A stretch of DNA of 64,000 nucleotides from Candidatus Bathyarchaeota archaeon (GTDB lineage Archaea > Thermoproteota > CALKCG01 > B24 > DRYS01). The notes below the pieces were generated by a model, which worked only from the letters and a program-made list of their open reading frames with translations, was not told where the DNA came from and ran no database searches. The position numbers and the translations under genes were made by a program. Below, piece after piece: positions 1 to 64,000 of the stretch (within the stretch, counting starts at the first letter, position 1; each line of letters begins with the position of its first letter). The stretch is taken from the NCBI GenBank assembly GCA_018396535.1, contig JAGTQC010000006.1, forward strand, positions 29,047 to 93,046, given 5' to 3'.

Positions 1-855
1 CGGTCTAGGAGCTATGAGTCCTGCTACCTCATACATTTCTCCAAGCCTTAGTATCCCTGGGATATAGTTGCAATCGCAATGCTTTATCCTACCTATACTA
101 TCTACGAAAGTGCAGAAGTAGCAGCTTGGGACTGCTATAGATATACGTTCATCACATGCAGCTGAGAATAGCGATATAGTTCCACCTCCAGAATTACCTG
201 TTATAGCTATAAGCCTAGAATCTATGTAATCCTGTGTCTGAGCCCAATCTATTATACGCGATATATCCCATACGCGTTCGCCTATAGGTGTACGACCGAG
301 TAGTAGACAGTGTTTAAGCTGAGATCTACATGAGCTTACAGCTCCCTCCTCATATTCAACCCTATCCATAGTCTCACCGAAACCTCTAGCTGTAGGTGCT
401 ATAGCGATATACCCCTCCATAACCGCTTGTACAGCTATATCCCTCTCCCCCTCTACGATAGCCCTCCTCTCCTCCTCGCTACGAGCTATCCCTACATATA
501 TATCTGGATGATTATGACCGTGAGGTGTCAGAACTAGGGGTAGCGGTCTATCTATCCTCTTAGGTTTTAGAAGCCAGAATGGTAGCGGTACGGTTGGCTC
601 AACCCATATATACCATTTCTCACGGATATAGCTATCAAGCTCTGTAGAATCAACCCTCACAGCCCTAGATATGTATCCTCCATAATCCTCCTCCATACTA
701 TTCAACCCTAGAGTATTCTTCAAAGCATATCTAAATTCTTCCCTCCACTTCTCAAACTCCTCCTTTGATCTTGCATGAAACTCGAATCTACGATGGATGG
801 ATCTATATAGCTCATCCAGATGCTTCCTATAATCGAATACGGGCTGCTCGATCAA
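1..855 (-). CDS. Alpha/beta hydrolase (Abhydrolase_7/dienelactone hydrolase-like esterase); 3' end runs off the window
   Basis: Not in the ORF track. Manual translation from TTG at 855: MIEQPVFDY...LVLTPHGH...ARGFGET...IAITGNSGGG...AGLIAPRP, with a GxSxG nucleophile motif. Frame is consistent down to position 1. Confidence 0.8.
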   Translation of the reverse strand, partial: MIEQPVFDYRKHLDELYRSIHRRFEFHARSKEEFEKWREEFRYALKNTLGLNSMEEDYGGYISRAVRVDSTELDSYIREKWYIWVEPTVPLPFWLLKPKRIDRPLPLVLTPHGHNHPDIYVGIARSEEERRAIVEGERDIAVQAVMEGYIAIAPTARGFGETMDRVEYEEGAVSSCRSQLKHCLLLGRTPIGERVWDISRIIDWAQTQDYIDSRLIAITGNSGGGTISLFSAACDERISIAVPSCYFCTFVDSIGRIKHCDCNYIPGILRLGEMYEVAGLIAPRP

Positions 856-984
856 ACCCCGGTAGGAATCTGTAGATAGGTTTAAGCCTATAAGGATTCT
901 AGATGTAATCGTCGTTGTATGGGTATACTAGCAGATAGGTATATATAGCTATCCCATCTATCCTAGCCATTGGGGGGTTAATAT

Positions 985-1836
985 TTGAAGATAGGTTTTC
1001 TAGCTAGTGGTCAGCTTGGTGGGCTTGAGGAAACTCTTAGATGGGCTAGTAGCAATAGCTTCGAAGCAGTCGAGGTTTTAGCCGGTCCTGGAAGCATACT
1101 ATTAGATCCTGCTAGAATTCTATCTGAAGGTGCTACCAACGTGAAGAGGATAGTAGAGGATTCGGGTGTTATAATATCTTCTCTCGGATGGTATGTGAAC
1201 CATATAGATCTAGATGTGGAGAAGCGTAGGAGGAATAACGAGCATCTTATGAGAATGATAGAGGTTGCAAACCTACTAGATATACCTGTAGTATCCACCT
1301 GGGTTGGACGTATACCAGGCTCTATAGAGGATAATGTTAGAGCTTTCTCAGAAGTTTTCTCTAAGCTTGTAGATTATGCTGAGAAGCATGATGTGAAGAT
1401 AGCTATAGAGAACTGTATGGCGAATATAGCTTATAGACCGGATGTATGGGAGGCTATGTTCGAAGCGGTAGATTCCAAGTATATAGGTTTAGAGTATGAT
1501 CCATCGCATCTAGTATTCCAGTTCATAGACTATATAGATGCTATCAGAAGCTTTGGTTCAAAAATATACCATACCCATTGTAAGGATACAGAGATACTGT
1601 GGGATAGATTATCCTATGTAGGATATACGGGGGATAGATGGTGGAGGTTTAGGATACCAGGTCTAGGTGATATAGATTGGAAGAGTCTGATAACAGCTCT
1701 TATGGAGGTAGGCTACGACTACGTATTATGCATAGAGCATGAGGATCCATTCTATAGGTATGAGCCTGGTAGGAGGGAGGGGTTTGAGAAAGGCTTAAAG
1801 ATAGCTTGGAAGAATCTCTCGATATACCTACCATAA
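985..1836 (+). CDS. Sugar phosphate isomerase/epimerase (xylose isomerase-like TIM barrel, IolE/AP2Ec family)
   Basis: IAIEN, YDPSH, HxKD, GxGDIDW and IEHED metal-ligand motifs. Confidence 0.85.
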   Translation: MKIGFLASGQLGGLEETLRWASSNSFEAVEVLAGPGSILLDPARILSEGATNVKRIVEDSGVIISSLGWYVNHIDLDVEKRRRNNEHLMRMIEVANLLDIPVVSTWVGRIPGSIEDNVRAFSEVFSKLVDYAEKHDVKIAIENCMANIAYRPDVWEAMFEAVDSKYIGLEYDPSHLVFQFIDYIDAIRSFGSKIYHTHCKDTEILWDRLSYVGYTGDRWWRFRIPGLGDIDWKSLITALMEVGYDYVLCIEHEDPFYRYEPGRREGFEKGLKIAWKNLSIYLP

Positions 1837-1837
1837 T

Positions 1838-2869
1838 CTATTCAAGCTTCAACCTACTAGGTATGGGAATCCCTACATCTGCGTAAGCCATATCCTCAAA
1901 CTTTGTAGCCCATACGCCATACTTAGCCGGTACTAGGCACTCCTCCTTACCGAGTATAGCTCTAACGAAATTTATATCTGGGTTCGAAGCTATCCTAGGA
2001 AGCCTACCCCTATCGATTATAGTAGTATCTCCACTCCTATCCTGTACATAGACTCTACCACCTAATACGAATATAGCTCCCTTAGAGCACCACAGCCTAA
2101 ACTCCTCATCTACGGAAGCAGTCATACCGGGGGCGGCTCCAGATATAGCTATAGATGCTAATACACCTCCAGATAGCTCTGCAGCTATCGCTATGTATAG
2201 ATCGACATCGGTACCACACCTATCCATTAAGGCTTTAACCCTTACAGGCTCCCTCTCGGTTATCCATAGGATTAGATCTACGAGATGTGTTCCAGAAGCT
2301 TTAAGCTGTCCTCCACCTGATAGTTTAGGATCTAGATACCATCTACCAGCTGCTATAAGATTCTGGTATAGCGTAGCTACTATGAAATGTGGATTGCCAA
2401 ACTTCCCACTTAGAACGGTATTCCTTACATAGGTATACACTGGATCGAAATGTCTCTGATAACCTATAGCGAGTATAAGCCCCCTCCTGGAAGCTTCAGA
2501 AGCCATCTCCTCCGCTTCCCTAAGCGATACAGCCATAGGCTTCTCAACGAGTACATGAAGACCTCTTTTCAAAGACTCCATAACATGCTCGTAATGTAGG
2601 GTATGCGGTGTACAGACTATGACAGCATCTAATTCTATAGAATCGAGCATCTCACGATAATCCGTGAATATATTCTCCTTAGGTATCGGATCTAGCGTTA
2701 TATTACGAAATCTATTCGCGTAAATCCTAAGCTTCTCAGCATTCTCCAACTTCACATCGCATAGAGCTCTTATACAAGCCTCCCCCTCATCTAGTATACT
2801 AAGCCTCCTAATATGCTCGTAGCTTATAGAACCGCATCCGATTAAGCCTAATCTAAGCATGAGTAGCAC
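1838..2869 (-). CDS. Gfo/Idh/MocA family oxidoreductase
   Basis: GxGxI Rossmann start, TPHTLH, VLVEKP, GGG...GTH.VD. Confidence 0.9.
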   Translation of the reverse strand: MLLMLRLGLIGCGSISYEHIRRLSILDEGEACIRALCDVKLENAEKLRIYANRFRNITLDPIPKENIFTDYREMLDSIELDAVIVCTPHTLHYEHVMESLKRGLHVLVEKPMAVSLREAEEMASEASRRGLILAIGYQRHFDPVYTYVRNTVLSGKFGNPHFIVATLYQNLIAAGRWYLDPKLSGGGQLKASGTHLVDLILWITEREPVRVKALMDRCGTDVDLYIAIAAELSGGVLASIAISGAAPGMTASVDEEFRLWCSKGAIFVLGGRVYVQDRSGDTTIIDRGRLPRIASNPDINFVRAILGKEECLVPAKYGVWATKFEDMAYADVGIPIPSRLKLE

Positions 2870-2968
2870 CTACCACATAGATCTTGAAGGATGTAATTAA
2901 AGTCTCTTTTAGATTTTTGAAATTAAGGTTTATCTATAGGTTTATGCAAGATTGAATGAAGATTCGCT

Positions 2969-3268
2969 ATGAGTGAAGATAGAGAGTGGCTAATAGGCTT
3001 AACGCTTACATGTATAGGCGTATTCCTTCTACTATTCGTATTTTATCTAGGATATGGAGAATTCGTTAAATACTCATCTACACCTACACAGCCTATCGAT
3101 TTCACGAATATAATATCCAGATTGTTCCATGTATCGATAGAGATTATGCTACTCGCGGTTATGTGCTGGGTAGCATCCATATTATTGGCTAGAGGCTTAG
3201 ATTTCGTTAGGATAGGTAGATCTGCTAGGAGGGAGATTAGAGAAGGTGAATCCACTCAGACTAGCTGA
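2969..3268 (+). CDS. Hypothetical 2-TM membrane protein
   Basis: Two hydrophobic segments; first of three overlapping ORFs. Confidence 0.6.
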   Translation: MSEDREWLIGLTLTCIGVFLLLFVFYLGYGEFVKYSSTPTQPIDFTNIISRLFHVSIEIMLLAVMCWVASILLARGLDFVRIGRSARREIREGESTQTS

Positions 3269-3698
3269 GCTAGCTTTAATCATAGCGATCTCCGCTCTTA
3301 TCCTAAGTCTCGCCTACTCGTCATATATTCTCGTAAACTCGTTAGCCAGTATAGAATCGGTTAAACCTAGTATACGTAACGATTACTACATAGTGTTAGA
3401 AGGTTTCAAACTTAGAAACGATGGGCTATATAGCGCTTCCATAACTATATCCATAGATATAATACAGGATCGTGTAATATTAGCTAGGTATACAGGAAGT
3501 GTTAGATTAAAGCCGGGTGAAGAAATAGGGAACTTAACTCTAAGATTGGAGGATAGTACTCCTATACACCCCTATCTCATCGATGGATACGCACAGCTTA
3601 GGAAGGCTATGATTAAAACTATATTCAAGATAGTATTAGAACCCTTAATATCTATCAAACTAGAGATAAACGAAACTTTAGGGAGGCTTACCCCATGA
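3246..3698 (+). CDS. Hypothetical membrane-anchored protein
   Basis: N-terminal TM followed by beta-rich domain; coupled to neighbours. Confidence 0.55.
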   Translation: MNPLRLAELALIIAISALILSLAYSSYILVNSLASIESVKPSIRNDYYIVLEGFKLRNDGLYSASITISIDIIQDRVILARYTGSVRLKPGEEIGNLTLRLEDSTPIHPYLIDGYAQLRKAMIKTIFKIVLEPLISIKLEINETLGRLTP

Positions 3699-4117
3699 AC
3701 ATGAAGCTTCTATCTAGAGCGATTAAAGCATCATTCTACTCGATCATATTCATCATACTAGCTATGCTACCGAATATAGTATTGAATAGACTTATCCCTA
3801 GAGAATTATATAGATTAATCCTAGATCATATTGAATACGAGAGTTTTCTAGCACCGATAATCGTTATAGCAGTACTTATATGGTTTAGTATAATGCTAGA
3901 AGATCATATACTAGGAGTAATCCCACTTATACTATCCTACGCAGTATTCACGTATCTAATACTATCAGCTACACATTATGGATTACATATTATATATTAT
4001 GAAAATCTATCGATAGAAATAGATTTCAAACTTATTCTCTCAGTGATAATCGCATCTATGATGCTCACCTTATCTATCAAGATATTGAATAGGCTATCTA
4101 AGTTTAAAAATGAATAA
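3695..4117 (+). CDS. Hypothetical multi-TM membrane protein
   Basis: About 4 hydrophobic segments; ATGA overlap with previous ORF. Confidence 0.6.
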   Translation: MNMKLLSRAIKASFYSIIFIILAMLPNIVLNRLIPRELYRLILDHIEYESFLAPIIVIAVLIWFSIMLEDHILGVIPLILSYAVFTYLILSATHYGLHIIYYENLSIEIDFKLILSVIIASMMLTLSIKILNRLSKFKNE

Positions 4118-4264
4118 AAGCAGTCTTCCACCATAAGATGTAGCTTTTTGAATAATCCATCATCTTAGACTACTATAGCATCCATGTTTAGATAACTCGA
4201 CTTAATACTCTCCGTTCTTCAACCTATGTATCGGGTATGTTGCCATAGTGGTTCAACCAGTTTG

Positions 4265-4320
4265 TATAGGTGTAAGTGGACTTACGACTGTAGAAGGTAT
4301 AAACTATACTTACAACTGTT
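4265..4320. promoter_or_regulatory. Putative res-type site: two adjacent 28-bp resolvase-binding subsites
   Basis: TATAGGTGTAAGT-GG-ACTTACGACTGTA (10/13 inverted match around a 2-bp core). Half-site repeated as ACTTACAACTGT at 4308-4319. Lies just upstream of the resolvase TATA box. Confidence 0.5.
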
Positions 4321-4327
4321 AATTGCA

Positions 4328-4335
4328 TTTATAAG
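4328..4335 (+). promoter_or_regulatory. TATA box of the resolvase gene
   Basis: TTTATAAG ending 26 nt upstream of ATG 4362 (leaderless-type spacing). Confidence 0.5.
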
Positions 4336-4361
4336 TCTTAGATTATTTCGTCTGCAGATCG

Positions 4362-4970
4362 ATGAAAGCTATAGGCTATGTAAGAGTATCTACACGTGAA
4401 CAGGATGAAGAGGTGCAGCTTAAAGCTATAAAGGAATTTCTGGAAACTAAGGGGTTTGAACTCGTGAAAATCTACGTGGATAAAGGGGAACCCGGAGCTA
4501 AACCATTCATAGATAGGCCTTCAGCTTCACAGCTCGTAAAGGAGATAGATATACTAAAGCCTGATTTTGTAGTTGCATGGAGCCTTGATAGACTTGGTAG
4601 AACAATGCTAGATACAATGAATACTGTTCTAATGTTAGAAGAAAGAAATGTTAAAGTTTTGACTATCAAAGAGGAATTTTTACAAACTCTTGATCCAAAT
4701 ATAAGGAAGCTTATACTATCCATACTAGCATGGGTAGCTGAGTATGAACGTAGACGTATTAGAGAGAGACAGGAAGAGGCATGGAAGCAGGGAAAGATTA
4801 AAGGTAGACCTAAAAAGATTAACGATGAGATTATACTTCAATATTATCAAAAATACAGAAGATATGGTAATAAGAAGTATATATGGTTAAGATTATGTGA
4901 AGATTATAAACAATCTGTTATAAGCTATGATAGATTTCTAAAAAGACTTAAACAACTCCTAAGAAATTAG
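4362..4970 (+). CDS. Serine recombinase, resolvase/invertase family
   Basis: YVRVST..Q catalytic Ser motif, LDRLGR, AEYER..I.ER, GRP followed by a C-terminal DNA-binding domain. Confidence 0.92.
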   Translation: MKAIGYVRVSTREQDEEVQLKAIKEFLETKGFELVKIYVDKGEPGAKPFIDRPSASQLVKEIDILKPDFVVAWSLDRLGRTMLDTMNTVLMLEERNVKVLTIKEEFLQTLDPNIRKLILSILAWVAEYERRRIRERQEEAWKQGKIKGRPKKINDEIILQYYQKYRRYGNKKYIWLRLCEDYKQSVISYDRFLKRLKQLLRN

Positions 4971-5188
4971 TAAATGGTGAGAACGTATCGTTACATTATG
5001 TATATTTCTCTAAATTTTCATAATATTAAGCTATCTATATTAGCTGATTTAATACGAATTAAAATTTCAAATTTAATAAACTGTAATTAATCGTACCGAT
5101 GTTAAATACAGTAAATAGTATTAAGTTATTTAATAAGCACATAATCAGCTGAATAACAAACACTGGAATAAAAGAAGACTCGAAGTGA

Positions 5189-5263
5189 CGGGCCTGCCGG
5201 GATTTGAACCCGGGATCTCCGGCTCCGGAGGCCGGTGCTCTATCCATGCTGAGCTACAGGCCC
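5189..5263 (-). tRNA. tRNA-Arg(CCG), intronless, CCA not encoded (followed by TCA)
   Basis: GGGCCTG/CAGGCCC acceptor stem, TAGCTCAG D-arm, CCGGC-CTCCGGA-GCCGG anticodon arm, GGTTCAAATCC T-loop. Confidence 0.96.
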
Positions 5264-5552
5264 TATAAATAAAGTATTATAGGATTTCAACTACTTATAT
5301 CTTCTAATCGATACCTATTTCTCATATCTATGAGGTTCAGGGGTTGGTTGGATATTTATGTACTGGTTTATTCCATTATTCGATAGTAGGTTACCGTTTT
5401 TCATGCATTGCATGGAATAAGGTTTATTTAACCCCCCCGAACTTTTGTAATAGAGTGGAGGCTGATAAATCCAAAGATGTTTAGGCTTCCAATTGATAGC
5501 TACTCGCCAACTGTATGTAGCATCCATACCCTACCCCTAGGGGGTATTAGCT

Positions 5553-6089
5553 ATGAGGAGGTTAGCGTTCATGGTTACATTGAATACTCTGTGCTCCCTA
5601 GGGGTGGGTCTAATCGGGCCGATCTACCCTATCTTCATTCTTAATCGTTTTTCAGCTTCTATAATAGATGTGGGTCTACTTCTAACGATCTTCGGTTTTG
5701 TTTCAGCTTTATTTAAAGCTCCGGCTGGTAAGATGATAGATGTTTATGGTAGAGAGAAGGTCTTCTTCACCGGAGCTATACTTGGATCGTTATGTTCTGT
5801 AGCATATATATTCACTTCAGATATACTACACTTATATATACTAGAATTTCTTTCAGGTATTTCTTATGCTCTTCAGAATCCTGCACGTTTAACTTTAATC
5901 GTAGAATTAACTAGTAAGGAGGATAAGGGTCTTCTCATAGGTATATCGGAATCTATATATGATATAGCTGGCTCTATAGCTACATTGATCGCAGTAGCTA
6001 TGGTTAGTAATCTAGGATTTGAATCTATATTCTTCGTATGCTCTGGATGCCAGATTATTACTGGTCTACTTGTAATAAGGTATGGTTAA
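5553..6089 (+). CDS. Half-size (about 6 TM) MFS transporter domain
   Basis: Motif A-like GKMIDVYGRE; only 178 aa. Confidence 0.7.
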   Translation: MRRLAFMVTLNTLCSLGVGLIGPIYPIFILNRFSASIIDVGLLLTIFGFVSALFKAPAGKMIDVYGREKVFFTGAILGSLCSVAYIFTSDILHLYILEFLSGISYALQNPARLTLIVELTSKEDKGLLIGISESIYDIAGSIATLIAVAMVSNLGFESIFFVCSGCQIITGLLVIRYG

Positions 6090-6129
6090 AGTATGTGGGG
6101 GTGTAGCTCTAACTTAATGCTTCTACGAA

Positions 6130-6975
6130 TTAAGAAACTCCTTTAAGAAATCTTTCCAGATTTCTCTTCATGATCTTCTCTATAGAATCTTCTGTAAGAC
6201 CTAGCTCTTCTTTAAGTATAGCTAGATCGGATAGTATGACTTTCTTAAATCTCTCTGGATCCTCTGGATTCCCGTTATCTGATCCAAATATTAGTAGATC
6301 CGAGCCGAGATATACTATAGCTTTACGTAAAGCTTCGCTGCGCCATAATCTAGGTGTACCTGGGGTTATATCTATGAACATCTGGGTTTTATCGATGTTA
6401 TCCCATCCTACGGCTGCTAGAAATCTACCAGCGGTAGCTAGGCACTCATCAACCCACGGCCATCCTATGTGAGCTAGAGCAAATCTTATCTTAGGGTAGA
6501 ACATGAGGAACTCGTAGTATACTGGTCTACAAAATCTAGATGAATCTGGAAACCCCCATGATATACCGCTATGGAATATTATAGGGGCACGGAGGGATTC
6601 TATCTTCTCGAATAGAAGTCTGAATCGCTCTTCATATGGGTACCAGCCTGCAGGTATCATTTTAAATCCTTTCAATTCTAGATCGCATACGACTCTTTCA
6701 GCTTCGTAGACAGCCCCCTCCATCCTAGGATCTATAAACGCGAAGCATATAATCCTATCAGGATCATAGCGTTGTATATCGGAAGCAAATTTAACGCATT
6801 CCCTAAACTTCTCTCTAGAAATTATACTTGTATCCATGGTCATGAGTCCTGGATGTGGTGAGAATAATACTATCTTCTCTACGTTAGCAGCATCCATAGC
6901 CTTGACTATTCTTTCAGCTTTCTCGACTCCCTTAGAGTGTACATGGCAATCTGAAACCGAGTATACCAGGTACAT
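6130..6975 (-). CDS. Amidohydrolase family 2 metal-dependent hydrolase
   Basis: DCHVH, GFK, FHSG, LAHIGWP, FGSD. Confidence 0.88.
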   Translation of the reverse strand: MYLVYSVSDCHVHSKGVEKAERIVKAMDAANVEKIVLFSPHPGLMTMDTSIISREKFRECVKFASDIQRYDPDRIICFAFIDPRMEGAVYEAERVVCDLELKGFKMIPAGWYPYEERFRLLFEKIESLRAPIIFHSGISWGFPDSSRFCRPVYYEFLMFYPKIRFALAHIGWPWVDECLATAGRFLAAVGWDNIDKTQMFIDITPGTPRLWRSEALRKAIVYLGSDLLIFGSDNGNPEDPERFKKVILSDLAILKEELGLTEDSIEKIMKRNLERFLKGVS

Positions 6976-7145
6976 AATATATCAGAAGATAGTCAGCGAA
7001 TGTTAGATTTAAACATCACAATCATATTGTTATGATACTAAGTTATAGTATGATTGGAGTATGGTAGATACCCTATCTTGTAGATTGATGGTTATGTCTG
7101 GATAAATACTTTTATCTCGAGAAGATCTATGTTTCAATAGATAGT

Positions 7146-7568
7146 TTGCCACGATCCTATACATGGCTTATGAAGGTATTGGAGGATGAGGAACTAGAAT
7201 TAGTTATAGCTAAGGATAATAATATAATCTACCGTGGTAGAGGTGAAGGTATAAGGCCTTTGATAGATGCTATAGATACAATCGGGTTAAACGATCTGAG
7301 AGGAGCAATCTTAGCTGATAGGGTTGTAGGATTAGCTGCAAGTTATCTAGTTACCTATGCAGGATTTTCAGAAGTCCATGGCTTAATCGTTAGTAGATCC
7401 GCTGCCAGCTTCCTCGAATCTAGGGGGATAACTCTGTATTGGATGGAGATGGTTGATGCTATACTCGATCGTAGTAGATCATCTCTATGTCCGTTCGAAA
7501 AACTTGCTTTAAAAGCTAGGAGTCCTAGAGAATTCTATCTTACTTTGAGAAAACAGAGTATACGGTAG
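7146..7568 (+). CDS. DUF1893 (TM1506-like) protein
   Basis: GIRPL, ADRVVG.AA, S..A, CPFE motifs. Confidence 0.8.
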   Translation: MPRSYTWLMKVLEDEELELVIAKDNNIIYRGRGEGIRPLIDAIDTIGLNDLRGAILADRVVGLAASYLVTYAGFSEVHGLIVSRSAASFLESRGITLYWMEMVDAILDRSRSSLCPFEKLALKARSPREFYLTLRKQSIR

Positions 7569-7846
7569 TCATGCTAGGTAGGTTTGTATTATCAGAAGTA
7601 GTATTGCTAAAGACTAATATAAGCTGAGGAAGCGGTATTATAGAATGATGTTTAATCCTCCCTATTCTTACTACGATTAGTATATGCTACTCTATCTATT
7701 AATACAGCTAGCAGAGCTGAAGCTAATATTAATCCTACAATTATCTTATCAGTATCGGCTCTACATATTATCCATATGCTCTTATCTATCTATCGATAAT
7801 TCATCTTTGAAATATAGATTTAGCAAAGAGGTGACGATAATATATT

Positions 7847-9634
7847 TTATGTATTAGTTAAATTTAGCTTTCTAAGATTCTCTACAAGTATATCTTCGTT
7901 ATTGTATGCTTTTATGAATGATGGTACATTCCTCTGCTTCGTAGCTTTAAAGGATACGAATAGCCATTCCCCAGTATCCAGTTCTGTAACTTTATCTAGG
8001 AGTTCGTAGCTGAGTGAGAATGCATCTGCTACAACCATACGATCGTAATACCTTGGTAGAGTGCTTACGAAGTAGCTGTGTAGTTGTTGCAACGCGTTTA
8101 CATTCATATGAGCTAGCCTCTGGGATGCTATCCAACCGTAGACTCTATATTTTCGACCCTGCCTAAGTAGGGCTTCTACACTTCTATTAGAATCCATTGT
8201 TCCATCTTCTTTACTAGCTCTATCAGGTATATATTCTTGAGCTTCATCTAATACTACCAACACCTTACGCTTAACACCTACGGTTTTCTTAATCGTTAAT
8301 AGGTGATCGAGAAATGATGTTACAGTACGCCTAGCTGATAGGGGATCTGGTATATAAACTACGGATATTTTGAAATTAGGCTTCAAAGCTTCTTCTACTA
8401 GGATTTGAGGTGTGAGTACCTCATACTCTTCTTCTTTAGGACTTCTAAGTTCTCCTAATATGAATTCGACCATGGTCCTTACACCTGATTTTTCATGTAC
8501 ACTACGCGCGAGTTCTATAAGCGTATGCTCTACAAAGGCTTTAACTTCGGGATCTAGATCCGTTATCCTATACTCCTTTAGATCTGCTTCTGTAAACTTC
8601 TTAATTTTAAGCAGGAAATCGCTAAGCTTTTTTAAAGCATACCTTACTTGTAGGCTACTAGTCTCTGTCTTAGATGCTCTCTCTTCTAGATACTCGAATA
8701 GATCGTGTAGAGTTACACCCTTATACTCCATATAACTTGAAGTTTGTATATGTAGGATTCTACCAGATTCTATCATCAATCTTAAGCCATTCTCTAAAGG
8801 CTTATAGCCTATCCTCTCTTCTAGAGATTCTGGTATAGCTTGGGAATCTAGTATGGATTGGTAAGATTCATAGCGTTCGCTAGACACTATATACCCTCTA
8901 GAGGTTATCAGAGTATCGAGTAGATGTATAGCATATTCTCCAGCTATATCGAATACTACTACAGATAGATCTGGTATATACTCTATAGCCTTACGTATTA
9001 TCAGCGATGTAAGATTAGATTTGCCGCATCCTGTGAAGCCGAATACTCCTGTATGATACTTTATCAGCGATTCTATATTTATGGTTAATGGTATATCGAA
9101 ACCTATAAGCCTACCTATATCAGCTCCACCCTCCACGCATAATAGGTATCTTAGAGCATAGGCTGAGAGAAGTTTAGCTTCAAACCCTGGTAGAGGTGTT
9201 AGATTGGAGCGTCGGAATACAGGTATACCATCATGTATATCCATACGGTAGCCTGTGAATACTGCTTCTACATCTATCCATGTTTCATCACTACCCCACC
9301 CCTCCTTTACACGATCTAGGAACTCCTGTCTTACAAGTATTGGTAGAGATACCTCCATACCGAGCATCTGGTAATGCTCTGCCTTCAACGCTGTAGCTTC
9401 GTATATAAGATAGGTTTTACCATCAGATACAGGTCTCTCGATAGCTAGGAAGCATGGTTCATGTAGCTTATCCAACACAAGCTGGTTGAACTTTACGTCG
9501 AGCCTTACTAGATGGCTTTTAATCGATACCTCAGATCCACCTATCCTAGATGTCCTTGTAACTAGACGGTATTCTCTGAGTCTAGCTTGAAAGAATCCTC
9601 CTACATCATCGAATACCCTAATCTGCTCTCCCAC
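7847..9634 (-). CDS. herA: HerA-type ATPase/DNA translocase
   Basis: H.GVFG.TGCGKSN Walker A, VLDEAQ Walker B, RQGRK, ASQR. Likely GTG start at 9634 (track start 9667). Coupled to nurA. Confidence 0.85.
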   Translation of the reverse strand: MGEQIRVFDDVGGFFQARLREYRLVTRTSRIGGSEVSIKSHLVRLDVKFNQLVLDKLHEPCFLAIERPVSDGKTYLIYEATALKAEHYQMLGMEVSLPILVRQEFLDRVKEGWGSDETWIDVEAVFTGYRMDIHDGIPVFRRSNLTPLPGFEAKLLSAYALRYLLCVEGGADIGRLIGFDIPLTINIESLIKYHTGVFGFTGCGKSNLTSLIIRKAIEYIPDLSVVVFDIAGEYAIHLLDTLITSRGYIVSSERYESYQSILDSQAIPESLEERIGYKPLENGLRLMIESGRILHIQTSSYMEYKGVTLHDLFEYLEERASKTETSSLQVRYALKKLSDFLLKIKKFTEADLKEYRITDLDPEVKAFVEHTLIELARSVHEKSGVRTMVEFILGELRSPKEEEYEVLTPQILVEEALKPNFKISVVYIPDPLSARRTVTSFLDHLLTIKKTVGVKRKVLVVLDEAQEYIPDRASKEDGTMDSNRSVEALLRQGRKYRVYGWIASQRLAHMNVNALQQLHSYFVSTLPRYYDRMVVADAFSLSYELLDKVTELDTGEWLFVSFKATKQRNVPSFIKAYNNEDILVENLRKLNLTNT

Positions 9635-11417
9635 TCGAAACCAGCCTCCTCGCATACTCAGATTCACGTCTATACTCTCTAAAACTTCTGGATAGATAGA
9701 ATGTTTTCATCTTACGAGAGAAGGATTCTAAGTGTAGATCAGCTATACCTTTAAGTAAGCCTATAGCTAGATTTGCTTCAGTTTTAACAGCTTTATCCGC
9801 TATATATAACAGCTTATTATGTCCAGCGGCTTCTAGGATCTGTGGTTCATCCATCATAGATAACATATATAGTATCAAGTTATCTATAGGGCTTAAGTTA
9901 TCTATACCCTCGTAGAATGGTTCTATATAGGTTCTTCCACCAGCTTCTTCGATCTCTATACGTCTAACTAAGCTTAGATCTTCTGGGTATATCGGTCTAT
10001 CATATAGGAATACTAGGGTTCTAATCCTAGGATCTGATGAGAATTCTCTAAGCTGGAAATATGATTTTACGAAAAGCTTTTCACGACCAACCCTTTTACG
10101 AGCTGCTCTCATAACGTTAAACCCTGATGGATGAAATAGTGTTGAAAAACATGCATCATAGGCTATGGTACGCCAAGGAGTCTTAATATCTCTATACCTC
10201 TCAGCACTTAGGATTGATAGAAGAGCTCTATCGCTTTTAAGGTTAGGTATAGGTGTTGATGGATCCAACTCCCTATTCAGCTTCATATAGGGTATAGTAG
10301 ATCTAGTTAGATCGGTTGCAGTCGTATCCTTAGCTATACCTACTAGAAGTTTACGATTCTTTACGCAGAGACCTATCAAAGCCTGTAATATTATGAATGT
10401 TACAGCTTCCCAATCTAGGAGTCTAATCCATCTACCTTCCATAGTTAGAGGATAATCCCCACCTTCTAGAAGTCTAGATGCTACACTTAACGCGGCTTCC
10501 ACCGATCTAAGCCAGTAGCTTCTAGAATTTTCCGATGGATAGAATAAACCGTTATCTTCTATGAATAATCCTCCTCTACACTTCTCGTTTAGTATACGAA
10601 GTTTTCTTAGAATCTGATCTTCGATCGATGATGGGATGTTCAGCTTCTCCTTTAATGAGAGCCATGATATCGGGCCTTCACTCATTATGAGTTTAAGTAT
10701 ATGGAATTGAAAGTAGGATCGTCTACGTGGTATATGGATATCTCCTGAACCGAACATGAAGGATAGTATTAGATCGGCTATAGTGAATCTACCGTACCTA
10801 GTTTCTAAACCTTCGAGTGAGGATCTACCTATACCTATTAGTTTTTTAACTCGAACTGAGAGATAGCTATAGGTTGAGTATATGGATTTATCGAGTAGTA
10901 TCATCCTTATATCTTGTCTATCAGGTAAAGCTGCTCTGTAAGCTGTATATATCTCGGCTAGGGTCATGAATGTGTTAGGTATCCTATCTATAAACCTATC
11001 TATATCGATCTCAGCATCCGTAAGCTCCTCTATAGTAGCTATACTCGAAATATCTTCAAACCATAAAGGTATAGCAGTCGAAAACGATAGAGATTCATCC
11101 CGTATTATGTTATCTATATGGAATTCGATATGAGAATCGTATAGATCGAAGCTACACGAGTATCCTGCAGCGCATACATAGAATAGGAGCATCTCTAATC
11201 GCTCCTCAGATCTCATAGATCCATCGATCCCTATAGCTCTAAACGTTCCTTCACCGAGGAATCTTCTAGCGAAACTCGCAGCTTCTGATGGATCTAGGTT
11301 TTTAGCAATCTTAACTAGATCATATGCTTCTCTAAGCTTCTCAACTCTAATTCTGTATATGTCTAGTAGGTATAATGTATGATCTTTAAGCTTTCTAGCC
11401 GTATCTGATGCGAACAT
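9618..11417 (-). CDS. nurA: NurA nuclease, long form with probable wHTH insertion
   Basis: IGIDGS, TLAE, LLD.S, LVGIAKD, G.N.LL..AD..VK; directly upstream of herA. Confidence 0.8.
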   Translation of the reverse strand: MFASDTARKLKDHTLYLLDIYRIRVEKLREAYDLVKIAKNLDPSEAASFARRFLGEGTFRAIGIDGSMRSEERLEMLLFYVCAAGYSCSFDLYDSHIEFHIDNIIRDESLSFSTAIPLWFEDISSIATIEELTDAEIDIDRFIDRIPNTFMTLAEIYTAYRAALPDRQDIRMILLDKSIYSTYSYLSVRVKKLIGIGRSSLEGLETRYGRFTIADLILSFMFGSGDIHIPRRRSYFQFHILKLIMSEGPISWLSLKEKLNIPSSIEDQILRKLRILNEKCRGGLFIEDNGLFYPSENSRSYWLRSVEAALSVASRLLEGGDYPLTMEGRWIRLLDWEAVTFIILQALIGLCVKNRKLLVGIAKDTTATDLTRSTIPYMKLNRELDPSTPIPNLKSDRALLSILSAERYRDIKTPWRTIAYDACFSTLFHPSGFNVMRAARKRVGREKLFVKSYFQLREFSSDPRIRTLVFLYDRPIYPEDLSLVRRIEIEEAGGRTYIEPFYEGIDNLSPIDNLILYMLSMMDEPQILEAAGHNKLLYIADKAVKTEANLAIGLLKGIADLHLESFSRKMKTFYLSRSFREYRRESEYARRLVSSGRAD

Positions 11418-11447
11418 AAACCTCGGTCTAAACTTAATCTAACCCAT

Positions 11448-12158
11448 CTATGATCCGGATAAATCTTTATCTACCCTACCCTCCTGTTGTATAGAAAGCC
11501 TTCTAGCAACCCCCTCCCAATCTACGACGGCTATCATAATCGTAAATCCTACTACTAGGATTACCGCTAGGGATAGCGATACCCATACAGGTAGTTCTGA
11601 AGTTATAGTACCGATGAATCTGCCGAATAAGCCTATGGTGTAGAGCATAGATACCTTACCAGCTATACTAAAGGGTAGAGCTTTAACTAGACTATAACCC
11701 GCAGCTCCTAGTAGTAGGAATAGGAATTTATCTGGTAGAGGCGTATAAGCGAATAGGAATATAGCTACAGGTACTATCCATCTATATCTACGCATATTCA
11801 CTATAGCTGAGAAAGCCTCCATCCTACCACTATACCTGGAATCCTTTAAAGCTCCACCTAGATAGTAGCCTATTAGCCAACCTATAGTTTCACCTAAACC
11901 AGATCCTATCCCACCCCATACAGCTACCTCCAATATGTTAAGCTGAGGCATAGCTGCTGCTAGGGAGAGAACGACAGCGGTATAGGGTACGAAAGGTGTT
12001 ATAGATCCTAGGAGACACAGGATCAGCATAGCTAACCCTACATGGTATGGGTTCACCTCTAATAGTATGTGATGTATCTGATCGTAGTATAGATATATCG
12101 GTATACTGAATAATATTAAACCTACTATAGTCGCTATAAGCTTCTCTAGATTCTTCAA
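11448..12158 (-). CDS. VTT/DedA (SNARE-associated) family membrane protein
   Basis: PFVPY, G.GS.LGE..G..IG, TPLPD, GK motifs. Confidence 0.7.
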   Translation of the reverse strand: MKNLEKLIATIVGLILFSIPIYLYYDQIHHILLEVNPYHVGLAMLILCLLGSITPFVPYTAVVLSLAAAMPQLNILEVAVWGGIGSGLGETIGWLIGYYLGGALKDSRYSGRMEAFSAIVNMRRYRWIVPVAIFLFAYTPLPDKFLFLLLGAAGYSLVKALPFSIAGKVSMLYTIGLFGRFIGTITSELPVWVSLSLAVILVVGFTIMIAVVDWEGVARRLSIQQEGRVDKDLSGS

Positions 12159-12225
12159 AGCCTAACTATAGTCTATCATCGATGAAGTTTATCTATTTTT
12201 CACCAGCTTTATAGTAATCTATAGG

Positions 12226-13290
12226 ATGACTCTGCTAGAGCTACCGGTTGTTAGGAAAGCTAAGCTTCAAGAAGCGTTAGGCGATGGTAGAGTTAAATGT
12301 ATGCTTTGCGAGAGAAAATGCATAATCCATGACGGTGGTAGAGGCTTCTGTAAAACCAGGATTAACATAGCTGGTGAACTCTATACGATAGTCTATGGGG
12401 ATATAAACGCTATATCAGAGAATCCTATCGAGAAAGGGGGTTAACCCCCCTCGATAAAACCCTTCTACCACTATTGGCCTGGTACTATAGCTTTAACATT
12501 CTCTACTTGGAGCTGTAACTTTCCATGTCCATGGTGCCAGAATTGGCATTTATCCAAACTAGAGCCTAACCCATATAGAGCGAACTATATATCGGTCGAT
12601 AGGATGGTGGATCTAGCTGTTAAATCTAGATGTAGAGGTTTATCTGTATCGTTTACAGAACCCACACTCCTCTTCGAATACTGTCTAGACCTATTCCCTC
12701 TAGCTAGATCTAGAGGATTATACTGCAATTTTGTTTCAAACGGTTATATGACTCTAGAAGCTTTACGTATGCTGGTAGAAGCTGGTATGGATGGGCTTAA
12801 GATAGATGTGAAGGGGTGTAGCAACTCTGTTCGTAGATACTGTTTAGCTGATATCGATGTATGTTGGAGGAATGCCTCTAAAGCTTTAGAGATGGGTGTA
12901 CATGTAGAGATAGTGAATCTAGTAATACCTGGCGTAAACGATTCAGAAGAGTGTATAGAGGAGGTTTGTAAAAAGCATATAGAGAGTGTAGGTGATGAAA
13001 CACCCCTACACTTCACAGCCTACTATCCAGCTTATAGATTCACCAATCCTCCTACACCAGTATCCAAGTTGGAGGAGGCTTATAGGATAGCTAAAGGTTA
13101 TGGGTTGAAATACGTGTATATAGGTAACGTACCTGGGCATCCATACGAGAATACATACTGCCCTGAATGTGGTGAACTACTTATAAAACGCTACGGTTTA
13201 ACATTGATATCTGTAAAACTTACGAAGGATAAGAAATGTCCTAGATGTGGTTGTAGCATACCTATAAGAGGAGATATACACACTATCTAG
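12226..13290 (+). CDS. amrS: AmmeMemoRadiSam system radical SAM enzyme (PFL-activating-enzyme-like), interrupted by a candidate 21-nt intron: join(12226..12434,12456..13290), 347 aa
   Basis: N-terminal CxLCxRxC...GFCxxR. CNFPCPWC at 12514-12537, between the two track ORFs and in the same frame. TEP, SNGY, IDVK, HFTAYYPAY, YVYIGNVPG, TYCPECG, CPRCG. Single in-frame TAA at 12442-12444. Confidence 0.88.
12435..12455 (+). other. Candidate archaeal pre-mRNA intron with bulge-helix-bulge-type motif
   Basis: CGAG/AAA/GGGGG-TTAA-CCCCC/CTCG/ATA. Cutting after nt 2 of each 3-nt bulge removes 21 nt and yields ...ATC GAG AAA AAA CCC TTC (IEKKPF). Confidence 0.75.
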
Positions 13291-13299
13291 GAGTGGTAG

Positions 13300-14157
13300 A
13301 TGTCTAAGCGATTCAGGGATAAGCTTATAGATAGGTTAGGTTTATCGAAAGCTAACGCTATATCATCTAGCTATGATGTTATAGGTGATATAGCTGTTAT
13401 AAGGGTTCTTAAACCTGGGGTTCTAAGCGATGAAGATTATTATACCATAGCTAATATAATATTCGATTCTAATCCTAGGGTTAAGACTATACTACGCCAG
13501 GATAGCCCTGTAGAGTCTCCTCTAAGGATTAGACGTCTAACATTCATAGCTGGTGAGAAGCGTACTCTAACTATACATAGGGAGTATAGATGTAGTTTTA
13601 AAGTAGATCTATCTAAAGTATTCTTCTCACCTAGGCTATCCTATGAAAGAGTTAGGCTAGCTAGCTTAGTGAGAGAGGGCGAGTATATAGTTAATATGTT
13701 CTCAGGGGTAGGCTGCTTCTCCATATCGATAGCTAGATTAGCGAAGCCTAGAGCGGTATATTCGATAGATATCAGTAAGGATGCGTATGTACTAATGAAG
13801 GAGAATGTATATATAAATAATGTAGAGTATACGGTTATACCTATCCTAGGTGATGCTCGTCAAACGATCGAATCGAGGTTGAGATACATAGCTGATCGTG
13901 TAATAGAACCTCTACCAGATTTAGCGTATGCATACCTAGATGTAGCTTTAAAAGCTTTAAAACCTGAAGGCGGATGGATACACTACTACAGTTTTATACA
14001 TGTGAAGAGTATGAGCCTAGACTACGAGGTTTGTAGAATTAAAAAGAGGATAGGAAGGTATGGGTGGATTGCTAAGTATGCTAAAGCTAGGATTGTTAGA
14101 AGCGTCGGTCCTAACTGGGTTCAATCAGTCGTAGATCTATACGTATCTAAGATCTAA
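13300..14157 (+). CDS. Trm5/Taw2 family SAM-dependent tRNA methyltransferase
   Basis: YDVIGDIAV, T.HRE..C.F.VD..KVFFSPRL..ER, MFSGVG.F, G.IHYY. Confidence 0.85.
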   Translation: MSKRFRDKLIDRLGLSKANAISSSYDVIGDIAVIRVLKPGVLSDEDYYTIANIIFDSNPRVKTILRQDSPVESPLRIRRLTFIAGEKRTLTIHREYRCSFKVDLSKVFFSPRLSYERVRLASLVREGEYIVNMFSGVGCFSISIARLAKPRAVYSIDISKDAYVLMKENVYINNVEYTVIPILGDARQTIESRLRYIADRVIEPLPDLAYAYLDVALKALKPEGGWIHYYSFIHVKSMSLDYEVCRIKKRIGRYGWIAKYAKARIVRSVGPNWVQSVVDLYVSKI

Positions 14158-14228
14158 CCATCCACGATGACCTAGATAGCTAATAGTTAAATACAGCTCC
14201 GAGTATAAGATTATAGTGGTGGGTAGGG

Positions 14229-14804
14229 TTGGGTGAGGAATGGTTCCCGTTTAGAAGGAGAAGGATATGGAGCTTCTTCGATGAGATGATGAGAGAGATG
14301 GAGGAATTCTTCGAAAGAGAATTCGAGGATATAGAGAAGATGGTAAGCGAAATGTCTGAGAGATATGTGAGAGAGCGTACCCTACCTGATGGTAGTAAGG
14401 TTAGAGAGTACGGCCCCTTCGTTTACGGATACTCTATAACCATAGGCCCAGATGGCAAGCCTATAATAAGAGAGTTTGGTAATGTTAAACCTCAACCGTA
14501 TGGTAGGCCGCGTATATCTATAAAGGAGGAGAGGGAGCCTTTAGTAGATGTTATGACAACAGATGATGAAGTAAAGGTTATAGCTGAGATACCTGGGGTA
14601 GAGAAGGAGGATATAAAGCTTGAGGGTACGGAGGATACGCTAATAATATCCGTAGATACACCTGAGAGGAAATACTATAAGGAGGTTAAGCTACCGGTAC
14701 CAGTAGACCCTGAGAGAGCTAAGAGTAACTATAAGAATGGTGTTTTAGAAGTAATACTTCCACGTAAAGGTAGACCTAGAGGATACCAGATAAAGGTAGA
14801 ATAG
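14229..14804 (+). CDS. hsp20: Archaeal small heat shock protein Hsp20
   Basis: GPFVYGYSITIGPDGKP..REFGN, EPLVDV, AEIPGV, YKNGVLEV. Confidence 0.93.
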   Translation: MGEEWFPFRRRRIWSFFDEMMREMEEFFEREFEDIEKMVSEMSERYVRERTLPDGSKVREYGPFVYGYSITIGPDGKPIIREFGNVKPQPYGRPRISIKEEREPLVDVMTTDDEVKVIAEIPGVEKEDIKLEGTEDTLIISVDTPERKYYKEVKLPVPVDPERAKSNYKNGVLEVILPRKGRPRGYQIKVE

Positions 14805-14829
14805 AGACCACCCCATCCTAACCTCTAAT

Positions 14830-15366
14830 CTAGAGTCTTATCCTAGATAAAGCTAGCTTCCTAAGTATACCGGTATCATATACCTCAGAAAAGTATTTCT
14901 CTATTATATCCATGTATATCTCCACTTCTTCATCACTCATATACTGGAACATGTATGGGCCTGTATACGGTGATGGAGCCCCATCCCTAGTTATAAATTC
15001 TATATGCATAAACGGATCTCCACGCGTAATGGTTATAGGACTACGATCGTTACTCAGATTAACCACCTCTAAAGCTAACCTACCTATGAAGCCTGAGTGT
15101 ACCTTAGCCGCGTTGAGGAATGATAAACCCATACGCCCATACCTACTCTTAGCTGTTAGATGTGCAACCATATCGGGTGGAGTAAATACGACTTCATAGG
15201 ATACTAGATTCTTATGCTCCAGGTATTGTAGAGTTACATCCTCCATAACCGTTAATACATATCCATCCCCATCGAATAGCGATGGTGAAGCTGGATATAT
15301 ACACTTATACTTCTCAACCAGCTTCTCCAATCTATCCCTACCTATTACACACATACCCCATCCCAC
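14830..15366 (-). CDS. dCTP deaminase/dUTPase-fold protein, divergent
   Basis: KSRYGRMG, VHSGFIG.L.LEV.N, ...PY.G.Y..Q. Confidence 0.7.
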   Translation of the reverse strand: MGWGMCVIGRDRLEKLVEKYKCIYPASPSLFDGDGYVLTVMEDVTLQYLEHKNLVSYEVVFTPPDMVAHLTAKSRYGRMGLSFLNAAKVHSGFIGRLALEVVNLSNDRSPITITRGDPFMHIEFITRDGAPSPYTGPYMFQYMSDEEVEIYMDIIEKYFSEVYDTGILRKLALSRIRL

Positions 15367-15489
15367 AATTATCTAGAAATATACCTAATGAATATTTCAT
15401 CATAAACCCTATGCATAAACCTATACCAGCCTATCGATTCGATAAGCATACATATGTGAAATTCCTACCCTAAACCCTCGTTAATAGGT

Positions 15490-15747
15490 CTAGGTAGATT
15501 GCTTCGCACCACTCATACTCTCCATAACTATGAGCGTGGTAGTCGATATAACTCCTTTAATACGTCTAATACTACCTAGTACCACATCCCTAAGCTTCCG
15601 CATATCATCAGTCTCTACTATAGCTACAGCATCGTATGTACCGTAGACTAGGAATACCTGAGATACCGATGGTATATCCTTAATCTTAGATATAACCTCC
15701 TCCTCTAAACCTGAAGCTATATTTATAAGAACTATACCCTGTATCAA
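15490..15747 (-). CDS. Stand-alone Lrp/AsnC ligand-binding (RAM) domain protein
   Basis: VYGTYD, IR.I.GV.ST.TLIV. Confidence 0.85.
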   Translation of the reverse strand: MIQGIVLINIASGLEEEVISKIKDIPSVSQVFLVYGTYDAVAIVETDDMRKLRDVVLGSIRRIKGVISTTTLIVMESMSGAKQST

Positions 15748-15808
15748 GGCTCTATACTATAGTATCGGATTATCCTAGATAAATATATTGGATAGGATAG
15801 GAGACCTA

Positions 15809-16771
15809 TCAGGATAGACCAAGCGATCTAGATAGAATCTCCAAATTCACCCTACCAGATGTATGAATCCTTCCAGTCCTTATATTGAATACAGTTATCG
15901 ATGCAGGTGCGAATAGATGAGGATCTATCTTATAGAAATCGTATCCAGCCTCCTTGAATATCTGATGGAACGGCCTACCATAATCCCTACTAGCCGAGCT
16001 AGGAGTCTCAGATACAAACCTACTCAATAACTCATCATCCTCGAAATCTACACCGTAGAATGTTACCCCCCCATAAAGGATTACGTCGTTACTCCTACCC
16101 ATAGCTCTACCGAAATCCGGATGGGGGAATCCTATAGGTGCATAACCGAATCCATAAACTATCCTATTTATATCAAAGCCTATCTCGTTAAGCTTATGTA
16201 TACCTGTCTCAACTATCCTCCCAGATATCTGAACCATAGCGGATAGGCTTGTAGTAGGTGTGAGGATTATGTATAAGCTACTAGGTTTAACACCACACTT
16301 ACCAGCTACATACTCTACGACAGACTCATCTGGTTTAGATGAAGTTTCAAAAACTATAACAGCTTCATCAGCTTCATCCCTATAACCTATCTTCTCGTAT
16401 AAAGCTTTAGGTTCTAGACTTAAAGCTCTAGCAGGACCAGAACCTAAAGCGAAGAATTTACCTACCTTAACCCTCCAACCCGCATACTGGCTAGCCATAG
16501 TAGCTATCACAGGATGATCTGTATAGACGTTTACAGCAGGTAGAATCCTCCCATCGAAGTATCCGAATACTATCGAAGCTCTACCAAGACCACCCATACA
16601 GATCTCGGTTATAATTCTACCAGCTTCAAACCCACCCCTAGCTTCTATACCAGCATCCACTATGGTAGATCCAGACGGCCCGCTTAGAACCTTAACCTGA
16701 TAGTACTCTTGATTATCTATAAGCTCCTTAACAAGGTTTAGAGCTATCCTATTAACAGATAGTCTACTCAT
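15809..16771 (-). CDS. mch: Methenyl-H4MPT cyclohydrolase
   Basis: SVN, EICMGGLG, SQYAGW, GSGPARAL, RIVETG.HK, AMGR.ND..LYGG, YG.PF, FYKID..LFAPA. Confidence 0.95.
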   Translation of the reverse strand: MSRLSVNRIALNLVKELIDNQEYYQVKVLSGPSGSTIVDAGIEARGGFEAGRIITEICMGGLGRASIVFGYFDGRILPAVNVYTDHPVIATMASQYAGWRVKVGKFFALGSGPARALSLEPKALYEKIGYRDEADEAVIVFETSSKPDESVVEYVAGKCGVKPSSLYIILTPTTSLSAMVQISGRIVETGIHKLNEIGFDINRIVYGFGYAPIGFPHPDFGRAMGRSNDVILYGGVTFYGVDFEDDELLSRFVSETPSSASRDYGRPFHQIFKEAGYDFYKIDPHLFAPASITVFNIRTGRIHTSGRVNLEILSRSLGLS

Positions 16772-16840
16772 ACCCGTTCAGAAAGGTTTAGATAATACGT
16801 TAAACCCTATATACTTTACCCTAGCTAGGATTGTAGAGAG

Positions 16841-17278
16841 GTGTATACGATGCCGGGTAAACATGAAGTTAAACCTGAAACCTGGAGGAAATGGATTAGA
16901 CTTATCCTAGAAAATATAAGGGAGCCTATATCTAGCGAGGAGCTATATTCTAGACTTAAGGAGAAGGGTGTCGCTCAGAAGAGAGTGGATAGTATCCTAG
17001 CAGTACTCGAAGAAGCTGGCTTAGTTAAGATCGAGGATGGAAAAATATACTTTAAGATCGAGAAAACTAGCGAAGCTAGCATAGTTAGCGAGGTTAAACA
17101 TGAAGAGTATCCTAAGAGTATAGAATTCATCGATTGCATACACCTATCTAAACTAGGTATAGAGAGTAGAAGCGGCTCTAAACTATACTTCTGCTCTAAA
17201 TACGAGATAACTATAGGCGAGGAAGCTGAGATATGCTTCGTATGTAAGTATAGAACCCCCCGTAGTGGAGGGGTATAG
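16841..17278 (+). CDS. Hypothetical protein: N-terminal wHTH-like region plus C-terminal Cys/His cluster
   Basis: L..LEEAGLV..E.G wing motif; CIH...C...CFVC. Confidence 0.55.
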   Translation: MYTMPGKHEVKPETWRKWIRLILENIREPISSEELYSRLKEKGVAQKRVDSILAVLEEAGLVKIEDGKIYFKIEKTSEASIVSEVKHEEYPKSIEFIDCIHLSKLGIESRSGSKLYFCSKYEITIGEEAEICFVCKYRTPRSGGV

Positions 17279-17280
17279 AT

Positions 17281-17724
17281 ATAGCGTTAACTATATGGAC
17301 TATAGGCTACTCAGAGTCTAGTATAGATAGGCTTATAGATACTCTAGAAAGGTATGGTATACAGCTAGTTATCGATATTCGACGATGGCCTACATCTAGG
17401 ATAGAGGGATATAGTAGGGATGATCTAGAATGTAGATTAAGATCAAAGGGTATAGGATACCTATGGATGGGATCTGAACTAGGAGGATATAGGAGAGGAG
17501 GGTATGAGGAGTATATGAAGACTATAGATTTCGAGATAGCTCTATCAAAGCTTATAGAGATAGCATCTTCAACTAGGGTATGCCTACTATGCCTCGAATC
17601 CAACCCTAAGGGATGTCATAGAAGGTTCATAGCTGAAGCTTTAGTCGAAAAAGGTGTTGAAGTCGTACACATAATACTTAAACGTAGAGTACTATATGAA
17701 GAGAAGCATAGGGTATACAGATGA
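17281..17724 (+). CDS. DUF488 family protein, probable non-canonical ATA start
   Basis: Frame extends upstream of the track start with IWTIGYS..VIDIRRWP.S..YLWMG.ELGG; CLE..P..CHR in the C-terminal half. Confidence 0.8.
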   Translation: MALTIWTIGYSESSIDRLIDTLERYGIQLVIDIRRWPTSRIEGYSRDDLECRLRSKGIGYLWMGSELGGYRRGGYEEYMKTIDFEIALSKLIEIASSTRVCLLCLESNPKGCHRRFIAEALVEKGVEVVHIILKRRVLYEEKHRVYR

Positions 17725-17726
17725 TT

Positions 17727-18545
17727 CTAGAGAAACTTCTCGAAAATCTCCAACTCAGGGTTCGAAGGCTTCGATATGAAGAGCCTCCCCCGCCCATCCT
17801 CAGATAGATCTCCCTGGAATACGTAGAATGGGCCATCCAGTCTCTCACGTACACCTCTAACCGATGGACGTACCTCCTCTATTTGGAAGGATGGGAGAAC
17901 CGATCCTACTCTCCCTAGTATTATCACCCTACCATCCCTCATCCTAGCTCCAGCCCTTCCCATACAATCCCCATAGACTACTATAGTCCCTCCAAGCATC
18001 CTTAACCCTGGGAATAGGCCTACACTACCCCTAACTTCTATACTACCATCACGCATATACGCTCCTATACACTCACCTACATCACCATCAACCACTATAG
18101 ATCCTCCACGCATACCTTTAGAAGAACCTTTAGGCGGAGCACCTATATAACTTCCAGCCGATCCCTTAACATATATAGATCCTCCACGCATAGCCATACC
18201 AAGCCAGTGATCTACATCACCCTCCACCACTATCCTACCACCACGCATATACTCCCCAACCCTAACCCCACCAGAACCCTTCACAGTTATACTACCCCTA
18301 CTCATCTTAGAACCTATACCCCTAGCTCTACTGAAATCCCCCATGAAAACTATATCTATCTCCTCCCCACCCTCATCAGCTACCTCTATCGAGAATACCT
18401 CATCCACCCTCCTACGTTTAGAACCCACCATCACCTGTAGAGATCTAACCTCGCTAATATCCATACCATCTATATTATCAGGAGTTATAGGTGATAAATC
18501 TACAGGTATCTTAAACGGTGTTATAGGTTTGAATAGGATCCTCAT
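17727..18545 (-). CDS. fwdC: Formylmethanofuran dehydrogenase subunit C
   Basis: GxxMxGGxIxVxG repeats; last gene of the fwd operon. Confidence 0.93.
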   Translation of the reverse strand: MRILFKPITPFKIPVDLSPITPDNIDGMDISEVRSLQVMVGSKRRRVDEVFSIEVADEGGEEIDIVFMGDFSRARGIGSKMSRGSITVKGSGGVRVGEYMRGGRIVVEGDVDHWLGMAMRGGSIYVKGSAGSYIGAPPKGSSKGMRGGSIVVDGDVGECIGAYMRDGSIEVRGSVGLFPGLRMLGGTIVVYGDCMGRAGARMRDGRVIILGRVGSVLPSFQIEEVRPSVRGVRERLDGPFYVFQGDLSEDGRGRLFISKPSNPELEIFEKFL

Positions 18546-18558
18546 AACCCAACACCCC

Positions 18559-20265
18559 TCATATAGATGGGTTAACCCTTATAGGCGTAGATTCTATAAG
18601 CATATCCTCAGGTACAGGATAGTTGCTAAGCTTAATAGTATAGAATTCTTCGAATCTAGGTTTAACCTCCTTTAGAAGCTCACCGATCTTATCATCAGGA
18701 ACCCCTACATCAACCCATATACTACGCCCAGATATATCCTCTACAACCTCACCCTTAACAACTACTATACATCCACCCTTAATAGTGTAGGCAGCCCTTC
18801 TCAAAGCTCTCCTAACGATACGATAATCACTAGATGGATCCACCTTCCTAGGATCCAGATCGTATATAGCTATATCAGCATCAGCCCCCACACCTAGATG
18901 ACCCTTCCTCCTCAAACCTAGAAGCTTAGCTGGTGCAGCTCTAGTAACTATAGCTATATCGGTAAACGTATACTCTCTATCTATAGATGGGAGGACTGTA
19001 TATTTTAAAGCTCTACGATTAGCCTTCTCCATAACCCTACTCCTAGCTTTAGAACTCATAAGCCAAGATACGACTCTAGGATAAGCTGTGAACGGTCCAC
19101 CATTCGGATGATCTGTAGTAAGACATACCTTCCAAGGATCCCTTACTAACAGAGCTAACTCTAAACCTACAGCCCACTGTATCGTACCGACATAACTCCT
19201 ACGACTATATCTAACCGGGACGACGCCAGCACCAGTTTCAACCTCTACATCAGCATTAGCCCACTTACCCGCTAGCGATTGGAATAACCTGAATTCTAAC
19301 GGTCCATCACCGGTCATAGTAGTCGTATCCGTGAAGACAACCTGCCCTATATCTAGCGTTACATGATCGACAGAATTCACGTATTTAGCTATATACTCAG
19401 CTCCGGATCTAAGCGTAGTCCACGTAGATCCAGCATAACCTGAGAACTGGCAGTGGGTTATATGGATTAGAAATCTACCTCCACCGAAAGCCCTTCGTAT
19501 CGTATGAGCAGTTCTAAGGGTAACCCAGCAATTGTTAGGCATACCCAGCCTATTAACATGTACATGTATCGTATGGGGGAGGTTCAATATAGAATTCACT
19601 CTACATAAACCTTCCACGATCTCCCTAGGAGTTATACCGAAGTAAGGGACCTGCTCATCTAGATCGAATACATTCCCACCCCAACCCCATGCCTCTACAC
19701 CCCCAGGATTCACTATCTTAATACCATAACCTTTCGTAGCTTTCAGAAGCCATGCAGCATAGACTGCAGCATCCTCTATACGATCCTGACTTATGAAATC
19801 CATGATAAACCAGTTATTACCCATAACAGTTAAAGCTGCTTTATCGATTATAGGTATATCATTAAGCTCCTCCCATGTATGCTTCTGTTTAAGTGGAGGT
19901 GAAGCTGCTTCGAAAACCGTAGTATAACCCATCCTAGCATATCTATAACCTGTAACCTTAGTAGAAGGTACACTATGACCTACACCAGAATACGTAGTAG
20001 CAGTCCTAGGTTCATAACTCCTCCTATGATCCTCAGGTCTCAGTAATCTACCTATATTGGATTTAGATCCAGCTATATGGCTATGGATATCCACGCCTCC
20101 AGGCATCACTAGCATACCTGATGCATCTATAATCTTAGCCCCCCTCTCATCGATATCCTCGACTATAACACCATCCTTAACAGCTATATCCATAACCTCC
20201 CCTTCGATATTGTTCATAGGGTCATAAACTATACCGTTACGTATAAGTATAGGCTTACCCATCAC
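18559..20265 (-). CDS. fwdA: Formylmethanofuran dehydrogenase subunit A
   Basis: GGVDIHSH, KIVNPGG, TTMT.DGP, TTDHPNGGPF, KGHLGVGADAD. Confidence 0.96.
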   Translation of the reverse strand: MMGKPILIRNGIVYDPMNNIEGEVMDIAVKDGVIVEDIDERGAKIIDASGMLVMPGGVDIHSHIAGSKSNIGRLLRPEDHRRSYEPRTATTYSGVGHSVPSTKVTGYRYARMGYTTVFEAASPPLKQKHTWEELNDIPIIDKAALTVMGNNWFIMDFISQDRIEDAAVYAAWLLKATKGYGIKIVNPGGVEAWGWGGNVFDLDEQVPYFGITPREIVEGLCRVNSILNLPHTIHVHVNRLGMPNNCWVTLRTAHTIRRAFGGGRFLIHITHCQFSGYAGSTWTTLRSGAEYIAKYVNSVDHVTLDIGQVVFTDTTTMTGDGPLEFRLFQSLAGKWANADVEVETGAGVVPVRYSRRSYVGTIQWAVGLELALLVRDPWKVCLTTDHPNGGPFTAYPRVVSWLMSSKARSRVMEKANRRALKYTVLPSIDREYTFTDIAIVTRAAPAKLLGLRRKGHLGVGADADIAIYDLDPRKVDPSSDYRIVRRALRRAAYTIKGGCIVVVKGEVVEDISGRSIWVDVGVPDDKIGELLKEVKPRFEEFYTIKLSNYPVPEDMLIESTPIRVNPSI

Positions 20266-21590
20266 ATCCTACCCCCCACCCTCTCGAGTATCATTTTCAA
20301 AACATCTACATCTGATAGTATACCTTGAGGTGGATCCACTATCTTTTTCGCTCTAAGCGGTACAGTATCCATACGGTATACAGACCCCTCAACCTCTATA
20401 CCAGTATATGCCACGGGTATAGCTACATCAGATATGTATACGGTAGGAGTTATCTTAGGATCTAAAGCTACTACAGGTATATTATTCAAATGCTCGACAG
20501 CACGTCTAGGTAGATGCGAAACAGGGTCGGATGCTACGACGAAGAATAGATCACACTCACCTCTACGAAGTATATCCACAGCAGTAGTCTCACCTGGAAG
20601 ATACCTTGGATAGCCCTGACTAAAATCTACACTTACAGGATAACCAGTCCTCCATGTGAAAACCTCGTTAGCTCCTGTAACATTGAAGTGTCCACGCATA
20701 GGTATCAAGACAAACTTCGTCTTGAAATTAAGATACCTAACTAGCTCTATAGCAGCTTCCACATTCTTATCCTTACCCCTACTCATAGTTAAACCAGTAC
20801 CGAAGAATAGTACACCGAATCTAGCTTCCACCATCATATCCGCTAACTCCTCAAGCTTAGAGACAGCTACCCCTCCCACTTCGTCAACCTCTAGATCTAG
20901 ATCTCTAACAAGCATCTTCAACGCAGATAATACCTCATAATCATAGCCTGGCTTTATCTCTATGAATAAATCCGCTACCCTAGCTGTCGGAGTCCTTCTA
21001 ACATCTACTACGACAACCTTACGCATCCTCCTACCCTCTATAAACCTACCCCTAGCATATACACTATACCTAGCCATATGTCTAGGATGAGCCTCAACAG
21101 GGTTACATCCCCAATAGATTATCAAGTCAGCTCTATTCTTAATCTGACCTAGGGTCGCTGTTATCAACCCCAACTCCTGACCTGCGAGTATGGTAGGCCC
21201 ATGGCAGACTATACTCGTATTATCCACAGCTCCTCCAAGAGCTTCAGCTAAATCTAAACCTAGGAGTATAGCTTCACAGGATGTGCAAGCCCAGCCGTAG
21301 AATAGAGGATAACAACTATTCTTCAACAGATCTACTACAACATCTACAGCTTCACTAAGCGAAACATCCTTAGCCGAGGTAGATCTACCTATTTTAGGCT
21401 TTAGAAGCCTATTCTCATTCATATGTAGAAATTTCGATAAACCTAGAGCACAGGCATTCCTAACATCGACTATCCTATTACCTTTAACAGATACGATAAG
21501 ATCATCACAACAACATCCACAGAACGTACAGACAACATCCTCAACCGTACGCTCGACAGCTTCCTCCTCTATAATCGAAGATGCGATCAT
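20262..21590 (-). CDS. fwdB: Formylmethanofuran dehydrogenase subunit B (Cys form)
   Basis: CTFCGCCCDD, VCHGP, KNRAD, HPRH, MRGH.NV, YRMD. Confidence 0.95.
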   Translation of the reverse strand: MIASSIIEEEAVERTVEDVVCTFCGCCCDDLIVSVKGNRIVDVRNACALGLSKFLHMNENRLLKPKIGRSTSAKDVSLSEAVDVVVDLLKNSCYPLFYGWACTSCEAILLGLDLAEALGGAVDNTSIVCHGPTILAGQELGLITATLGQIKNRADLIIYWGCNPVEAHPRHMARYSVYARGRFIEGRRMRKVVVVDVRRTPTARVADLFIEIKPGYDYEVLSALKMLVRDLDLEVDEVGGVAVSKLEELADMMVEARFGVLFFGTGLTMSRGKDKNVEAAIELVRYLNFKTKFVLIPMRGHFNVTGANEVFTWRTGYPVSVDFSQGYPRYLPGETTAVDILRRGECDLFFVVASDPVSHLPRRAVEHLNNIPVVALDPKITPTVYISDVAIPVAYTGIEVEGSVYRMDTVPLRAKKIVDPPQGILSDVDVLKMILERVGGRM

Positions 21591-21593
21591 AAC

Positions 21594-21995
21594 CTATCGC
21601 ACACCTCCTATAGATTCGATTAAAGATCTAACATCCGATACACGTTTATTCGAAGGGGTGACGAACACCTCTAACCCCTTAGATCTAGGAATACCAGTAC
21701 CCTCCGTATCCGGAGGTATAAGTGTATTAACAGCTATACCATACGGTATGAAGAGAACACCTCTAGGAATATCCGATGATGATTTAACTTGAACAGTTAT
21801 AGATCCATACGGTGATACGATATCTATGTAACCGCCGTTAGGTACACCTATAACCTCTATATCAGCGGGGTTCATCTCACAAGTAGTTATAGCTTCACTA
21901 TACTCGTCGAAGAATTTACTAACATCCTTAGATACCCCCTGCTTAACACTCCTACCAGTTATCAATACAACCTTCAACCTACCCTTACCACTCAT
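21594..21995 (-). CDS. fwdD: Formylmethanofuran dehydrogenase subunit D
   Basis: LITGRS..QG, FIP.G...N, T.GTG.P..KG. Confidence 0.92.
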   Translation of the reverse strand: MSGKGRLKVVLITGRSVKQGVSKDVSKFFDEYSEAITTCEMNPADIEVIGVPNGGYIDIVSPYGSITVQVKSSSDIPRGVLFIPYGIAVNTLIPPDTEGTGIPRSKGLEVFVTPSNKRVSDVRSLIESIGGVR

Positions 21996-22063
21996 ATTAT
22001 TCTAACCCCTCGACGGTGAATTACATACTAATAACAGCATATATTTAGGTTTCCTCGCTAAAT

Positions 22064-22588
22064 CTATAGAAGGTTTATCATAGAGTTATCCACATGCATA
22101 TACACTATTTCCCCGAGATATAGTGTATGGAAGTCATCTGAAGGATAGGCTATAACCATAACATCCCTAGGAATTTTATCTCTATCAAGCTTGAATCTAT
22201 AACGTACTATACACTCATATACTATAGGACAGCCGTGAATCACAGGTGCATCAACCTTAACACCTCTAGAAGCTTTAATCTTAAGCTCACTTAGCTTATC
22301 ATGCTCTCTACCAGAAACCGAGCCACAATATGAAGCTATATGCTCCATACCCTTAGGAAGAACGTTCACCGTAAATACGTTCGTCTCCTCTATAAGTCTA
22401 TGCGTATACCTACTAGGTCTAACAGCTACTATAAAGCATGGCTTACGCCATATAATACCTAGAAACCCCCATCCTATCGTCATAAGATTGTATGCTCCAC
22501 CCTTAGATACGGATCCTAGGAGCAAACCCTCACCATATAGATGATTATACACTTTATCCGTATATCTGAATACATCCTCTAGGATCAT
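22064..22588 (-). CDS. Flavin reductase-like FMN-binding protein
   Basis: N.MTIGWG, VRPSRYT, CGS.SGR..DK, H.LY.GEI. Confidence 0.88.
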   Translation of the reverse strand: MILEDVFRYTDKVYNHLYGEGLLLGSVSKGGAYNLMTIGWGFLGIIWRKPCFIVAVRPSRYTHRLIEETNVFTVNVLPKGMEHIASYCGSVSGREHDKLSELKIKASRGVKVDAPVIHGCPIVYECIVRYRFKLDRDKIPRDVMVIAYPSDDFHTLYLGEIVYMHVDNSMINLL

Positions 22589-22620
22589 CGAAAATGAGGT
22601 ATAATAGAAGATATTTAAGC

Positions 22621-23505
22621 TTAAACTACGAATAACTTCGCAATATTAGATTTAATCGGTACACCCAGTATACGAGCGATAGGTGTACACTTAGCTTGTA
22701 GTAGACATACTATAGGTTTACCATAAACTTTCACATCATCTAGAGTCTCCAAGTTAGCCATACCCTTCATGAATATGATATCAGACTCCTCGATCCTTTT
22801 TAAAACATCCATCGGCAATTCACTAATTATCAATCCGGATGTACCAGGTATAGCTGGTATAACATCGGATGCTACCTCATGTATACCAGCTTCTAATGCA
22901 TCACTAAGCATAGCATCATTCTGATAAGGCTCGCTTTTAACTAGAACCACAGTTCTCCAACCCATATTCTCTAACATCTCGATCAATATCCGATCGAAAA
23001 CTATCTCACCCGCATTATCACATACATAGAGTACTCTACCCCTACGCTTACATAGTAGATCGAATACAGTATACGTATCGTCTACAGTCAGCTCAGATTC
23101 AGATATAGACTCCACAAGATTATCTAGAGAAAATCTATGTTCAGCCGCCCCCACATCGATCGTATTACCTATCACGGTAGCTATGCAAGCTCTACGAAAG
23201 CGTTGATGCATATCATCCACTGAGTAGATCCAATCCTCAACTATAGGTCTAAGCTTAGAAGCTACCTTATCGGCAAGCTTCTTCTCTAACGCATACGGAT
23301 CATCTACACCTGTAAGCCTACGAACTAGACGGAATAGCTTAGTAGCTATAACCGGGACACTCTCATTGCTAGATAAAAGTCTAGATAACTCATCCAATAA
23401 ACGCTCTAAGCTTATACGCTTCCCGTCTAGGCTTAGGTTAGATGATAGTACCTCCCTACCCCTAACGCTTATCAAGCAGAGTATACACTCTGGATGAGGC
23501 TTCAA
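22621..23505 (-). CDS. DUF89/ARMT1-like damage-control phosphatase
   Basis: C..C, DPY..EK, GN.ID, DNAGEI.FD, NDA, KGMAN.E, KC. Confidence 0.9.
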   Translation of the reverse strand: MKPHPECILCLISVRGREVLSSNLSLDGKRISLERLLDELSRLLSSNESVPVIATKLFRLVRRLTGVDDPYALEKKLADKVASKLRPIVEDWIYSVDDMHQRFRRACIATVIGNTIDVGAAEHRFSLDNLVESISESELTVDDTYTVFDLLCKRRGRVLYVCDNAGEIVFDRILIEMLENMGWRTVVLVKSEPYQNDAMLSDALEAGIHEVASDVIPAIPGTSGLIISELPMDVLKRIEESDIIFMKGMANLETLDDVKVYGKPIVCLLQAKCTPIARILGVPIKSNIAKLFVV

Positions 23506-23567
23506 CCCAGCTAGCCCAGATAGGGCTTAACCTCTTACTAATAAATGTTATATGGCTGAACAAGAGG

Positions 23568-24245
23568 TTACCATACATATATCATCCATGGTGCATAAAC
23601 ATTAGCTATCAAAAGTATGATTAGTGATACTAGAGGTATCGATACATTATCATCTATGAATTTAAACTCGAAATGCTCTACGATAGAGGCTGCAACCCCA
23701 GCTATAGCTCCAGCTAACCCTAGTATAGCACCTAACGGTATAGATAGAATAGCCATAGCTAGATTACCCCACCAGGATTTAGTCCTCCTACCATATAGCT
23801 TATTCCTAACTATACCAGTGACAGCATCCCCGATAGACATGAATAGAACAGGTAGGATACCTATCCAGAAGTTTCCATTCGAAAGAAGCCAGCCTACAGA
23901 TATCACTACACCCCACATTATACAGAAGGATGTTTCATAGGAGTTTTCCTCAACCTGAAACCAGTACATGAGTCTGCCAACCCTATGCGGTATATATGTT
24001 AGGAGAGCTAACGCTAAAGCAAATATGAAAGGTATTAGAGGGGTCCTGAATAGTATCGGTACAGATATAGCGCATAACCCTCCAGCTAGAATATGTATAA
24101 TCTTACGGTTATAGTATATAGCCACGTTATGCTCCAAACCCCTAGAACGCATATAGACGTATAACCTTCTCGTAATGAATAAGACTAGGATTAAAACCCA
24201 TAGGAAAAGTATAGAGGCAGATAGAATCTCACTTAACTCTATCAT
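23568..24245 (-). CDS. Dolichol/phytol kinase family membrane protein
   Basis: RK.IH, GDA.TG.V, KS..G, DDN..IP. Confidence 0.85.
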   Translation of the reverse strand: MIELSEILSASILFLWVLILVLFITRRLYVYMRSRGLEHNVAIYYNRKIIHILAGGLCAISVPILFRTPLIPFIFALALALLTYIPHRVGRLMYWFQVEENSYETSFCIMWGVVISVGWLLSNGNFWIGILPVLFMSIGDAVTGIVRNKLYGRRTKSWWGNLAMAILSIPLGAILGLAGAIAGVAASIVEHFEFKFIDDNVSIPLVSLIILLIANVYAPWMIYVW

Positions 24246-24386
24246 ACTTGAGATAATGGTAGACCTGTAGGAATATAAATCTTACCATAGGCTATTGAAA
24301 TCGCTACCTCATTACATAAATTACTACACTATGCTATATATTAAGTCGAAGAGCTATTCATAGATGTATAGAGGCTCGATCAGCGT

Positions 24387-24800
24387 ATGCCTGCTAGGAT
24401 AAGGTTAGCTCATCCAGAACGATGTATAGGATGTATGAATTGTATATTCGCATGCTCTAGAGAACTCTACGGCGGGGCTATATCGTTATCTAAATCAGCT
24501 TTAAAAATATCGTATGACACCCCATCCAGGAAGTTTATAGTATCTATATGCCCTGGCTGCGTAGATGCTCCATGTGTAAACGCATGCCCATACAAAGCTC
24601 TAGCTGAACAACCTGGAGGAGGACCTATACTAGTCAATCCAGAGAAATGCCGTTCATGTGAAACTAGGGATTGCATAAATGCATGCATATTAGCCGTATT
24701 ATTCTGGGATGATGAGCGTAAAACTCCTATAATATGCACCCAATGTGGTGAATGCGCTAAATACTGCCCCCACGAGGTTATAGTATATAGGGAGGTTTAA
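24387..24800 (+). CDS. 4Fe-4S dicluster ferredoxin-like subunit
   Basis: Multiple CxxCxxCxxxC motifs; upstream of AOR. Confidence 0.88.
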   Translation: MPARIRLAHPERCIGCMNCIFACSRELYGGAISLSKSALKISYDTPSRKFIVSICPGCVDAPCVNACPYKALAEQPGGGPILVNPEKCRSCETRDCINACILAVLFWDDERKTPIICTQCGECAKYCPHEVIVYREV

Positions 24801-24804
24801 CCAT

Positions 24805-26553
24805 ATGGAGGAGTATCTATCGAGGATCCTATACATAGATCTATCCTCGAAGAGAAGCTGGGTTGAAGATAGGAGTGAGCTCTTCGAGGATAGGATAGGG
24901 GGGCTCGGTGTAGCTGTTAAACTCTATTCCGAGATATGTAAACTAAACTCGGATCCCTTCGATCCTGAAAATCCACTAGTATTCACGGTAGGTCCGCTCA
25001 ACGGTCTATATCCATGCATATCTAAGACTGTAGCCGTCTTTAAATCACCCGTAACTGGTACTTATGGTGAGAGTCATGCTGGTGGGAGACTTTCTATGGC
25101 GATTAGGATGGCTGGATATGGAGCTATAGTGATACTAGGATACTCTGATAAACTTTTACTCATAGATATAGAAGATTCTAAGGTATGCTTTAGAGAGGCT
25201 AAATCCCTCCAGGGTCTTAGTAGCTTAGAAGTCGAGGAGAGGCTTAGAACCCATACTAGGGTTATGGAAAGCATAGTTAGTATAGGTTTAGCCGGGGAGA
25301 GGCTATGCTTCTACGCTTCGGCTAACGTCGATAGATACAACTATTTCGGTAGACTAGGTCTCGGAGCCATACTAGGATCCAAGAATATAAAGGCTTTAAG
25401 GATAAGGGGTAGCGGCTCGATTAAACCTAAAGACGCTGAGAGTTATAAGAAGCTATTCGAGAAGATATATAGAAGGATCGTAGAGACGGATGCTATGGCT
25501 AAATACCACTATACCGGGACACCAGCTAATATAATGGTTCTAAACGAGATAGGCGCCCTCCCGACTAGGAATTTTAGAGAATCTAGGTTTGAGCATGCAG
25601 AAGATATCTCAGGAGAGAGGGTGGGTGAGTTTCTACTCGAGAGGAAGGTTTCATGCCCTCTATGCCCTATAGGATGTATGCATATAGCTAAGCTTAGACT
25701 AGAATTCGCTAAAGGATACGAGTATGAGCCCATAGATATATACTACAACTACGAGTCTATGTATGCTCTAGGTACAAACCTAGGCTTAAAGAAGCCTGAA
25801 GATATACTGAAGCTAATATACACTGCTAACTTCTATGGATTCGATACGATGCTTTTAGGGAATATACTTGCATGGATGACGGAGGCGTACGAATCTGGGT
25901 TGATAAGCGACAGTGATACGAATGGTTTAAAACTTAGCTGGGGGGATATAGATTCGTATATAGAGGCTGTTAGACGTATCGCATATGGTGAAGGCAGCCT
26001 ATACGTATACGCTGCTCAAGGTCTAAAACAGCTAGTAGATATATATGGTGGGAGGGATTATGCTATGCAGATAGCTGGTAACGGTATACCAGGCTATCAT
26101 ACAGGATACGCTTCTATACTAGGCTTCCTAGTTGCTTCACGCCACTCCCACAATAGTAACGCAGGATACGATATAGATCAGCAGGCTTTGAAGAGGAAGC
26201 TTAACGATGAAGAGCTTATCGATAGGATCATAGAAGAGGAGGATTGGCGTAATATACTCGTAAGTCTAGTTGCATGTATGTTCGCTAGGAGGATATATAG
26301 CCCAGATGTAGTCGTAGATGCTCTTAGAACAGTAGGCTTCGAGTATAATCTAGATGATCTTATGGATGTAGGTAGGGATGTATATATCGAGATATACCGT
26401 ATTAAGTCTATCGAAGGATTTGATCCTAGGAAAATCTATATACCTAAAAGGCTATTCGAAACACCATCAGCTTCTGGGATACTATCCGAGGAAAGGTTTA
26501 GAAAGCTCCTAGACATGTATATGGAGAGGAGGTTCAAATCTTCCAGTATTTAG
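24805..26553 (+). CDS. Tungsten-dependent aldehyde:ferredoxin oxidoreductase family protein
   Basis: KSP.TG..GES..GG, GR.G.GA..GSK..KA, LPTRNF, C..CPIGC, YES. Confidence 0.92.
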   Translation: MEEYLSRILYIDLSSKRSWVEDRSELFEDRIGGLGVAVKLYSEICKLNSDPFDPENPLVFTVGPLNGLYPCISKTVAVFKSPVTGTYGESHAGGRLSMAIRMAGYGAIVILGYSDKLLLIDIEDSKVCFREAKSLQGLSSLEVEERLRTHTRVMESIVSIGLAGERLCFYASANVDRYNYFGRLGLGAILGSKNIKALRIRGSGSIKPKDAESYKKLFEKIYRRIVETDAMAKYHYTGTPANIMVLNEIGALPTRNFRESRFEHAEDISGERVGEFLLERKVSCPLCPIGCMHIAKLRLEFAKGYEYEPIDIYYNYESMYALGTNLGLKKPEDILKLIYTANFYGFDTMLLGNILAWMTEAYESGLISDSDTNGLKLSWGDIDSYIEAVRRIAYGEGSLYVYAAQGLKQLVDIYGGRDYAMQIAGNGIPGYHTGYASILGFLVASRHSHNSNAGYDIDQQALKRKLNDEELIDRIIEEEDWRNILVSLVACMFARRIYSPDVVVDALRTVGFEYNLDDLMDVGRDVYIEIYRIKSIEGFDPRKIYIPKRLFETPSASGILSEERFRKLLDMYMERRFKSSSI

Positions 26554-27943
26554 CTAGGAATGCTGGTATATCAGATGAATCCCTAGGCCCTACTAGCACC
26601 TCCCATCCTGTTAGATCTTCTAACTCCCCCTTAAGCCTAGCAGCTAAACCTGGTATGATTATCTTACGATGTGAAACCTTCTCTGAAACCCTATATTCCT
26701 TCATAGCCGAAGCAATCTTCTCAGCTGTAAGCTTACGTCCAGCTACGGATGATTCTACAGATAGCCCCTCGGTATCTACGACGAGGAGGTAGCAGTTAAG
26801 CCTAGCAGATTCTATATCCGATGCTACTGTGAAGTATGTTAAAGCGAAATTCGTAGTTACTAGTAGAGGCGATTTATCATTTGGGGAACCAAACTCTCTA
26901 AGCCCAGGTTCTACACTTACAGGTTTAACAGGATCGGTATACAAGTTCTCTCTAAGTATTAGATTTGGAAGAAGCTGCCATACATCGACTCCATGAATTA
27001 TAACGATATCCGCATACCTTGTTATCATCATAGCTGTCAATACAGCCTCCATCCACTTAGCTTCTTCAGGCTTATCTTTAAACTCTTCATCAACCCATAC
27101 AACGGCAGGTATAGCTAAGATCGGGTAGCCAGATAACCTATCACCCTGCCTACATGCAAGCCATCTCAGGATGGTGAAGCTGTTCACGGTATAAGCTAAA
27201 CCATCACCTATAAACGTACCTGGATCTAACACTATATCGTCTAAACCCTCGCTATTGAGAGCTTTAACTAAACCTCTAAGCTTAGATAAATCCCCAGGAG
27301 CTGATGCAACTACAGGACATCTATACATCTTAGCTAATTCAGCTATATCACGCCAGTTACCCTCTGTAGCAGCGTAGATTAGAGGCCTCCTATCTCTTAT
27401 CCTTAGTAGCGCGGCTTCTAAAACCTCTGGATCAAGGCTACAAAGCACTATAGGTAGATCTGTAAGCTTAGATATCTTAGAAGCTAGGTCCTGGAACCTA
27501 GATGGATCGCCAGATCTACATCTTAAAGCTAACGCGTTAAGCTTAAGCTCCCGCCCTATGTAAGTATACTTGAAATTTTCGATAAACCTCACCCTAGACT
27601 CTAGCTCTGCTTCACCGATATCATCCCAAACATCGATTGCTAGGATAGTCGGATTCATATACCTAAGCTCATGCCTGTGTAGTACGAGTTTACCCCCGAC
27701 TACAGCCTCCCTACCTGGAGGACCAAACCTCACTTCTATAACCGGAGGTCTTAGAATCTCCCTAAGCTGAGCTAAACTATCCCTATACTTCTCCTCCTCG
27801 AATAGAGGTCTACACTCTTCGAGCTTAGCCGTCCTCTCTACCAATTTAGCTGCGAAACCTAGACAGGTAGATATCCCGCATTTACCACAATTAAGTCTAG
27901 GTAGAAGTTTATATATATCCATAGGGCTTATCTTCTTAGCCAT
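26534..27943 (-). CDS. cdhE: ACDS gamma subunit (corrinoid Fe-S protein large subunit)
   Basis: NCG.CG..TC..FA...C, YTDP.KP, TTNFALTYF.V..D, GLSV, GP.DSS. Confidence 0.95.
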   Translation of the reverse strand: MAKKISPMDIYKLLPRLNCGKCGISTCLGFAAKLVERTAKLEECRPLFEEEKYRDSLAQLREILRPPVIEVRFGPPGREAVVGGKLVLHRHELRYMNPTILAIDVWDDIGEAELESRVRFIENFKYTYIGRELKLNALALRCRSGDPSRFQDLASKISKLTDLPIVLCSLDPEVLEAALLRIRDRRPLIYAATEGNWRDIAELAKMYRCPVVASAPGDLSKLRGLVKALNSEGLDDIVLDPGTFIGDGLAYTVNSFTILRWLACRQGDRLSGYPILAIPAVVWVDEEFKDKPEEAKWMEAVLTAMMITRYADIVIIHGVDVWQLLPNLILRENLYTDPVKPVSVEPGLREFGSPNDKSPLLVTTNFALTYFTVASDIESARLNCYLLVVDTEGLSVESSVAGRKLTAEKIASAMKEYRVSEKVSHRKIIIPGLAARLKGELEDLTGWEVLVGPRDSSDIPAFLAKYWKI

Positions 27944-29140
27944 CTATATACCTCCCAGCCAGTCTGGTATTCCCCCAACCGGCTTATCCCATCTACCGTA
28001 GAGCCATGATATAACCTGTTTGACAGTCTTTATCGCTAATGGATGCATCATTATGAATAGATCGCATCCAGCTAGGAGGAGTGTTAAAGCTGTAACAGTC
28101 TCCCATAGAGGACCTCTGACCTCCCTAGGTCCGAGTTCAGGTATCTTAAGCCATGCTTCACGTGCACCCCAAGCATTACTCGTACCAGATAGGATGGGTA
28201 GAGCTAATTCACTATCACCCATAAGACCTGCTATACGTATACGCTCCATAACGGAGAATGCATACTCTATACCATAGCCTAATGGAGCTGATGTTGGATC
28301 GATAACTATACGTTCAGGTGGGAGTATCTGTAGTATAGCTCTATCTAGATCTCTCTGAAGGTTTAGATCTAGAGATGCCCATGCTACTACGTTGTGGCCG
28401 TAACGTTTAGCTGCCTCAGCTATAGGCTTAAACCTATCCTCAGGTGAGGGTATGGAGCTTAGGAGGAGCCTCTCACCTTCGAAGGTAGCTGCAATCTCTA
28501 CTAGAAGCTCTACATCCTTAACAGGATCCCCTGACCCCCCGACCATGATAGGGGAATCGACGGCTTGAAGGATATTCTCAACAGTCTTCACAGCCTCTCT
28601 AATAGGTGTATCCTTTATCGATGGATCAGTACTAGTTAACTCTATGGTAACCATATCCGCGGCGAACTTATCTACATATAGCTTAGCCCATTCAGCAGGA
28701 TCATCCATAGCGTCACCGAACGCATCTCTTAAAGGCTTAGGTAGGGGTAGCTTCCAATCGAATACATCCCCGGAAACCACGGGTGGATTAGGATTTACGG
28801 CTGAGAAACTATAGAAGGGCATGGTAACCTCTCCACCTATAACTATAACCCTACTCCTAGATCCACCTTCAGATTTGGTAGCGCCTATCCTAACCTCAGA
28901 TATACGATTTGTAAAAGCCACCTCCGGTTTAGGAAGCTCCTCTACAAGTTCTACAACCCTAGCTTCCGGCTTAACCGCCTCCATTATAGGTCTAATTATC
29001 GGAGTAACACCCGTCACATCTAGTTGAAGCTCCGAAGCCTCTAGACTAAAATCTTCGAATTCTATCTCCTCAGATTCTGATAGAAGCTTTAAAAGCCATT
29101 CTAGAAAAGACTCTCCTATATCCCTCCTACGCATACTCAA
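27944..29140 (-). CDS. cdhD: ACDS delta subunit (CoFeSP small subunit)
   Basis: GAT..EGGSR, DP.EWA, DPT...LGYGIEY, NAWGAREAW, MMHP. Confidence 0.95.
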   Translation of the reverse strand: MSMRRRDIGESFLEWLLKLLSESEEIEFEDFSLEASELQLDVTGVTPIIRPIMEAVKPEARVVELVEELPKPEVAFTNRISEVRIGATKSEGGSRSRVIVIGGEVTMPFYSFSAVNPNPPVVSGDVFDWKLPLPKPLRDAFGDAMDDPAEWAKLYVDKFAADMVTIELTSTDPSIKDTPIREAVKTVENILQAVDSPIMVGGSGDPVKDVELLVEIAATFEGERLLLSSIPSPEDRFKPIAEAAKRYGHNVVAWASLDLNLQRDLDRAILQILPPERIVIDPTSAPLGYGIEYAFSVMERIRIAGLMGDSELALPILSGTSNAWGAREAWLKIPELGPREVRGPLWETVTALTLLLAGCDLFIMMHPLAIKTVKQVISWLYGRWDKPVGGIPDWLGGI

Positions 29141-30561
29141 CTCTGCTCACCAGTCTTAATCTTCCTAACGATAACCTTCCTAGCATATATCCTAGCATCC
29201 TTGAATGTTATCCTTAAGGATACCCCTGGTCTAGTCGTAGGTATCACAGCTTCAACTGTAGGTGCTGAAACTACCGGTACCTCAGGTTTAGCCTCGGCAA
29301 TCTTAGCCTCCTCAGCTTTAGCTTCGACTACAGGCACTGGTTTAGTCCAGCGTTTAACTACTGGATGACCCTTATCCTCTAGCCACTTCTTAAGTTCATC
29401 TACATTAGAAACATCCTTCTCCGTAGCTATCTTATCCAGTAGTTCATCTGGTACGAAGCCCTTTACCCTCTCCTTAATAGCTGATGGAATCCATACAACC
29501 CTCTCCCATCCGCCATCAGCCTGAAGGAATTTAGGAGATCTAAGATACTCTATGGAAACACCATGGAACCCATCAACTTGTCTACCACCAGCTGTAGCAT
29601 CTGCTAAAGCTGCGAATGTAAGACCATTCACCGTCGGACCTTTAAAGTCTCTATGAACAATACCTATACCATCGACTTCCGGTATATAGAATGCTACACC
29701 CTCAAAGCATCCACAGCTAGTATGAGGGTAGCCGAACATAGTGTAGAGCTGTACACGTTCTATAGCTCCTAATGAGCGGGCTTTCGTAGCCTCGTTCACA
29801 CCTATATACTCACCCCTCACTGGATCTAGTAGCTCACCCTTAGGTATGGGGAATATAGGGCCTTTAGGATCTATACGCGCAGCAGCTCCACAGTCAAACC
29901 AGCTCATAGCTCCACAGTTAGAGTATCTTTGAGGAGTTATCACGCATACATGTGTAGGTGCGAAGCTTTGACATAGGACGCATCCGTAGAATGTATCAAC
30001 TTCCTCATCCCTCAGCCCCCTAGCCCTAGCATCCCTCTTCTCATATACTCTTATAGCTTCCTCCCATATCTCAGCAACTTTATCGGGATCCGTTATGAAG
30101 GTAACCTGCATCTTCTCTATTATCGGAAACTCTGATTTAAATAGACGTATAAGTACGAGGCCTAGATACTTGAAGCTATTAAGCCCCTTATTGTAGCTAG
30201 CTTTACTAAGCCTACACCATATATCATACCTCTGATTTAAATGCATAAACCCCTGTATATAGTTTAGATACTCATGTATACGTCTCTCGAAGACACCTTC
30301 CAGATCCTCTGAAAGCTGACTTCCAGCAACTTCTACATATATACCAAGCCTATAGCTACCCCCCTCCTTAAGCTGATGTATATCCGGGCCTATAACGGAG
30401 ATCCTTCCATCCTCGATCTCCTCTAACGATTTAACTCTAAGAAGCTCAAACTTTTTATCAACCCTAGGTCCTCCAAACTCTACGTACATATCTTCTCTAC
30501 GAATACGCTCCCCCTCATAGGCTATACCTACATCTACAGGTATATCCTGAAACATAGACAT
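29137..30561 (-). CDS. cdhC: ACDS beta subunit (acetyl-CoA synthase, intact A-cluster)
   Basis: CVLCQSFAPTHVC...CGA and PHTSCGCFE (CGC at 29707-29715); Pro/Ala/Glu linker plus C-terminal extension. Confidence 0.96.
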   Translation of the reverse strand: MSMFQDIPVDVGIAYEGERIRREDMYVEFGGPRVDKKFELLRVKSLEEIEDGRISVIGPDIHQLKEGGSYRLGIYVEVAGSQLSEDLEGVFERRIHEYLNYIQGFMHLNQRYDIWCRLSKASYNKGLNSFKYLGLVLIRLFKSEFPIIEKMQVTFITDPDKVAEIWEEAIRVYEKRDARARGLRDEEVDTFYGCVLCQSFAPTHVCVITPQRYSNCGAMSWFDCGAAARIDPKGPIFPIPKGELLDPVRGEYIGVNEATKARSLGAIERVQLYTMFGYPHTSCGCFEGVAFYIPEVDGIGIVHRDFKGPTVNGLTFAALADATAGGRQVDGFHGVSIEYLRSPKFLQADGGWERVVWIPSAIKERVKGFVPDELLDKIATEKDVSNVDELKKWLEDKGHPVVKRWTKPVPVVEAKAEEAKIAEAKPEVPVVSAPTVEAVIPTTRPGVSLRITFKDARIYARKVIVRKIKTGEQS

Positions 30562-30564
30562 AGA

Positions 30565-31113
30565 CTACATCACCCCAAAACTATCTGCAACCTTCTTAAT
30601 AAAGGAATACCATTCACTACCTTTGACATTGGGTAGAGACCAGTATGCATGAGGATGATAGTATGGATCTAAACTAATAGTGGAGATCTTCGGAGCAAAG
30701 TGCTTAAGGCCTGATAGTACGAGCCATAGAGTTATGTATGGGAATCCTATGAAGCCGACTAGATCATATCCTCCAACTCCATCAAAGCCAGTCCAGCTAG
30801 AATCCCTCAACCTATCACCAAGTTCATACACAGATATAGAGGCTACGGTAGGTATACCAACTTCCTCAAGTCTGTAAGCCGTATTTCTAGAAGCTACTAT
30901 AGTGAATAACTTTGTGGAATGGAGGAGACGAATAAGCTCTACAGTATCGACTCCTTCAATCCTATCTAGAGCTTTAGATCCTGCGACTAGGAGTCTACGA
31001 TTAGCCCTCCTCAATATAGCTACCAGGGATTCAGGTCTAGGTATGATAGCGGCTTTCCTAGGTCCAGGTATCTCGGCTGTAGCCCAAGGCTCGGGGAATC
31101 TATACGTAGACAC
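30565..31113 (-). CDS. cdhB: ACDS epsilon subunit
   Basis: EPW..AEIPGP.KA, W.GFDG.G.YDL, LKHFA, YHP.A..S. GTG start at 31113 follows an SD GAGGTGA. Confidence 0.92.
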   Translation of the reverse strand: MSTYRFPEPWATAEIPGPRKAAIIPRPESLVAILRRANRRLLVAGSKALDRIEGVDTVELIRLLHSTKLFTIVASRNTAYRLEEVGIPTVASISVYELGDRLRDSSWTGFDGVGGYDLVGFIGFPYITLWLVLSGLKHFAPKISTISLDPYYHPHAYWSLPNVKGSEWYSFIKKVADSFGVM

Positions 31114-31120
31114 CGTAGCG

Positions 31121-33457
31121 TCACCTCTTCCTGACAAGCCTAGGTAGAAGTGTTGGATCTGGTATAGGCTTCTCACTCCACCCCTTACTCTTGAGAAACT
31201 CTAAAACCTCGGATTTCAGGGTTAAGGGTATATCAGCCTCCTTCCTCACATATAGGTGTAGATCATCTGGTAGACAGCCGAGATACTTCTTACTCAGATC
31301 TATATAGTGTGAAAGCTTTATAGCTCTCCCTTTACTCGTATCATTAGGTCTCATACATAGCTTAGCTATCATAACTATAGCCTCTTCCTTACTCTCAGCA
31401 GCTACGAATAAATGCTCCGGAGCTGGACCAGAATAGACTCTATCACCAGTCCTCGCATCGTATACATACCATGAATTCTCATCATCCCTACGACCTAGTA
31501 GGAGTCTCCTATACTTAGCCCCATGAGGGCCTACGATAACTGGTACACCTAGACGCCAGAATCCTGCAGCTATAGCTGCAGCCTTCTGACTCATAGCGCC
31601 CCAGGCTATACCTACAGCTCCAACCCTATTCAATATATAGTCGGCTATTTCCTCATAGTTAGCTCTAAGATTCCTCTTAGCGAATATAGCTGCAATCTTT
31701 ATAGCTGCACCAGCTATATGGCTATTCGATATGCATGAACCTACATTCACTAATCCACCTGCATCGAATGTTCCAGTATACTTCTCATATAGAGATCTAC
31801 CCTCATCATCCTTAGCCATAGCTAACGTCATAGCAGCGCATCCAGAAGCGACCACTATATAGTTTCTCTTCAAGAATTCCTCAGCTATCTCCACTATCTC
31901 TCGCCCACCATTATAGTAGTTAGAGCATCCTACAAAGGCTATAACACCAGGTATTTCACCGAAAACTATAGGTCTACCGACATTCCTTATCTCTACATCC
32001 TGTATAGGACCTCTACCAACCCTAATTTTAAACCTCTCATTTCTCCATATCTTTCTAGCACCTTGAATTATAACGCTATGTACAGGTATTCTCTGAGGGC
32101 AAGTCTCCTCGCATTTACCACACCCTATACAAATTTCGTATAGATATGCGAGGGCATTGAAATCTCCTTTAGAAGCTGCATTAATAGCTTCAGCGATGGG
32201 TAGATTATTAGGGCATGCTCTCTCACAGAATCTGCAACCTCTACACTTAGAAGCTAGAGTTTTCAAATCCTCATCTGATGGCAGGGATCTAATCTTCTGT
32301 CTATACGGGAATATCTTCAAAGCAGTCTTAACAGCTAGCTCACCCACTCTATCAGGATCTAGGAATAGTATACCCGGCATAGACCCGCTTACAAGCTTCT
32401 CTACTATAGAATCTATAGGTTCACTAGTAGCATCTGGTAGACCCATACACTTCTCTATAGAAGTAGCGATAACAGGAGCCTTTACTCTAGCAGCTTCTAG
32501 TAGTATATCTGCTCTTATACACTGCTCATCGACTACTACTACATCTGGTAGACCACTTCTAACGAATCTAAGCTGCCACGATAAGGGTCCTACTATCTTA
32601 GCCATAGGATTATATCTGGATACATCATGTGCTGTACAACATATACCCGCAACCTCTACGGCTCCATACATCCTATTCCTAACTAGATAGTCTACTATAG
32701 ATGCAGCCGATGGAACGTTATGACCTACGACGAGTATAACAGGTTTACTCTGATCTATAGCAGCTAGACCTATCTCTACAAGAGGGGCTTCAGGATCACC
32801 CTTCGGGTATCCTAAAGCTACTATCTGAGCTAGATCTGCTATCTCTAAAGCTACATGATCCAGCATACCAGCATGGAATACTTTAGATTCAAAATCGATC
32901 CAGCTATCTTCTTGACCAGTATGCGTAGCAGCTAGTAGAGAGATTATCTGTTCCTCTACATAGCTTAAAGCATCCTCAAGATCACCTAAGATCCTAGGTT
33001 TTATACCGCATACAAGCCTGATTATAGGCGCCTCCACATATATGTTACCGCCTAGATCTATAGGATGATCCCTACCATACTTTGATACAAGGTATTCGAG
33101 TAGGTGTCTAGCGTGAGCTGCATGAGTCGCTGCGCCTATACAAGCTGCTAGTAGGACTATACGGGATTGCTGTGCAGGCATATCTATACCGCATGCTCCC
33201 CTCTTACCTGATGTTAGATCACATTTACCCATCGTGCATAGGCAGCATAGATCGCAGAATGGCATATAGAATGGCTTATACCTCTCTAATAGTATATGAT
33301 CCCACCGTCTTAGATCGGTTATCGATGGGAAGGGTGTAGGTCCAAGAGGCTCCTCCCACTCCTCTAGTATCCTTCCGAAAGATATTTCAAGCCCTTCAGC
33401 TTGAAATATATCTGATACCAGCTTCTTAATTCTAAGATTAAAATCCCTTCTAGACAT
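31121..33457 (-). CDS. cdhA: ACDS alpha subunit (archaeal Ni-CO dehydrogenase)
   Basis: CDLCCLCT.G.C, GHNV, GICCT, DEQC, two ferredoxin motifs, GCS, SGC, GSC C-cluster ligands. Confidence 0.97.
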   Translation of the reverse strand: MSRRDFNLRIKKLVSDIFQAEGLEISFGRILEEWEEPLGPTPFPSITDLRRWDHILLERYKPFYMPFCDLCCLCTMGKCDLTSGKRGACGIDMPAQQSRIVLLAACIGAATHAAHARHLLEYLVSKYGRDHPIDLGGNIYVEAPIIRLVCGIKPRILGDLEDALSYVEEQIISLLAATHTGQEDSWIDFESKVFHAGMLDHVALEIADLAQIVALGYPKGDPEAPLVEIGLAAIDQSKPVILVVGHNVPSAASIVDYLVRNRMYGAVEVAGICCTAHDVSRYNPMAKIVGPLSWQLRFVRSGLPDVVVVDEQCIRADILLEAARVKAPVIATSIEKCMGLPDATSEPIDSIVEKLVSGSMPGILFLDPDRVGELAVKTALKIFPYRQKIRSLPSDEDLKTLASKCRGCRFCERACPNNLPIAEAINAASKGDFNALAYLYEICIGCGKCEETCPQRIPVHSVIIQGARKIWRNERFKIRVGRGPIQDVEIRNVGRPIVFGEIPGVIAFVGCSNYYNGGREIVEIAEEFLKRNYIVVASGCAAMTLAMAKDDEGRSLYEKYTGTFDAGGLVNVGSCISNSHIAGAAIKIAAIFAKRNLRANYEEIADYILNRVGAVGIAWGAMSQKAAAIAAGFWRLGVPVIVGPHGAKYRRLLLGRRDDENSWYVYDARTGDRVYSGPAPEHLFVAAESKEEAIVMIAKLCMRPNDTSKGRAIKLSHYIDLSKKYLGCLPDDLHLYVRKEADIPLTLKSEVLEFLKSKGWSEKPIPDPTLLPRLVRKR

Positions 33458-33574
33458 AACTTTTTCATCTAGATGATATTCTATACAGATTGTTATGAGT
33501 TAAGAGTTCATTACGTAATGTTAATAGTATAGCTTCTACAGAATATCGTATGAGCATATTCGGAGGATACGAGC

Positions 33575-34348
33575 TTGAAGCGTAAAGGATTCGTCATATC
33601 TGTATCAGGTAAGGGTGGCGTAGGTAAAACACTCCTATCAGCCCTACTCCTTAGAACATATCTAGATGAAACAGATAAGACTATACTCATGGTTGACGGT
33701 GATCCAGCTACTAATCTACCTGAAGTATTAGGAGTAGAGATTAAGGGTACTGTAGCATATATAGCTGCTAAACTCAAAGATGATATACAGATGGGTAGGA
33801 TAAGCTACGATGCTAGTAAGAGAGAGATGCTGGAGGGATGGATATATGAGATACTAGTGGAGAATCCTAGATTCGATCTGCTAGCTATGGGTAGAGGTGA
33901 AGGTGAGGGCTGCTACTGTAGCGTTAACTATATGCTTACACTAATACTAACTAACCTCATAGCTAACTACGATGTAACGATAATGGATATGGAGGCAGGG
34001 TTGGAGCATATAAGTAGGAGAGTTGATAGCGATGTGGATTTGATGCTCATAGTTACTGATAGATCACGTATGGGTTTGAAGACGGCTGCTAGGATAAAGG
34101 AAGTAGCTGAGGAGGTTCACGTAGATATTAAACGTATGGTACTCATAGGTAACCTACTAGAGGAGGAGGATGAACATATAATTAGAGATTACGCGAATAG
34201 CATAGGCTTAGAGTATGGCGGATACATACCGTACGATGAGAATGTATCCCTATATAATATGAAGGGTATACCTATACTTAAGCTACCAAACAATAGCCCC
34301 TCTCTCCTAGCTGTTAAATCTATAGCTAGAAGGTTATCCATACTTTAG
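33575..34348 (+). CDS. cooC: CooC/AcsF nickel-insertion ATPase
   Basis: GKGGVGKT, D.DP..NL, GEGCYC, DMEAGLEH.SR. Confidence 0.92.
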   Translation: MKRKGFVISVSGKGGVGKTLLSALLLRTYLDETDKTILMVDGDPATNLPEVLGVEIKGTVAYIAAKLKDDIQMGRISYDASKREMLEGWIYEILVENPRFDLLAMGRGEGEGCYCSVNYMLTLILTNLIANYDVTIMDMEAGLEHISRRVDSDVDLMLIVTDRSRMGLKTAARIKEVAEEVHVDIKRMVLIGNLLEEEDEHIIRDYANSIGLEYGGYIPYDENVSLYNMKGIPILKLPNNSPSLLAVKSIARRLSIL

Positions 34349-35683
34349 GGATTTGATTAATATTGGAAGATCTTTAGCTTTAACAGGTCCTACTATAATG
34401 TTAAACCCCAGGGTTTCTAATTCAGGTTTTATACTCGAAGCTAAACCTGGGATGATTATAGGTACTCTATCTATATCTACTCTATCTCTATAAGCTTGGA
34501 GAGCTTCGGCTATCTGTCTAGCTGTAAACTTACCACCACCTATAGCTGAAGCTACAGATAATCCGCCAGTATCGATTACTAGAATCCAGCACCCTATACC
34601 TGAAGCTTCGAGTATTCTCCTAACTATATCGAAGGTTAAAGCATAATTGGATGTGACAACTATAGGTGCTGATCGTGAAATCGATCCGATACTATATATC
34701 CCTGGATTCACTATCCTAGGTCTCCTAGGATCGGTATAGATAGATTGTTTAAAGATCAGTAGGCCCTCGATGAACACCCTACTCATCGACCTGGGCAAGA
34801 TAACTATCGACGAGTATCTAAGAAGCGATGCGATCGATGCAGCTAAACCTTCATAACTATCGGAAATATCCTTTAGATCGACTAGTATAGGATAACTAAA
34901 TCTTTTATCACCTTCTAAAGCCCTCTTCCTTATACCTAAAGTATACCTTATAAGTTTACCAATGCCATGGTAGCGTATACCTAGGATAATCTTCTCTATA
35001 CCTGCATCCTCAATCCTAGCTGTAAGTTCACCTAGTGTATCGATATCTTTTGCTAAAAGTACGATGGGATAATCCTTCACAGATACTACATCCATAAACT
35101 TCTCCAAGGATATCAGCGATGTATCTATCATGATAGCAGGCTTCTCGCCCTCCAACAACCTTAAAGCCGATAGATACGCATCAAAGTTATCAGCTTTCAA
35201 TATTAGAGGTTTACATGTATATTTACGAAAGATACGTAACCTATCCTCCATAGATTCCTGGGTTACACCGCTCATATCTACGAGGTATAGATCTATAGAT
35301 AACTTCAAACCCATACGTTCCATTACAATCGAATCTATACGTGAAACTACACTTCTAACTTCATACATATTCGACAATAAATCTATGGTATATGCTAACC
35401 TAGCCTCCCTTCTAAACCCTCCATCATGCCTGAATAACCCCTCCTCCCCTCCTACCTCTATCGTAGAAGAAAGCGAAGATATGGGTATGGGTCTCACGGG
35501 GGGCATAATTAACGCGGATATTTTAGCTTTAGATTGAGGTGTAAGGAATGGACATAAATCTGGTGTTGCTTCACCACTAGTAAGCTTAGCTGCAAAGGCT
35601 AGACAAGTAGTTACACCGCATCTACCGCAGTTCCTTCTAGGTAGAAGCATGTATATCTGTAGAGGCTGAACTTTCCTGGACAT
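34334..35683 (-). CDS. Divergent second CoFeSP large subunit (AcsC/CdhE-like)
   Basis: NCGRCG..TCLAFA..CP, FRH, IYTDP, TSNYALT, DT.GLSV, IIPG, VGP motifs kept; TIM barrel diverged. Confidence 0.85.
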   Translation of the reverse strand: MSRKVQPLQIYMLLPRRNCGRCGVTTCLAFAAKLTSGEATPDLCPFLTPQSKAKISALIMPPVRPIPISSLSSTIEVGGEEGLFRHDGGFRREARLAYTIDLLSNMYEVRSVVSRIDSIVMERMGLKLSIDLYLVDMSGVTQESMEDRLRIFRKYTCKPLILKADNFDAYLSALRLLEGEKPAIMIDTSLISLEKFMDVVSVKDYPIVLLAKDIDTLGELTARIEDAGIEKIILGIRYHGIGKLIRYTLGIRKRALEGDKRFSYPILVDLKDISDSYEGLAASIASLLRYSSIVILPRSMSRVFIEGLLIFKQSIYTDPRRPRIVNPGIYSIGSISRSAPIVVTSNYALTFDIVRRILEASGIGCWILVIDTGGLSVASAIGGGKFTARQIAEALQAYRDRVDIDRVPIIIPGLASSIKPELETLGFNIIVGPVKAKDLPILIKSLKYG

Positions 35684-35686
35684 AGA

Positions 35687-36550
35687 TTATACCTCCCTTC
35701 TAGATAATTCACCTATCAACCTCCTAGCGTATAGCAGAACCTCTGGATCTAGGAGAACGATTATATCAACCGAAGATAGGATGTAAGCTGAAGCCGTTAT
35801 CATCTCCCAGACCATACCCCTAGATATTGATAGGTCGTCTAGGTATACTTCAAATGAATCCCAAGCCTCCCATGTGAAAGCAACTATAGGTATAGATAGG
35901 ATTGGATCCCCCCTACCATATAGTAGCTTAGCTTGTTCTATCAGATTATATGTATCTTCAAGCCCTAGGCCTAGACCTGTAGATGCGATATCTAGAGTGA
36001 TACGTTCGATCGGGAAGCCTGTATCTACTATGAGTTGTATGAGTTGCTTAGCTTGATTTATATCCGTAGTAGATCTAGCTAGGAGGTTCTGTGTATAGAT
36101 CGATGCTAAAGCTGTATATGTCCTATAGTTACCCATATCCGCTGGACCGATTATAAGCTCATACTCTCCAGCCTTCTCGACTATACCTTCAAGAATTGAG
36201 CGGCTTGAAGCCGAGTCTGCAGCTAGGATTATCGAAGGCTTTCCCACCCCATCTAGGATCGATAGGGATAAATCCACGTAGCGGTCAAAGCTACCAGATT
36301 CTACACCTTCAGGAATGATGATGCATATTAGATCAGGGTTAAACTTGGTAGAGATATCTATTGCTAACTCATCAACTCTATCTATTTTTAAACCTCTAGC
36401 TATGTATATACTTCTATGTATATCATCTATATCTAACGGTATCGCTAAGGCTAGTAATGGAGGATTCCAATCTGACATATCTAGTGAGAGCTTATTAGCC
36501 TTAACCTCAATCATATAGGAGCGCATCGATCTGAGGATCATACTTCTCAT
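35687..36550 (-). CDS. Divergent, N-terminally short CoFeSP small subunit (AcsD/CdhD-like)
   Basis: NY, DIN.AKQL, GLG.GLE.TY...E, GD..L..P, AW, WE..TA. Confidence 0.78.
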   Translation of the reverse strand: MRSMILRSMRSYMIEVKANKLSLDMSDWNPPLLALAIPLDIDDIHRSIYIARGLKIDRVDELAIDISTKFNPDLICIIIPEGVESGSFDRYVDLSLSILDGVGKPSIILAADSASSRSILEGIVEKAGEYELIIGPADMGNYRTYTALASIYTQNLLARSTTDINQAKQLIQLIVDTGFPIERITLDIASTGLGLGLEDTYNLIEQAKLLYGRGDPILSIPIVAFTWEAWDSFEVYLDDLSISRGMVWEMITASAYILSSVDIIVLLDPEVLLYARRLIGELSRREV

Positions 36551-36554
36551 ACAC

Positions 36555-38627
36555 CTAGAACATCAATACTGGTGGAAGCTCTAGGACTGGATGCTTAACC
36601 TTGATAAGCCATTCTAGAAGCTCGTTTAACGTTCTAGCAGTATTCTCATCAGCTATCTTCTCAGGTAGATCTGGGACGCCTTCTTCAGCACATCTATTCC
36701 TAAACTCTTTACCTAGAGTCTCTTTGAGAGAACTAGGCATCCAAACTATACGTTTCACTCCATCCTCAGCTCTGAAGTATTTACGACTTAGAATCCATCT
36801 ACGTGAATGCCCTAGGAATCCAGGCATCTGTAAACCACTAATCATACCTGCGAGTGTGGAGAAGGATAGACCTATAGGTGTTTCGCCTCTATAACTATAG
36901 TCTACTACCATTATACCGTTACACTCAGGTATGAAGACTGATATACATTCAAAGCTAAGCGTGGATGTGGTAGGGCTAGAAACTAGGCTGTATAACGATG
37001 TTCTATTGATAGCTCCATGGGTAAGCTGTGATATAACTTTATTAACACCATCCCACTCACCTCTAAATACATCTATAGGCTTACCCCTGTCTATAGGTCT
37101 GATACCTGAGGCTTCGCCTCTAAGTTCGTAGGCAATCTCTGCATCGATATAAGTTACCGTACCGCAAAGGCCTGGTCTTTCAGGTGTGATTACGCATACA
37201 TGATTGGATAGGAAGCTTTGACATATAGTACATGCATAGTATCTCCCTACATCTTCATCTGTTAAGCCTACCAATCTGCGATCTCTCTCATCGTATATCG
37301 TCTTAGCTATCTCTAGAAGCTGAGTAACTAAAGCTTCATCAGTATATATCTTAACCTGTAACCTATCTATTATATCACCGTACAGTCTCTTTAAACCTAC
37401 ATAAAGCATCAAACCTAGATGTCTAAGCCTAAAACCTTTCTCCACACCTCTTCTAGTTATCCTTATCCAACCAGAATATCTCTGCCCTACATGCCAAGTT
37501 TCTTCACCGTAATTTATCACTCTATGTATACTTCTCTCTATTATGGGTTCATACTCCTTCTTCATCCTAGCTCCCGCGACTTCTACTAGTATACCAATAG
37601 GTTGAATAGATCCTTCAGTCATGGAATCTATATCAGATCCTACAACTTCTACACTTCCATCCATAACATCCTCCAGCTTACGGGATACTACAAGCTCAAA
37701 GTATGGCTTTATATTTCCAAACTCTACATAGACATCCCTATCCCTAACACTCTTCCCTTCATACACGCTACTGAAACCTATCGGAAGCTCCTTCTCTAGG
37801 ATCTCTAATATACCTAGCCTACTACATATCGTTGATAACACATCCTCGATTCTATCGACATGGATAACACTAGTGCCATAGCCTAGTCCAACCGATGTAA
37901 CAATACATACACCTAGATCTGAGATTGCGTCAAGAAGCATAGATTCGATATGCTTTGATATGGTAAGCAGAGCTACCCCCATACGTATCCTTTTACCTAG
38001 ATACTCATGTATCTCTTTACGCTCAATCGGATGACCTGAGGTCGATAGAAGTCTTATAGCTAAACCTATAGAGTATACTAGCCCATCGACAGGATCAGTA
38101 GATATGTGCTTTATCAGCCCCCTTCTACCGTCTATTACAAGTCCTCCCTCGAATATTTCTTGAAAACGATTGGATACGACGAATATCACGAAACCTAGAC
38201 GTTGAGCTTTAGATAAAAGTTTCTCTAAGGTTAACGGATCATCCCCTACAACTACGATTAACCCTGGTGATATACCTGAGATAAGCTTTAACGCATAGGT
38301 TTTAGCTTCGTTAATATTCATGGGATTTAGAGACGGCTTAGATAATATAGAGTTTAATAGGATTCTCAACTCGTATATAGATAGGGTAGCTAAACTCTTA
38401 ATCGATGGATCGCTGCTCATTAATAATTCGGCTAACTCATCTATTACCTCCTTGAGATCTTCTAGACTAGATATATTCCTGCCTAGAAGAAGAGAAGATA
38501 TGATAGGGGGAAAATAATTAATGTACATCTTCATGGATTCTTCATACTTACTTCTAGCAATGTTGAATAGCTTTGCTAATTCATCTACGAATTGGATCGG
38601 TGTAGATTTTACATCTTCAGATTTCAA
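36555..38627 (-). CDS. Divergent bacterial-type acetyl-CoA synthase (AcsB-like) lacking the Ni-binding Cys-Gly-Cys
   Basis: 690 aa with AcsB-type N-terminal domain; INYGE..WH.GQR; CTICQSF..HVC..TPERPGLCG; PTTSTLSFEC where TSCGCFE is expected; RIVWMP. Confidence 0.85.
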   Translation of the reverse strand: MKSEDVKSTPIQFVDELAKLFNIARSKYEESMKMYINYFPPIISSLLLGRNISSLEDLKEVIDELAELLMSSDPSIKSLATLSIYELRILLNSILSKPSLNPMNINEAKTYALKLISGISPGLIVVVGDDPLTLEKLLSKAQRLGFVIFVVSNRFQEIFEGGLVIDGRRGLIKHISTDPVDGLVYSIGLAIRLLSTSGHPIERKEIHEYLGKRIRMGVALLTISKHIESMLLDAISDLGVCIVTSVGLGYGTSVIHVDRIEDVLSTICSRLGILEILEKELPIGFSSVYEGKSVRDRDVYVEFGNIKPYFELVVSRKLEDVMDGSVEVVGSDIDSMTEGSIQPIGILVEVAGARMKKEYEPIIERSIHRVINYGEETWHVGQRYSGWIRITRRGVEKGFRLRHLGLMLYVGLKRLYGDIIDRLQVKIYTDEALVTQLLEIAKTIYDERDRRLVGLTDEDVGRYYACTICQSFLSNHVCVITPERPGLCGTVTYIDAEIAYELRGEASGIRPIDRGKPIDVFRGEWDGVNKVISQLTHGAINRTSLYSLVSSPTTSTLSFECISVFIPECNGIMVVDYSYRGETPIGLSFSTLAGMISGLQMPGFLGHSRRWILSRKYFRAEDGVKRIVWMPSSLKETLGKEFRNRCAEEGVPDLPEKIADENTARTLNELLEWLIKVKHPVLELPPVLMF

Positions 38628-38716
38628 TTACTGATGGTGACTATATAGGCATACATAAATGTAAATATTGCTTATATAAAGTCTAGGATTATACGTATAT
38701 GGTGGCAATCTTGCAT

Positions 38717-39517
38717 CTACTGATGATATTGCATCGATGAAATTTCTATTTTAAATCTAACATTCGATCTGGTTAGCTCTTCTAATCCCTTAAGGCATGA
38801 AAGCATACCTTTAAGCGTTGACGATACGATATTCTCAGTAAACCTATTCAATTGAATAGGCTTCCCATCGAAGAATACCTCTACCCTAGAGCCCCTACTT
38901 AATGTACATATGTACGGCTCCACTTCCCCTCTGAGTATAGCTAAAGCGAAACTTCTACAATCGGTAAAACCACATCTACCGCAATCGGATCCTCCAAGGA
39001 TACGTGTAATTCTATCCAAGGCTTCATCCACCAACATTTTCGCTAAAAGATTAAGATCATCTATAGAGAATACAGGTTTATCCACGTTTATTCCATGTAT
39101 ATCCACCCCTTTCTTACATACTACCACAGCTAATAGATCCTTGAAAACGGTATTGCAGCTGGTATAGCCATCTGGAATACAGAGTATCTTAGGGTAATTA
39201 GCTTCTTTGAATCCTTCTATTAGCGTAAACGATGTGGAAGGTAGTAGATCCATGTATTCTTCTACACTGTCTCCAGTATTTGGTAAGAAAAGTGCCACCT
39301 CACCTCTAGATATAGCTAGAGATGCTCTAGCACCTGCAGCTCTATGCCTATAGGTATCTTTACCTATAACATCTATAGGATGGGAGCAATGCTTAACCGT
39401 AGCTACACTATAGCCTCTAGAAACCAGTATCTTTGTAAGTTCCTCTATAACCTTCGTCTTACCAGACCCCTTACCATAACCTATTATACATACGGTTAAC
39501 CCAGTCCATCTAGACAC
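38717..39517 (-). CDS. mobB: Molybdopterin-guanine dinucleotide biosynthesis protein B with C-terminal Fe-S domain
   Basis: SGKT, VKH, GKDT.RH..AGA, IEGFK, DCG.CG..C..FA. Confidence 0.88.
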   Translation of the reverse strand: MSRWTGLTVCIIGYGKGSGKTKVIEELTKILVSRGYSVATVKHCSHPIDVIGKDTYRHRAAGARASLAISRGEVALFLPNTGDSVEEYMDLLPSTSFTLIEGFKEANYPKILCIPDGYTSCNTVFKDLLAVVVCKKGVDIHGINVDKPVFSIDDLNLLAKMLVDEALDRITRILGGSDCGRCGFTDCRSFALAILRGEVEPYICTLSRGSRVEVFFDGKPIQLNRFTENIVSSTLKGMLSCLKGLEELTRSNVRFKIEISSMQYHQ

Positions 39518-40509
39518 TATATCTCCCCCTTCAACCCTCTGACAGCTGTAGCCATACCGCCGTATAAGCCTATATCTGCACCTAAAGGTGTTATAGCTAT
39601 GCGTGGAATCCTATTAACTGTATACATACCAATCCATCTCTCTATGTAGGGTAGAACTAGGTCAGAGTTATAGAGAGCTATAGATCCTCCTATCGTTATA
39701 AGCTCAGGATCGTAGACGTTAACTATAGATGCGAAACCCATAGCGTTTATCTTACCTACTTCTTCTACTATCATACTGGAGAATCTATCCTTACTTCTAG
39801 CTAGATCGTATACAAGCTTAGATGTAATATGATCGATACAACCGTTAGTCTCTCTAAAGAGTAGACTTGAACTCCATAATTCTCTTCGATTCTCAGCTAG
39901 GAGCTTCGCATACTTCGGTATACCTGAACCAGAACAGTATGCCTCCCAGTGACCTCTACCTCCACATCCACAGATAAGTCTTCCATCTATATCGACGACT
40001 ATATGGCCTATCTCATGAGCATTTCCATCCTTTCCTTTTAATAGGTTTCCATCTACTATGGCTCCTCCACCTATACCAGTACTAATAGTTACGTATACAA
40101 GGTTTCCTACACCTACACCGAGACCGAATGTATATTCAGCTAGAACAGCTGCGCTAGCATCATTAAGTATGAATACAGGTGTATCGAATTCATCTTCTAT
40201 AGGCTTCTTTAAAGGTATTCTTTCGATGCGTTTTTCCATAGCTAGATTAGCTACGTTGAATAATTCACCCTTCCTCATATCCATAGGCCCTATCGTAGCT
40301 ATACCTATAGCTGATAGGTCTTTCACCCCGTATCTGCTCATAATGATTCTAGATAACTTGATGACTTGGAGGGCTAAATCTAGGCTATCCTTGAGCTTAA
40401 CGGTGCGTTCTGTGATCTTATCGATTAGTTTTAATCCATCTGTTAAAGCTACCCTTATATTGGTAGCGCCTATGTCTACTGCGATTATAGGTTTATCTAT
40501 ACATGTCAT
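39517..40509 (-). CDS. ROK family sugar kinase (glucokinase-like)
   Basis: DIGAT, NDA, TGIGGG, EIGH, CGCG..GHWEAYCSG. Confidence 0.92.
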   Translation of the reverse strand: MTCIDKPIIAVDIGATNIRVALTDGLKLIDKITERTVKLKDSLDLALQVIKLSRIIMSRYGVKDLSAIGIATIGPMDMRKGELFNVANLAMEKRIERIPLKKPIEDEFDTPVFILNDASAAVLAEYTFGLGVGVGNLVYVTISTGIGGGAIVDGNLLKGKDGNAHEIGHIVVDIDGRLICGCGGRGHWEAYCSGSGIPKYAKLLAENRRELWSSSLLFRETNGCIDHITSKLVYDLARSKDRFSSMIVEEVGKINAMGFASIVNVYDPELITIGGSIALYNSDLVLPYIERWIGMYTVNRIPRIAITPLGADIGLYGGMATAVRGLKGEI

Positions 40510-40518
40510 AGTTTTTAA

Positions 40519-41178
40519 TCAACCTGTATCTACGCTGTAGGTAGCTATAGATTTATCAATTTCGGATTTAATATGGGATAGAATGGATTCTAGTAGGTTT
40601 ACGATGATACGCACCGGGGGTTTAGAGAATGGTGGATGAGATTTTACGAGCGAAACATGCCAGCGTATGGCTAATGGGAGCTTATAGTATTCAGCCATAC
40701 CCTTAATTAAAGCTTCTTTAAAGATAGTGAATGGCTGATATTCGGGAGGTATAGAGAATAGCGTTATCGATAAATACGAAGGTTTTAATCTAAGGATAGA
40801 CTCCATCAAAGATTTATCCTGGTTAAGTACATCTGCAAGTTCTGTGGAAATCTCTAGATCTGGTATATACGCTTTAAGCTCTTCTAGTATAGGATTAGCT
40901 TTGAACGTACGCTTACGATTATCCCATACGCACTCCATAGATTTAAGTCTCCTGTAGACGGGGTCGAATCTTTCATCCATTTCATCTTCGCTACGTGCTG
41001 TGTATACAGCTAGGAAGGATGATATACTGTATAATCCAGCTGAGCCTTTACTATATATGATGTAATCGTAGCTCGAATTTTTAATCTTAAGATAGATGTA
41101 TTTACCACTTACAGCATAGGATTCTACGAGCTCTCCGAGAATCCTAACTATCTTAGGCTTCTTTACCTCTACGCTCAA
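40519..41178 (-). CDS. Hypothetical protein
   Basis: 219-aa ORF in operon context; no recognised motif. Confidence 0.55.
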   Translation of the reverse strand: MSVEVKKPKIVRILGELVESYAVSGKYIYLKIKNSSYDYIIYSKGSAGLYSISSFLAVYTARSEDEMDERFDPVYRRLKSMECVWDNRKRTFKANPILEELKAYIPDLEISTELADVLNQDKSLMESILRLKPSYLSITLFSIPPEYQPFTIFKEALIKGMAEYYKLPLAIRWHVSLVKSHPPFSKPPVRIIVNLLESILSHIKSEIDKSIATYSVDTG

Positions 41179-41195
41179 CTCTAAGCGACACCCCG

Positions 41196-41417
41196 CTATT
41201 TTCCTAGAGACATCATAAGTATCGTTAAAGCTATCATGACAGCGATCATTATATATACAAGTTTCCTCATCCGATCCAGCTGCTTCTTCTGTTTCATATC
41301 GGTTTCAGCACATTCGCTAGAGCAATACTCTTTATCTGGGGGTATAGCTGCACCGCAAACCGGGCAATGCTTATGCGGAATAATCCTACCAGATTTCTCA
41401 TTCCTTTTAGAAGACAA
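41196..41417 (-). CDS. DUF2116 Zn-ribbon membrane protein
   Basis: PH.HC.VCG..IPPD..YCS..C plus C-terminal TM. Confidence 0.85.
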   Translation of the reverse strand: MSSKRNEKSGRIIPHKHCPVCGAAIPPDKEYCSSECAETDMKQKKQLDRMRKLVYIMIAVMIALTILMMSLGK

Positions 41418-41523
41418 CCCTCATCCACTATCTAGACTATTCTCGGTATCCTAACGTATAAAGGTGTTCTGTTATAAATATAGTGAGGGTGGGGTATACT
41501 AGGGTATAGTTCGCATGCAGATT

Positions 41524-42006
41524 CTATGAGCCGCTCGTAAGTTTTTTAAGTAGATGCGCCATCCTTTTAGCCTTTCTTCTTACTGCCTCTATATCTGACC
41601 TATTTCCTTTACCTTTAACAGCTACTCCATAATGATAATCATCAGGATCTCCTTGGACGATCATACCATGTACGAGCATGGATGATATTATTGATAGGAT
41701 AGTTGTTTCAGCACCGGTAGAGTATCCTCCAGCTGAGGTAAATGCAGCTCCAACCTTACCATCCAATCTTCCATGTATCTTAACAGAATCGTCTATTAGC
41801 TTCTTAACTTCTGAAGCCATAAGTCCATAATATGTTGGGGAGCCTATAGCTATACCATCATATTTTTCTAAATCTTCAGGTTTAACTTCTGAAACAGGTT
41901 TAAGATCAACCTCTACACCCTCCTCCTTTAAAGTTTCTGCGAATAACTCAGCTAACCTTCGTGTATTACCAGTTCTAGAATAGTATGTTACAAGGACTCT
42001 CGCCAT
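41524..42006 (-). CDS. Flavodoxin-like WrbA family NAD(P)H:quinone oxidoreductase
   Basis: YYSRTGNT, GSPTYYG, GKVGAAF, GG..G.E. Confidence 0.88.
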   Translation of the reverse strand: MARVLVTYYSRTGNTRRLAELFAETLKEEGVEVDLKPVSEVKPEDLEKYDGIAIGSPTYYGLMASEVKKLIDDSVKIHGRLDGKVGAAFTSAGGYSTGAETTILSIISSMLVHGMIVQGDPDDYHYGVAVKGKGNRSDIEAVRRKAKRMAHLLKKLTSGS

Positions 42007-42082
42007 ATCGACTCGATAACCATTATTAAATTAATAGACTCATAAACCTTATCTTTCAACCTAACCTAGACTATATGTAGAA

Positions 42083-43219
42083 TTGGAGAAGCTCGGTGTA
42101 ACGGATCTACCTCTACATGGAGGTAAAGCTCCTGGATGGCTTATTAGACGTATGAAGAGTTTAAGCTCCATAATATTGAGGATAATGTATGATGAGTATG
42201 GATCTAAAGGTATACTTGTAAGATTATCCAACCCGTTTTGGTTCCAGAGTCTAGCATGCGTCTTAGGCTACGACTGGGATAGTAGTGGTACGACTACAGT
42301 TCTATGTGGGATCCTTAAGACCGTACTATCATCTGAAGTTGATGTAGGTATTAGAGCTGTAGGTGGTAAGGGTTCTGAAAGTAGAAGAGCTCAGGATGAG
42401 ATTGTAGAGGTAGGTAGGATCTACCGTTTATCTGAAGAAGAGATACATAGGCTTAGGTATGCTAGTAGACTTGCTGCTAAAGTGGATAACGCTGCTATTC
42501 AGGATGGATATCAGATATATCATCATACTATGTTCATATGTGATGATGGAAGCTGGGCTATCGTACAACAGGGTATGAATGAAGAGATAGGATGGGCTAG
42601 GAGATATCATTGGTTATCGAGTAAGGTTAGTAGTTTCGTAGTAGAGCCTCATGAAGCTATAGTCGGTGATGGCAAGCATAGCTACGTCCTGAATATGGTT
42701 GCATACGAATCTGAAGGTTGTAGGAAGGCTTCAGTAGATCTGATATGTGAAGAGCCATCTAAGATAAGGAGGCTTCTCTCTGAGTTGAGCTTAGATAGAA
42801 GACAGAAGACTATAGAGGAGATTATGGGATCTAGTAGAGTCTACAGTAAGCCTTGGATGAAGCTTAAACTTAACCCTGAATCCATCAATTGGGATGCTTT
42901 GAAAAAAGTTTATGAAGTCAAACCATCTAGCTACGAAGAATTATTAGCTTTAAAGGGTATAGGGCCTGCTACCGTTAGGAGCTTAGCTCTAGTATCTGAT
43001 ATAATCTATGGTGAACCACCTAGCTGGAGGGATCCAGTTAAATACTGTTTTGCATTTGGAGGGAAAGATGGTATTCCATTCCCTATACTTCGTAGAGTCT
43101 ATGATGAGGTTATATCGATCTTAAACGAAGCATACGATAGATGTAAGCTTGGCGATAAAGCTAGGTTTGAAGCTATTAAGACGCTATCCAGGTATATGGA
43201 TAGATTAGGTTTAAAATAG
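42083..43219 (+). CDS. DUF763 family protein
   Basis: LPLH.G.AP.WL, DW.SSG.TT, AKVD..A.QDG, ARRYHW, GGKDG.PFP. Confidence 0.9.
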   Translation: MEKLGVTDLPLHGGKAPGWLIRRMKSLSSIILRIMYDEYGSKGILVRLSNPFWFQSLACVLGYDWDSSGTTTVLCGILKTVLSSEVDVGIRAVGGKGSESRRAQDEIVEVGRIYRLSEEEIHRLRYASRLAAKVDNAAIQDGYQIYHHTMFICDDGSWAIVQQGMNEEIGWARRYHWLSSKVSSFVVEPHEAIVGDGKHSYVLNMVAYESEGCRKASVDLICEEPSKIRRLLSELSLDRRQKTIEEIMGSSRVYSKPWMKLKLNPESINWDALKKVYEVKPSSYEELLALKGIGPATVRSLALVSDIIYGEPPSWRDPVKYCFAFGGKDGIPFPILRRVYDEVISILNEAYDRCKLGDKARFEAIKTLSRYMDRLGLK

Positions 43220-43225
43220 GATGCT

Positions 43226-44134
43226 TCACCCCTCTTCACGGATGTTAAATCTCTTAGACGGCTTCTCAGGATATAGTTCGTAAAGCTCCTTCCTTCGAGC
43301 TTCTAGCATTAAAGGCTCTTTACCTATAAACTCGGCTGCAGTCATAATTTTCACGTTTGATCCACCTACTCTATCCATTAGAGGCTTCATTTTATCCATC
43401 CAGGTTATATCCCTGAGTAGATGATGATCTAGTATGATCGTTTTAACGAACCCCGCCTCGATGACTCTAGATATGTTCTCTATAGATCTATCTAGACTAT
43501 GCCTAGGGTATCTATAGCCGAGCATATAAGTCATAGGTCCATCTATAAATGCTATCGTAGGCTTACATTCAGTAAGGAATTCTACTTGATCATCCAACGA
43601 CGGCCCTTCTACATCACTCGTGTAGACTAGCCTATCTACTCCATCATCTATAAAAACTTCTATGACATATCCAAGCCTACTATTAACTCCGTGGAATACT
43701 GGTTTAGAAAATCTAATCTTAGTAGACCCGAATACGTACTCCTTACAATCAGCTTCCTCTAGCTTATCCGGAACATCTCGTATCCTTTCTAGGAAGTATG
43801 ATGCTCTACGCTTCTGACTGAAGTTTATGTTATCTCTAGGATTCTTTATAAAGACTATCTTTCCATCGTATATCTCCAAACCTTCATCTGGGTTATGATG
43901 ATCATAGTGGTAATGCGTAACTACGATTATATCAGCTTTACATCCATATTCGATTATCTTCCTCCAATCCTCCTCCATCTTATCAATCTCTAAACTATGA
44001 GGGGGTAGACCGTATCTTATAGGTGCAAGCGATACTCCTGGATCCACTATGATCCTCACATCCTTTGTCTCTACGTAGATACACATACTTCTGGTACCCA
44101 TAGAGTCGAAGCTTATCGGGATGATCTTCAACAT
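43226..44134 (-). CDS. MBL-fold metallo-hydrolase (UPF0282-like)
   Basis: S.G.RSM, THYHYDH, SDV.GP, DHHLLRD, LEARR. Confidence 0.85.
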   Translation of the reverse strand: MLKIIPISFDSMGTRSMCIYVETKDVRIIVDPGVSLAPIRYGLPPHSLEIDKMEEDWRKIIEYGCKADIIVVTHYHYDHHNPDEGLEIYDGKIVFIKNPRDNINFSQKRRASYFLERIRDVPDKLEEADCKEYVFGSTKIRFSKPVFHGVNSRLGYVIEVFIDDGVDRLVYTSDVEGPSLDDQVEFLTECKPTIAFIDGPMTYMLGYRYPRHSLDRSIENISRVIEAGFVKTIILDHHLLRDITWMDKMKPLMDRVGGSNVKIMTAAEFIGKEPLMLEARRKELYELYPEKPSKRFNIREEG

Positions 44135-44206
44135 TGAACTCCACTAGCTATGTATATCACTAAAGATTTAAATTTGAGAATTCAATCGATGAAGGTTGAT
44201 AAGGCT

Positions 44207-44707
44207 ATGGTTAAAGGTAGAAACTACCGTATACCATCAACCCCACCCTACACTAGACGTGAGTATATAGATGGTATACCACAACCCAAGATAGTTAGAC
44301 TGGATATGGGGAATACTAAAGCGGAGTTTCCATGTAGGGTCGAGCTTATAGCTAAAGAGGGGGGGCAGATAAGGGATAATGCTCTCGAATCAGCTAGACT
44401 AGCTGCTAATAAGTACCTAGAGACAAATCTAAGCCCAGATAGCTACCACTTCAGAATTAACGTGTATCCGCATATAGTGTTAAGGGAGCATAAGATGCAG
44501 ACGGGTGCAGGTGCAGATAGGCTATCTCAGGGTATGCGTAGAGCTTTCGGTAGACCTATAGGTACTGCTGCGAGGATTTCCCCAGGTCAAATCATAGCTT
44601 TCGTGGAGGTTAACGAGGATGGTGTAGAGAAGGCATGCGAAGCACTTAAAAGAGCAGCATACAAGATACCTGTAGAGACGACTATCATAGTCTCTAGGAA
44701 GAGTTAA
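44207..44707 (+). CDS. rpl10e: 50S ribosomal protein L10e (uL16)
   Basis: YTRREYI, QIR.NALE.AR, YPH..LRE.K...AGADR...GMR.AFG. Likely start 44207 (track start 44150). Confidence 0.96.
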   Translation: MVKGRNYRIPSTPPYTRREYIDGIPQPKIVRLDMGNTKAEFPCRVELIAKEGGQIRDNALESARLAANKYLETNLSPDSYHFRINVYPHIVLREHKMQTGAGADRLSQGMRRAFGRPIGTAARISPGQIIAFVEVNEDGVEKACEALKRAAYKIPVETTIIVSRKS

Positions 44708-44754
44708 CTTTTATTTTAGTGTCGAGTGAAATTATAGTTTTAACGGGAGTTTAA

Positions 44755-45744
44755 GTGTTCACATTAGATTACGAAGAGGTTCTATCTAGGATTAGAAGCT
44801 ATAACCCTAGGCGTATCTTAATCCAAGCTCCAGAGGGGTTTTCTGACTACGCTCTCAAACTTGCAGATCTAATTAGGGATAATTTCGATTGTAGAGTTTA
44901 TGTATCGGCAGATCCATGCTTCGGGGCTTGTATGCTACCATATGATGCAGCTAGGAAGTTATCGATCGACCTAATAATACATATGGGTCATGCAGTTATA
45001 CCAAATATGAACTCGAATAGAGTTCTATACATAGAGATGAGGTCGGATGTAGATTTAAAGAAGGCTGTAGCAAAGGTTATAGACATCCTAGAGGGTTATC
45101 GTAGAATAGGGCTTGTAACGATAGTTCAGCATATCGATAGGCTGTACGAAGCTAAAGAAGTGTTGGAAGAATATGGGAAAATTGTATACATAGGTAAGCC
45201 TAGGCTTAGAGCTATCTACGATGGACAGATACTTGGATGCGATACAACTGCAGCTGAGGATATAGCGGGTAATGTCGATGCATTCCTCTATATAGGTGGT
45301 GGCTTATTCCATCCTCTAGGTGTAGCTCTAGCAACTGGTAAACCTACATTCGCAGTTGATCCATTCACTCTTCAAGTAACTGATCTAGGAAATGTGAAGA
45401 GAAGGTTCCTTGCTAGAAGATATGCATCGATAGTTAAAGCTATGGATGCTAAGGTTTTCGGTATAATACTTGGTCTACAACCTGGTCAGATGTTTCTAGA
45501 TATAGTTGAAGAGATCGAATCTATTCTTAGAAGATATGGTAAGACTGTCTACATTCTACCGATACATATATTTGACCCAGATATACTTTCAAGTTTCAGG
45601 AGTATAGATGTATTCGTCAACACAGCTTGTCCTAGACTAGCTTTAGAGGATAGCTTCAGGATAGATAGACCCGTATTGAATCCTAACGAAGTTTTAGTCG
45701 CTTTAGGAGTTAAGAAGTGGGATGAACTCTTTAGAGATACCTGA
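44755..45744 (+). CDS. dph2: 2-(3-amino-3-carboxypropyl)histidine synthase (diphthamide biosynthesis)
   Basis: Q.PEG, CFGAC, H.GH, GQILGC, G.FH, TACPR. Confidence 0.92.
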
Positions 45745-46357
45745 TTGGAGAGAGATCGAGATTAAGCTATCTAAGCTTATAGGTTATCCTAAACCTAAAC
45801 CTAGTTTAGAACAGTATTCTACACCAGTCGATCTAGCTGTAAAGGTTTTAAGGTTAGCATACTTTAGGAGGGATCTATATGGTAAAATAGTGCTCGATCT
45901 AGGATGCGGTACAGGTATACTATCTATAGGTGCAGCTCTATTAGGAGCAGAGTATGTTATCGGTATCGATATAGATAGATCAGCTTTAGAAGCTGCTTCG
46001 ATGAATGCGAAGATGCTAAATGTATCAGATATAATAGATTGGGTTCAAGCAGATGTAGCTAACTTCAATCTAAAAGGTAAATGTGATACTGTTATACAGA
46101 ATCCACCATTCGGTGTTCAGCGTAGAGGAGCTGATAGGGTATTTCTATCTAAAGCTCTAGAAATCGGCCGTATAGTGTATAGCATGCATAAGAGTGAAAC
46201 CGATGAGTTTATAAAGAACTATATTGAAAGATATGGAGGTAAGATAGAGGCTATATACATAGCTGAGATAGAGATACCATACCTATTTAGCTTTCATAGG
46301 AAACCTAGACATAGCGTTAAGATAAATGTGTATAGGGTGGTATCTCGAGATGGGTAG
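45722..46357 (+). CDS. METTL5 family RNA methyltransferase
   Basis: LEQY.TP, DLGCGTG, NPPFG, YSMHK, FH. Confidence 0.9.
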
Positions 46358-46934
46358 TGGTGTACTGAAGAGGGGGGAGCTAGTAGTACCTGGAGATAAA
46401 GTAGCTGTAATAGAGGAATTCGAGCCTAAATACGGATTCTACGAAGATCTAGGTGTTGTAAGAGCATCGATCGTAGGGTACCCTATATTCGATATGGATA
46501 AACGTATAGTCTACATCGAGAAGACTTTATCTAAAAACTCTATACCTAGACCTGGTGATGACGTGTATTGTATCGCATATGAGGTAAGTGATAAAATAGC
46601 TTTCGCACATATAATCAAGGTTATAGGTAGACCTAAAGTTTTCCAACCCCCCTTTACAGGTGTTATACATATATCTAGATTGAAAAAGGCTAAAGTGAAT
46701 AGTATTAGAGAGATAGTTAAGCTCGGGGATCATCTATATGCATCGATAATATCGCGCCGTAACAACGTATATCACCTTACGATTTCTGGACCAGAGTTCG
46801 GTGTTATACTAGCTAGATGCCCATACTGTGGCTTATTGTTAGAGAAGAAGGATCAGAATCTTGTATGCAGTAAATGTAATATAGTAGAGCAGAGGAAGAT
46901 AAGTAAATATTACGGCAACTTTAAGATTGTTTAA
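46350..46934 (+). CDS. csl4: Exosome RNA-binding subunit Csl4
   Basis: V.PGD....EEF, S1 domain, GVI.A.C..CG...C..C..E.RK; likely start 46350. Confidence 0.9.
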
Positions 46935-46940
46935 TCGAGG

Positions 46941-47231
46941 TTGATCAGAATGGAAATCAAGATAGTAGAAAGAGGGGATAAATACGCTAAGATAGAGGTT
47001 AAAGGGGAGGATCATACATTGCTCCATGCCCTACAGGATGAAGCTCTTAGAGATGAAAACGTCGAGTATGTAGGCTATCATATTCCGTATCCACTCGAAA
47101 GAAGGGGAATAATAGTAATAAGGGTGAAGGAAGGCGATCCGATTGTAGCTTTAGAGAGAGCTGCAAAGAAGTTAATCGAAGATACGGATATGATCCATAA
47201 GTTATTCCTAGAAGCTAGTAAGGGAGCGTAG
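46941..47231 (+). CDS. rpoL: RNA polymerase subunit Rpo11 (L)
   Basis: GEDHTL...L, V..GY.IP.P. Confidence 0.92.
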   Translation: MIRMEIKIVERGDKYAKIEVKGEDHTLLHALQDEALRDENVEYVGYHIPYPLERRGIIVIRVKEGDPIVALERAAKKLIEDTDMIHKLFLEASKGA

Positions 47232-47232
47232 C

Positions 47233-47679
47233 ATGTTTAAACGTGAGGTTAGGGTGTTAGGTTTAACTTATCGTTCTTATGATGATCATAGGTTTATCCT
47301 AGGTGTGGTTTTCCGTGGGAAACTATGGCTTGACGGTATTCTCTACCGTAGATTTGATTGTAGACGTGGTATTCTAGATGAGCTTATAGATATGTTCAGT
47401 GAATCACCACATAGAGGGCAGGTCAGGGTAATAGTTTTAGATAACCTGTTATATTCTGCTATCGATCTACTTGGTGTTGAAAAGATCCACAGTACTTTTA
47501 ATCTTCCAGTAGTTGTATTGGATGATGGTAAAGTTATAGTAGCCGTAGGTTTAGATAACGTGGATGATTTTATGAGGGTAGCTGGATTAGATGGTAAGGT
47601 GGAAGCTTTAAGAGTTGCTTCTATGATAGCGGATAGGCTCCTTGAACTATTAACGTTTAAATCGCAGAGTATTCAGTAA
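47233..47679 (+). CDS. DUF99 (endonuclease V-like) protein, short/degenerate
   Basis: Conserved position between rpoL and tfs; GVVFRG..WLDG, QVRVIVLD, EALRVA. Confidence 0.7.
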   Translation: MFKREVRVLGLTYRSYDDHRFILGVVFRGKLWLDGILYRRFDCRRGILDELIDMFSESPHRGQVRVIVLDNLLYSAIDLLGVEKIHSTFNLPVVVLDDGKVIVAVGLDNVDDFMRVAGLDGKVEALRVASMIADRLLELLTFKSQSIQ

Positions 47680-47699
47680 GGTATTTCAAGGTGTAATCC

Positions 47700-48032
47700 A
47701 TGCGCTTTTGTCCTAAATGCGGAGCTAGAGTCATATTAAAGAGGAGAGATAACTTGCTACTACTAGAATGCCATAGATGTGGTTACAATGCTGTAGTAGA
47801 TGAGAATGTGAGAGAAGTATCAGAAGTAACTACTAGTAGGTTTGAAGCGGTAACAATAGTAAGCGGGAATACTGAGAATATTAGAGCTCTACCTACTACA
47901 ACGGCTGAATGTCCTAGATGCGGTTATGATAAAGCATATTGGTGGATGGTTCAAACTAGGAGTGCGGATGAAGCTCCTACTAGATTCTTCAGATGTGTAA
48001 AATGTGGGTATGTATGGAGGGAGTATGCATAG
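47700..48032 (+). CDS. tfs: Transcription factor S
   Basis: FCPKCG ... CPRCG...A...QTRSADE..TRFFRC..CG..WREY. Confidence 0.95.
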   Translation: MRFCPKCGARVILKRRDNLLLLECHRCGYNAVVDENVREVSEVTTSRFEAVTIVSGNTENIRALPTTTAECPRCGYDKAYWWMVQTRSADEAPTRFFRCVKCGYVWREYA

Positions 48033-48092
48033 AATCTAGGTATTAAACTATTTAAGGTGTATAAACCCTCTAAGATATTTTGAAGATGGGAT

Positions 48093-48836
48093 ATGCTCCG
48101 ATTTAGTCTTCCAGATGCTAAACTTTGGAGATATGTATTAGATGCTGTATCAGCATTAGTGGATGAGGTATCGGTAAGAGCTGGACCTGACGGATTAAAG
48201 ATAAAGGCTCTAGATCCTAGTCATGTAGCTCTTATAAATCTTGAGCTTAGACCAGAGGCTTTCACAGACTATGAGTGTGATGAGGAGACTAGCATCGGTT
48301 TAAGCCTACCAGAGATGCTTAAACTCATGAAGAATGTTAAAAGCGGTGAATCCATGACCGCCTTGCTTGAAGATGGAAAACGTTTAAGAATAGAATTTGT
48401 AGGTGAGTATAAGCGTACTATTAGACTCCCATCACTCGATCTAGCTGTCGAAGAGATACCTACACTTAAAGTAGATTTTACCGTTAGAGCTAGACTTGTA
48501 TCTAGGAGTTTAAGATCTACTGTTAAGGAGGCTGAAACAATAGCTGAAACGATTAGGTTTAGAGCTACTAAAGATAAGCTTATGGTTTCGGCTAAGGGTG
48601 AAGTTAGTGCTCTAGATATAGAGTATACCGTTGGTAGTGAAGCACTATTAGAGTTAGATGCAAGAGAGGAAGCTGAAGCATCATACAATGTCGAATTCCT
48701 ATCCGAAATGGTAGATTCAGGCTACAAGATTGCTGATATAGTAGATCTAGAGTATGCGTCTAATATGCCTTTAAAACTAACGTTTAATTTGATAAATGGA
48801 AAAGTTGAGTACTATCTAGCACCATATGTAGAGTAG
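48093..48836 (+). CDS. pcna: PCNA sliding clamp
   Basis: A.DPSHVALI, F..Y, P.L.F, Y..EFL, MPLKL, YYLAP. Confidence 0.95.
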   Translation: MLRFSLPDAKLWRYVLDAVSALVDEVSVRAGPDGLKIKALDPSHVALINLELRPEAFTDYECDEETSIGLSLPEMLKLMKNVKSGESMTALLEDGKRLRIEFVGEYKRTIRLPSLDLAVEEIPTLKVDFTVRARLVSRSLRSTVKEAETIAETIRFRATKDKLMVSAKGEVSALDIEYTVGSEALLELDAREEAEASYNVEFLSEMVDSGYKIADIVDLEYASNMPLKLTFNLINGKVEYYLAPYVE

Positions 48837-48843
48837 CCTCATA

Positions 48844-49749
48844 CTAGATTCTACCTATCCTATACCTAGGATGCGTTCGATCAACTCTGGATCCATCTTC
48901 TAGTTTAACCTGGCTTAAAGCTGCATCGACCATAGCTACAGCGGGGAATACTAGCGTAGAGTATTCTATAGGCCCATATAGTATGAAATCAGCTCCAGCT
49001 GCTATAGCTAGGATAGAAGCTGAAACACCGCATAGATCTCTAACCTCCCGACCCATGCTTCTACGTAGACTCTTCCAAGAAGCGACGGCGTTATGAGCGC
49101 CACAGCCGGATGGGTATCCTATTCTATCTTTGATAGACCATATAGCCATTGATGCGGATCCTAGCGAAGGAACATCGAGGACTCCTGTATCTATGAGGAT
49201 CTTATCGATACCATAACCTTTAAGCTTCTCTACAAATTTATCAGCTGCTTCGACTCTATGTCTCCAACCGATTATACCTGGACCGAATGTGAGGAGAATG
49301 GTTGCTGATACATCTGCCTTATTTATAGCTTCCAACTCATCATCTTTACTATGAGGATTTACGGAATTATATATTATTCTATCTGCTATACCTGCTTCAC
49401 GGACATAATCTAAGCCAGCTATCCTAACCTTATCTGTTATACCTCCCAGCAGTATAGGTATACTCGTATTATCAGATACATACTCTAGATATCTACGCAT
49501 AGCTTCCGGTGTGGATGCTACGACATCTACCATACATGGGTTGCCTGTTCTCTGAGAGAGTTCTAGCTGATTATCTAAGAGACGCTTAGCCTCATCCTCC
49601 TTGAATAATCCCCTAGACTCATCTAACACGATCGAATGTTTATGGTAGAATATGGATCCTATAAGGACTACGGGTCTAAGCCCAGGTTCTCCCCCAACTT
49701 TTACACCATATATATCGAATATCTTCTGTTTACACGATAATCTCCACAT
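48844..49749 (-). CDS. mtrH: MtrH-like methyl-H4MPT:corrinoid methyltransferase, stand-alone
   Basis: Q..F.I.GVKVGG.PG..P.VLIGSIFY..H, IYNS, G.P.GCG.HN, GADF.LYGPIE, HP. Confidence 0.88.
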   Translation of the reverse strand: MWRLSCKQKIFDIYGVKVGGEPGLRPVVLIGSIFYHKHSIVLDESRGLFKEDEAKRLLDNQLELSQRTGNPCMVDVVASTPEAMRRYLEYVSDNTSIPILLGGITDKVRIAGLDYVREAGIADRIIYNSVNPHSKDDELEAINKADVSATILLTFGPGIIGWRHRVEAADKFVEKLKGYGIDKILIDTGVLDVPSLGSASMAIWSIKDRIGYPSGCGAHNAVASWKSLRRSMGREVRDLCGVSASILAIAAGADFILYGPIEYSTLVFPAVAMVDAALSQVKLEDGSRVDRTHPRYRIGRI

Positions 49750-49841
49750 ATTCTACACCTTATATAGTACAGACTCCATCCTTAAATATCCTACCCAATA
49801 TAAAGCTTTAATCTTATTACGTATATCTAGGTGTAGTCGAT

Positions 49842-50882
49842 ATGCTTCATAAAGGATTTATGCTAGATGAAATAGAAGATATACCTAGAGCTATAAGCGA
49901 ACTAACCCGGCGGATAGATGAATACTTCGTAGAATTTGCTAGGGTATTCGAGGCTAGAAGGGTTAGGAGGGTATTCCTAGTTGGGTGTGGGTCATCCTTT
50001 AATTCAGCGTATATAGCATCATACGGGTTTGATAGAAGGCTGTTCGAAGTTTATAGCGAAACATCTTCATCCTTCGCGTTATATACTGATGGCCTATCTA
50101 GTACCGATTGCGTCATAGGCTTCTCTCGTAGCGGTGAGACATCCGAGACTGTATGGGCTTTAGAAAAAGCAAAGTCTAGAGGATGCGTAACAGTCGCATT
50201 CACTAATAATCTAGATAGTAGTATGGCTAGAATAGCCGATGTAGCTATACCTGTATACGCTGGTGAGGAGAAATCGGTTGTTATGACTAAGACCTTCGTA
50301 AACCTCTCTTTATCAGGATTATATATGGGTGCAAGGATATCTAGGAGAGAACAGTTAATCGATGAGTTTAAGAATCTCGATAAGATAGCTTCGAGTATAC
50401 TCGAGGAGTCTAGGAATCTCGAGGATAGATCTACATCTATGTTACTAGGTGAATCTTCAGTATACTGTATAGGTGAAGGGGTATGCTATGGATCTGCACG
50501 TGAATCAGCTATAAAGCTTATAGAAACCTCTAGGATTCTAGCCTCATATTTCCATGCTATGGAGTTTAGGCATGGACCTATATCGATAGCGGATGAGAAA
50601 CCTATAATTACCATAGCGTTAAAGGATTCATCATGGAAGTATATCGAGAAGCTTATTGCTGATATAGGGTCTGTAGCGTCGAAGCTTATATTGGTAACGA
50701 ATTCTGATGAATACTGTATGGAGCATACAATAGCCTATAAGGTATACTCTGATAAACCTGCTGAGTTATTAGCAGCGTTAGCCGTCATACCTATACAGAG
50801 GATAGCATATAGAGTAGCCTTATCTCGTGGATTGGATCCAGATAGACCGAAATATCTATCTAGGTATATTAAGCTGACTTAA
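49842..50882 (+). CDS. SIS-domain protein (glucosamine-6-P deaminase / GlmS isomerase-domain-like, no glutaminase domain)
   Basis: GCGSS, SRSGET.E, GEE.SV..TK, E..LK..E, EFRHGP, GLDPD.P..L. Confidence 0.85.
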   Translation: MLHKGFMLDEIEDIPRAISELTRRIDEYFVEFARVFEARRVRRVFLVGCGSSFNSAYIASYGFDRRLFEVYSETSSSFALYTDGLSSTDCVIGFSRSGETSETVWALEKAKSRGCVTVAFTNNLDSSMARIADVAIPVYAGEEKSVVMTKTFVNLSLSGLYMGARISRREQLIDEFKNLDKIASSILEESRNLEDRSTSMLLGESSVYCIGEGVCYGSARESAIKLIETSRILASYFHAMEFRHGPISIADEKPIITIALKDSSWKYIEKLIADIGSVASKLILVTNSDEYCMEHTIAYKVYSDKPAELLAALAVIPIQRIAYRVALSRGLDPDRPKYLSRYIKLT

Positions 50883-52266
50883 TAGCCTTGATTCTTCTAT
50901 GTTTCAACAATATCATCACGGATGATACAGCTATGGTACATGCTAGAATCAGACACGCGATAAGCTCCAACCTAACGTATACGTTTAAGGTTGTTGTTAA
51001 CGTGATAGATCCGCCACTCCTATACTTGATATATACCCTTACCGTATAGCTTCCAGGTATGCTATAACTATGCTCTACAGTCTTACCTACCCCCTTACTT
51101 CCATCACCAAAATCCCATTCTATAGATTCAACCCATTCAGAGATGCTACGAGGGGGAGGTATATCTGCGTATAAGGTTATAGATTCGCCTATAGGTATAG
51201 CGAAATCTGTAACGTACATCGGATGACCACTTTTTTCACCGTCAGGTATCCTACGCATAATCCTAGGATTAGCTGGGTATGGGCATCCAGCATAAGCTAT
51301 AATTTTAGATTTGAGCTCTTCGGTAGCAGGCTCTACCGGTGCTTTATAATAGTCTTCACGTATGAAAACCTTCTCAGGATTCACAGATTCGCATAACCCG
51401 CTAGATAGGAATAGGTTTCCTATGAGCTTTATATAACCGTTTTCAGGATCCCCGCCGAGACTACTCTGGAATATGGTTGTACATTCTTCGAATATGTTTG
51501 CTTCAGCTAAAACTCTACCATGCATAGTCGAACCTATACAGTAGCTTTGACAGCGATAATAGTAGTTGTTGTAGACGTCGACCTTACCGAATCTAAGCCT
51601 TGGATGTCTTTGTATTGTTTCGTAGAAGAAGTTATGGTGTAGCGTCACCTGTATGGCTTCATCCATAATGTCTGCTGGGTCTGCTCCTATAAGCATAACT
51701 TTGTTATGACTCCAGAATCTACACCATGAAACAGTAATGTTAGTAGCTCCACGGGTTATATCTATCAATCCATCACCCCAGTTTACGAAGTCACAGTGAT
51801 GGATCCATATATTATGAGCGCTATTAATTATCTGAATAGCATCTCCATCACCGCTATCAAATCTTATGTAGGCTATGATGACATGCGAAACACCATCCAA
51901 TATTAGACCGTTACCACTTATCGTGATAGACGCATTCCTTCCATCTATAGTTTTATATGATGCGACTCTTATAGGACTCCTAAGCTTTATAATACCTGAA
52001 ACCTTGAATATTATCCATAGCGGTTCAGGTCTTTCGGCAGCGTATCTTAAACTACCAGGGCCACTATCTGCAAGCGTAGTTACATAGTATACATCACCAT
52101 GCAGCCCGCCGATCGTATCACCACCAAAGCCTATACGGTCGTATAGTAGATCTGATAAACCTGATGTAGAAGCACTGCTTATCTGATTAATCATAGGAGG
52201 AGACGATATTATAGTCGATAGGATGAGGATAGGTGTTAACAGTATCCAGACTGTATGGGCAGACAT
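50869..52266 (-). CDS. Secreted/membrane-anchored pectate lyase (PL1) with PKD domain
   Basis: Signal/TM; GPGSLR, KTIDGR, GDAI, NIWIHH, DGLID, RHPRLRFG; WDFGDG PKD motif; C-terminal TM plus basic tail. Confidence 0.9.
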   Translation of the reverse strand: MSAHTVWILLTPILILSTIISSPPMINQISSASTSGLSDLLYDRIGFGGDTIGGLHGDVYYVTTLADSGPGSLRYAAERPEPLWIIFKVSGIIKLRSPIRVASYKTIDGRNASITISGNGLILDGVSHVIIAYIRFDSGDGDAIQIINSAHNIWIHHCDFVNWGDGLIDITRGATNITVSWCRFWSHNKVMLIGADPADIMDEAIQVTLHHNFFYETIQRHPRLRFGKVDVYNNYYYRCQSYCIGSTMHGRVLAEANIFEECTTIFQSSLGGDPENGYIKLIGNLFLSSGLCESVNPEKVFIREDYYKAPVEPATEELKSKIIAYAGCPYPANPRIMRRIPDGEKSGHPMYVTDFAIPIGESITLYADIPPPRSISEWVESIEWDFGDGSKGVGKTVEHSYSIPGSYTVRVYIKYRSGGSITLTTTLNVYVRLELIACLILACTIAVSSVMILLKHRRIKAIKSA

Positions 52267-52334
52267 AACTGCTGAGAATATATTTCTTCAAACAACTTCT
52301 TAACTATTATTTTCGAAGGAGTATATCATCCCCT

Positions 52335-53309
52335 CTATTTTAAATTCCCATTATCTTTACATATGGATTCTATGTACTCCATAATCTTCTCTGCTAGTAT
52401 TCTTGCTATAGACTTCTGTGCTTCTATAGTACTTCCACCTATATGCGGCGTCAATATTACGTTATCAAACTTTACTAGATCGCTATCCTCTAAAGGTTCA
52501 TCTTCGAATACATCTAGAGCTGCACCTGCTATCCACCCCTCCTTTAAAGCTTTGATTAAGGCTTTCTCATCTACTATAGATCCTCTAGCCGTGTTTATTA
52601 GAAAGGCTGTAGGTTTCATAAGCTTTAACTCTCTTTCACCTATCATATGGTAGGTTTCCTCTGTTAGAGGGGTATGTATGGATACATAGTCTGATATCTT
52701 GAGTAGATCGCTTAGCTTATCTATAAGCTCTACGCCTATCTTTGAAGCTGCCATACGATCTACGTATGGATCATATGCTATAACCCTCATACCAAAGGCT
52801 TTAGCTAACTCTGCAACTCTAGAGCCTATACGACCTAATCCTATTATCCCTAATGTTTTACCCTTGAGCTCTAAGCCTACTCCCTCACTCTTACACCATA
52901 ATCCTTTCTTCACTTTAGAATCTAGCTGCGGTATCTTACGCGATAAAGCTATCATGAAGCCTATTGTTAACTCTGCTACAGCTTCTATCGATGCTTCAGC
53001 TACCGGTACGACTATTATACCTTTAGATCTAGCGTAGTCTACATCTATATTATCTAAGCCTATGCCAGCTCTAGCTATAACTTTAAGACAATCAGCACAA
53101 TCTATTAATGCACGAGTTATTCTACGTCTACTCCTAACGATAACTATATCGGCTCCTTTTAAGAGTGAAGCAAAATCCTCATCGTCTACGTCATATGCTC
53201 TAATAACCTCAGCTCTACCTTCTACAATCTTAAAGAATTCTTCATCTATAGGATCTCCTACGATGATTTTAGGAATCTTACTCAGTTTCGACGCCCCCGG
53301 ATTGTACAC
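52335..53309 (-). CDS. D-isomer 2-hydroxyacid dehydrogenase (phosphoglycerate dehydrogenase-like)
   Basis: RAGIGLDNID, GIIGLGRIG, INTARG, LDVF..EP, TPHIGGST.EAQ. Confidence 0.9.
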   Translation of the reverse strand: MYNPGASKLSKIPKIIVGDPIDEEFFKIVEGRAEVIRAYDVDDEDFASLLKGADIVIVRSRRRITRALIDCADCLKVIARAGIGLDNIDVDYARSKGIIVVPVAEASIEAVAELTIGFMIALSRKIPQLDSKVKKGLWCKSEGVGLELKGKTLGIIGLGRIGSRVAELAKAFGMRVIAYDPYVDRMAASKIGVELIDKLSDLLKISDYVSIHTPLTEETYHMIGERELKLMKPTAFLINTARGSIVDEKALIKALKEGWIAGAALDVFEDEPLEDSDLVKFDNVILTPHIGGSTIEAQKSIARILAEKIMEYIESICKDNGNLK

Positions 53310-53349
53310 ATTACATATCTAAAGCATACTTAAAAGCTTTAACGTACAC

Positions 53350-54513
53350 TTATATACATAAACTACCTGCTAACGTCTTAGAAGCTTCTAGTACAGATGA
53401 TCCAGGTTCGATTTTACATCCGAACTCTATCAACGTATTTTCGATCGATTGAAGAGTATAGAAGACCTCCATAGAGGATATCATACCCATACAACCTATG
53501 CGTATTATCCTATCCCGGAGCTCACCCATACCGCGTGCTACTAGTATTCCATACCTATCTCTAAGCATCGATACCACCTTATCTACAGATATATTTTCAG
53601 GCGGTTCTACGGCTACTATGGTTGGGGATCTATACTCTAGTCTAGGTAGGGGTTTGAATCCTAAAACTTCTAAACCATTATAGAAGGCTTTAGATATAAT
53701 TCTATGCCTAGCTATGCGATTCTCAAGCCCCTCCTCTACTAGCATATCGAGGGCTTCGCTTAGAGCGTAGAAGAGAGGAATAGATGGTGTAAATGGTACT
53801 TCGCTACTAGAGCTATACTCTAGATACTCTCTAAGACTTAGGTATAAGCTTCTAGGTTTACATCTATAGACCTCTTCTACAATCTTCTCACTAATAGATA
53901 CGAAAGATATTCCTGGCGGTGCTGCAAGACATTTCTGGCTAGCGGATGCGCATAGATCTATACACCAGTCATCGACCATAAGTTCTACGCCACCTGCAGC
54001 GGATACAGCGTCTACTATCGTTATCAAACCTCTATTATTAGCTTCGATACATATATCTTTTAGATCTTTTACGAGTACACCTGTGGATGTTTCACTATAT
54101 ACTACTAGTATAGCTTTAAGATCTCTATGATTATCTAAAGCCTTCATAACATCGTCATATGTTGGTGCATATCCTAGAGGAGCCTTTAGATGTATAGGTA
54201 TACCGCCATAGGCTTCTATCGTTTTAGAAGCTCTGGTACCAGAGAAGAAGCCTGTATCTATCAACAGGACTTTATCTCCATTTGATATAGTATTGGCTAT
54301 AGCAAATTCGACAGCAGCAGTACCGGAAGCTGAGAGTATTGCTATAAAGTTCCTAGTTTTGAATAGATATTTTAACCCCTCTTGTAGTCTAGTATATAGT
54401 TCCTTAAATTCACGGCTTCTATGACCTATGATCGGCTTCAACATAGCGTTCATAACTCTACGTGGAACCGATACGGGTCCTGGTAGTAGAGATAAATACT
54501 CTTTGTAATCCAT
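53350..54513 (-). CDS. Class V PLP aminotransferase (serine/alanine-glyoxylate or archaeal phosphoserine aminotransferase type)
   Basis: PGP, HRS, SGT, ETSTG, DAVS, SQKCL..PPG, PFTP, RIG.MG. Confidence 0.9.
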   Translation of the reverse strand: MDYKEYLSLLPGPVSVPRRVMNAMLKPIIGHRSREFKELYTRLQEGLKYLFKTRNFIAILSASGTAAVEFAIANTISNGDKVLLIDTGFFSGTRASKTIEAYGGIPIHLKAPLGYAPTYDDVMKALDNHRDLKAILVVYSETSTGVLVKDLKDICIEANNRGLITIVDAVSAAGGVELMVDDWCIDLCASASQKCLAAPPGISFVSISEKIVEEVYRCKPRSLYLSLREYLEYSSSSEVPFTPSIPLFYALSEALDMLVEEGLENRIARHRIISKAFYNGLEVLGFKPLPRLEYRSPTIVAVEPPENISVDKVVSMLRDRYGILVARGMGELRDRIIRIGCMGMISSMEVFYTLQSIENTLIEFGCKIEPGSSVLEASKTLAGSLCI

Positions 54514-54707
54514 AGCGATATATCGAAGATTAGAATGCTAAGTAAACGTATTTAGAGTTTATCATGGCTAATTGTATGAAAATCCGTAATAGACGGTTAC
54601 TCACATCATTCATCTAGAACCTTACATCGATAGAAGTATCATACCAAACAATCGAGTGTTAGTCATTCAGATATATATACCGATATTAAGGATTTTAGAG
54701 GGAAGAT

Positions 54708-55979
54708 CTACTTTGATCTATATATCGATGGCTCTGGGGTAATATACACTATGGGTATTATGCATAGTAACTCGATAGCTAATGGGAGTAATAGTACTAG
54801 CTCCATATATCCGTAGTTCCATAGATATCCTCCTAGTATGTAGCCTACTATAGCCATGGATTCGAATAAGCTTGATAAACCAAACCATCTACCCCTCATG
54901 CTAGCTGGAACCATCTCCCAATGCATAGTTATAAAGGGTGTGAAGCTTATAACGGAGAAACCACCCATAAGACCTATAGCTCCTAGGAATCCTACAGCTA
55001 CCAACATATATGGTGATGAAGCTGAAACTAATAGTATAGTACCTAGGTAGACTATAGGTCTTATAGTGAGGAAGACTTTCTTACGTCCAATCTTATCGGC
55101 TAATACACCTACAGGCATCTGTAGCAGAGCTGATGAGGCTAAGCCTATAGTTCCTATAGCACCTATTATGTATGGGTCTGCACCTTTAACCTGAACTAGC
55201 CAGAGAGGTATATACGGCATCGATATACCGCTGGAGAATCTCCATAGACCCATAGCTATAAGCCATAAGGTAACTCTCCTACCCATACGAATTATCTCTC
55301 CAAACCCGTCGAATATACCTGTAGACTTTACATCGCTTCTCCCTTTAGCTACATGAGTTTCTTCAAGCTTCAAATAGATTAGGAAAGCTACCGATGCTAA
55401 GATAACCGCTTGCGTTAGGTATAATGGTCTTATACCCTCTACGCGTATACCTCCAAAACTCGCTACTATCATAGCTGCTATTATGGGAGATATGATCGAA
55501 GGTACAGCCCATACAGTCCTGGATAGAGCTATAGCTTGAGCTCTGCTTGTGGATTCTACTATATCCATAAATATCAGGTCTGCTAACGGTATTATCATCC
55601 TAAAGCCGAGTTCAGCTAACATGATAGCAGGTATGAGCATAAGCCAATCTGAAGCCGTATAATATATCATAGCAACTAGCATCGATATGAGTAGGCCATA
55701 TATTACCATCCTCTTAACGCCATACCTATCTATCATCAATCCAATCGGAGCTGATATTATAGAAGAGATAAACCCGCCTAAACTGCTTAAGAATCCTAGT
55801 TCTACCGGGTTAGCTCCGAGACCAACTATGTATAATTGGTTATAGTTTGCGGGTAGATTGAAAGCTAGCTGATGTACACTCATAGCTGCTACCATAAGCT
55901 TAAACCTTCTATCCAAACCCTTAATGAAATCTACTGCAACTCTATACACTCTAAGCATAACCCGGTACGATGCTATCAA
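54708..55979 (-). CDS. MFS transporter
   Basis: About 12 TMs; G.MIDRYG.KR and G.LADKIGRK motif A copies. Confidence 0.88.
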   Translation of the reverse strand: MIASYRVMLRVYRVAVDFIKGLDRRFKLMVAAMSVHQLAFNLPANYNQLYIVGLGANPVELGFLSSLGGFISSIISAPIGLMIDRYGVKRMVIYGLLISMLVAMIYYTASDWLMLIPAIMLAELGFRMIIPLADLIFMDIVESTSRAQAIALSRTVWAVPSIISPIIAAMIVASFGGIRVEGIRPLYLTQAVILASVAFLIYLKLEETHVAKGRSDVKSTGIFDGFGEIIRMGRRVTLWLIAMGLWRFSSGISMPYIPLWLVQVKGADPYIIGAIGTIGLASSALLQMPVGVLADKIGRKKVFLTIRPIVYLGTILLVSASSPYMLVAVGFLGAIGLMGGFSVISFTPFITMHWEMVPASMRGRWFGLSSLFESMAIVGYILGGYLWNYGYMELVLLLPLAIELLCIIPIVYITPEPSIYRSK

Positions 55980-56085
55980 GAACTTATTTATGAAGCTATT
56001 AAATTTTTAGCATAACTCTATGAATACCTTGAAACCTTAGATACTTAGCCTAGGCTCCATCTTTATTAAATACTATCGTAACTAT

Positions 56086-57210
56086 ATGATTCAGATCTAT
56101 ATGGGAATGCGAAGATTATCCTTAATCCTTATTGTAGCAGTATCGATTATCGTATACCTATACCTAACTGGATTCTATGTATCGTATAATAGCTACTCTG
56201 AAGATTATTTAGCTCTATACGATTACGATAAGAGTATACCGCTTAACATCGATGAGAGATTGGTAGCTGATACTGATATATACAGACTCTATAAGGTGTA
56301 CTTCGATTCTGTTAATTATGTAAGGGTTCCAGCACTTTTTATGATACCTAAAACCGTGGGTAAAGCTCCATGTATAGTCTTCCTACATGGTTATGGAGGA
56401 TCTAAGGAGGATGCTCTAGCTGTCATCGATATAGCAGCTGCTGAGGGTTACGCCTTTATCTCTATAGATGCTGTATATCATGGTGAGAGGAGAGTTGAAG
56501 GGAGAGCGCTATACTCTACCGATATAAACGATACTATCAGGGGATTTATTCAAACAGTGTTAGATCTTAGGAGAGCCATAGATTATCTTGAAACAAGATC
56601 TGAGATAGATAGGGAGAGGATTGGGTATATAGGTGGTAGTATGGGTGGTATAATAGGAGCGATATTCATAGGTGTGGAACCTAGGGTAAAGGCTGCAGCT
56701 CTCATAGTAGCTGGAGGTAATATGAGTCTTATGGTTAGGGAGAGTGAGCATCCAGCTATACCTCCTATAAGGAGGTATTTAGAGGAGCAGGGTATAAGCT
56801 ACGAGGAGCTTCAAAGTATGCTCGATCCTATAGATCCTCTAAACTTCATAGCTAGATTTTCACCTAGACCGATCGTATTCCATCTAGGTAGGTATGATCG
56901 TATAGTACCAGCTGAGGCTGGAAGACAGCTCTATATACGTGCAGGAGAGCCTAAGAAGGTCTACTGGTATGATGCAGGGCATAATCTACCTATGGAGCTT
57001 GTAGCTGTACGTATACTAGATTTTATGGATGAAAATCTTAGAGGTAGAAAATTGATGTTCTATGAGAGTAGGGAGTTTAGATATATGCTCTACATTTATT
57101 CACCGTATATAGCTTTAGTAGCTTTTACCATCATCGTAGCTATGTTATTGGTGAAATATCATGGAAGGATACGGTATATGATTATGAAAAGCGAACAAGA
57201 AGCTTCATAA
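56086..57210 (+). CDS. Membrane-anchored alpha/beta hydrolase (esterase-like)
   Basis: N- and C-terminal TMs; LHG.GG, GGSMGG, D..VP, GH triad. Confidence 0.82.
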   Translation: MIQIYMGMRRLSLILIVAVSIIVYLYLTGFYVSYNSYSEDYLALYDYDKSIPLNIDERLVADTDIYRLYKVYFDSVNYVRVPALFMIPKTVGKAPCIVFLHGYGGSKEDALAVIDIAAAEGYAFISIDAVYHGERRVEGRALYSTDINDTIRGFIQTVLDLRRAIDYLETRSEIDRERIGYIGGSMGGIIGAIFIGVEPRVKAAALIVAGGNMSLMVRESEHPAIPPIRRYLEEQGISYEELQSMLDPIDPLNFIARFSPRPIVFHLGRYDRIVPAEAGRQLYIRAGEPKKVYWYDAGHNLPMELVAVRILDFMDENLRGRKLMFYESREFRYMLYIYSPYIALVAFTIIVAMLLVKYHGRIRYMIMKSEQEAS

Positions 57211-58248
57211 CTACACTATTATAGTATATCCGTACAATATTTTAGCTGGGTTTGTATCTGGCTCGTATATGAGTCGGTAAGTGTATAATCCATAATCGAG
57301 TTCCATACGGTTCACTTCTGATGGTTTAACCCTATAGCTGTTATACGTGCACCATTCATATCTAGGCTCTGCTAGAGCTTCAACTCTAACCCATCCAGGT
57401 TTATCTACCGATAATACTGTGATAACCTTCTTCTGTAACCCAGGTATCGGTGTTGATATTTCATGCCTATCTATGGGTCTATCCACCCATATCGATCCAG
57501 ACCCCCATGAATATAGGTTGAGTCTTATAGGTGTATCAGGATCTCCGTCTGTAACTCTTATAAGCCATGGATGTATATCTTCCCATACATACTCTAGGTC
57601 CCCAGCTCCATCTATATCTATCAATATAGGCATGGATGGGGGTGGAGGAGCTGGGGATATACATAGAGTATACGGCGGTCCACCATATACTGTGTGAGAT
57701 TTACATCCATCAATCCAGCTGGATATCGTTAGACCTCTAATAGATCCATCTACGATATGAGCGATCAACCCTCTCTTAACAGCTACTATATAGCTATGCC
57801 TCTCCTCACCATACCTATCTGGTAGTGGTATTTGAAAGGATATAGTCCACCTTCTACCACTATACCCGTATAGGGTTCTCCTATTTGTATCGAACATAAA
57901 GTGTGCGACACCGCCTCTGAATAGATCGTCGACTTCGAACCCAAACCATAACATCGGACCATTATCCATAGGTTTAAGTCTAGTTTCGATCTCGAATATA
58001 CCGTAGTTGAAGCATTTCTTCGATCTAAGAGATACAGTTTGTATACCCTTAGGTTTCACGTATCTAGCTGATGTAAATACGGTATACCTCGATTCCCTCC
58101 AGTCGATTAAGAAGTATTTGCTAGGATCTACGGATTCGAATTCTTCAGCATACCCTTCGGTAGCGAGTCTACGAATCCAGCAGTAGAATATTCTATCTAA
58201 ACCCTCGGTTAAAGCTATGGTTGGTCTGATGAAATCTAGAATAGACAT
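57211..58248 (-). CDS. Hypothetical protein with possible ConA/GH16-like beta-sandwich
   Basis: SKKCFNYG.FE....K, GFE.D, H.Y...V..G.I...VDG. Likely start 58248 (track start 58344). Confidence 0.5.
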   Translation of the reverse strand: MSILDFIRPTIALTEGLDRIFYCWIRRLATEGYAEEFESVDPSKYFLIDWRESRYTVFTSARYVKPKGIQTVSLRSKKCFNYGIFEIETRLKPMDNGPMLWFGFEVDDLFRGGVAHFMFDTNRRTLYGYSGRRWTISFQIPLPDRYGEERHSYIVAVKRGLIAHIVDGSIRGLTISSWIDGCKSHTVYGGPPYTLCISPAPPPPSMPILIDIDGAGDLEYVWEDIHPWLIRVTDGDPDTPIRLNLYSWGSGSIWVDRPIDRHEISTPIPGLQKKVITVLSVDKPGWVRVEALAEPRYEWCTYNSYRVKPSEVNRMELDYGLYTYRLIYEPDTNPAKILYGYTIIV

Positions 58249-58344
58249 TACGGATTTAATCTTGGGTAGAGGATGTTTAAAGTTTATTCTAGTACTTCTA
58301 TCATAACCTAGTAATAGATTCAAGCACTTCGCATTATTATGCAT

Positions 58345-58766
58345 CTATCTACTATAATTCCGATGGATGAAACATGATCCTTCAACTTTATCGAAATTAT
58401 CGAAAACCTCCTTTGCGCATTCTAAGCTGAATGCTTGACTTATAGGTATATCTTCCATCTCATATCCATAGAGTGCAGGGCCTCTAATAAATGCTGGTTC
58501 TGAAATTAATCTTGCTAGATCTTCAACCTTATCTTTAAGCTCGCTAGGTAGTTTATCTCCCCCACTCTAACAGTACATCACTTACATCGTGGGATCTAGG
58601 ATACTTTATACCTATGAGCCTAGGAGAGCTTTAACTATAAGCTCTAGAGCTTCCTGCGATCTTCTAATAGTCGAAGCAAATCCTTCTCATCGAGATTTAA
58701 CCCAGCCTCTTTAAGACATCTTCTTGCTTTAAAGGCATAGTCTTTAGCCGTTCCGATATTTATCAG
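58345..58766 (-). pseudogene. HEPN domain gene with multiple frameshifts
   Basis: Fragments in shifting frames: AKDYAFKARRCLKEA / TIRRSQEALEL.VKALL / IGIKYPRSHDV / RGPALYGYE. Confidence 0.78.
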
Positions 58767-58906
58767 ATCCTTATCACCTCACCAAGCTTACTATCATAAT
58801 GCTCTTTAAGCATACTAACGTAGAGGTTTATCAAATCTTTAATATCATCTAATCCAAATTTCCTTTCATCTCTGATAGAGCTATCCTTCACAGATTCAAA
58901 CCTCAC
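58763..58906 (-). pseudogene. Minimal nucleotidyltransferase (MNT) remnant with internal deletion
   Basis: 47-aa ORF ...LINLYVSMLKEHYDSKL fused to GEVIRI*. The GS/DxD core is absent. Stop overlaps the HEPN start. Confidence 0.5.
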
Positions 58907-59082
58907 CGTTAAGTTTAGACCCGATTCTCTTCTATACAATTATTATAGGGATTATATACTCATTTATCATGGATTGTTCCAATCGAAGAGCATTCATAAA
59001 TAAGTATGTCGAGAGGAAGTACTGTATTGAATCTGAGAACAATGTAGAAATCTTTGATTATGCTGAATACATAATGGGATAA

Positions 59083-59460
59083 TCATTCTATTCTTCTGAC
59101 AGATCTTGTAGCTATTAGGTTTGCTCCAGTTCCTAGGATATTCTCTAATAGTATCTGCCCTAGTTCTACCGGTGCTTCGATCTCCATATACGCTGCTAAT
59201 CTAGCTACCTCTCTAACAAACTTCTTAGGTATCGGTTTATCGGTCTTAACAGGTACTACCGGTGTATCTCCATATCTAACCTTTACGACGGTTATAGCTA
59301 TCCTCCTAGGATCTAGAATTTCCTGTCTAACATAATCTAAACCTCTACTACAGCGGTAACCAGAAGCTTCTAATCCATCTCCAAGCATCCTTACAGTTAT
59401 GATGCATCCTATAGGGCATACTATACATGTAAGCCTATGTTCAACTATATTCATACTCAT
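59083..59460 (-). CDS. DUF1667 CxxC metal-binding protein (G3PDH-associated)
   Basis: CIVCP.GC, C.RG..Y...E...P.R, PVKT..PIPK. Confidence 0.88.
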   Translation of the reverse strand: MSMNIVEHRLTCIVCPIGCIITVRMLGDGLEASGYRCSRGLDYVRQEILDPRRIAITVVKVRYGDTPVVPVKTDKPIPKKFVREVARLAAYMEIEAPVELGQILLENILGTGANLIATRSVRRIE

Positions 59461-60713
59461 ATACGTCTAACCTCTACGCTTAATCTATCCAATCCTTTAA
59501 GAAATGTTAGATCATCCTTTCTGAGAATTAGTCTAATCATCTCTCCAGGTCTCACTACAGGATATCTAAACTCTTTAGATATCTCTTCGAAACATATCCT
59601 GACATCGTATTCAGGCTTCTGCACTCTCATATATAGGACTACATCCCTTTCGCAACTTATATATTGAGGTATAGCGAACCTGATGTTACGTCCCCTAGCT
59701 ATACGTACATAGCTTCTAGGCTTAACCCCCTCGGATAATAATATCGATGCACTTTCTGCAGCAGATTCGCCTTGTTCTACTACATAATCCACTAGATCGT
59801 TTACTACTAGAGAGTTGCCAGCTATGAATATCCCGTGATGCGTTATGGATTCTAGATAATCATCGACTATAGGACCCCTAGTCGATGGGTCCATAGCTAA
59901 GCCCATCTCCTCTAAAAGCCTTACGTTAGGTATTAAACCAGCTGATACTACTACTGTATCACATTCTATATACTCTTCGCTTCCAGGTATAGGTTTTAAA
60001 TCTTCATCAACCCTGATCGTGATGACGCCTTCAACTCTACGTTTACCCTCTAACCTGATAGCCATCCTACCTAATAGTAGTGGTATATCATAGTCCATTA
60101 GGCATTGAACTATATTCCTAGTTAAGCCTCCAGGCCACGGCATCATTTCTATTACAGCTTCGACTTTAGCACCTTCTAAAGCGAATCTCCTAGCCATTAT
60201 AAGACCTACATCACCAGATCCTATGATTACTATCCTACTGCCAGGCAGGATACCGTAAACATCCATGTATGCTTGGGCTTCACCAGCTGTGAATACTCCT
60301 GAAAGCCTCCTACCAGTTACTCCTATCTCGAATAACGTCCTCTCTCTAGCACCAGCTGTATAGATTATGATTGGAGCTTCTACTTCTAGAAATCCGTGAG
60401 GTGAGATGGCTTCTATCATTTTGTATGGATATCTATTTTTAGAATATATGATCTTAACTACATGCGATCTAATCCTATACTCTATACCTTGATCCTCAAC
60501 CTTATCTATAATCCTCTGTATGAATTCTGTTCCTGTTAGATCTTCACCTAGATAGTGTAATCCGAAGCCTGGATGTATACATTGGAATGGTATACCACCT
60601 ATCCTATCCCCACTTTCTATCACTAACGGGTTAAACCCTTTTTCTCTAAGCTTGAGAGCAGCTGATAAGCCTGCTGGCCCACCACCAATTATAACCGCGT
60701 CATACCTAGTCAT
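59457..60713 (-). CDS. FAD/NAD(P)-dependent oxidoreductase (G3PDH partner)
   Basis: GGGPAG, QCIH.GFG, ARER, GSGDVGLIMARR, GL.RN..QCL. Confidence 0.88.
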   Translation of the reverse strand: MTRYDAVIIGGGPAGLSAALKLREKGFNPLVIESGDRIGGIPFQCIHPGFGLHYLGEDLTGTEFIQRIIDKVEDQGIEYRIRSHVVKIIYSKNRYPYKMIEAISPHGFLEVEAPIIIYTAGARERTLFEIGVTGRRLSGVFTAGEAQAYMDVYGILPGSRIVIIGSGDVGLIMARRFALEGAKVEAVIEMMPWPGGLTRNIVQCLMDYDIPLLLGRMAIRLEGKRRVEGVITIRVDEDLKPIPGSEEYIECDTVVVSAGLIPNVRLLEEMGLAMDPSTRGPIVDDYLESITHHGIFIAGNSLVVNDLVDYVVEQGESAAESASILLSEGVKPRSYVRIARGRNIRFAIPQYISCERDVVLYMRVQKPEYDVRICFEEISKEFRYPVVRPGEMIRLILRKDDLTFLKGLDRLSVEVRRI

Positions 60714-62190
60714 GGGGTTCGCCTCTAAGAATAGATTTTACATCTCCAACCCCAAGTATAGATTTATCTGAGTTCATCTTAACACTCCATAGAGGAATGC
60801 CTTCGATTCTAGAAATAAGGTAGGCTATCCTACATCTGCAGAAGCTTCCCTGACAGAATCCGTACATAGCTTTAGACCTGAATTTAACTCCATCTAGGGT
60901 TATAGTTTTCAAACCTATATACTTCATCCTATCTATAGCTTCCAGGATCTCAGCTTCTGAAACCATATTGCACCAGCATATTATACTACCATACCTTGGA
61001 TCCTTCTCTATGAACTTCTTAATAATACGTTTAGGTTTATCCTTAATTCTAGCTATACCCCTCCTATACGGGTTCCATGAATCCTTAGGTTCAAGCTTTA
61101 AATCATACTTATCGCGTAGAAGGTTGAATACATGTATAGCTATAGCTGGAGCAGCTGTTAATCCTGGTGATCTTATACCTGCTACATCTATGAAGCCCCA
61201 TGGATCTGTATAGGCTTCTATAATCCAATCCCCGTTTGGAGGTTCAGGTCTTATCCCTGCGAAGAATTTGATTATCCTATCTCTAGGTGGGAGCTTCTTT
61301 AGAAGTCTAGAAGCTTCGTTTAGAATCTTAGATAATCCTTCTATCGATGTGGATGTATCATTCTTAGAATCGTTTGGTAGATCCTCGGCTGTAGGCCCTA
61401 TAAGAAGATTTCTTTCTATCGTCTCTACAACGTATACCCCTTTACTCATAGGTGTAGGTACGGAATGGATTATATGCTTAGGCTTAACATCTACGAAGCT
61501 ATCGAATAGTATATATTCACCCCTCCTAGGCTTCAGCTTATAATCCAAACCTACTGTTCCGGCTACCTCATCTGCATATATACCTGCAGCGTTAACTACT
61601 ATATCAGCTTCTATGAACCCCCTATTCGTTTCAACACCTTTAACTCTACCATCCGATACTATAACCCTCCTAACCTCTGTCTCCGTCAATAATTTAACAT
61701 TGTTGGATACAGCGTTCTCTACTAGAGCTATGACAGCATCTATAGGGGATATAACCCCTGCGGTGGGAGCCCATACTGCTGCTATAGCTTCACCACTTAT
61801 GTATGGCTCGATTCTCTCAGCTTCATCACGATATAGTAGTCTAACGCCAGGTACACCGTTAATCCTAGCTAGATCTACATACCTCTTAGCCTCCCCTTCG
61901 AATCCTTCGAATACAAGCATAAGCTCTCCTGGAAACCTTATGGGTATATCTAGTTCTCTAGCCCAATTCCTCCAAAGTCTATTACCCTCTACGCATAGCC
62001 TAGCTCTAAGCGGGTATAGGTTCGGATCCTCTTCATGTCCAGGATGAATTATACCAGTATTAGCTTTACTAGCACCCCAACCTACATCAGCCTCCCTATC
62101 TACAAGATATACATCTAAATCTTTATACATGCTAGCTATACGAGCTATAGATGCACCGATTATACCTGAGCCTACTATCAGAAGCCTCAT
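60706..62190 (-). CDS. FAD-dependent glycerol-3-phosphate dehydrogenase with C-terminal BFD-like [2Fe-2S] domain
   Basis: GSGIIG, SKANTGIIH.G, R.GEY, G.RP, SPGLT.APAI, C.C...CQG.FC; downstream of glpK. Confidence 0.85.
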   Translation of the reverse strand: MRLLIVGSGIIGASIARIASMYKDLDVYLVDREADVGWGASKANTGIIHPGHEEDPNLYPLRARLCVEGNRLWRNWARELDIPIRFPGELMLVFEGFEGEAKRYVDLARINGVPGVRLLYRDEAERIEPYISGEAIAAVWAPTAGVISPIDAVIALVENAVSNNVKLLTETEVRRVIVSDGRVKGVETNRGFIEADIVVNAAGIYADEVAGTVGLDYKLKPRRGEYILFDSFVDVKPKHIIHSVPTPMSKGVYVVETIERNLLIGPTAEDLPNDSKNDTSTSIEGLSKILNEASRLLKKLPPRDRIIKFFAGIRPEPPNGDWIIEAYTDPWGFIDVAGIRSPGLTAAPAIAIHVFNLLRDKYDLKLEPKDSWNPYRRGIARIKDKPKRIIKKFIEKDPRYGSIICWCNMVSEAEILEAIDRMKYIGLKTITLDGVKFRSKAMYGFCQGSFCRCRIAYLISRIEGIPLWSVKMNSDKSILGVGDVKSILRGEPHD

Positions 62191-62199
62191 AGGTTACCG

Positions 62200-63786
62200 C
62201 TATCCTCCTAGTTCGTAAACCCATGGAATCTCTCTAGCCCAATCTAAAGCTCTTCTAACAGCGGATCTCCATCCTCTATAAAGCTTTTCTCTATAATCTT
62301 CATCCATCCTAGGCTTAAACACCTTCTCGATTCTCCAATTAGATTTAACATCATCAAGATCTCTCCATAAGCCTACTGCTAACCCTGCTAGATAGGCTGC
62401 TCCAAGCGATGTAGTTTCAGATACTATAGGTCTCACGACATCTATACCTAGTATATCTGCTTGGAACTGCATAAGGAAATCGCTTCTAGAAACCCCGCCG
62501 TCAACCCTAAGTATACGTATATCTATACCTGTATCGTTATGTATAGCTTCGATAACATCCCTCGTAAGATACGCTATGGATTCTAGTATAGCTCTAGCTA
62601 TATGCCTTCTATCCGTACCACGGGTTAAACCTATAATCAAACCTCTGGCATACATATCCCAGTATGGGGCACCTAATCCGACGAAAGCAGGTACGAAGTA
62701 TACCCCGCCGGTATCGTCGACGGATTCGGCTAGGATGCTAGCTTCGGATGGGGATTCTATCATCTTCAACCCATCCCTAAGCCATTGTATAGCTGCACCT
62801 GTTACGAATATACTACCTTCACATGCGTACGTAGCCCTACCCTTTTCGAGGCTATGGAAGATCGTGGATATCAATCCATGCTTAGATTTTATAGGTCTAG
62901 AACCTGTATTCATCAAAATGAAATTCCCCGTTCCATAGGTACACTTGATATCGCCCACCTCAAATCCTACCTGACCGAATAGAGCAGCTTGCTGATCACC
63001 TGCATCCCCGGCTACAGGTATCTCAACTCCACCTAGAATCCTACTGAATTCAGAGCTGGTATAACCGTAGAATTCACGGTCACATGAGGGTCTAGGAGTA
63101 GGTAGAGCATGTACAGGTATACTACCCATAATCTCTAGTAGATCCATATCCCAATCCAATCTATGTATATCGAATAACATAGTCCTAGAAGCATTAGAGT
63201 AATCGGTTATGTATGCTCCACCCATATCAGGAGTTAAGCAATCCCTAGATCCACGGGTCATATTCCATATAATCCACGTATCGATAGTACCGAATACGGC
63301 TTCACCCTTCTCCACCTTAACTCTAAGATCAGGTATATTATCTAGAAGCCACCATATCTTAGTAGCAGAGAAGTATGGATCGGGAATCAACCCAGTCCTA
63401 TTAACTATAAGATCCATATAATTCGCTCTCAAATAATCCACTAAGCTAGAAGTCCTCCTACACTGCCATACGATAGCATTATACAAAGGTAGACCACTCC
63501 TAACATCCCATACAACCACGGTCTCCCTCTGATTAGTAACACCGATCCCAACTAAATCGTGAATATCGATACCAGCCCCCTCGATAACAGCCCTAAAAAC
63601 AGCCTTAGTATTCTCCCATATCTCAATAGGATCATGCTCAACCCACCCAGGCCTAGGATAAATCTGCCTATGCTCCATATAAGCCCAACCACCGCGAACG
63701 GGAAAACCACTATCATCAAAAAGCATAGCCCTAGTACCAGTCGTACCCTGATCCACAGCTAATACAAACCTACCCCCAGATTTCAT
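62200..63786 (-). CDS. glpK: Glycerol kinase
   Basis: [55 protein letters not shown]. Confidence 0.96.
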
Positions 63787-64000
63787 AAATCATAACTGCT
63801 ACTCAAGAGGATATAAAAATATATAAATAGGTTTTAAACAAGATAGTTATAGATACTACTTTTTCATCAATCTATAAGCATATAGAATGTGAATTGTGAA
63901 ATTACATTAGAATACTAGATTAATATAAAATACTAAAAATAGTATATAAGATTATAAATAAATTACAGAGTAAACTTCATTCACCTCAGCATATTAAATA

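What the first reader, a model, noticed from the sequence alone, without database searches (positions are those of the whole stretch)
12426..12459. Candidate bulge-helix-bulge pre-mRNA intron splitting the amrS radical-SAM gene
Seen in sequence: the two track ORFs (12226-12444 and 12604-13290) share one frame. The CxxxCxxC motif lies between them, and the only lesion is a 21-nt insert giving PIEK-GG*PPSI-KPFYH. The insert folds as CGAG(12429-32) / AAA bulge / GGGGG-UUAA-CCCCC hairpin / CUCG(12450-53) / AUA. Established: the archaeal splicing endonuclease cuts after the 2nd nt of each 3-nt bulge flanking a 4-bp helix, and AmrS-family proteins carry PIEKKP.(Y/F)H here. Applying that rule excises 12435-12455 (AGGGGGTTAACCCCCCTCGAT) and gives ATC GAG AAA AAA CCC TTC TAC CAC, i.e. 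IEKKPFYH, in frame and stop-free (347 aa). The stop is TAA, so Sec/Pyl readthrough does not apply. The well-known archaeal mRNA intron case is cbf5. Inference: this is a spliced protein-coding gene outside cbf5 that pipelines would call a pseudogene, making AmrS expression depend on the tRNA-splicing machinery. Caveat: the outer exon-exon helix is weak (UAU can instead pair with the AUA bulge), so it is a relaxed HBh'/BHL-like motif.
Basis: partly seen in the sequence, partly recalled or inferred. Interest (0 to 1): 0.95.

Follow-up and report, generated by a model that had tools for sequence, protein, structure and literature searches.

The report
tRNA-type intron in radical-SAM gene
A 21-base insert that seems to break a radical-SAM enzyme gene of an uncultured hot-spring archaeon is almost certainly a tRNA-style intron cut out of the messenger RNA, a kind of splicing published so far for only two archaeal protein genes (cbf5 and HVO_1309).

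Summary
Window 12226-13290 is one reading frame whose only lesion is 21 nt (12435-12455) carrying an in-frame TAA. The insert folds as a 4-bp helix, an AAA bulge, a GGGGG/CCCCC hairpin and an AUA bulge.

The intron reading is strongly supported by comparison:
- Thirteen of the 14 orthologues in the 16-genome class whose junction is assembled carry an insert at the same codon position. Lengths are 20, 21, 23, 29, 30 and 33 nt, and every one shifts the frame or holds a stop.
- Cutting after the second base of each bulge restores PIEKKP in all 13.
- The helices co-vary: 97% of cells pair, 7 of 12 pairs show double changes, and 0 of 500 shuffles match.
- Both exons are under purifying selection (dN/dS mostly 0.04-0.16).
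- Seventy-eight homologues outside the class have no insert.
- The genome encodes an alpha-beta splicing endonuclease and RtcB. The same cut rule repairs cbf5, aIF5A, SAM synthetase and aEF-2.

The outer exon-exon helix is absent in all 13, so this is a relaxed (HBh') motif.

It is a new member of a known kind. This scan had already noted what appears to be the same intron in a related genome.

The parts
12226..12434 (+). Exon 1 (ATG to the second base of the split Lys codon AA|A)
   Evidence: It matches TIGR04337 positions 4-59. dN/dS is 0.04-0.16 in most pairs.
12429..12432 (+). 5' strand of the 4-bp central helix H (CGAG), inside exon 1
   Evidence: It pairs with 12450-12453. Pair 1 co-varies C-G (5 sequences) with A-U (8 sequences).
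12433..12435 (+). 5' three-base bulge AAA; predicted cut between 12434 and 12435
   Evidence: AAA is invariant in all 13 intron-bearing orthologues.
12435..12455 (+). Predicted 21-nt intron, containing the in-frame TAA at 12442-12444
   Evidence: Same-site inserts of 20-33 nt occur in 12 other species.
12436..12449 (+). Inner hairpin h' (GGGGG / UUAA / CCCCC)
   Evidence: Six of its eight aligned pairs show changes on both sides across orthologues.
12450..12453 (+). 3' strand of central helix H (CUCG), inside the intron
12454..12456 (+). 3' three-base bulge AUA; predicted cut between 12455 and 12456. Its first A can instead pair with U12428.
   Evidence: Orthologues have AUA, AGA or AAA. The alternative pairing appears in the minimum-energy fold.
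12456..13290 (+). Exon 2 (third base of the Lys codon to stop TAG 13288-13290), including CxxxCxxC at 12514-12537
   Evidence: It matches TIGR04337 positions 60-330. dN/dS is 0.06-0.12.

Best explanation
The gene is transcribed with a 21-nt bulge-helix-bulge type intron of the relaxed HBh' form.

Predicted mechanism:
1. In the pre-mRNA, CGAG (12429-12432) pairs with CUCG (12450-12453) to form the 4-bp central helix.
2. AAA (12433-12435) is the 5' bulge, GGGGG-UUAA-CCCCC is the inner hairpin, and AUA (12454-12456) is the 3' bulge.
3. The genome's heterotetramer-type (alpha-beta) tRNA-splicing endonuclease cuts after the second base of each bulge, that is after 12434 and after 12455.
4. RtcB joins the exons.
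5. The mature mRNA reads ...ATC GAG AAA AAA CCC... and encodes a 347-aa radical SAM enzyme of the AmmeMemoRadiSam type with an intact PIEKKPFYH and CxxxCxxC.

Unspliced RNA can give only a 72-aa peptide. The intron probably arose before families f1, f2 and f3 of this small class diverged (f4 could not be assessed), and one lineage (G003) lacks it.

Shown here: the structure, same-site conservation, covariation, frame restoration, purifying selection, and presence of the enzyme genes. Inferred: the actual cleavage and ligation.
For: 1. Same-site inserts occur in 13 of the 14 orthologues of the class whose junction is assembled. Lengths are 20, 21, 23, 29 (seven times), 30 and 33 (twice) nt. Ten shift the frame, and the three multiples of three carry in-frame TAA or TAG.
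2. One rule, cutting after base 2 of each 3-nt bulge flanking the 4-bp helix, gives IEKKP in all 13. This matches intron-less orthologues that read PIEK-KP.
3. Covariation on alignment A1: 97.3% of cells are paired against 78% in shuffles. Seven of 12 pairs change on both sides. The covariation score of 0.457 is reached by 0 of 500 shuffles. Slid controls pair only 42-56%.
4. dN/dS is 0.04-0.16 in most pairs for both exon 1 and exon 2.
5. Seventy-eight homologues from other archaea and bacteria have no insert.
6. Five independent assemblies carry the identical insert.
7. The genome has a catalytic EndA (best match to A. pernix 3P1Z/3AJV chain B) and a second, structural-type paralogue (matches the EndA-like half of 5X89 and 3P1Z/3AJV chain A). 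It also has RtcB. The (alpha-beta)2 enzymes are the type reported to cut relaxed motifs (PMC5829648, PMC4033280).
8. The same rule applied to 32-35 nt inserts in this genome restores GHGGTL-D-P in cbf5, KPG-K-HG in aIF5A, ER-K-GLGHPD in SAM synthetase and IR-N-IGIIAHVDHGKT in aEF-2. Where the exons are long enough to score, they hit the expected Pfam families.
9. Read through with only the TAA skipped, the protein passes the TIGR04337 cut-off (239.3 against 220 bits). Neither half passes alone.
Against: No RNA was examined.

The outer exon-exon helix is absent. The minimum-energy fold in this genus pairs away the 3' bulge in a 7-bp helix, so the cleavable form must compete with a non-cleavable one.

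Because A residues repeat at both junctions, equal shifts of both cuts would also keep the frame. The exact cut sites are therefore inferred from the canonical rule, not proven.

The gene is not demonstrably essential, since a higher-scoring intact paralogue exists.
Confidence: 0.88

Rival explanations
1. Translational bypassing (hopping): the ribosome takes off at Lys codon AAA 12433-12435, skips the hairpin, and lands on a downstream AAA, without any RNA splicing.
For: AAA codons flank the insert and a stable hairpin with a stop codon lies between them. This superficially resembles phage T4 gene 60 (my own knowledge).
Against: Landing on the AAA next to CCC would give IEK-P, one residue shorter than every intron-less orthologue. 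The conserved geometry is exactly a 4-bp helix flanked by 3-nt bulges with a co-varying helix, which bypassing does not require. As far as I know, bypassing is not known in archaea. Similar inserts in four other genes of this genome do not share matched take-off and landing codons.
Confidence: 0.03
2. A gene split by an insertion, expressed as two separate polypeptides (72 aa plus a C-terminal piece) that assemble.
For: Gene callers report a 72-aa and a 228-aa ORF in every assembly. NCBI annotates the same-genus orthologue as a 278-aa radical SAM protein.
Against: The first start codon in frame after the stop is ATG 12604, downstream of the CxxxCxxC motif at 12514-12537. A separately translated C-piece would therefore lack the iron-sulfur ligands. 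This reading gives no reason for a co-varying RNA helix, or for variable insert lengths that one cut rule always repairs.
Confidence: 0.04
3. A pseudogene inactivated by a small palindromic insertion, or an assembly artefact.
For: There is an in-frame stop and a perfect 14-nt palindrome. An intact, higher-scoring paralogue exists in the genome.
Against: The insert persists across three families, with 63-88% protein identity in exon 2 and dN/dS around 0.1 in both exons. Apart from the intein in two species, there are no other lesions in 13 species. The sequence is identical in five independent assemblies.
Confidence: 0.02

Closest known systems
cbf5 pre-mRNA intron of Desulfurococcales and Sulfolobales (Watanabe 2002; Yoshinari 2006; Yokobori 2009, PMC2738675)
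   Same: [quoted passage not shown] It is lineage-specific, with loss in some members, and gene callers mis-predict the gene.
   Different: It lies in a different gene (a radical SAM enzyme, not a pseudouridine synthase) and in a different lineage (MAGs labelled Bathyarchaeota). The intron is shorter (21 nt here). Splicing has been shown experimentally for cbf5 but not here. This genome also carries a 34-nt insert of the same type in its own cbf5.
HVO_1309 mRNA of Haloferax volcanii, cut by the splicing endonuclease (Schwarz 2020, PMC7714728, as summarised in PMC10485636)
   Same: A non-cbf5 archaeal mRNA processed at a BHB motif by the tRNA-splicing endonuclease.
   Different: That case is in a euryarchaeon with a homodimeric alpha2 enzyme and a canonical motif. 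The evidence there is experimental; here it is comparative only.
Non-canonical (HBh'/BHL) tRNA introns of Crenarchaeota
   Same: The same motif architecture, the same cut positions and the same enzyme type. The size of 20-33 nt is, from memory, within the tRNA-intron range.
   Different: The host is an mRNA, so the cut positions are constrained by the reading frame rather than by tRNA structure.

Membership tests
Archaeal splicing-endonuclease (bulge-helix-bulge) intron | 4-bp central helix between the two cut sites | tested here: met
   The helix is CGAG/CUCG or AGAG/CUCU in 13 of 13, 100% paired, with one pair changed on both sides.
Archaeal splicing-endonuclease (bulge-helix-bulge) intron | Two 3-nt bulges, one on each strand at opposite ends of the central helix | tested here: inconclusive
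   The 5' bulge AAA is clear and invariant. The 3' AUA/AGA/AAA is single-stranded in the 4-bp register, but its first A can pair with the conserved U before the helix, and nothing closes it on the exon side.
Archaeal splicing-endonuclease (bulge-helix-bulge) intron | Inner helix h' closing the 5' bulge | tested here: met
   There are 3-10 contiguous pairs in every orthologue, and six of eight aligned pairs change on both sides.
Archaeal splicing-endonuclease (bulge-helix-bulge) intron | Outer exon-exon helix h (required for the strict hBHBh' form) | tested here: not met
   Only one U-A pair is possible in 13 of 13. It is therefore the relaxed HBh' class, not the strict form.
Archaeal splicing-endonuclease (bulge-helix-bulge) intron | Cutting after base 2 of each bulge yields a functional product | tested here: met
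   The rule restores IEKKP and the frame for all six insert lengths.
Archaeal splicing-endonuclease (bulge-helix-bulge) intron | Host encodes an endonuclease able to cut relaxed motifs, and an RNA ligase | tested here: met
   Two EndA paralogues are present, one alpha-like and one beta-like, together with RtcB.
Archaeal splicing-endonuclease (bulge-helix-bulge) intron | Spliced RNA and excised or circular intron observed | not testable with these tools
AmmeMemoRadiSam system radical SAM enzyme (TIGR04337) | Score above the curated cut-off (220 bits), with CxxxCxxC present | tested here: met
   The score is 239.3 bits when read through with the TAA skipped, and 238.3 in the genome search. The motif is at 12514-12537.
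AmmeMemoRadiSam system radical SAM enzyme (TIGR04337) | Partnered with AMMECR1 and Memo homologues | tested here: inconclusive
   AMMECR1 is present but on another contig. Memo was not found in this 93%-complete genome. A second paralogue scores higher at 305.8 bits.
Pseudogene | Relaxed selection and accumulating lesions | tested here: not met
   dN/dS is about 0.04-0.16 in both exons, and there are no further frame lesions in 13 species.

The most novel reading that the evidence does not exclude
This small archaeal class runs a genome-wide mRNA-splicing programme with its tRNA-splicing enzymes. Short BHB introns interrupt not only this radical SAM gene but also core genes (aEF-2, aIF5A, SAM synthetase, cbf5). 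They are gained and lost at different sites: G003 lacks this intron but has another inside the CxxxCxxC motif of the same gene. Expression of central functions would then depend on, and could be regulated by, endonuclease and RtcB activity.
Probability: 0.6. Interest if true: 0.9.

Novelty: new member of a known kind. Interest (0 to 1): 0.75.

Why it matters
Endonuclease-dependent splicing of archaeal protein-coding mRNAs is documented for only cbf5 and HVO_1309. A 2023 review states that more cases probably remain to be found (PMC10485636).

This case is conserved across the class and co-varies, and it lies in an unrelated enzyme gene. The same genome holds similar inserts in essential translation genes. 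Together these suggest that some archaeal lineages use mRNA splicing routinely.

There is also a practical consequence. Standard annotation splits or truncates such genes: 72 + 228 aa here, and 278 aa in the NCBI record of a same-genus relative. Gene inventories and metabolic reconstructions of these lineages are therefore systematically wrong at intron-bearing genes.

Tried and rejected
- Search for a spliced product: a search of the protein collection with exon 2 found no near-identical protein of about 347 aa. It found only truncated calls for the close relatives (278 aa at 88% identity, 289 aa at 65%). The exact spliced protein could not be looked up, because a joined sequence has no reference and may not be typed.
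- Generic genome scan: I scanned for BHB motifs whose excision fuses open frames. It was not enriched over shifted-cut controls at any stringency (2266 against about 2200; 78 against 68-77; 49 against 35-55). The scan cannot count introns. Only candidates checked by protein motifs and families are reported. One candidate in this window (40001-40046, minus strand) was a false hit inside an intact 333-aa ROK-type gene.
- Coupling to the downstream TYW2/Trm5-family gene: adjacency holds only within the genus (3 loci) and not in other families within the 1.5-kb flanks. I draw no functional link from it.
- Taxonomy: the name could not be confirmed directly. A same-genus protein is labelled Candidatus Bathyarchaeota in NCBI, while the genome tool places the genome in a class of only 16 species genomes.
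- Literature: no paper in the library mentions AmmeMemoRadiSam together with intron.

Full report
**Observation**

ORFs 12226-12444 and 12604-13290 lie in one frame. Translating 12226-13290 gives a single internal stop, TAA 12442-12444, in ...PIEKGG*PPSIKPFYH.... The CxxxCxxC motif (12514-12537) lies between that stop and the next in-frame start.

The two halves match NCBIfam TIGR04337 (AmmeMemoRadiSam system radical SAM enzyme) at profile positions 4-59 and 60-330. The insert therefore sits at a point where the family profile is continuous. Read through with only the TAA skipped, the protein scores 239.3 bits against a cut-off of 220. Neither half passes alone.

The local fold is more stable than shuffles (z = -2.97). 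In this genus it extends the central helix to 7 bp and absorbs the proposed 3' bulge.

**Comparative test**

I searched the genome's relatives with exon 2 and located exon 1 by tblastn. Thirteen orthologues, from three of the four families of the class, carry an insert at exactly the same place. It falls between the second and third base of the first Lys codon of IEKKP.
- Lengths are 21, 20 and 23 nt in the window's genus. They are 29 nt in seven species, 30 nt in one and 33 nt in two.
- Ten of the 13 shift the frame. The three multiples of three carry an in-frame TAA or TAG.
- The class holds only 16 species genomes. One orthologue (G003) lacks the insert. One family has no assessable orthologue: one copy is cut by a contig end and one was not found.
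- Seventy-eight homologues from other archaea and bacteria have no insert.

**Structure and covariation**

Anchored on the exon borders, every insert has the same architecture:
- a 4-bp helix (CGAG/CUCG, or AGAG/CUCU),
- an invariant AAA bulge,
- an inner hairpin that always starts GG and ends CC but otherwise differs,
- a second three-base stretch (AUA, AGA or AAA).

Cutting after the second base of each three-base stretch gives GAG AAA AAR CCN (EKKP) in all 13, whatever the length.

On the MAFFT alignment A1, 97.3% of cells pair. Seven of 12 pairs change on both sides. No shuffle of 500 reaches the covariation score, and slid controls pair 42-56%.

The first pair of the central helix involves the synonymous third position of the Ile codon (AUC or AUA), and the intron-side base changes with it. 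Within the genus, GGGGG/CCCCC becomes GGAGG/CCUCC.

The outer exon-exon helix is absent in all 13, so the motif is the relaxed HBh' kind.

**Not a pseudogene or an artefact**

dN/dS is 0.04-0.16 in most pairs for both exon 1 and exon 2. The whole gene, insert included, is identical in five contigs from five samples, out of 15 on record. Gene callers split it into 72 and 228 aa in each.

**Machinery and internal calibration**

The genome has two EndA paralogues.
- One (187 aa) best matches the chain B sequence of the Aeropyrum pernix entries 3P1Z and 3AJV. By my reading it keeps the Tyr/His/Lys catalytic residues.
- The other (189 aa) best matches the EndA-like half of 5X89, also matches chain A of 3P1Z and 3AJV, and lacks the His.

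This is the (alpha-beta)2 arrangement reported to accept relaxed motifs (PMC5829648, PMC4033280). RtcB is present.

My motif scan also picked out 32-35 nt inserts where the same rule restores conserved motifs:
- cbf5 (GHGGTL-D-P),
- aIF5A (KPG-K-HG, the hypusine site),
- SAM synthetase (ER-K-GLGHPD),
- aEF-2 (IR-N-IGIIAHVDHGKT).

Where the exons are long enough to score, they hit the expected Pfam families. Two of the short first exons gave no hit. Several of these genes are expected to be indispensable, so the organism very probably splices mRNAs. The generic scan itself was not enriched over shifted-cut controls and gives no intron count.

**Rivals**
- Translational bypassing would give a product one residue short, and it does not explain the 4-bp/3-nt geometry.
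- Separate translation of the two pieces would leave the C-piece without its cluster ligands.
- The pseudogene and artefact readings are contradicted.

**What is known**

The library records endonuclease-dependent mRNA splicing for cbf5 (PMC2738675) and HVO_1309 (PMC10485636). No paper links AmmeMemoRadiSam with an intron.

Earlier notes of this scan report what appears to be the same intron (a 30-base insert) in a related hot-spring genome, and further mRNA introns in this genome. I re-derived four of the latter independently.

**Limits**
- No RNA data could be examined. Cleavage and ligation are inferred.
- The exact cut positions rest on the canonical rule.
- The gene is the lower-scoring of two TIGR04337 paralogues. 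AMMECR1 is elsewhere in the genome and Memo was not found, so its function is unknown beyond the radical SAM family.

**Verdict**

This is a real, conserved, relaxed BHB intron in a new host gene. It is a new member of a known kind.

Noticed in passing
L012:1577-1606 (genome G003, same class): The one orthologue without the IEK|KP intron has a different 30-nt insert inside the CxxxCxxC motif (CP-W-C). Its geometry is GCCC / AUA / hairpin / GGGU / AAG, it holds an in-frame TAG, and the same cut rule restores CCA UGG UGU (PWC). Fold z = -2.99. This suggests independent intron gain at a second site of the same gene.
   Followed up: partly
L013:2236-3240 (minus strand) and the same place in L014 (genomes G004, G012): These two orthologues carry the 33-nt intron and also an in-frame insertion of about 335 aa in CPW|C...HN|CQNW. 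The insertion has LAGLIDADG and (below cut-off) intein-splicing Pfam hits. The gene would therefore need both RNA splicing and protein splicing.
   Followed up: partly
L108:230-263 (cbf5); L109:108-142 (aIF5A); L110:1133-1167 minus (SAM synthetase); L111:2127-2158 minus (aEF-2); all in G000, outside the window: Four further protein genes of this genome are interrupted by 32-35 nt inserts with the same helix-bulge-hairpin geometry. The same cut rule restores universally conserved motifs in each.
   Followed up: partly
P0003 (same-genus orthologue in NCBI): It is annotated as a 278-aa 'radical SAM protein' of a Candidatus Bathyarchaeota MAG. That is exon 2 only, started from a spurious upstream codon, and is an example of the mis-annotation these introns cause.
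   Followed up: no
window 13300-14157: A TYW2/Trm5-family methyltransferase gene starts 9 nt after the radical SAM gene. This adjacency is kept only within the genus, not in the other families.
   Followed up: yes
G000 contig C2: 6210-6773 and 8825-9358: The catalytic EndA subunit gene lies about 2 kb from the genome's only AMMECR1 gene. No significance has been established.
   Followed up: no

Follow-up and report, generated by a model that had tools for sequence, protein, structure and literature searches.

The stretch of DNA analyzed here, referred to as the window, comprises 64,000 nucleotides of a contig from a Candidatus Bathyarchaeota archaeon, and its relevant features are collected in Table 1. 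The gene of main concern, acsB*, encodes 690 amino acids in a frame that opens with TTG and contains no internal stops. It is followed by acsD* and acsC*, which encode diverged relatives of the two subunits of the corrinoid Fe-S protein (CFeSP), the three genes being spaced 3–4 bases apart. The region 5′ of acsB*, with its TATA-like boxes, is possibly a promoter of its own. Nearby lie a CooC-like ATPase gene and a complete set of archaeal ACDS genes, whose cdhC is the only other CdhC-family gene in the genome.

Table 1. Features of the acsB* locus, in coordinates of the window.
Feature	Position	Strand	Basis or context
Complete archaeal cdhA-cdhB-cdhC-cdhD-cdhE (ACDS), CdhC with intact Cys-Gly-Cys	26534..33457	minus	context genes
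CooC/AcsF-type P-loop ATPase	33575..34348	plus	convergent with acsC*, divergent from cdhA
AcsC*, paralogue of the CFeSP large subunit, 449 aa, with Fe-S domain, TIM barrel, and B12 domain	34334..35683	minus	Pfam FeS and CdhD
AcsD*, CFeSP small subunit of 287 aa, strongly diverged	35687..36550	minus	4 bases downstream of AcsB*
AcsB*, paralogue of bacterial-type acetyl-CoA synthase in which the Ni-binding Cys-Gly-Cys is lost	36555..38627	minus	ORF, Pfam, Moorella alignment, AF2
Thr556-Leu557-Ser558 (codons ACG CTT AGC) replacing Moorella Cys595-Gly596-Cys597 of the A-cluster	36954..36962	minus	sequence, alignments
Four [4Fe-4S] cysteine codons (C466, C469, C478, C488) and Phe472 (Moorella F512)	37164..37232	minus	alignments
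Intergenic, A+T-rich TATA-like boxes TTTATATAA, CCTATATAG	38628..38716 (89 bases)	minus	upstream of acsB*; read directly
MobB and Fe-S-domain protein, membership uncertain	38717..39517	minus	context, preceded by ROK-family gene
ROK-family gene	39517..40509		context

Both models of the ACS/CdhC superfamily match AcsB* far above their cut-offs, CdhC (PF03598) with 172 bits (8e-51) and ACS_CODH_B_C (PF19436) with 293 bits (2.5e-87), and residues 109–688 align with Moorella AcsB (1OAO) at an E value of 3e-125. Its four cluster cysteines correspond to Moorella C506, C509, C518, and C528 and are invariant in both alignments made. The ORF translation and the Moorella alignment bear out the fully open frame with four [4Fe-4S] cysteines that an earlier note on this DNA had described. 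In the canonical enzyme the cysteines and backbone amides of the Cys-Gly-Cys (CGC) motif bind the distal Ni and bridge to the proximal Ni of the A-cluster. TSCGCFE is the reading in the neighboring cdhC (29137..30561) and in every solved ACS; AcsB* has TSTLSFE at this place, and the Ni ligands are absent, just as the note had reported. The note had also held that all three codons differ from those of cdhC (TGT GGA TGC) by more than one base. This is true of the first two, which differ at 3/3 positions, but not of the third, where AGC and TGC differ at one base; its conclusion that the motif is not a single-base error nevertheless stands, because Thr-Leu-Ser (TLS) or its close variant recurs in eleven relatives.

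On the full-length NCBIfam equivalog model NF040764, AcsB* scores 568.5 bits, below the cut-off of 800, while the CGC-bearing AcsB of G013, a genome of the same order, scores 858.5. AcsB* does pass the shorter cdhC model TIGR00316 (365.8 against a cut-off of 355.95), so annotation pipelines will name it an ACS beta subunit; at least one source (JGI) labels a homologue "acetyl-CoA synthase beta subunit". Metabolic reconstructions of uncultured microbes take the gene of acetyl-CoA synthase, the signature enzyme of the Wood-Ljungdahl pathway, as a marker. The risk for annotation is that a well-folded homologue under selection passes the cdhC equivalog model yet has no ligands for the catalytic nickel. 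In the present genome the inference of the pathway is safe, since a true ACDS adjoins the module; it would fail in a genome whose sole copy is such a homologue.

A conserved CGC-less clade, which the earlier note had proposed to look for among homologues, does exist. All eleven relatives, nine database homologues and proteins of two GTDB genomes of the same genus, are 56–91% identical to AcsB* and read T-L/F-S, and CGC is found in every remoter match among the 120 matches listed whose motif region was captured. In the tree the TLS clade is monophyletic on a long stem, with CGC-bearing archaeal AcsB as its sister. The TLS codons vary synonymously across relatives (ACG/ACT, CTT/TTA, AGC/AGT), and the acsB* frames are intact in 12 of 12 clade members. 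The dN/dS ratio (NG86), which the note proposed to test for values below 1, comes to 0.16 in comparison with the orthologue of 91% identity and to 0.14–0.21 across all pairs, remaining in this range even at dS above 1.7. By domain it is 0.17–0.34 in the N-terminal, 0.11–0.12 in the middle, and 0.10–0.14 in the C-terminal part, the most constrained part being the former A-cluster domain. AcsB* is neither an error nor a decaying gene, and it is maintained by selection.

Constraint on the module is nevertheless relaxed, since its dN/dS of 0.16–0.27 is about three times the 0.05 of the neighboring CdhC. The module is also dispensable, as it has been wholly lost from most sister genomes of the order, and the TLS clade is narrow, consisting of one GTDB genus and one unplaced lineage. 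The faster rate and the outright losses would suit a functionless leftover, slowly decaying once the archaeal ACDS had made a second ACS redundant, as the earlier note had allowed. Against this stand the intact frames, the low dN/dS at high dS, the strong constraint on the former A-cluster domain, and the retention of T-L-S under synonymous change, which together make decay highly improbable and favor a selected Fe-S protein that has been repurposed, the note's other suggestion, for which it named as candidate roles a CoA/acetyl-CoA sensor, a scaffold, an electron donor, a corrinoid reactivator, or a Ni-limitation placeholder.

As a reference for residue changes we used the 174 columns conserved at 85% or more among 98 canonical AcsB. 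The AcsB* clade keeps 110 of these and changes 53, among them C595, G596, C597, F229 (to Ser), G145 (to Ala), A513 (to Leu), and P514 (to Ser). In canonical ACS, G145, I146, V149, F229, and F512 form a hydrophobic CO alcove, and replacement of F229 by Ala in one canonical enzyme abolishes autotrophic growth (PMC11321310). This alcove is broken in AcsB*: F229 is Ser in 8 of 8 clade members and G145 is Ala, with V149 conservatively changed to Ile, I146 changed to Leu, and F512 retained. The residues that contact acetyl-CoA in the Clostridium autoethanogenum enzyme, W405, H386, and G399 (bioRxiv 10.1101/2024.08.05.606187), are conserved in AcsB* (P0001) as W387, H368, and G381, as are the equivalents of Moorella W418 and R429 (W378 and R389); AcsB* probably binds CoA or an acyl-CoA. 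An AF2 model (mean pLDDT 89) has the three-domain (A1-A2-A3) ACS fold. Foldseek matched it over the full length to 1OAO, 7ZKJ, and 6YTT with TM scores up to 0.73, and domains A2-A3 matched 3GIT with a TM score of 0.91 on the target's length. The N-terminal domain has diverged to the point where Pfam CODH_A_N fails to detect it.

With no nickel and a broken CO alcove, AcsB* would accept neither methyl nor CO for forming or cleaving acetyl-CoA, and from its sequence acetyl-CoA synthesis by this protein is very unlikely. Acetyl-CoA would instead be made by the adjacent intact cdhABCDE complex. One could suppose that AcsB* is an acetyl-CoA synthase still and binds Ni through alternative ligands, given that it still has the bridging Cys509, F512, and the residues of the CoA site. 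However, a scan of the clade-specific substitutions for new conserved Cys or His found none, and Leu has replaced the Gly that supplies a backbone amide to the distal Ni. Moreover, the alcove Phe229 is Ser, at a position where Ala abolishes autotrophic growth in a canonical enzyme (PMC11321310), and at 568 bits AcsB* falls short of the equivalog cut-off of 800 bits, which its CGC-bearing relative exceeds. We therefore give this supposition very little credence.

The corrinoid partners have diverged as well. AcsD* is matched by Pfam CdhD (1.6e-14, 54 bits), its best solved match being the Moorella CFeSP small subunit (4DJD_D, 1.8e-27); despite this clear homology it falls far under every NCBIfam cut-off (100 vs 280). 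AcsC* aligns over its full length to 2H9A_A (1.3e-57), keeps the four Fe-S cysteines, has Ser at the Thr374 position, and passes NF003195 (329.9, cut-off 306). Its B12 domain keeps 23 of 35 canonical-conserved columns and changes 12. The TIM barrel has lost 17 of 30 such positions, several acidic ones among them, and AcsC* may therefore itself be impaired. The dN/dS values are 0.16–0.26 for AcsD* and 0.24–0.27 for AcsC*. HgcA and HgcB, which methylate mercury, provide a precedent for CFeSP-derived proteins in chemistry other than that of acetyl-CoA. An HgcA-like reading of AcsC* was rejected: the HgcA corrinoid model matches its B12 domain below threshold (84 bits, cut-off 275), and, unlike HgcA, AcsC* has no cap-helix Cys and retains the full CFeSP large-subunit architecture.

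The acsB*-acsD*-acsC* triad is found in 5/5 independent contexts, and AcsB* probably forms a complex with AcsC* and AcsD*. Structure prediction with the neighboring proteins, a check suggested in the earlier note, gave a score of 0.57 for AcsB* residues 276–690 with AcsC*, the best of three controls scoring 0.00; contact agreement between runs was at least 53% and the partner pLDDT at least 80. Of 80 solved complexes, 58 attain the mark for binding, as do 2 of 110 mismatched pairs, and scores of 0.60 or less came from only 7 of the 80 solved complexes and from both mismatched pairs that passed. Since a like complex has already been solved (9FZY), the pass may reflect likeness only. The prediction covered the large subunit against domains A2-A3, while in the solved complex it is mainly the small subunit, bound to A1 and A3, that provides the anchor. 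The result lends weak support to AcsB*-AcsC* binding.

In the solved complex the N- and C-terminal domains of ACS contact the small subunit and the Fe-S domain of the corrinoid protein, and the Co comes within 6.7 Å of the proximal Ni (bioRxiv 10.1101/2024.08.05.606187). This closeness, together with the retained and constrained cluster ligands and N- and C-terminal domains of AcsB*, would fit a redox partner for corrinoid reactivation, whose exposed [4Fe-4S] cluster, placed where Ni ordinarily faces the cobalt, would pass low-potential electrons to the Co(II) of AcsC* or CdhE and regenerate Co(I). We consider such a role quite improbable, as a RACo/RamA-type activator is already encoded in the genome (a 627-aa frame, PF14574 at 2e-94), AcsC* retains an Fe-S domain of its own, and the conservation of the CoA-site residues would be left unexplained.

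In G013, an acsB that encodes CGC heads an acsB-acsD-acsC module arranged as in the window, cooC again being convergent, and the AcsB*-AcsD*-AcsC* module descends from a CGC-bearing module of this gene order. Between the window genome and G013, identity is 65% for CdhC, 53% for the CooC-like ATPase at the same position, 41% for AcsB, 32% for AcsC, and 27% for AcsD. All three module proteins are less identical than CdhC and CooC, so the whole module has accelerated together. With the ancestral CGC state preserved in a sister genome of the same gene order, and with a co-diverged corrinoid protein, comparison and biochemistry should be easy to set up.

The module directly adjoins the cooC-like gene and cdhABCDE in 4 of 5 contexts, cdhC is present in 3/3 GTDB genomes bearing the module, and the CooC-like ATPase is strongly constrained (dN/dS of 0.05). 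These associations raise the possibility that AcsB*, with AcsC* and AcsD*, is an accessory, scaffold, or assembly subunit of ACDS that docks onto or regulates CdhABCDE or aids cluster maturation by the CooC-type ATPase, with no reaction of its own. We think this unlikely. The triad of L002, the most divergent member, has no cooC or cdh genes alongside, and in G013 the ancestor-like module and cdhC lie on different contigs, so that the adjacency of module and cdh genes is secondary. Furthermore, the N-terminal domains of bacterial AcsB dock CODH of the CooS/AcsA type and not archaeal CdhA, and in the 93%-complete genome the Prismane family is represented by the archaeal cdhA alone; no AcsA/CooS-type CODH, the partner from which ACS receives CO through a tunnel, is present. 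Searches of the same 93%-complete genome found no bacterial MeTr partner (Pterin_bind gene) and no Meth_synt_2 gene (MetE/MesB-type methionine synthase), and a methionine-synthase link for the module is unsupported.

The ROK-family gene and the MobB/Fe-S gene adjoin the module in the window and in L025. The pair lies 1.6 kb off in L002 and 8.8 kb off in L001, and was not found within 9 kb of the triad in L003/L004. As their distance to the triad ranges between 0.1 kb and over 9 kb, membership of these two genes in a fixed module is unproven.

AcsB* has lost its Ni ligands and Phe229, keeps the residues of the Fe-S and CoA sites, evolves under purifying selection, and belongs to a conserved gene triad. 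The reading that we favor, at a probability of roughly 60%, is that selection maintains AcsB* as an Fe-S subunit free of nickel, which is partnered by a corrinoid protein of its own and makes no acetyl-CoA. On this model AcsB* would derive from a bacterial-type ACS and have lost the capacity to build the Ni-Ni part of the A-cluster. What remains would be the ACS fold in three domains, a plain [4Fe-4S] cluster, and a middle domain with its CoA contacts. AcsB* would be one subunit of a separate three-protein module with the co-diverged AcsD* and AcsC*, docking its corrinoid protein in the manner of ACS. As to function we can only speculate, our guess being corrinoid-linked handling or gating of methyl or acyl groups, tied to CoA or acetyl-CoA, in a remodeled, hydroxyl-rich pocket by the cluster. 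A bolder version, which we advance tentatively and regard as doubtful, is that the trio is an unrecognized corrinoid-dependent enzyme in which the Ni-free ACS shell presents a CoA-linked substrate to the cobalt of its own corrinoid protein at this pocket; Co(I) might attack a thioester there, or a methyl group might pass to or from a thiol. If that were true, the many other CGC-less ACS homologues in bacteria and archaea would be unrecognized related enzymes and not relics.

AcsB* shares the three-domain fold, the Fe-S cysteine quartet, F512, the CoA-contacting residues, and an adjacent corrinoid Fe-S protein with bacterial AcsB of Moorella thermoacetica (1OAO/1MJG), Carboxydothermus hydrogenoformans (1RU3/7ZKJ), and C. 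autoethanogenum (6YTT/9FZY/9G7I). It differs from bacterial AcsB in Thr-Leu-Ser, in the F229 and G145 substitutions, in the diverged N-terminal domain, and in the lack of a CooS/AcsA-type CODH in the genome. In the CGC-bearing archaeal AcsB of the sister clade (G013, P0011–P0016, and the CODH-less AcsB-CFeSP cassettes of Methanomicrobiales) both Cys-Gly-Cys and F229 are intact and scores exceed the family cut-offs, whereas in the window module the Ni site is gone and the three proteins have sharply diverged. These CGC-bearing modules resemble that of the window in having no bacterial CODH partner and in co-occurring with archaeal cdh genes. Among bacteria, Dehalococcoides mccartyi offers an analogue in its incomplete Wood-Ljungdahl pathway.

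A literature search for a described Ni-less ACS paralogue found none, only general ACS phylogenies; a 2026 preprint reports AcsB in Bathyarchaeota and does not mention loss of the Ni site (PMC13370988). Across the ACS family, Cys-Gly-Cys has repeatedly been lost while the Fe-S cysteines stayed: among 112 cluster representatives at 50% identity, 59 keep these cysteines and lack the motif. With about half of the distinct ACS-family clusters CGC-less, a sizeable unstudied functional space probably surrounds one of the oldest enzymes. Examples are P0126 of Omnitrophota (Ser-Gly-Tyr) and P0144 of Chloroflexota (Ser-Ser-Leu), which in the tree are independent lineages. Homologues of this type keep the four Fe-S cysteines, as AcsB* does, and are automatically labeled acetyl-CoA synthase or hypothetical. 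Unlike them, AcsB* is archaeal, keeps the CoA-site residues, has a co-diverged corrinoid protein, and lies beside an intact ACDS.

AcsB*, the bacterial-type acetyl-CoA synthase (ACS) paralogue of this genome, matches the Pfam domains CdhC (8e-51) and ACS_CODH_B_C (2.5e-87), and its residues 109 to 688 align with Moorella AcsB (1OAO; E 3e-125). All four cysteines of the A-cluster [4Fe-4S] site are present (C466, C469, C478 and C488, equivalent to Moorella C506, C509, C518 and C528), and Thr556-Leu557-Ser558 occupies the position of Moorella Cys595-Gly596-Cys597. Every solved ACS, as well as the true cdhC located 6 kb from AcsB*, has Cys-Gly-Cys at the Ni site, and alignment to both confirmed the earlier note on this replacement and on the retained cysteines. 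The note had also held that all three codons differ from those of cdhC by more than one base. This is incorrect for the third codon (AGC versus TGC, one base), but the conclusion that no single-base error is involved stands.

Coordinates of the genes and motifs discussed (window positions unless preceded by a genome:contig or locus handle; G000, this genome; G009, a sister species)
Feature	Position	Strand	Remarks
cdhC	29137..30561		
cdhB ORF as listed	30565-31176	-	203 aa, GTG start; overlaps end of cdhA by 56 bases
acsB*	36555..38627	-	690 codons, TTG start, no internal stops
Thr-Leu-Ser codons	36954-36962	-	ACG CTT AGC; cdhC counterpart TGT GGA TGC
ROK-family gene and MobB + Fe-S-domain gene	38717-40509	-	overlap by one base
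MtrH homologue, copy one	48844-49749	-	stand-alone
MtrH homologue, copy two	G000:C1:190432-191298		stand-alone
RACo/RamA-type domain	G000:C10:46623-47396 (locus L032)		inside 627-aa frame; PF14574 2e-94; contig other than that of the cdh/acs cluster
MFS-transporter-like gene	L002 11900-13142		downstream of most divergent triad; split into several short frames
CooC/NifH-like ATPase, second in G013	L037 10327-11139	+	directly upstream of acsB in canonical module
Best match here to that ATPase	G000:C1:10690-11439		50% identical; different contig, not adjoining acsB*
cdhC match in G009	L021 (G009:C3:16417-17649)		one in-frame TAG inside 659-aa open frame
P0011 locus	L026 / L027 3910-10127		P0011, 708 aa

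A search of 5.8 billion proteins yielded nine close relatives of AcsB* (56-91% identical), and all nine carry TSTLSFE, TSTFSFE or TSTLSFD at this site. Among the 120 matches listed, Cys-Gly-Cys is present in all of the more distant ones (≤49% identity) in which the motif region was captured, a dozen or so sequences being incomplete or missed by the pattern of the scan. Two more species in this GTDB genus also carry the gene, with the motifs TFS and TLS; it is absent from all other genomes among the 16 of the class and the 400 sampled in the phylum. The conserved Cys-Gly-Cys-less clade for which the earlier note had proposed a search was thus found. In a FastTree phylogeny the Thr-Leu-Ser proteins are monophyletic, with a long stem and short internal branches; they lie inside archaeal AcsB as sister to a clade of the database proteins P0011, P0012 and P0015 and the Cys-Gly-Cys-bearing AcsB of G013, one genome of the same order, which is 41-44% identical to AcsB* proteins.

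To estimate selection we calculated dN/dS by the NG86 method between the window and the syntenic contig L025, whose AcsB* is 91% identical. The values were 0.16 for AcsB* and, for the paralogues of the small and large subunits of the corrinoid Fe-S protein (CFeSP) encoded downstream, 0.16 (AcsD*) and 0.24 (AcsC*); those of CdhC, the CooC-like ATPase and CdhA were 0.05, 0.05 and 0.08. Among seven AcsB* genes, all 20 informative pairs gave 0.14-0.21, below 1 as the earlier note had suggested checking. By domain, the ratio was 0.17-0.34 in the N-terminal, 0.11-0.12 in the middle and 0.10-0.14 in the C-terminal (former A-cluster) domain, and the Thr, Leu and Ser codons vary synonymously between lineages (ACG/ACT, CTT/TTA, AGC/AGT). 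AcsB* is therefore under purifying selection, approximately three times weaker than that on CdhC. The note had offered either a repurposed protein or a slowly decaying paralogue; the former reading is supported, the latter is rejected given this selection, and we give a decaying relic hardly any credence.

Residue changes were scored against 98 canonical three-domain AcsB sequences, in which 174 columns are conserved at ≥85%. The Thr-Leu-Ser clade keeps 110 of these columns and changes 53, with the changes concentrated near the A-cluster and the CO alcove. Besides all three Cys-Gly-Cys residues, the nearby A513 and P514 are replaced by Leu and Ser, the Ala following C528 by Thr, an invariant Arg by Tyr577 and an invariant Gly by Ser597; in the alcove, G145 is changed to Ala and F229, which forms one wall of it (PMC11321310), to Ser. 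The residues gained are mostly hydroxyl or charged, each fixed in 8/8 members; the invariance of these replacements and the gain of hydroxyls in the pocket argue for a constrained, remodelled site and not an empty scar. The comparison of canonical columns found no new conserved Cys or His among the substitutions, and a still-active ACS with other Ni ligands is very improbable. Both thiolates are missing and Leu stands at the Gly position, so AcsB* is unable to ligate the distal Ni, and the Cys509 equivalent is the only ligand left for the proximal metal. With the alcove broken as well, and no CODH of the kind that supplies bacterial ACS (cdhA is the only CODH gene in the genome), making or splitting acetyl-CoA through the known mechanism would be excluded on sequence grounds. 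The [4Fe-4S] cluster is presumably still held.

Preservation is greatest in the middle domain (36 columns kept, 9 changed). In the C. autoethanogenum ACS structure, acetyl-CoA contacts the adenine-stacking Trp405, His386 and Gly399 (bioRxiv 10.1101/2024.08.05.606187); the corresponding W387, H368 and G381 are retained in AcsB*, as are the equivalents of Moorella W418 and R429. Judging from these residues, AcsB* probably still binds CoA or acyl-CoA. Confidence in the AF2 model is high (pLDDT 89), and the model aligns to bacterial ACS from end to end, even in the N-terminal domain, which Pfam fails to detect.

AcsB* and AcsD* are separated by 4 bases, and AcsD* and AcsC* by 3. The best solved match of AcsD* (287 aa) is Moorella 4DJD_D (1.8e-27), and AcsC* (449 aa) matches 2H9A_A over its full length (1.3e-57). 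In AcsC*, the Fe-S domain keeps its four cysteines and 12/15 conserved columns, the B12 domain keeps 23/35, with Ser at the Thr374 position, and the TIM barrel keeps only 13/30, several acidic residues being lost. All five independent genomic contexts examined, that of the most divergent lineage among them, contain the acsB*-acsD*-acsC* triad. In four of these it is followed by a convergent ATPase of the CooC type and by an entire cdhABCDE; in the fifth, L002, neither adjoins the triad. That the adjacent archaeal cdhABCDE complex (ACDS) uses AcsB* as an accessory or assembly subunit seems unlikely, though it is the least improbable of the alternatives. The ROK and MobB/Fe-S gene pair also lies near the triad in L025, L002 and L001, at distances that differ. 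The split MFS-transporter-like gene of L002 is possibly a pseudogene or an assembly error. Called cdhB orthologues are only 180-183 aa, so the true cdhB start is probably further downstream than listed.

The genome (1.41 Mb, 93% complete) has cdhC and acsB* as its only ACS-family genes. Neither a pterin-binding MeTr nor a MetE/MesB-type methionine synthase was found in it. This non-methanogen carries two stand-alone MtrH homologues, which are candidate methyltransferases linking H4MPT with a corrinoid protein. It also has one RACo/RamA-type corrinoid activator; a role of AcsB* as electron donor for Co(II) reactivation is improbable.

AcsB* appears to work with a corrinoid protein of its own. 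The solved structure of ACS bound to CoFeSP has the small subunit seated on domains A1 and A3, and the large subunit contacts A3 through its Fe-S domain (bioRxiv 10.1101/2024.08.05.606187); docking of this kind would explain selection on the N-terminal domain of a CODH-less AcsB*. Complex prediction for AcsB* residues 276-690 with AcsC* scored 0.57 (best of three controls, 0.00), passing a mark reached by 58/80 solved complexes and 2/110 mismatched pairs, scores ≤0.60 comprising only 7 of the 80 solved complexes and both passing mismatches. The runs share at least 53% of contacts, with partner pLDDT ≥80. The prediction hints at AcsB*-AcsC* binding, but the pass may reflect likeness, since a like complex is already solved. 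As a speculation we favour a corrinoid-linked step, tied to CoA/acetyl-CoA, that handles or gates methyl or acyl groups; MtrH could possibly provide a link to methyl-H4MPT.

AcsB* is a member of the ACS/CdhC superfamily but lacks three defining features of catalytic ACS, namely Cys-Gly-Cys, the alcove and a score above the curated full-length equivalog cut-off (568 versus 800 bits; the G013 protein reaches 858). AcsB* does clear the shorter TIGR00316 cdhC model, and JGI names one clade member ACS beta subunit. AcsB has been published from Bathyarchaeota and other archaea (PMC13370988); our literature search found no description of a Ni-less form. Loss of Cys-Gly-Cys extends beyond this clade: in 59 of 112 ACS-family representatives (50%-identity clusters covering the A-cluster columns) the four cysteines are kept and the motif is missing. 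Conservative variants such as Cys-Ser-Cys, present in some, might by their sequence still bind Ni, and further variants include CRC and SSS; many representatives have neither Ni-site cysteine (e.g., Ser-Ser-Leu, Ser-Gly-Tyr, Phe-Gly-Gly). These homologues (among them P0126, P0142, P0144, P0163, P0172, P0173, P0208 and P0221) belong to Chloroflexota, Omnitrophota, Eubacteriaceae and others, occupy several separate tree positions, and are mostly unnamed or auto-labelled acetyl-CoA synthase. AcsB* is an independent case from an archaeon, distinguished by the CoA-site residues it keeps, by a corrinoid protein of its own that diverged along with it, and by the persistence of the ancestral state in the sister genome G013.

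The G013 module is arranged in the same way (acsB-acsD-acsC, cooC convergent); it carries Cys-Gly-Cys, scores strongly against the family models and is located on a contig other than that of cdhC. Identity between this genome and G013 is 65% for CdhC, 53% for CooC, 41% for AcsB, 32% for AcsC and 27% for AcsD. In the simplest history, an archaeal ACDS and a CODH-less AcsB-CFeSP module originally coexisted in the order. Most lineages would then have lost the module, and one would have kept it intact; in the AcsB* genus the Ni site would have disappeared, after which the three proteins changed together and later settled under renewed constraint. The in-frame TAG of the G009 cdhC match may reflect a sequencing error or a gene boundary, or have another cause. 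Of the Cys-Gly-Cys-bearing relatives retrieved in the protein database search, P0011 is the nearest; this stand-alone AcsB has no adjoining CFeSP genes and is encoded approximately 2 kb downstream of a URO-D (MtaA-like) and B12-binding-protein gene pair in divergent orientation.
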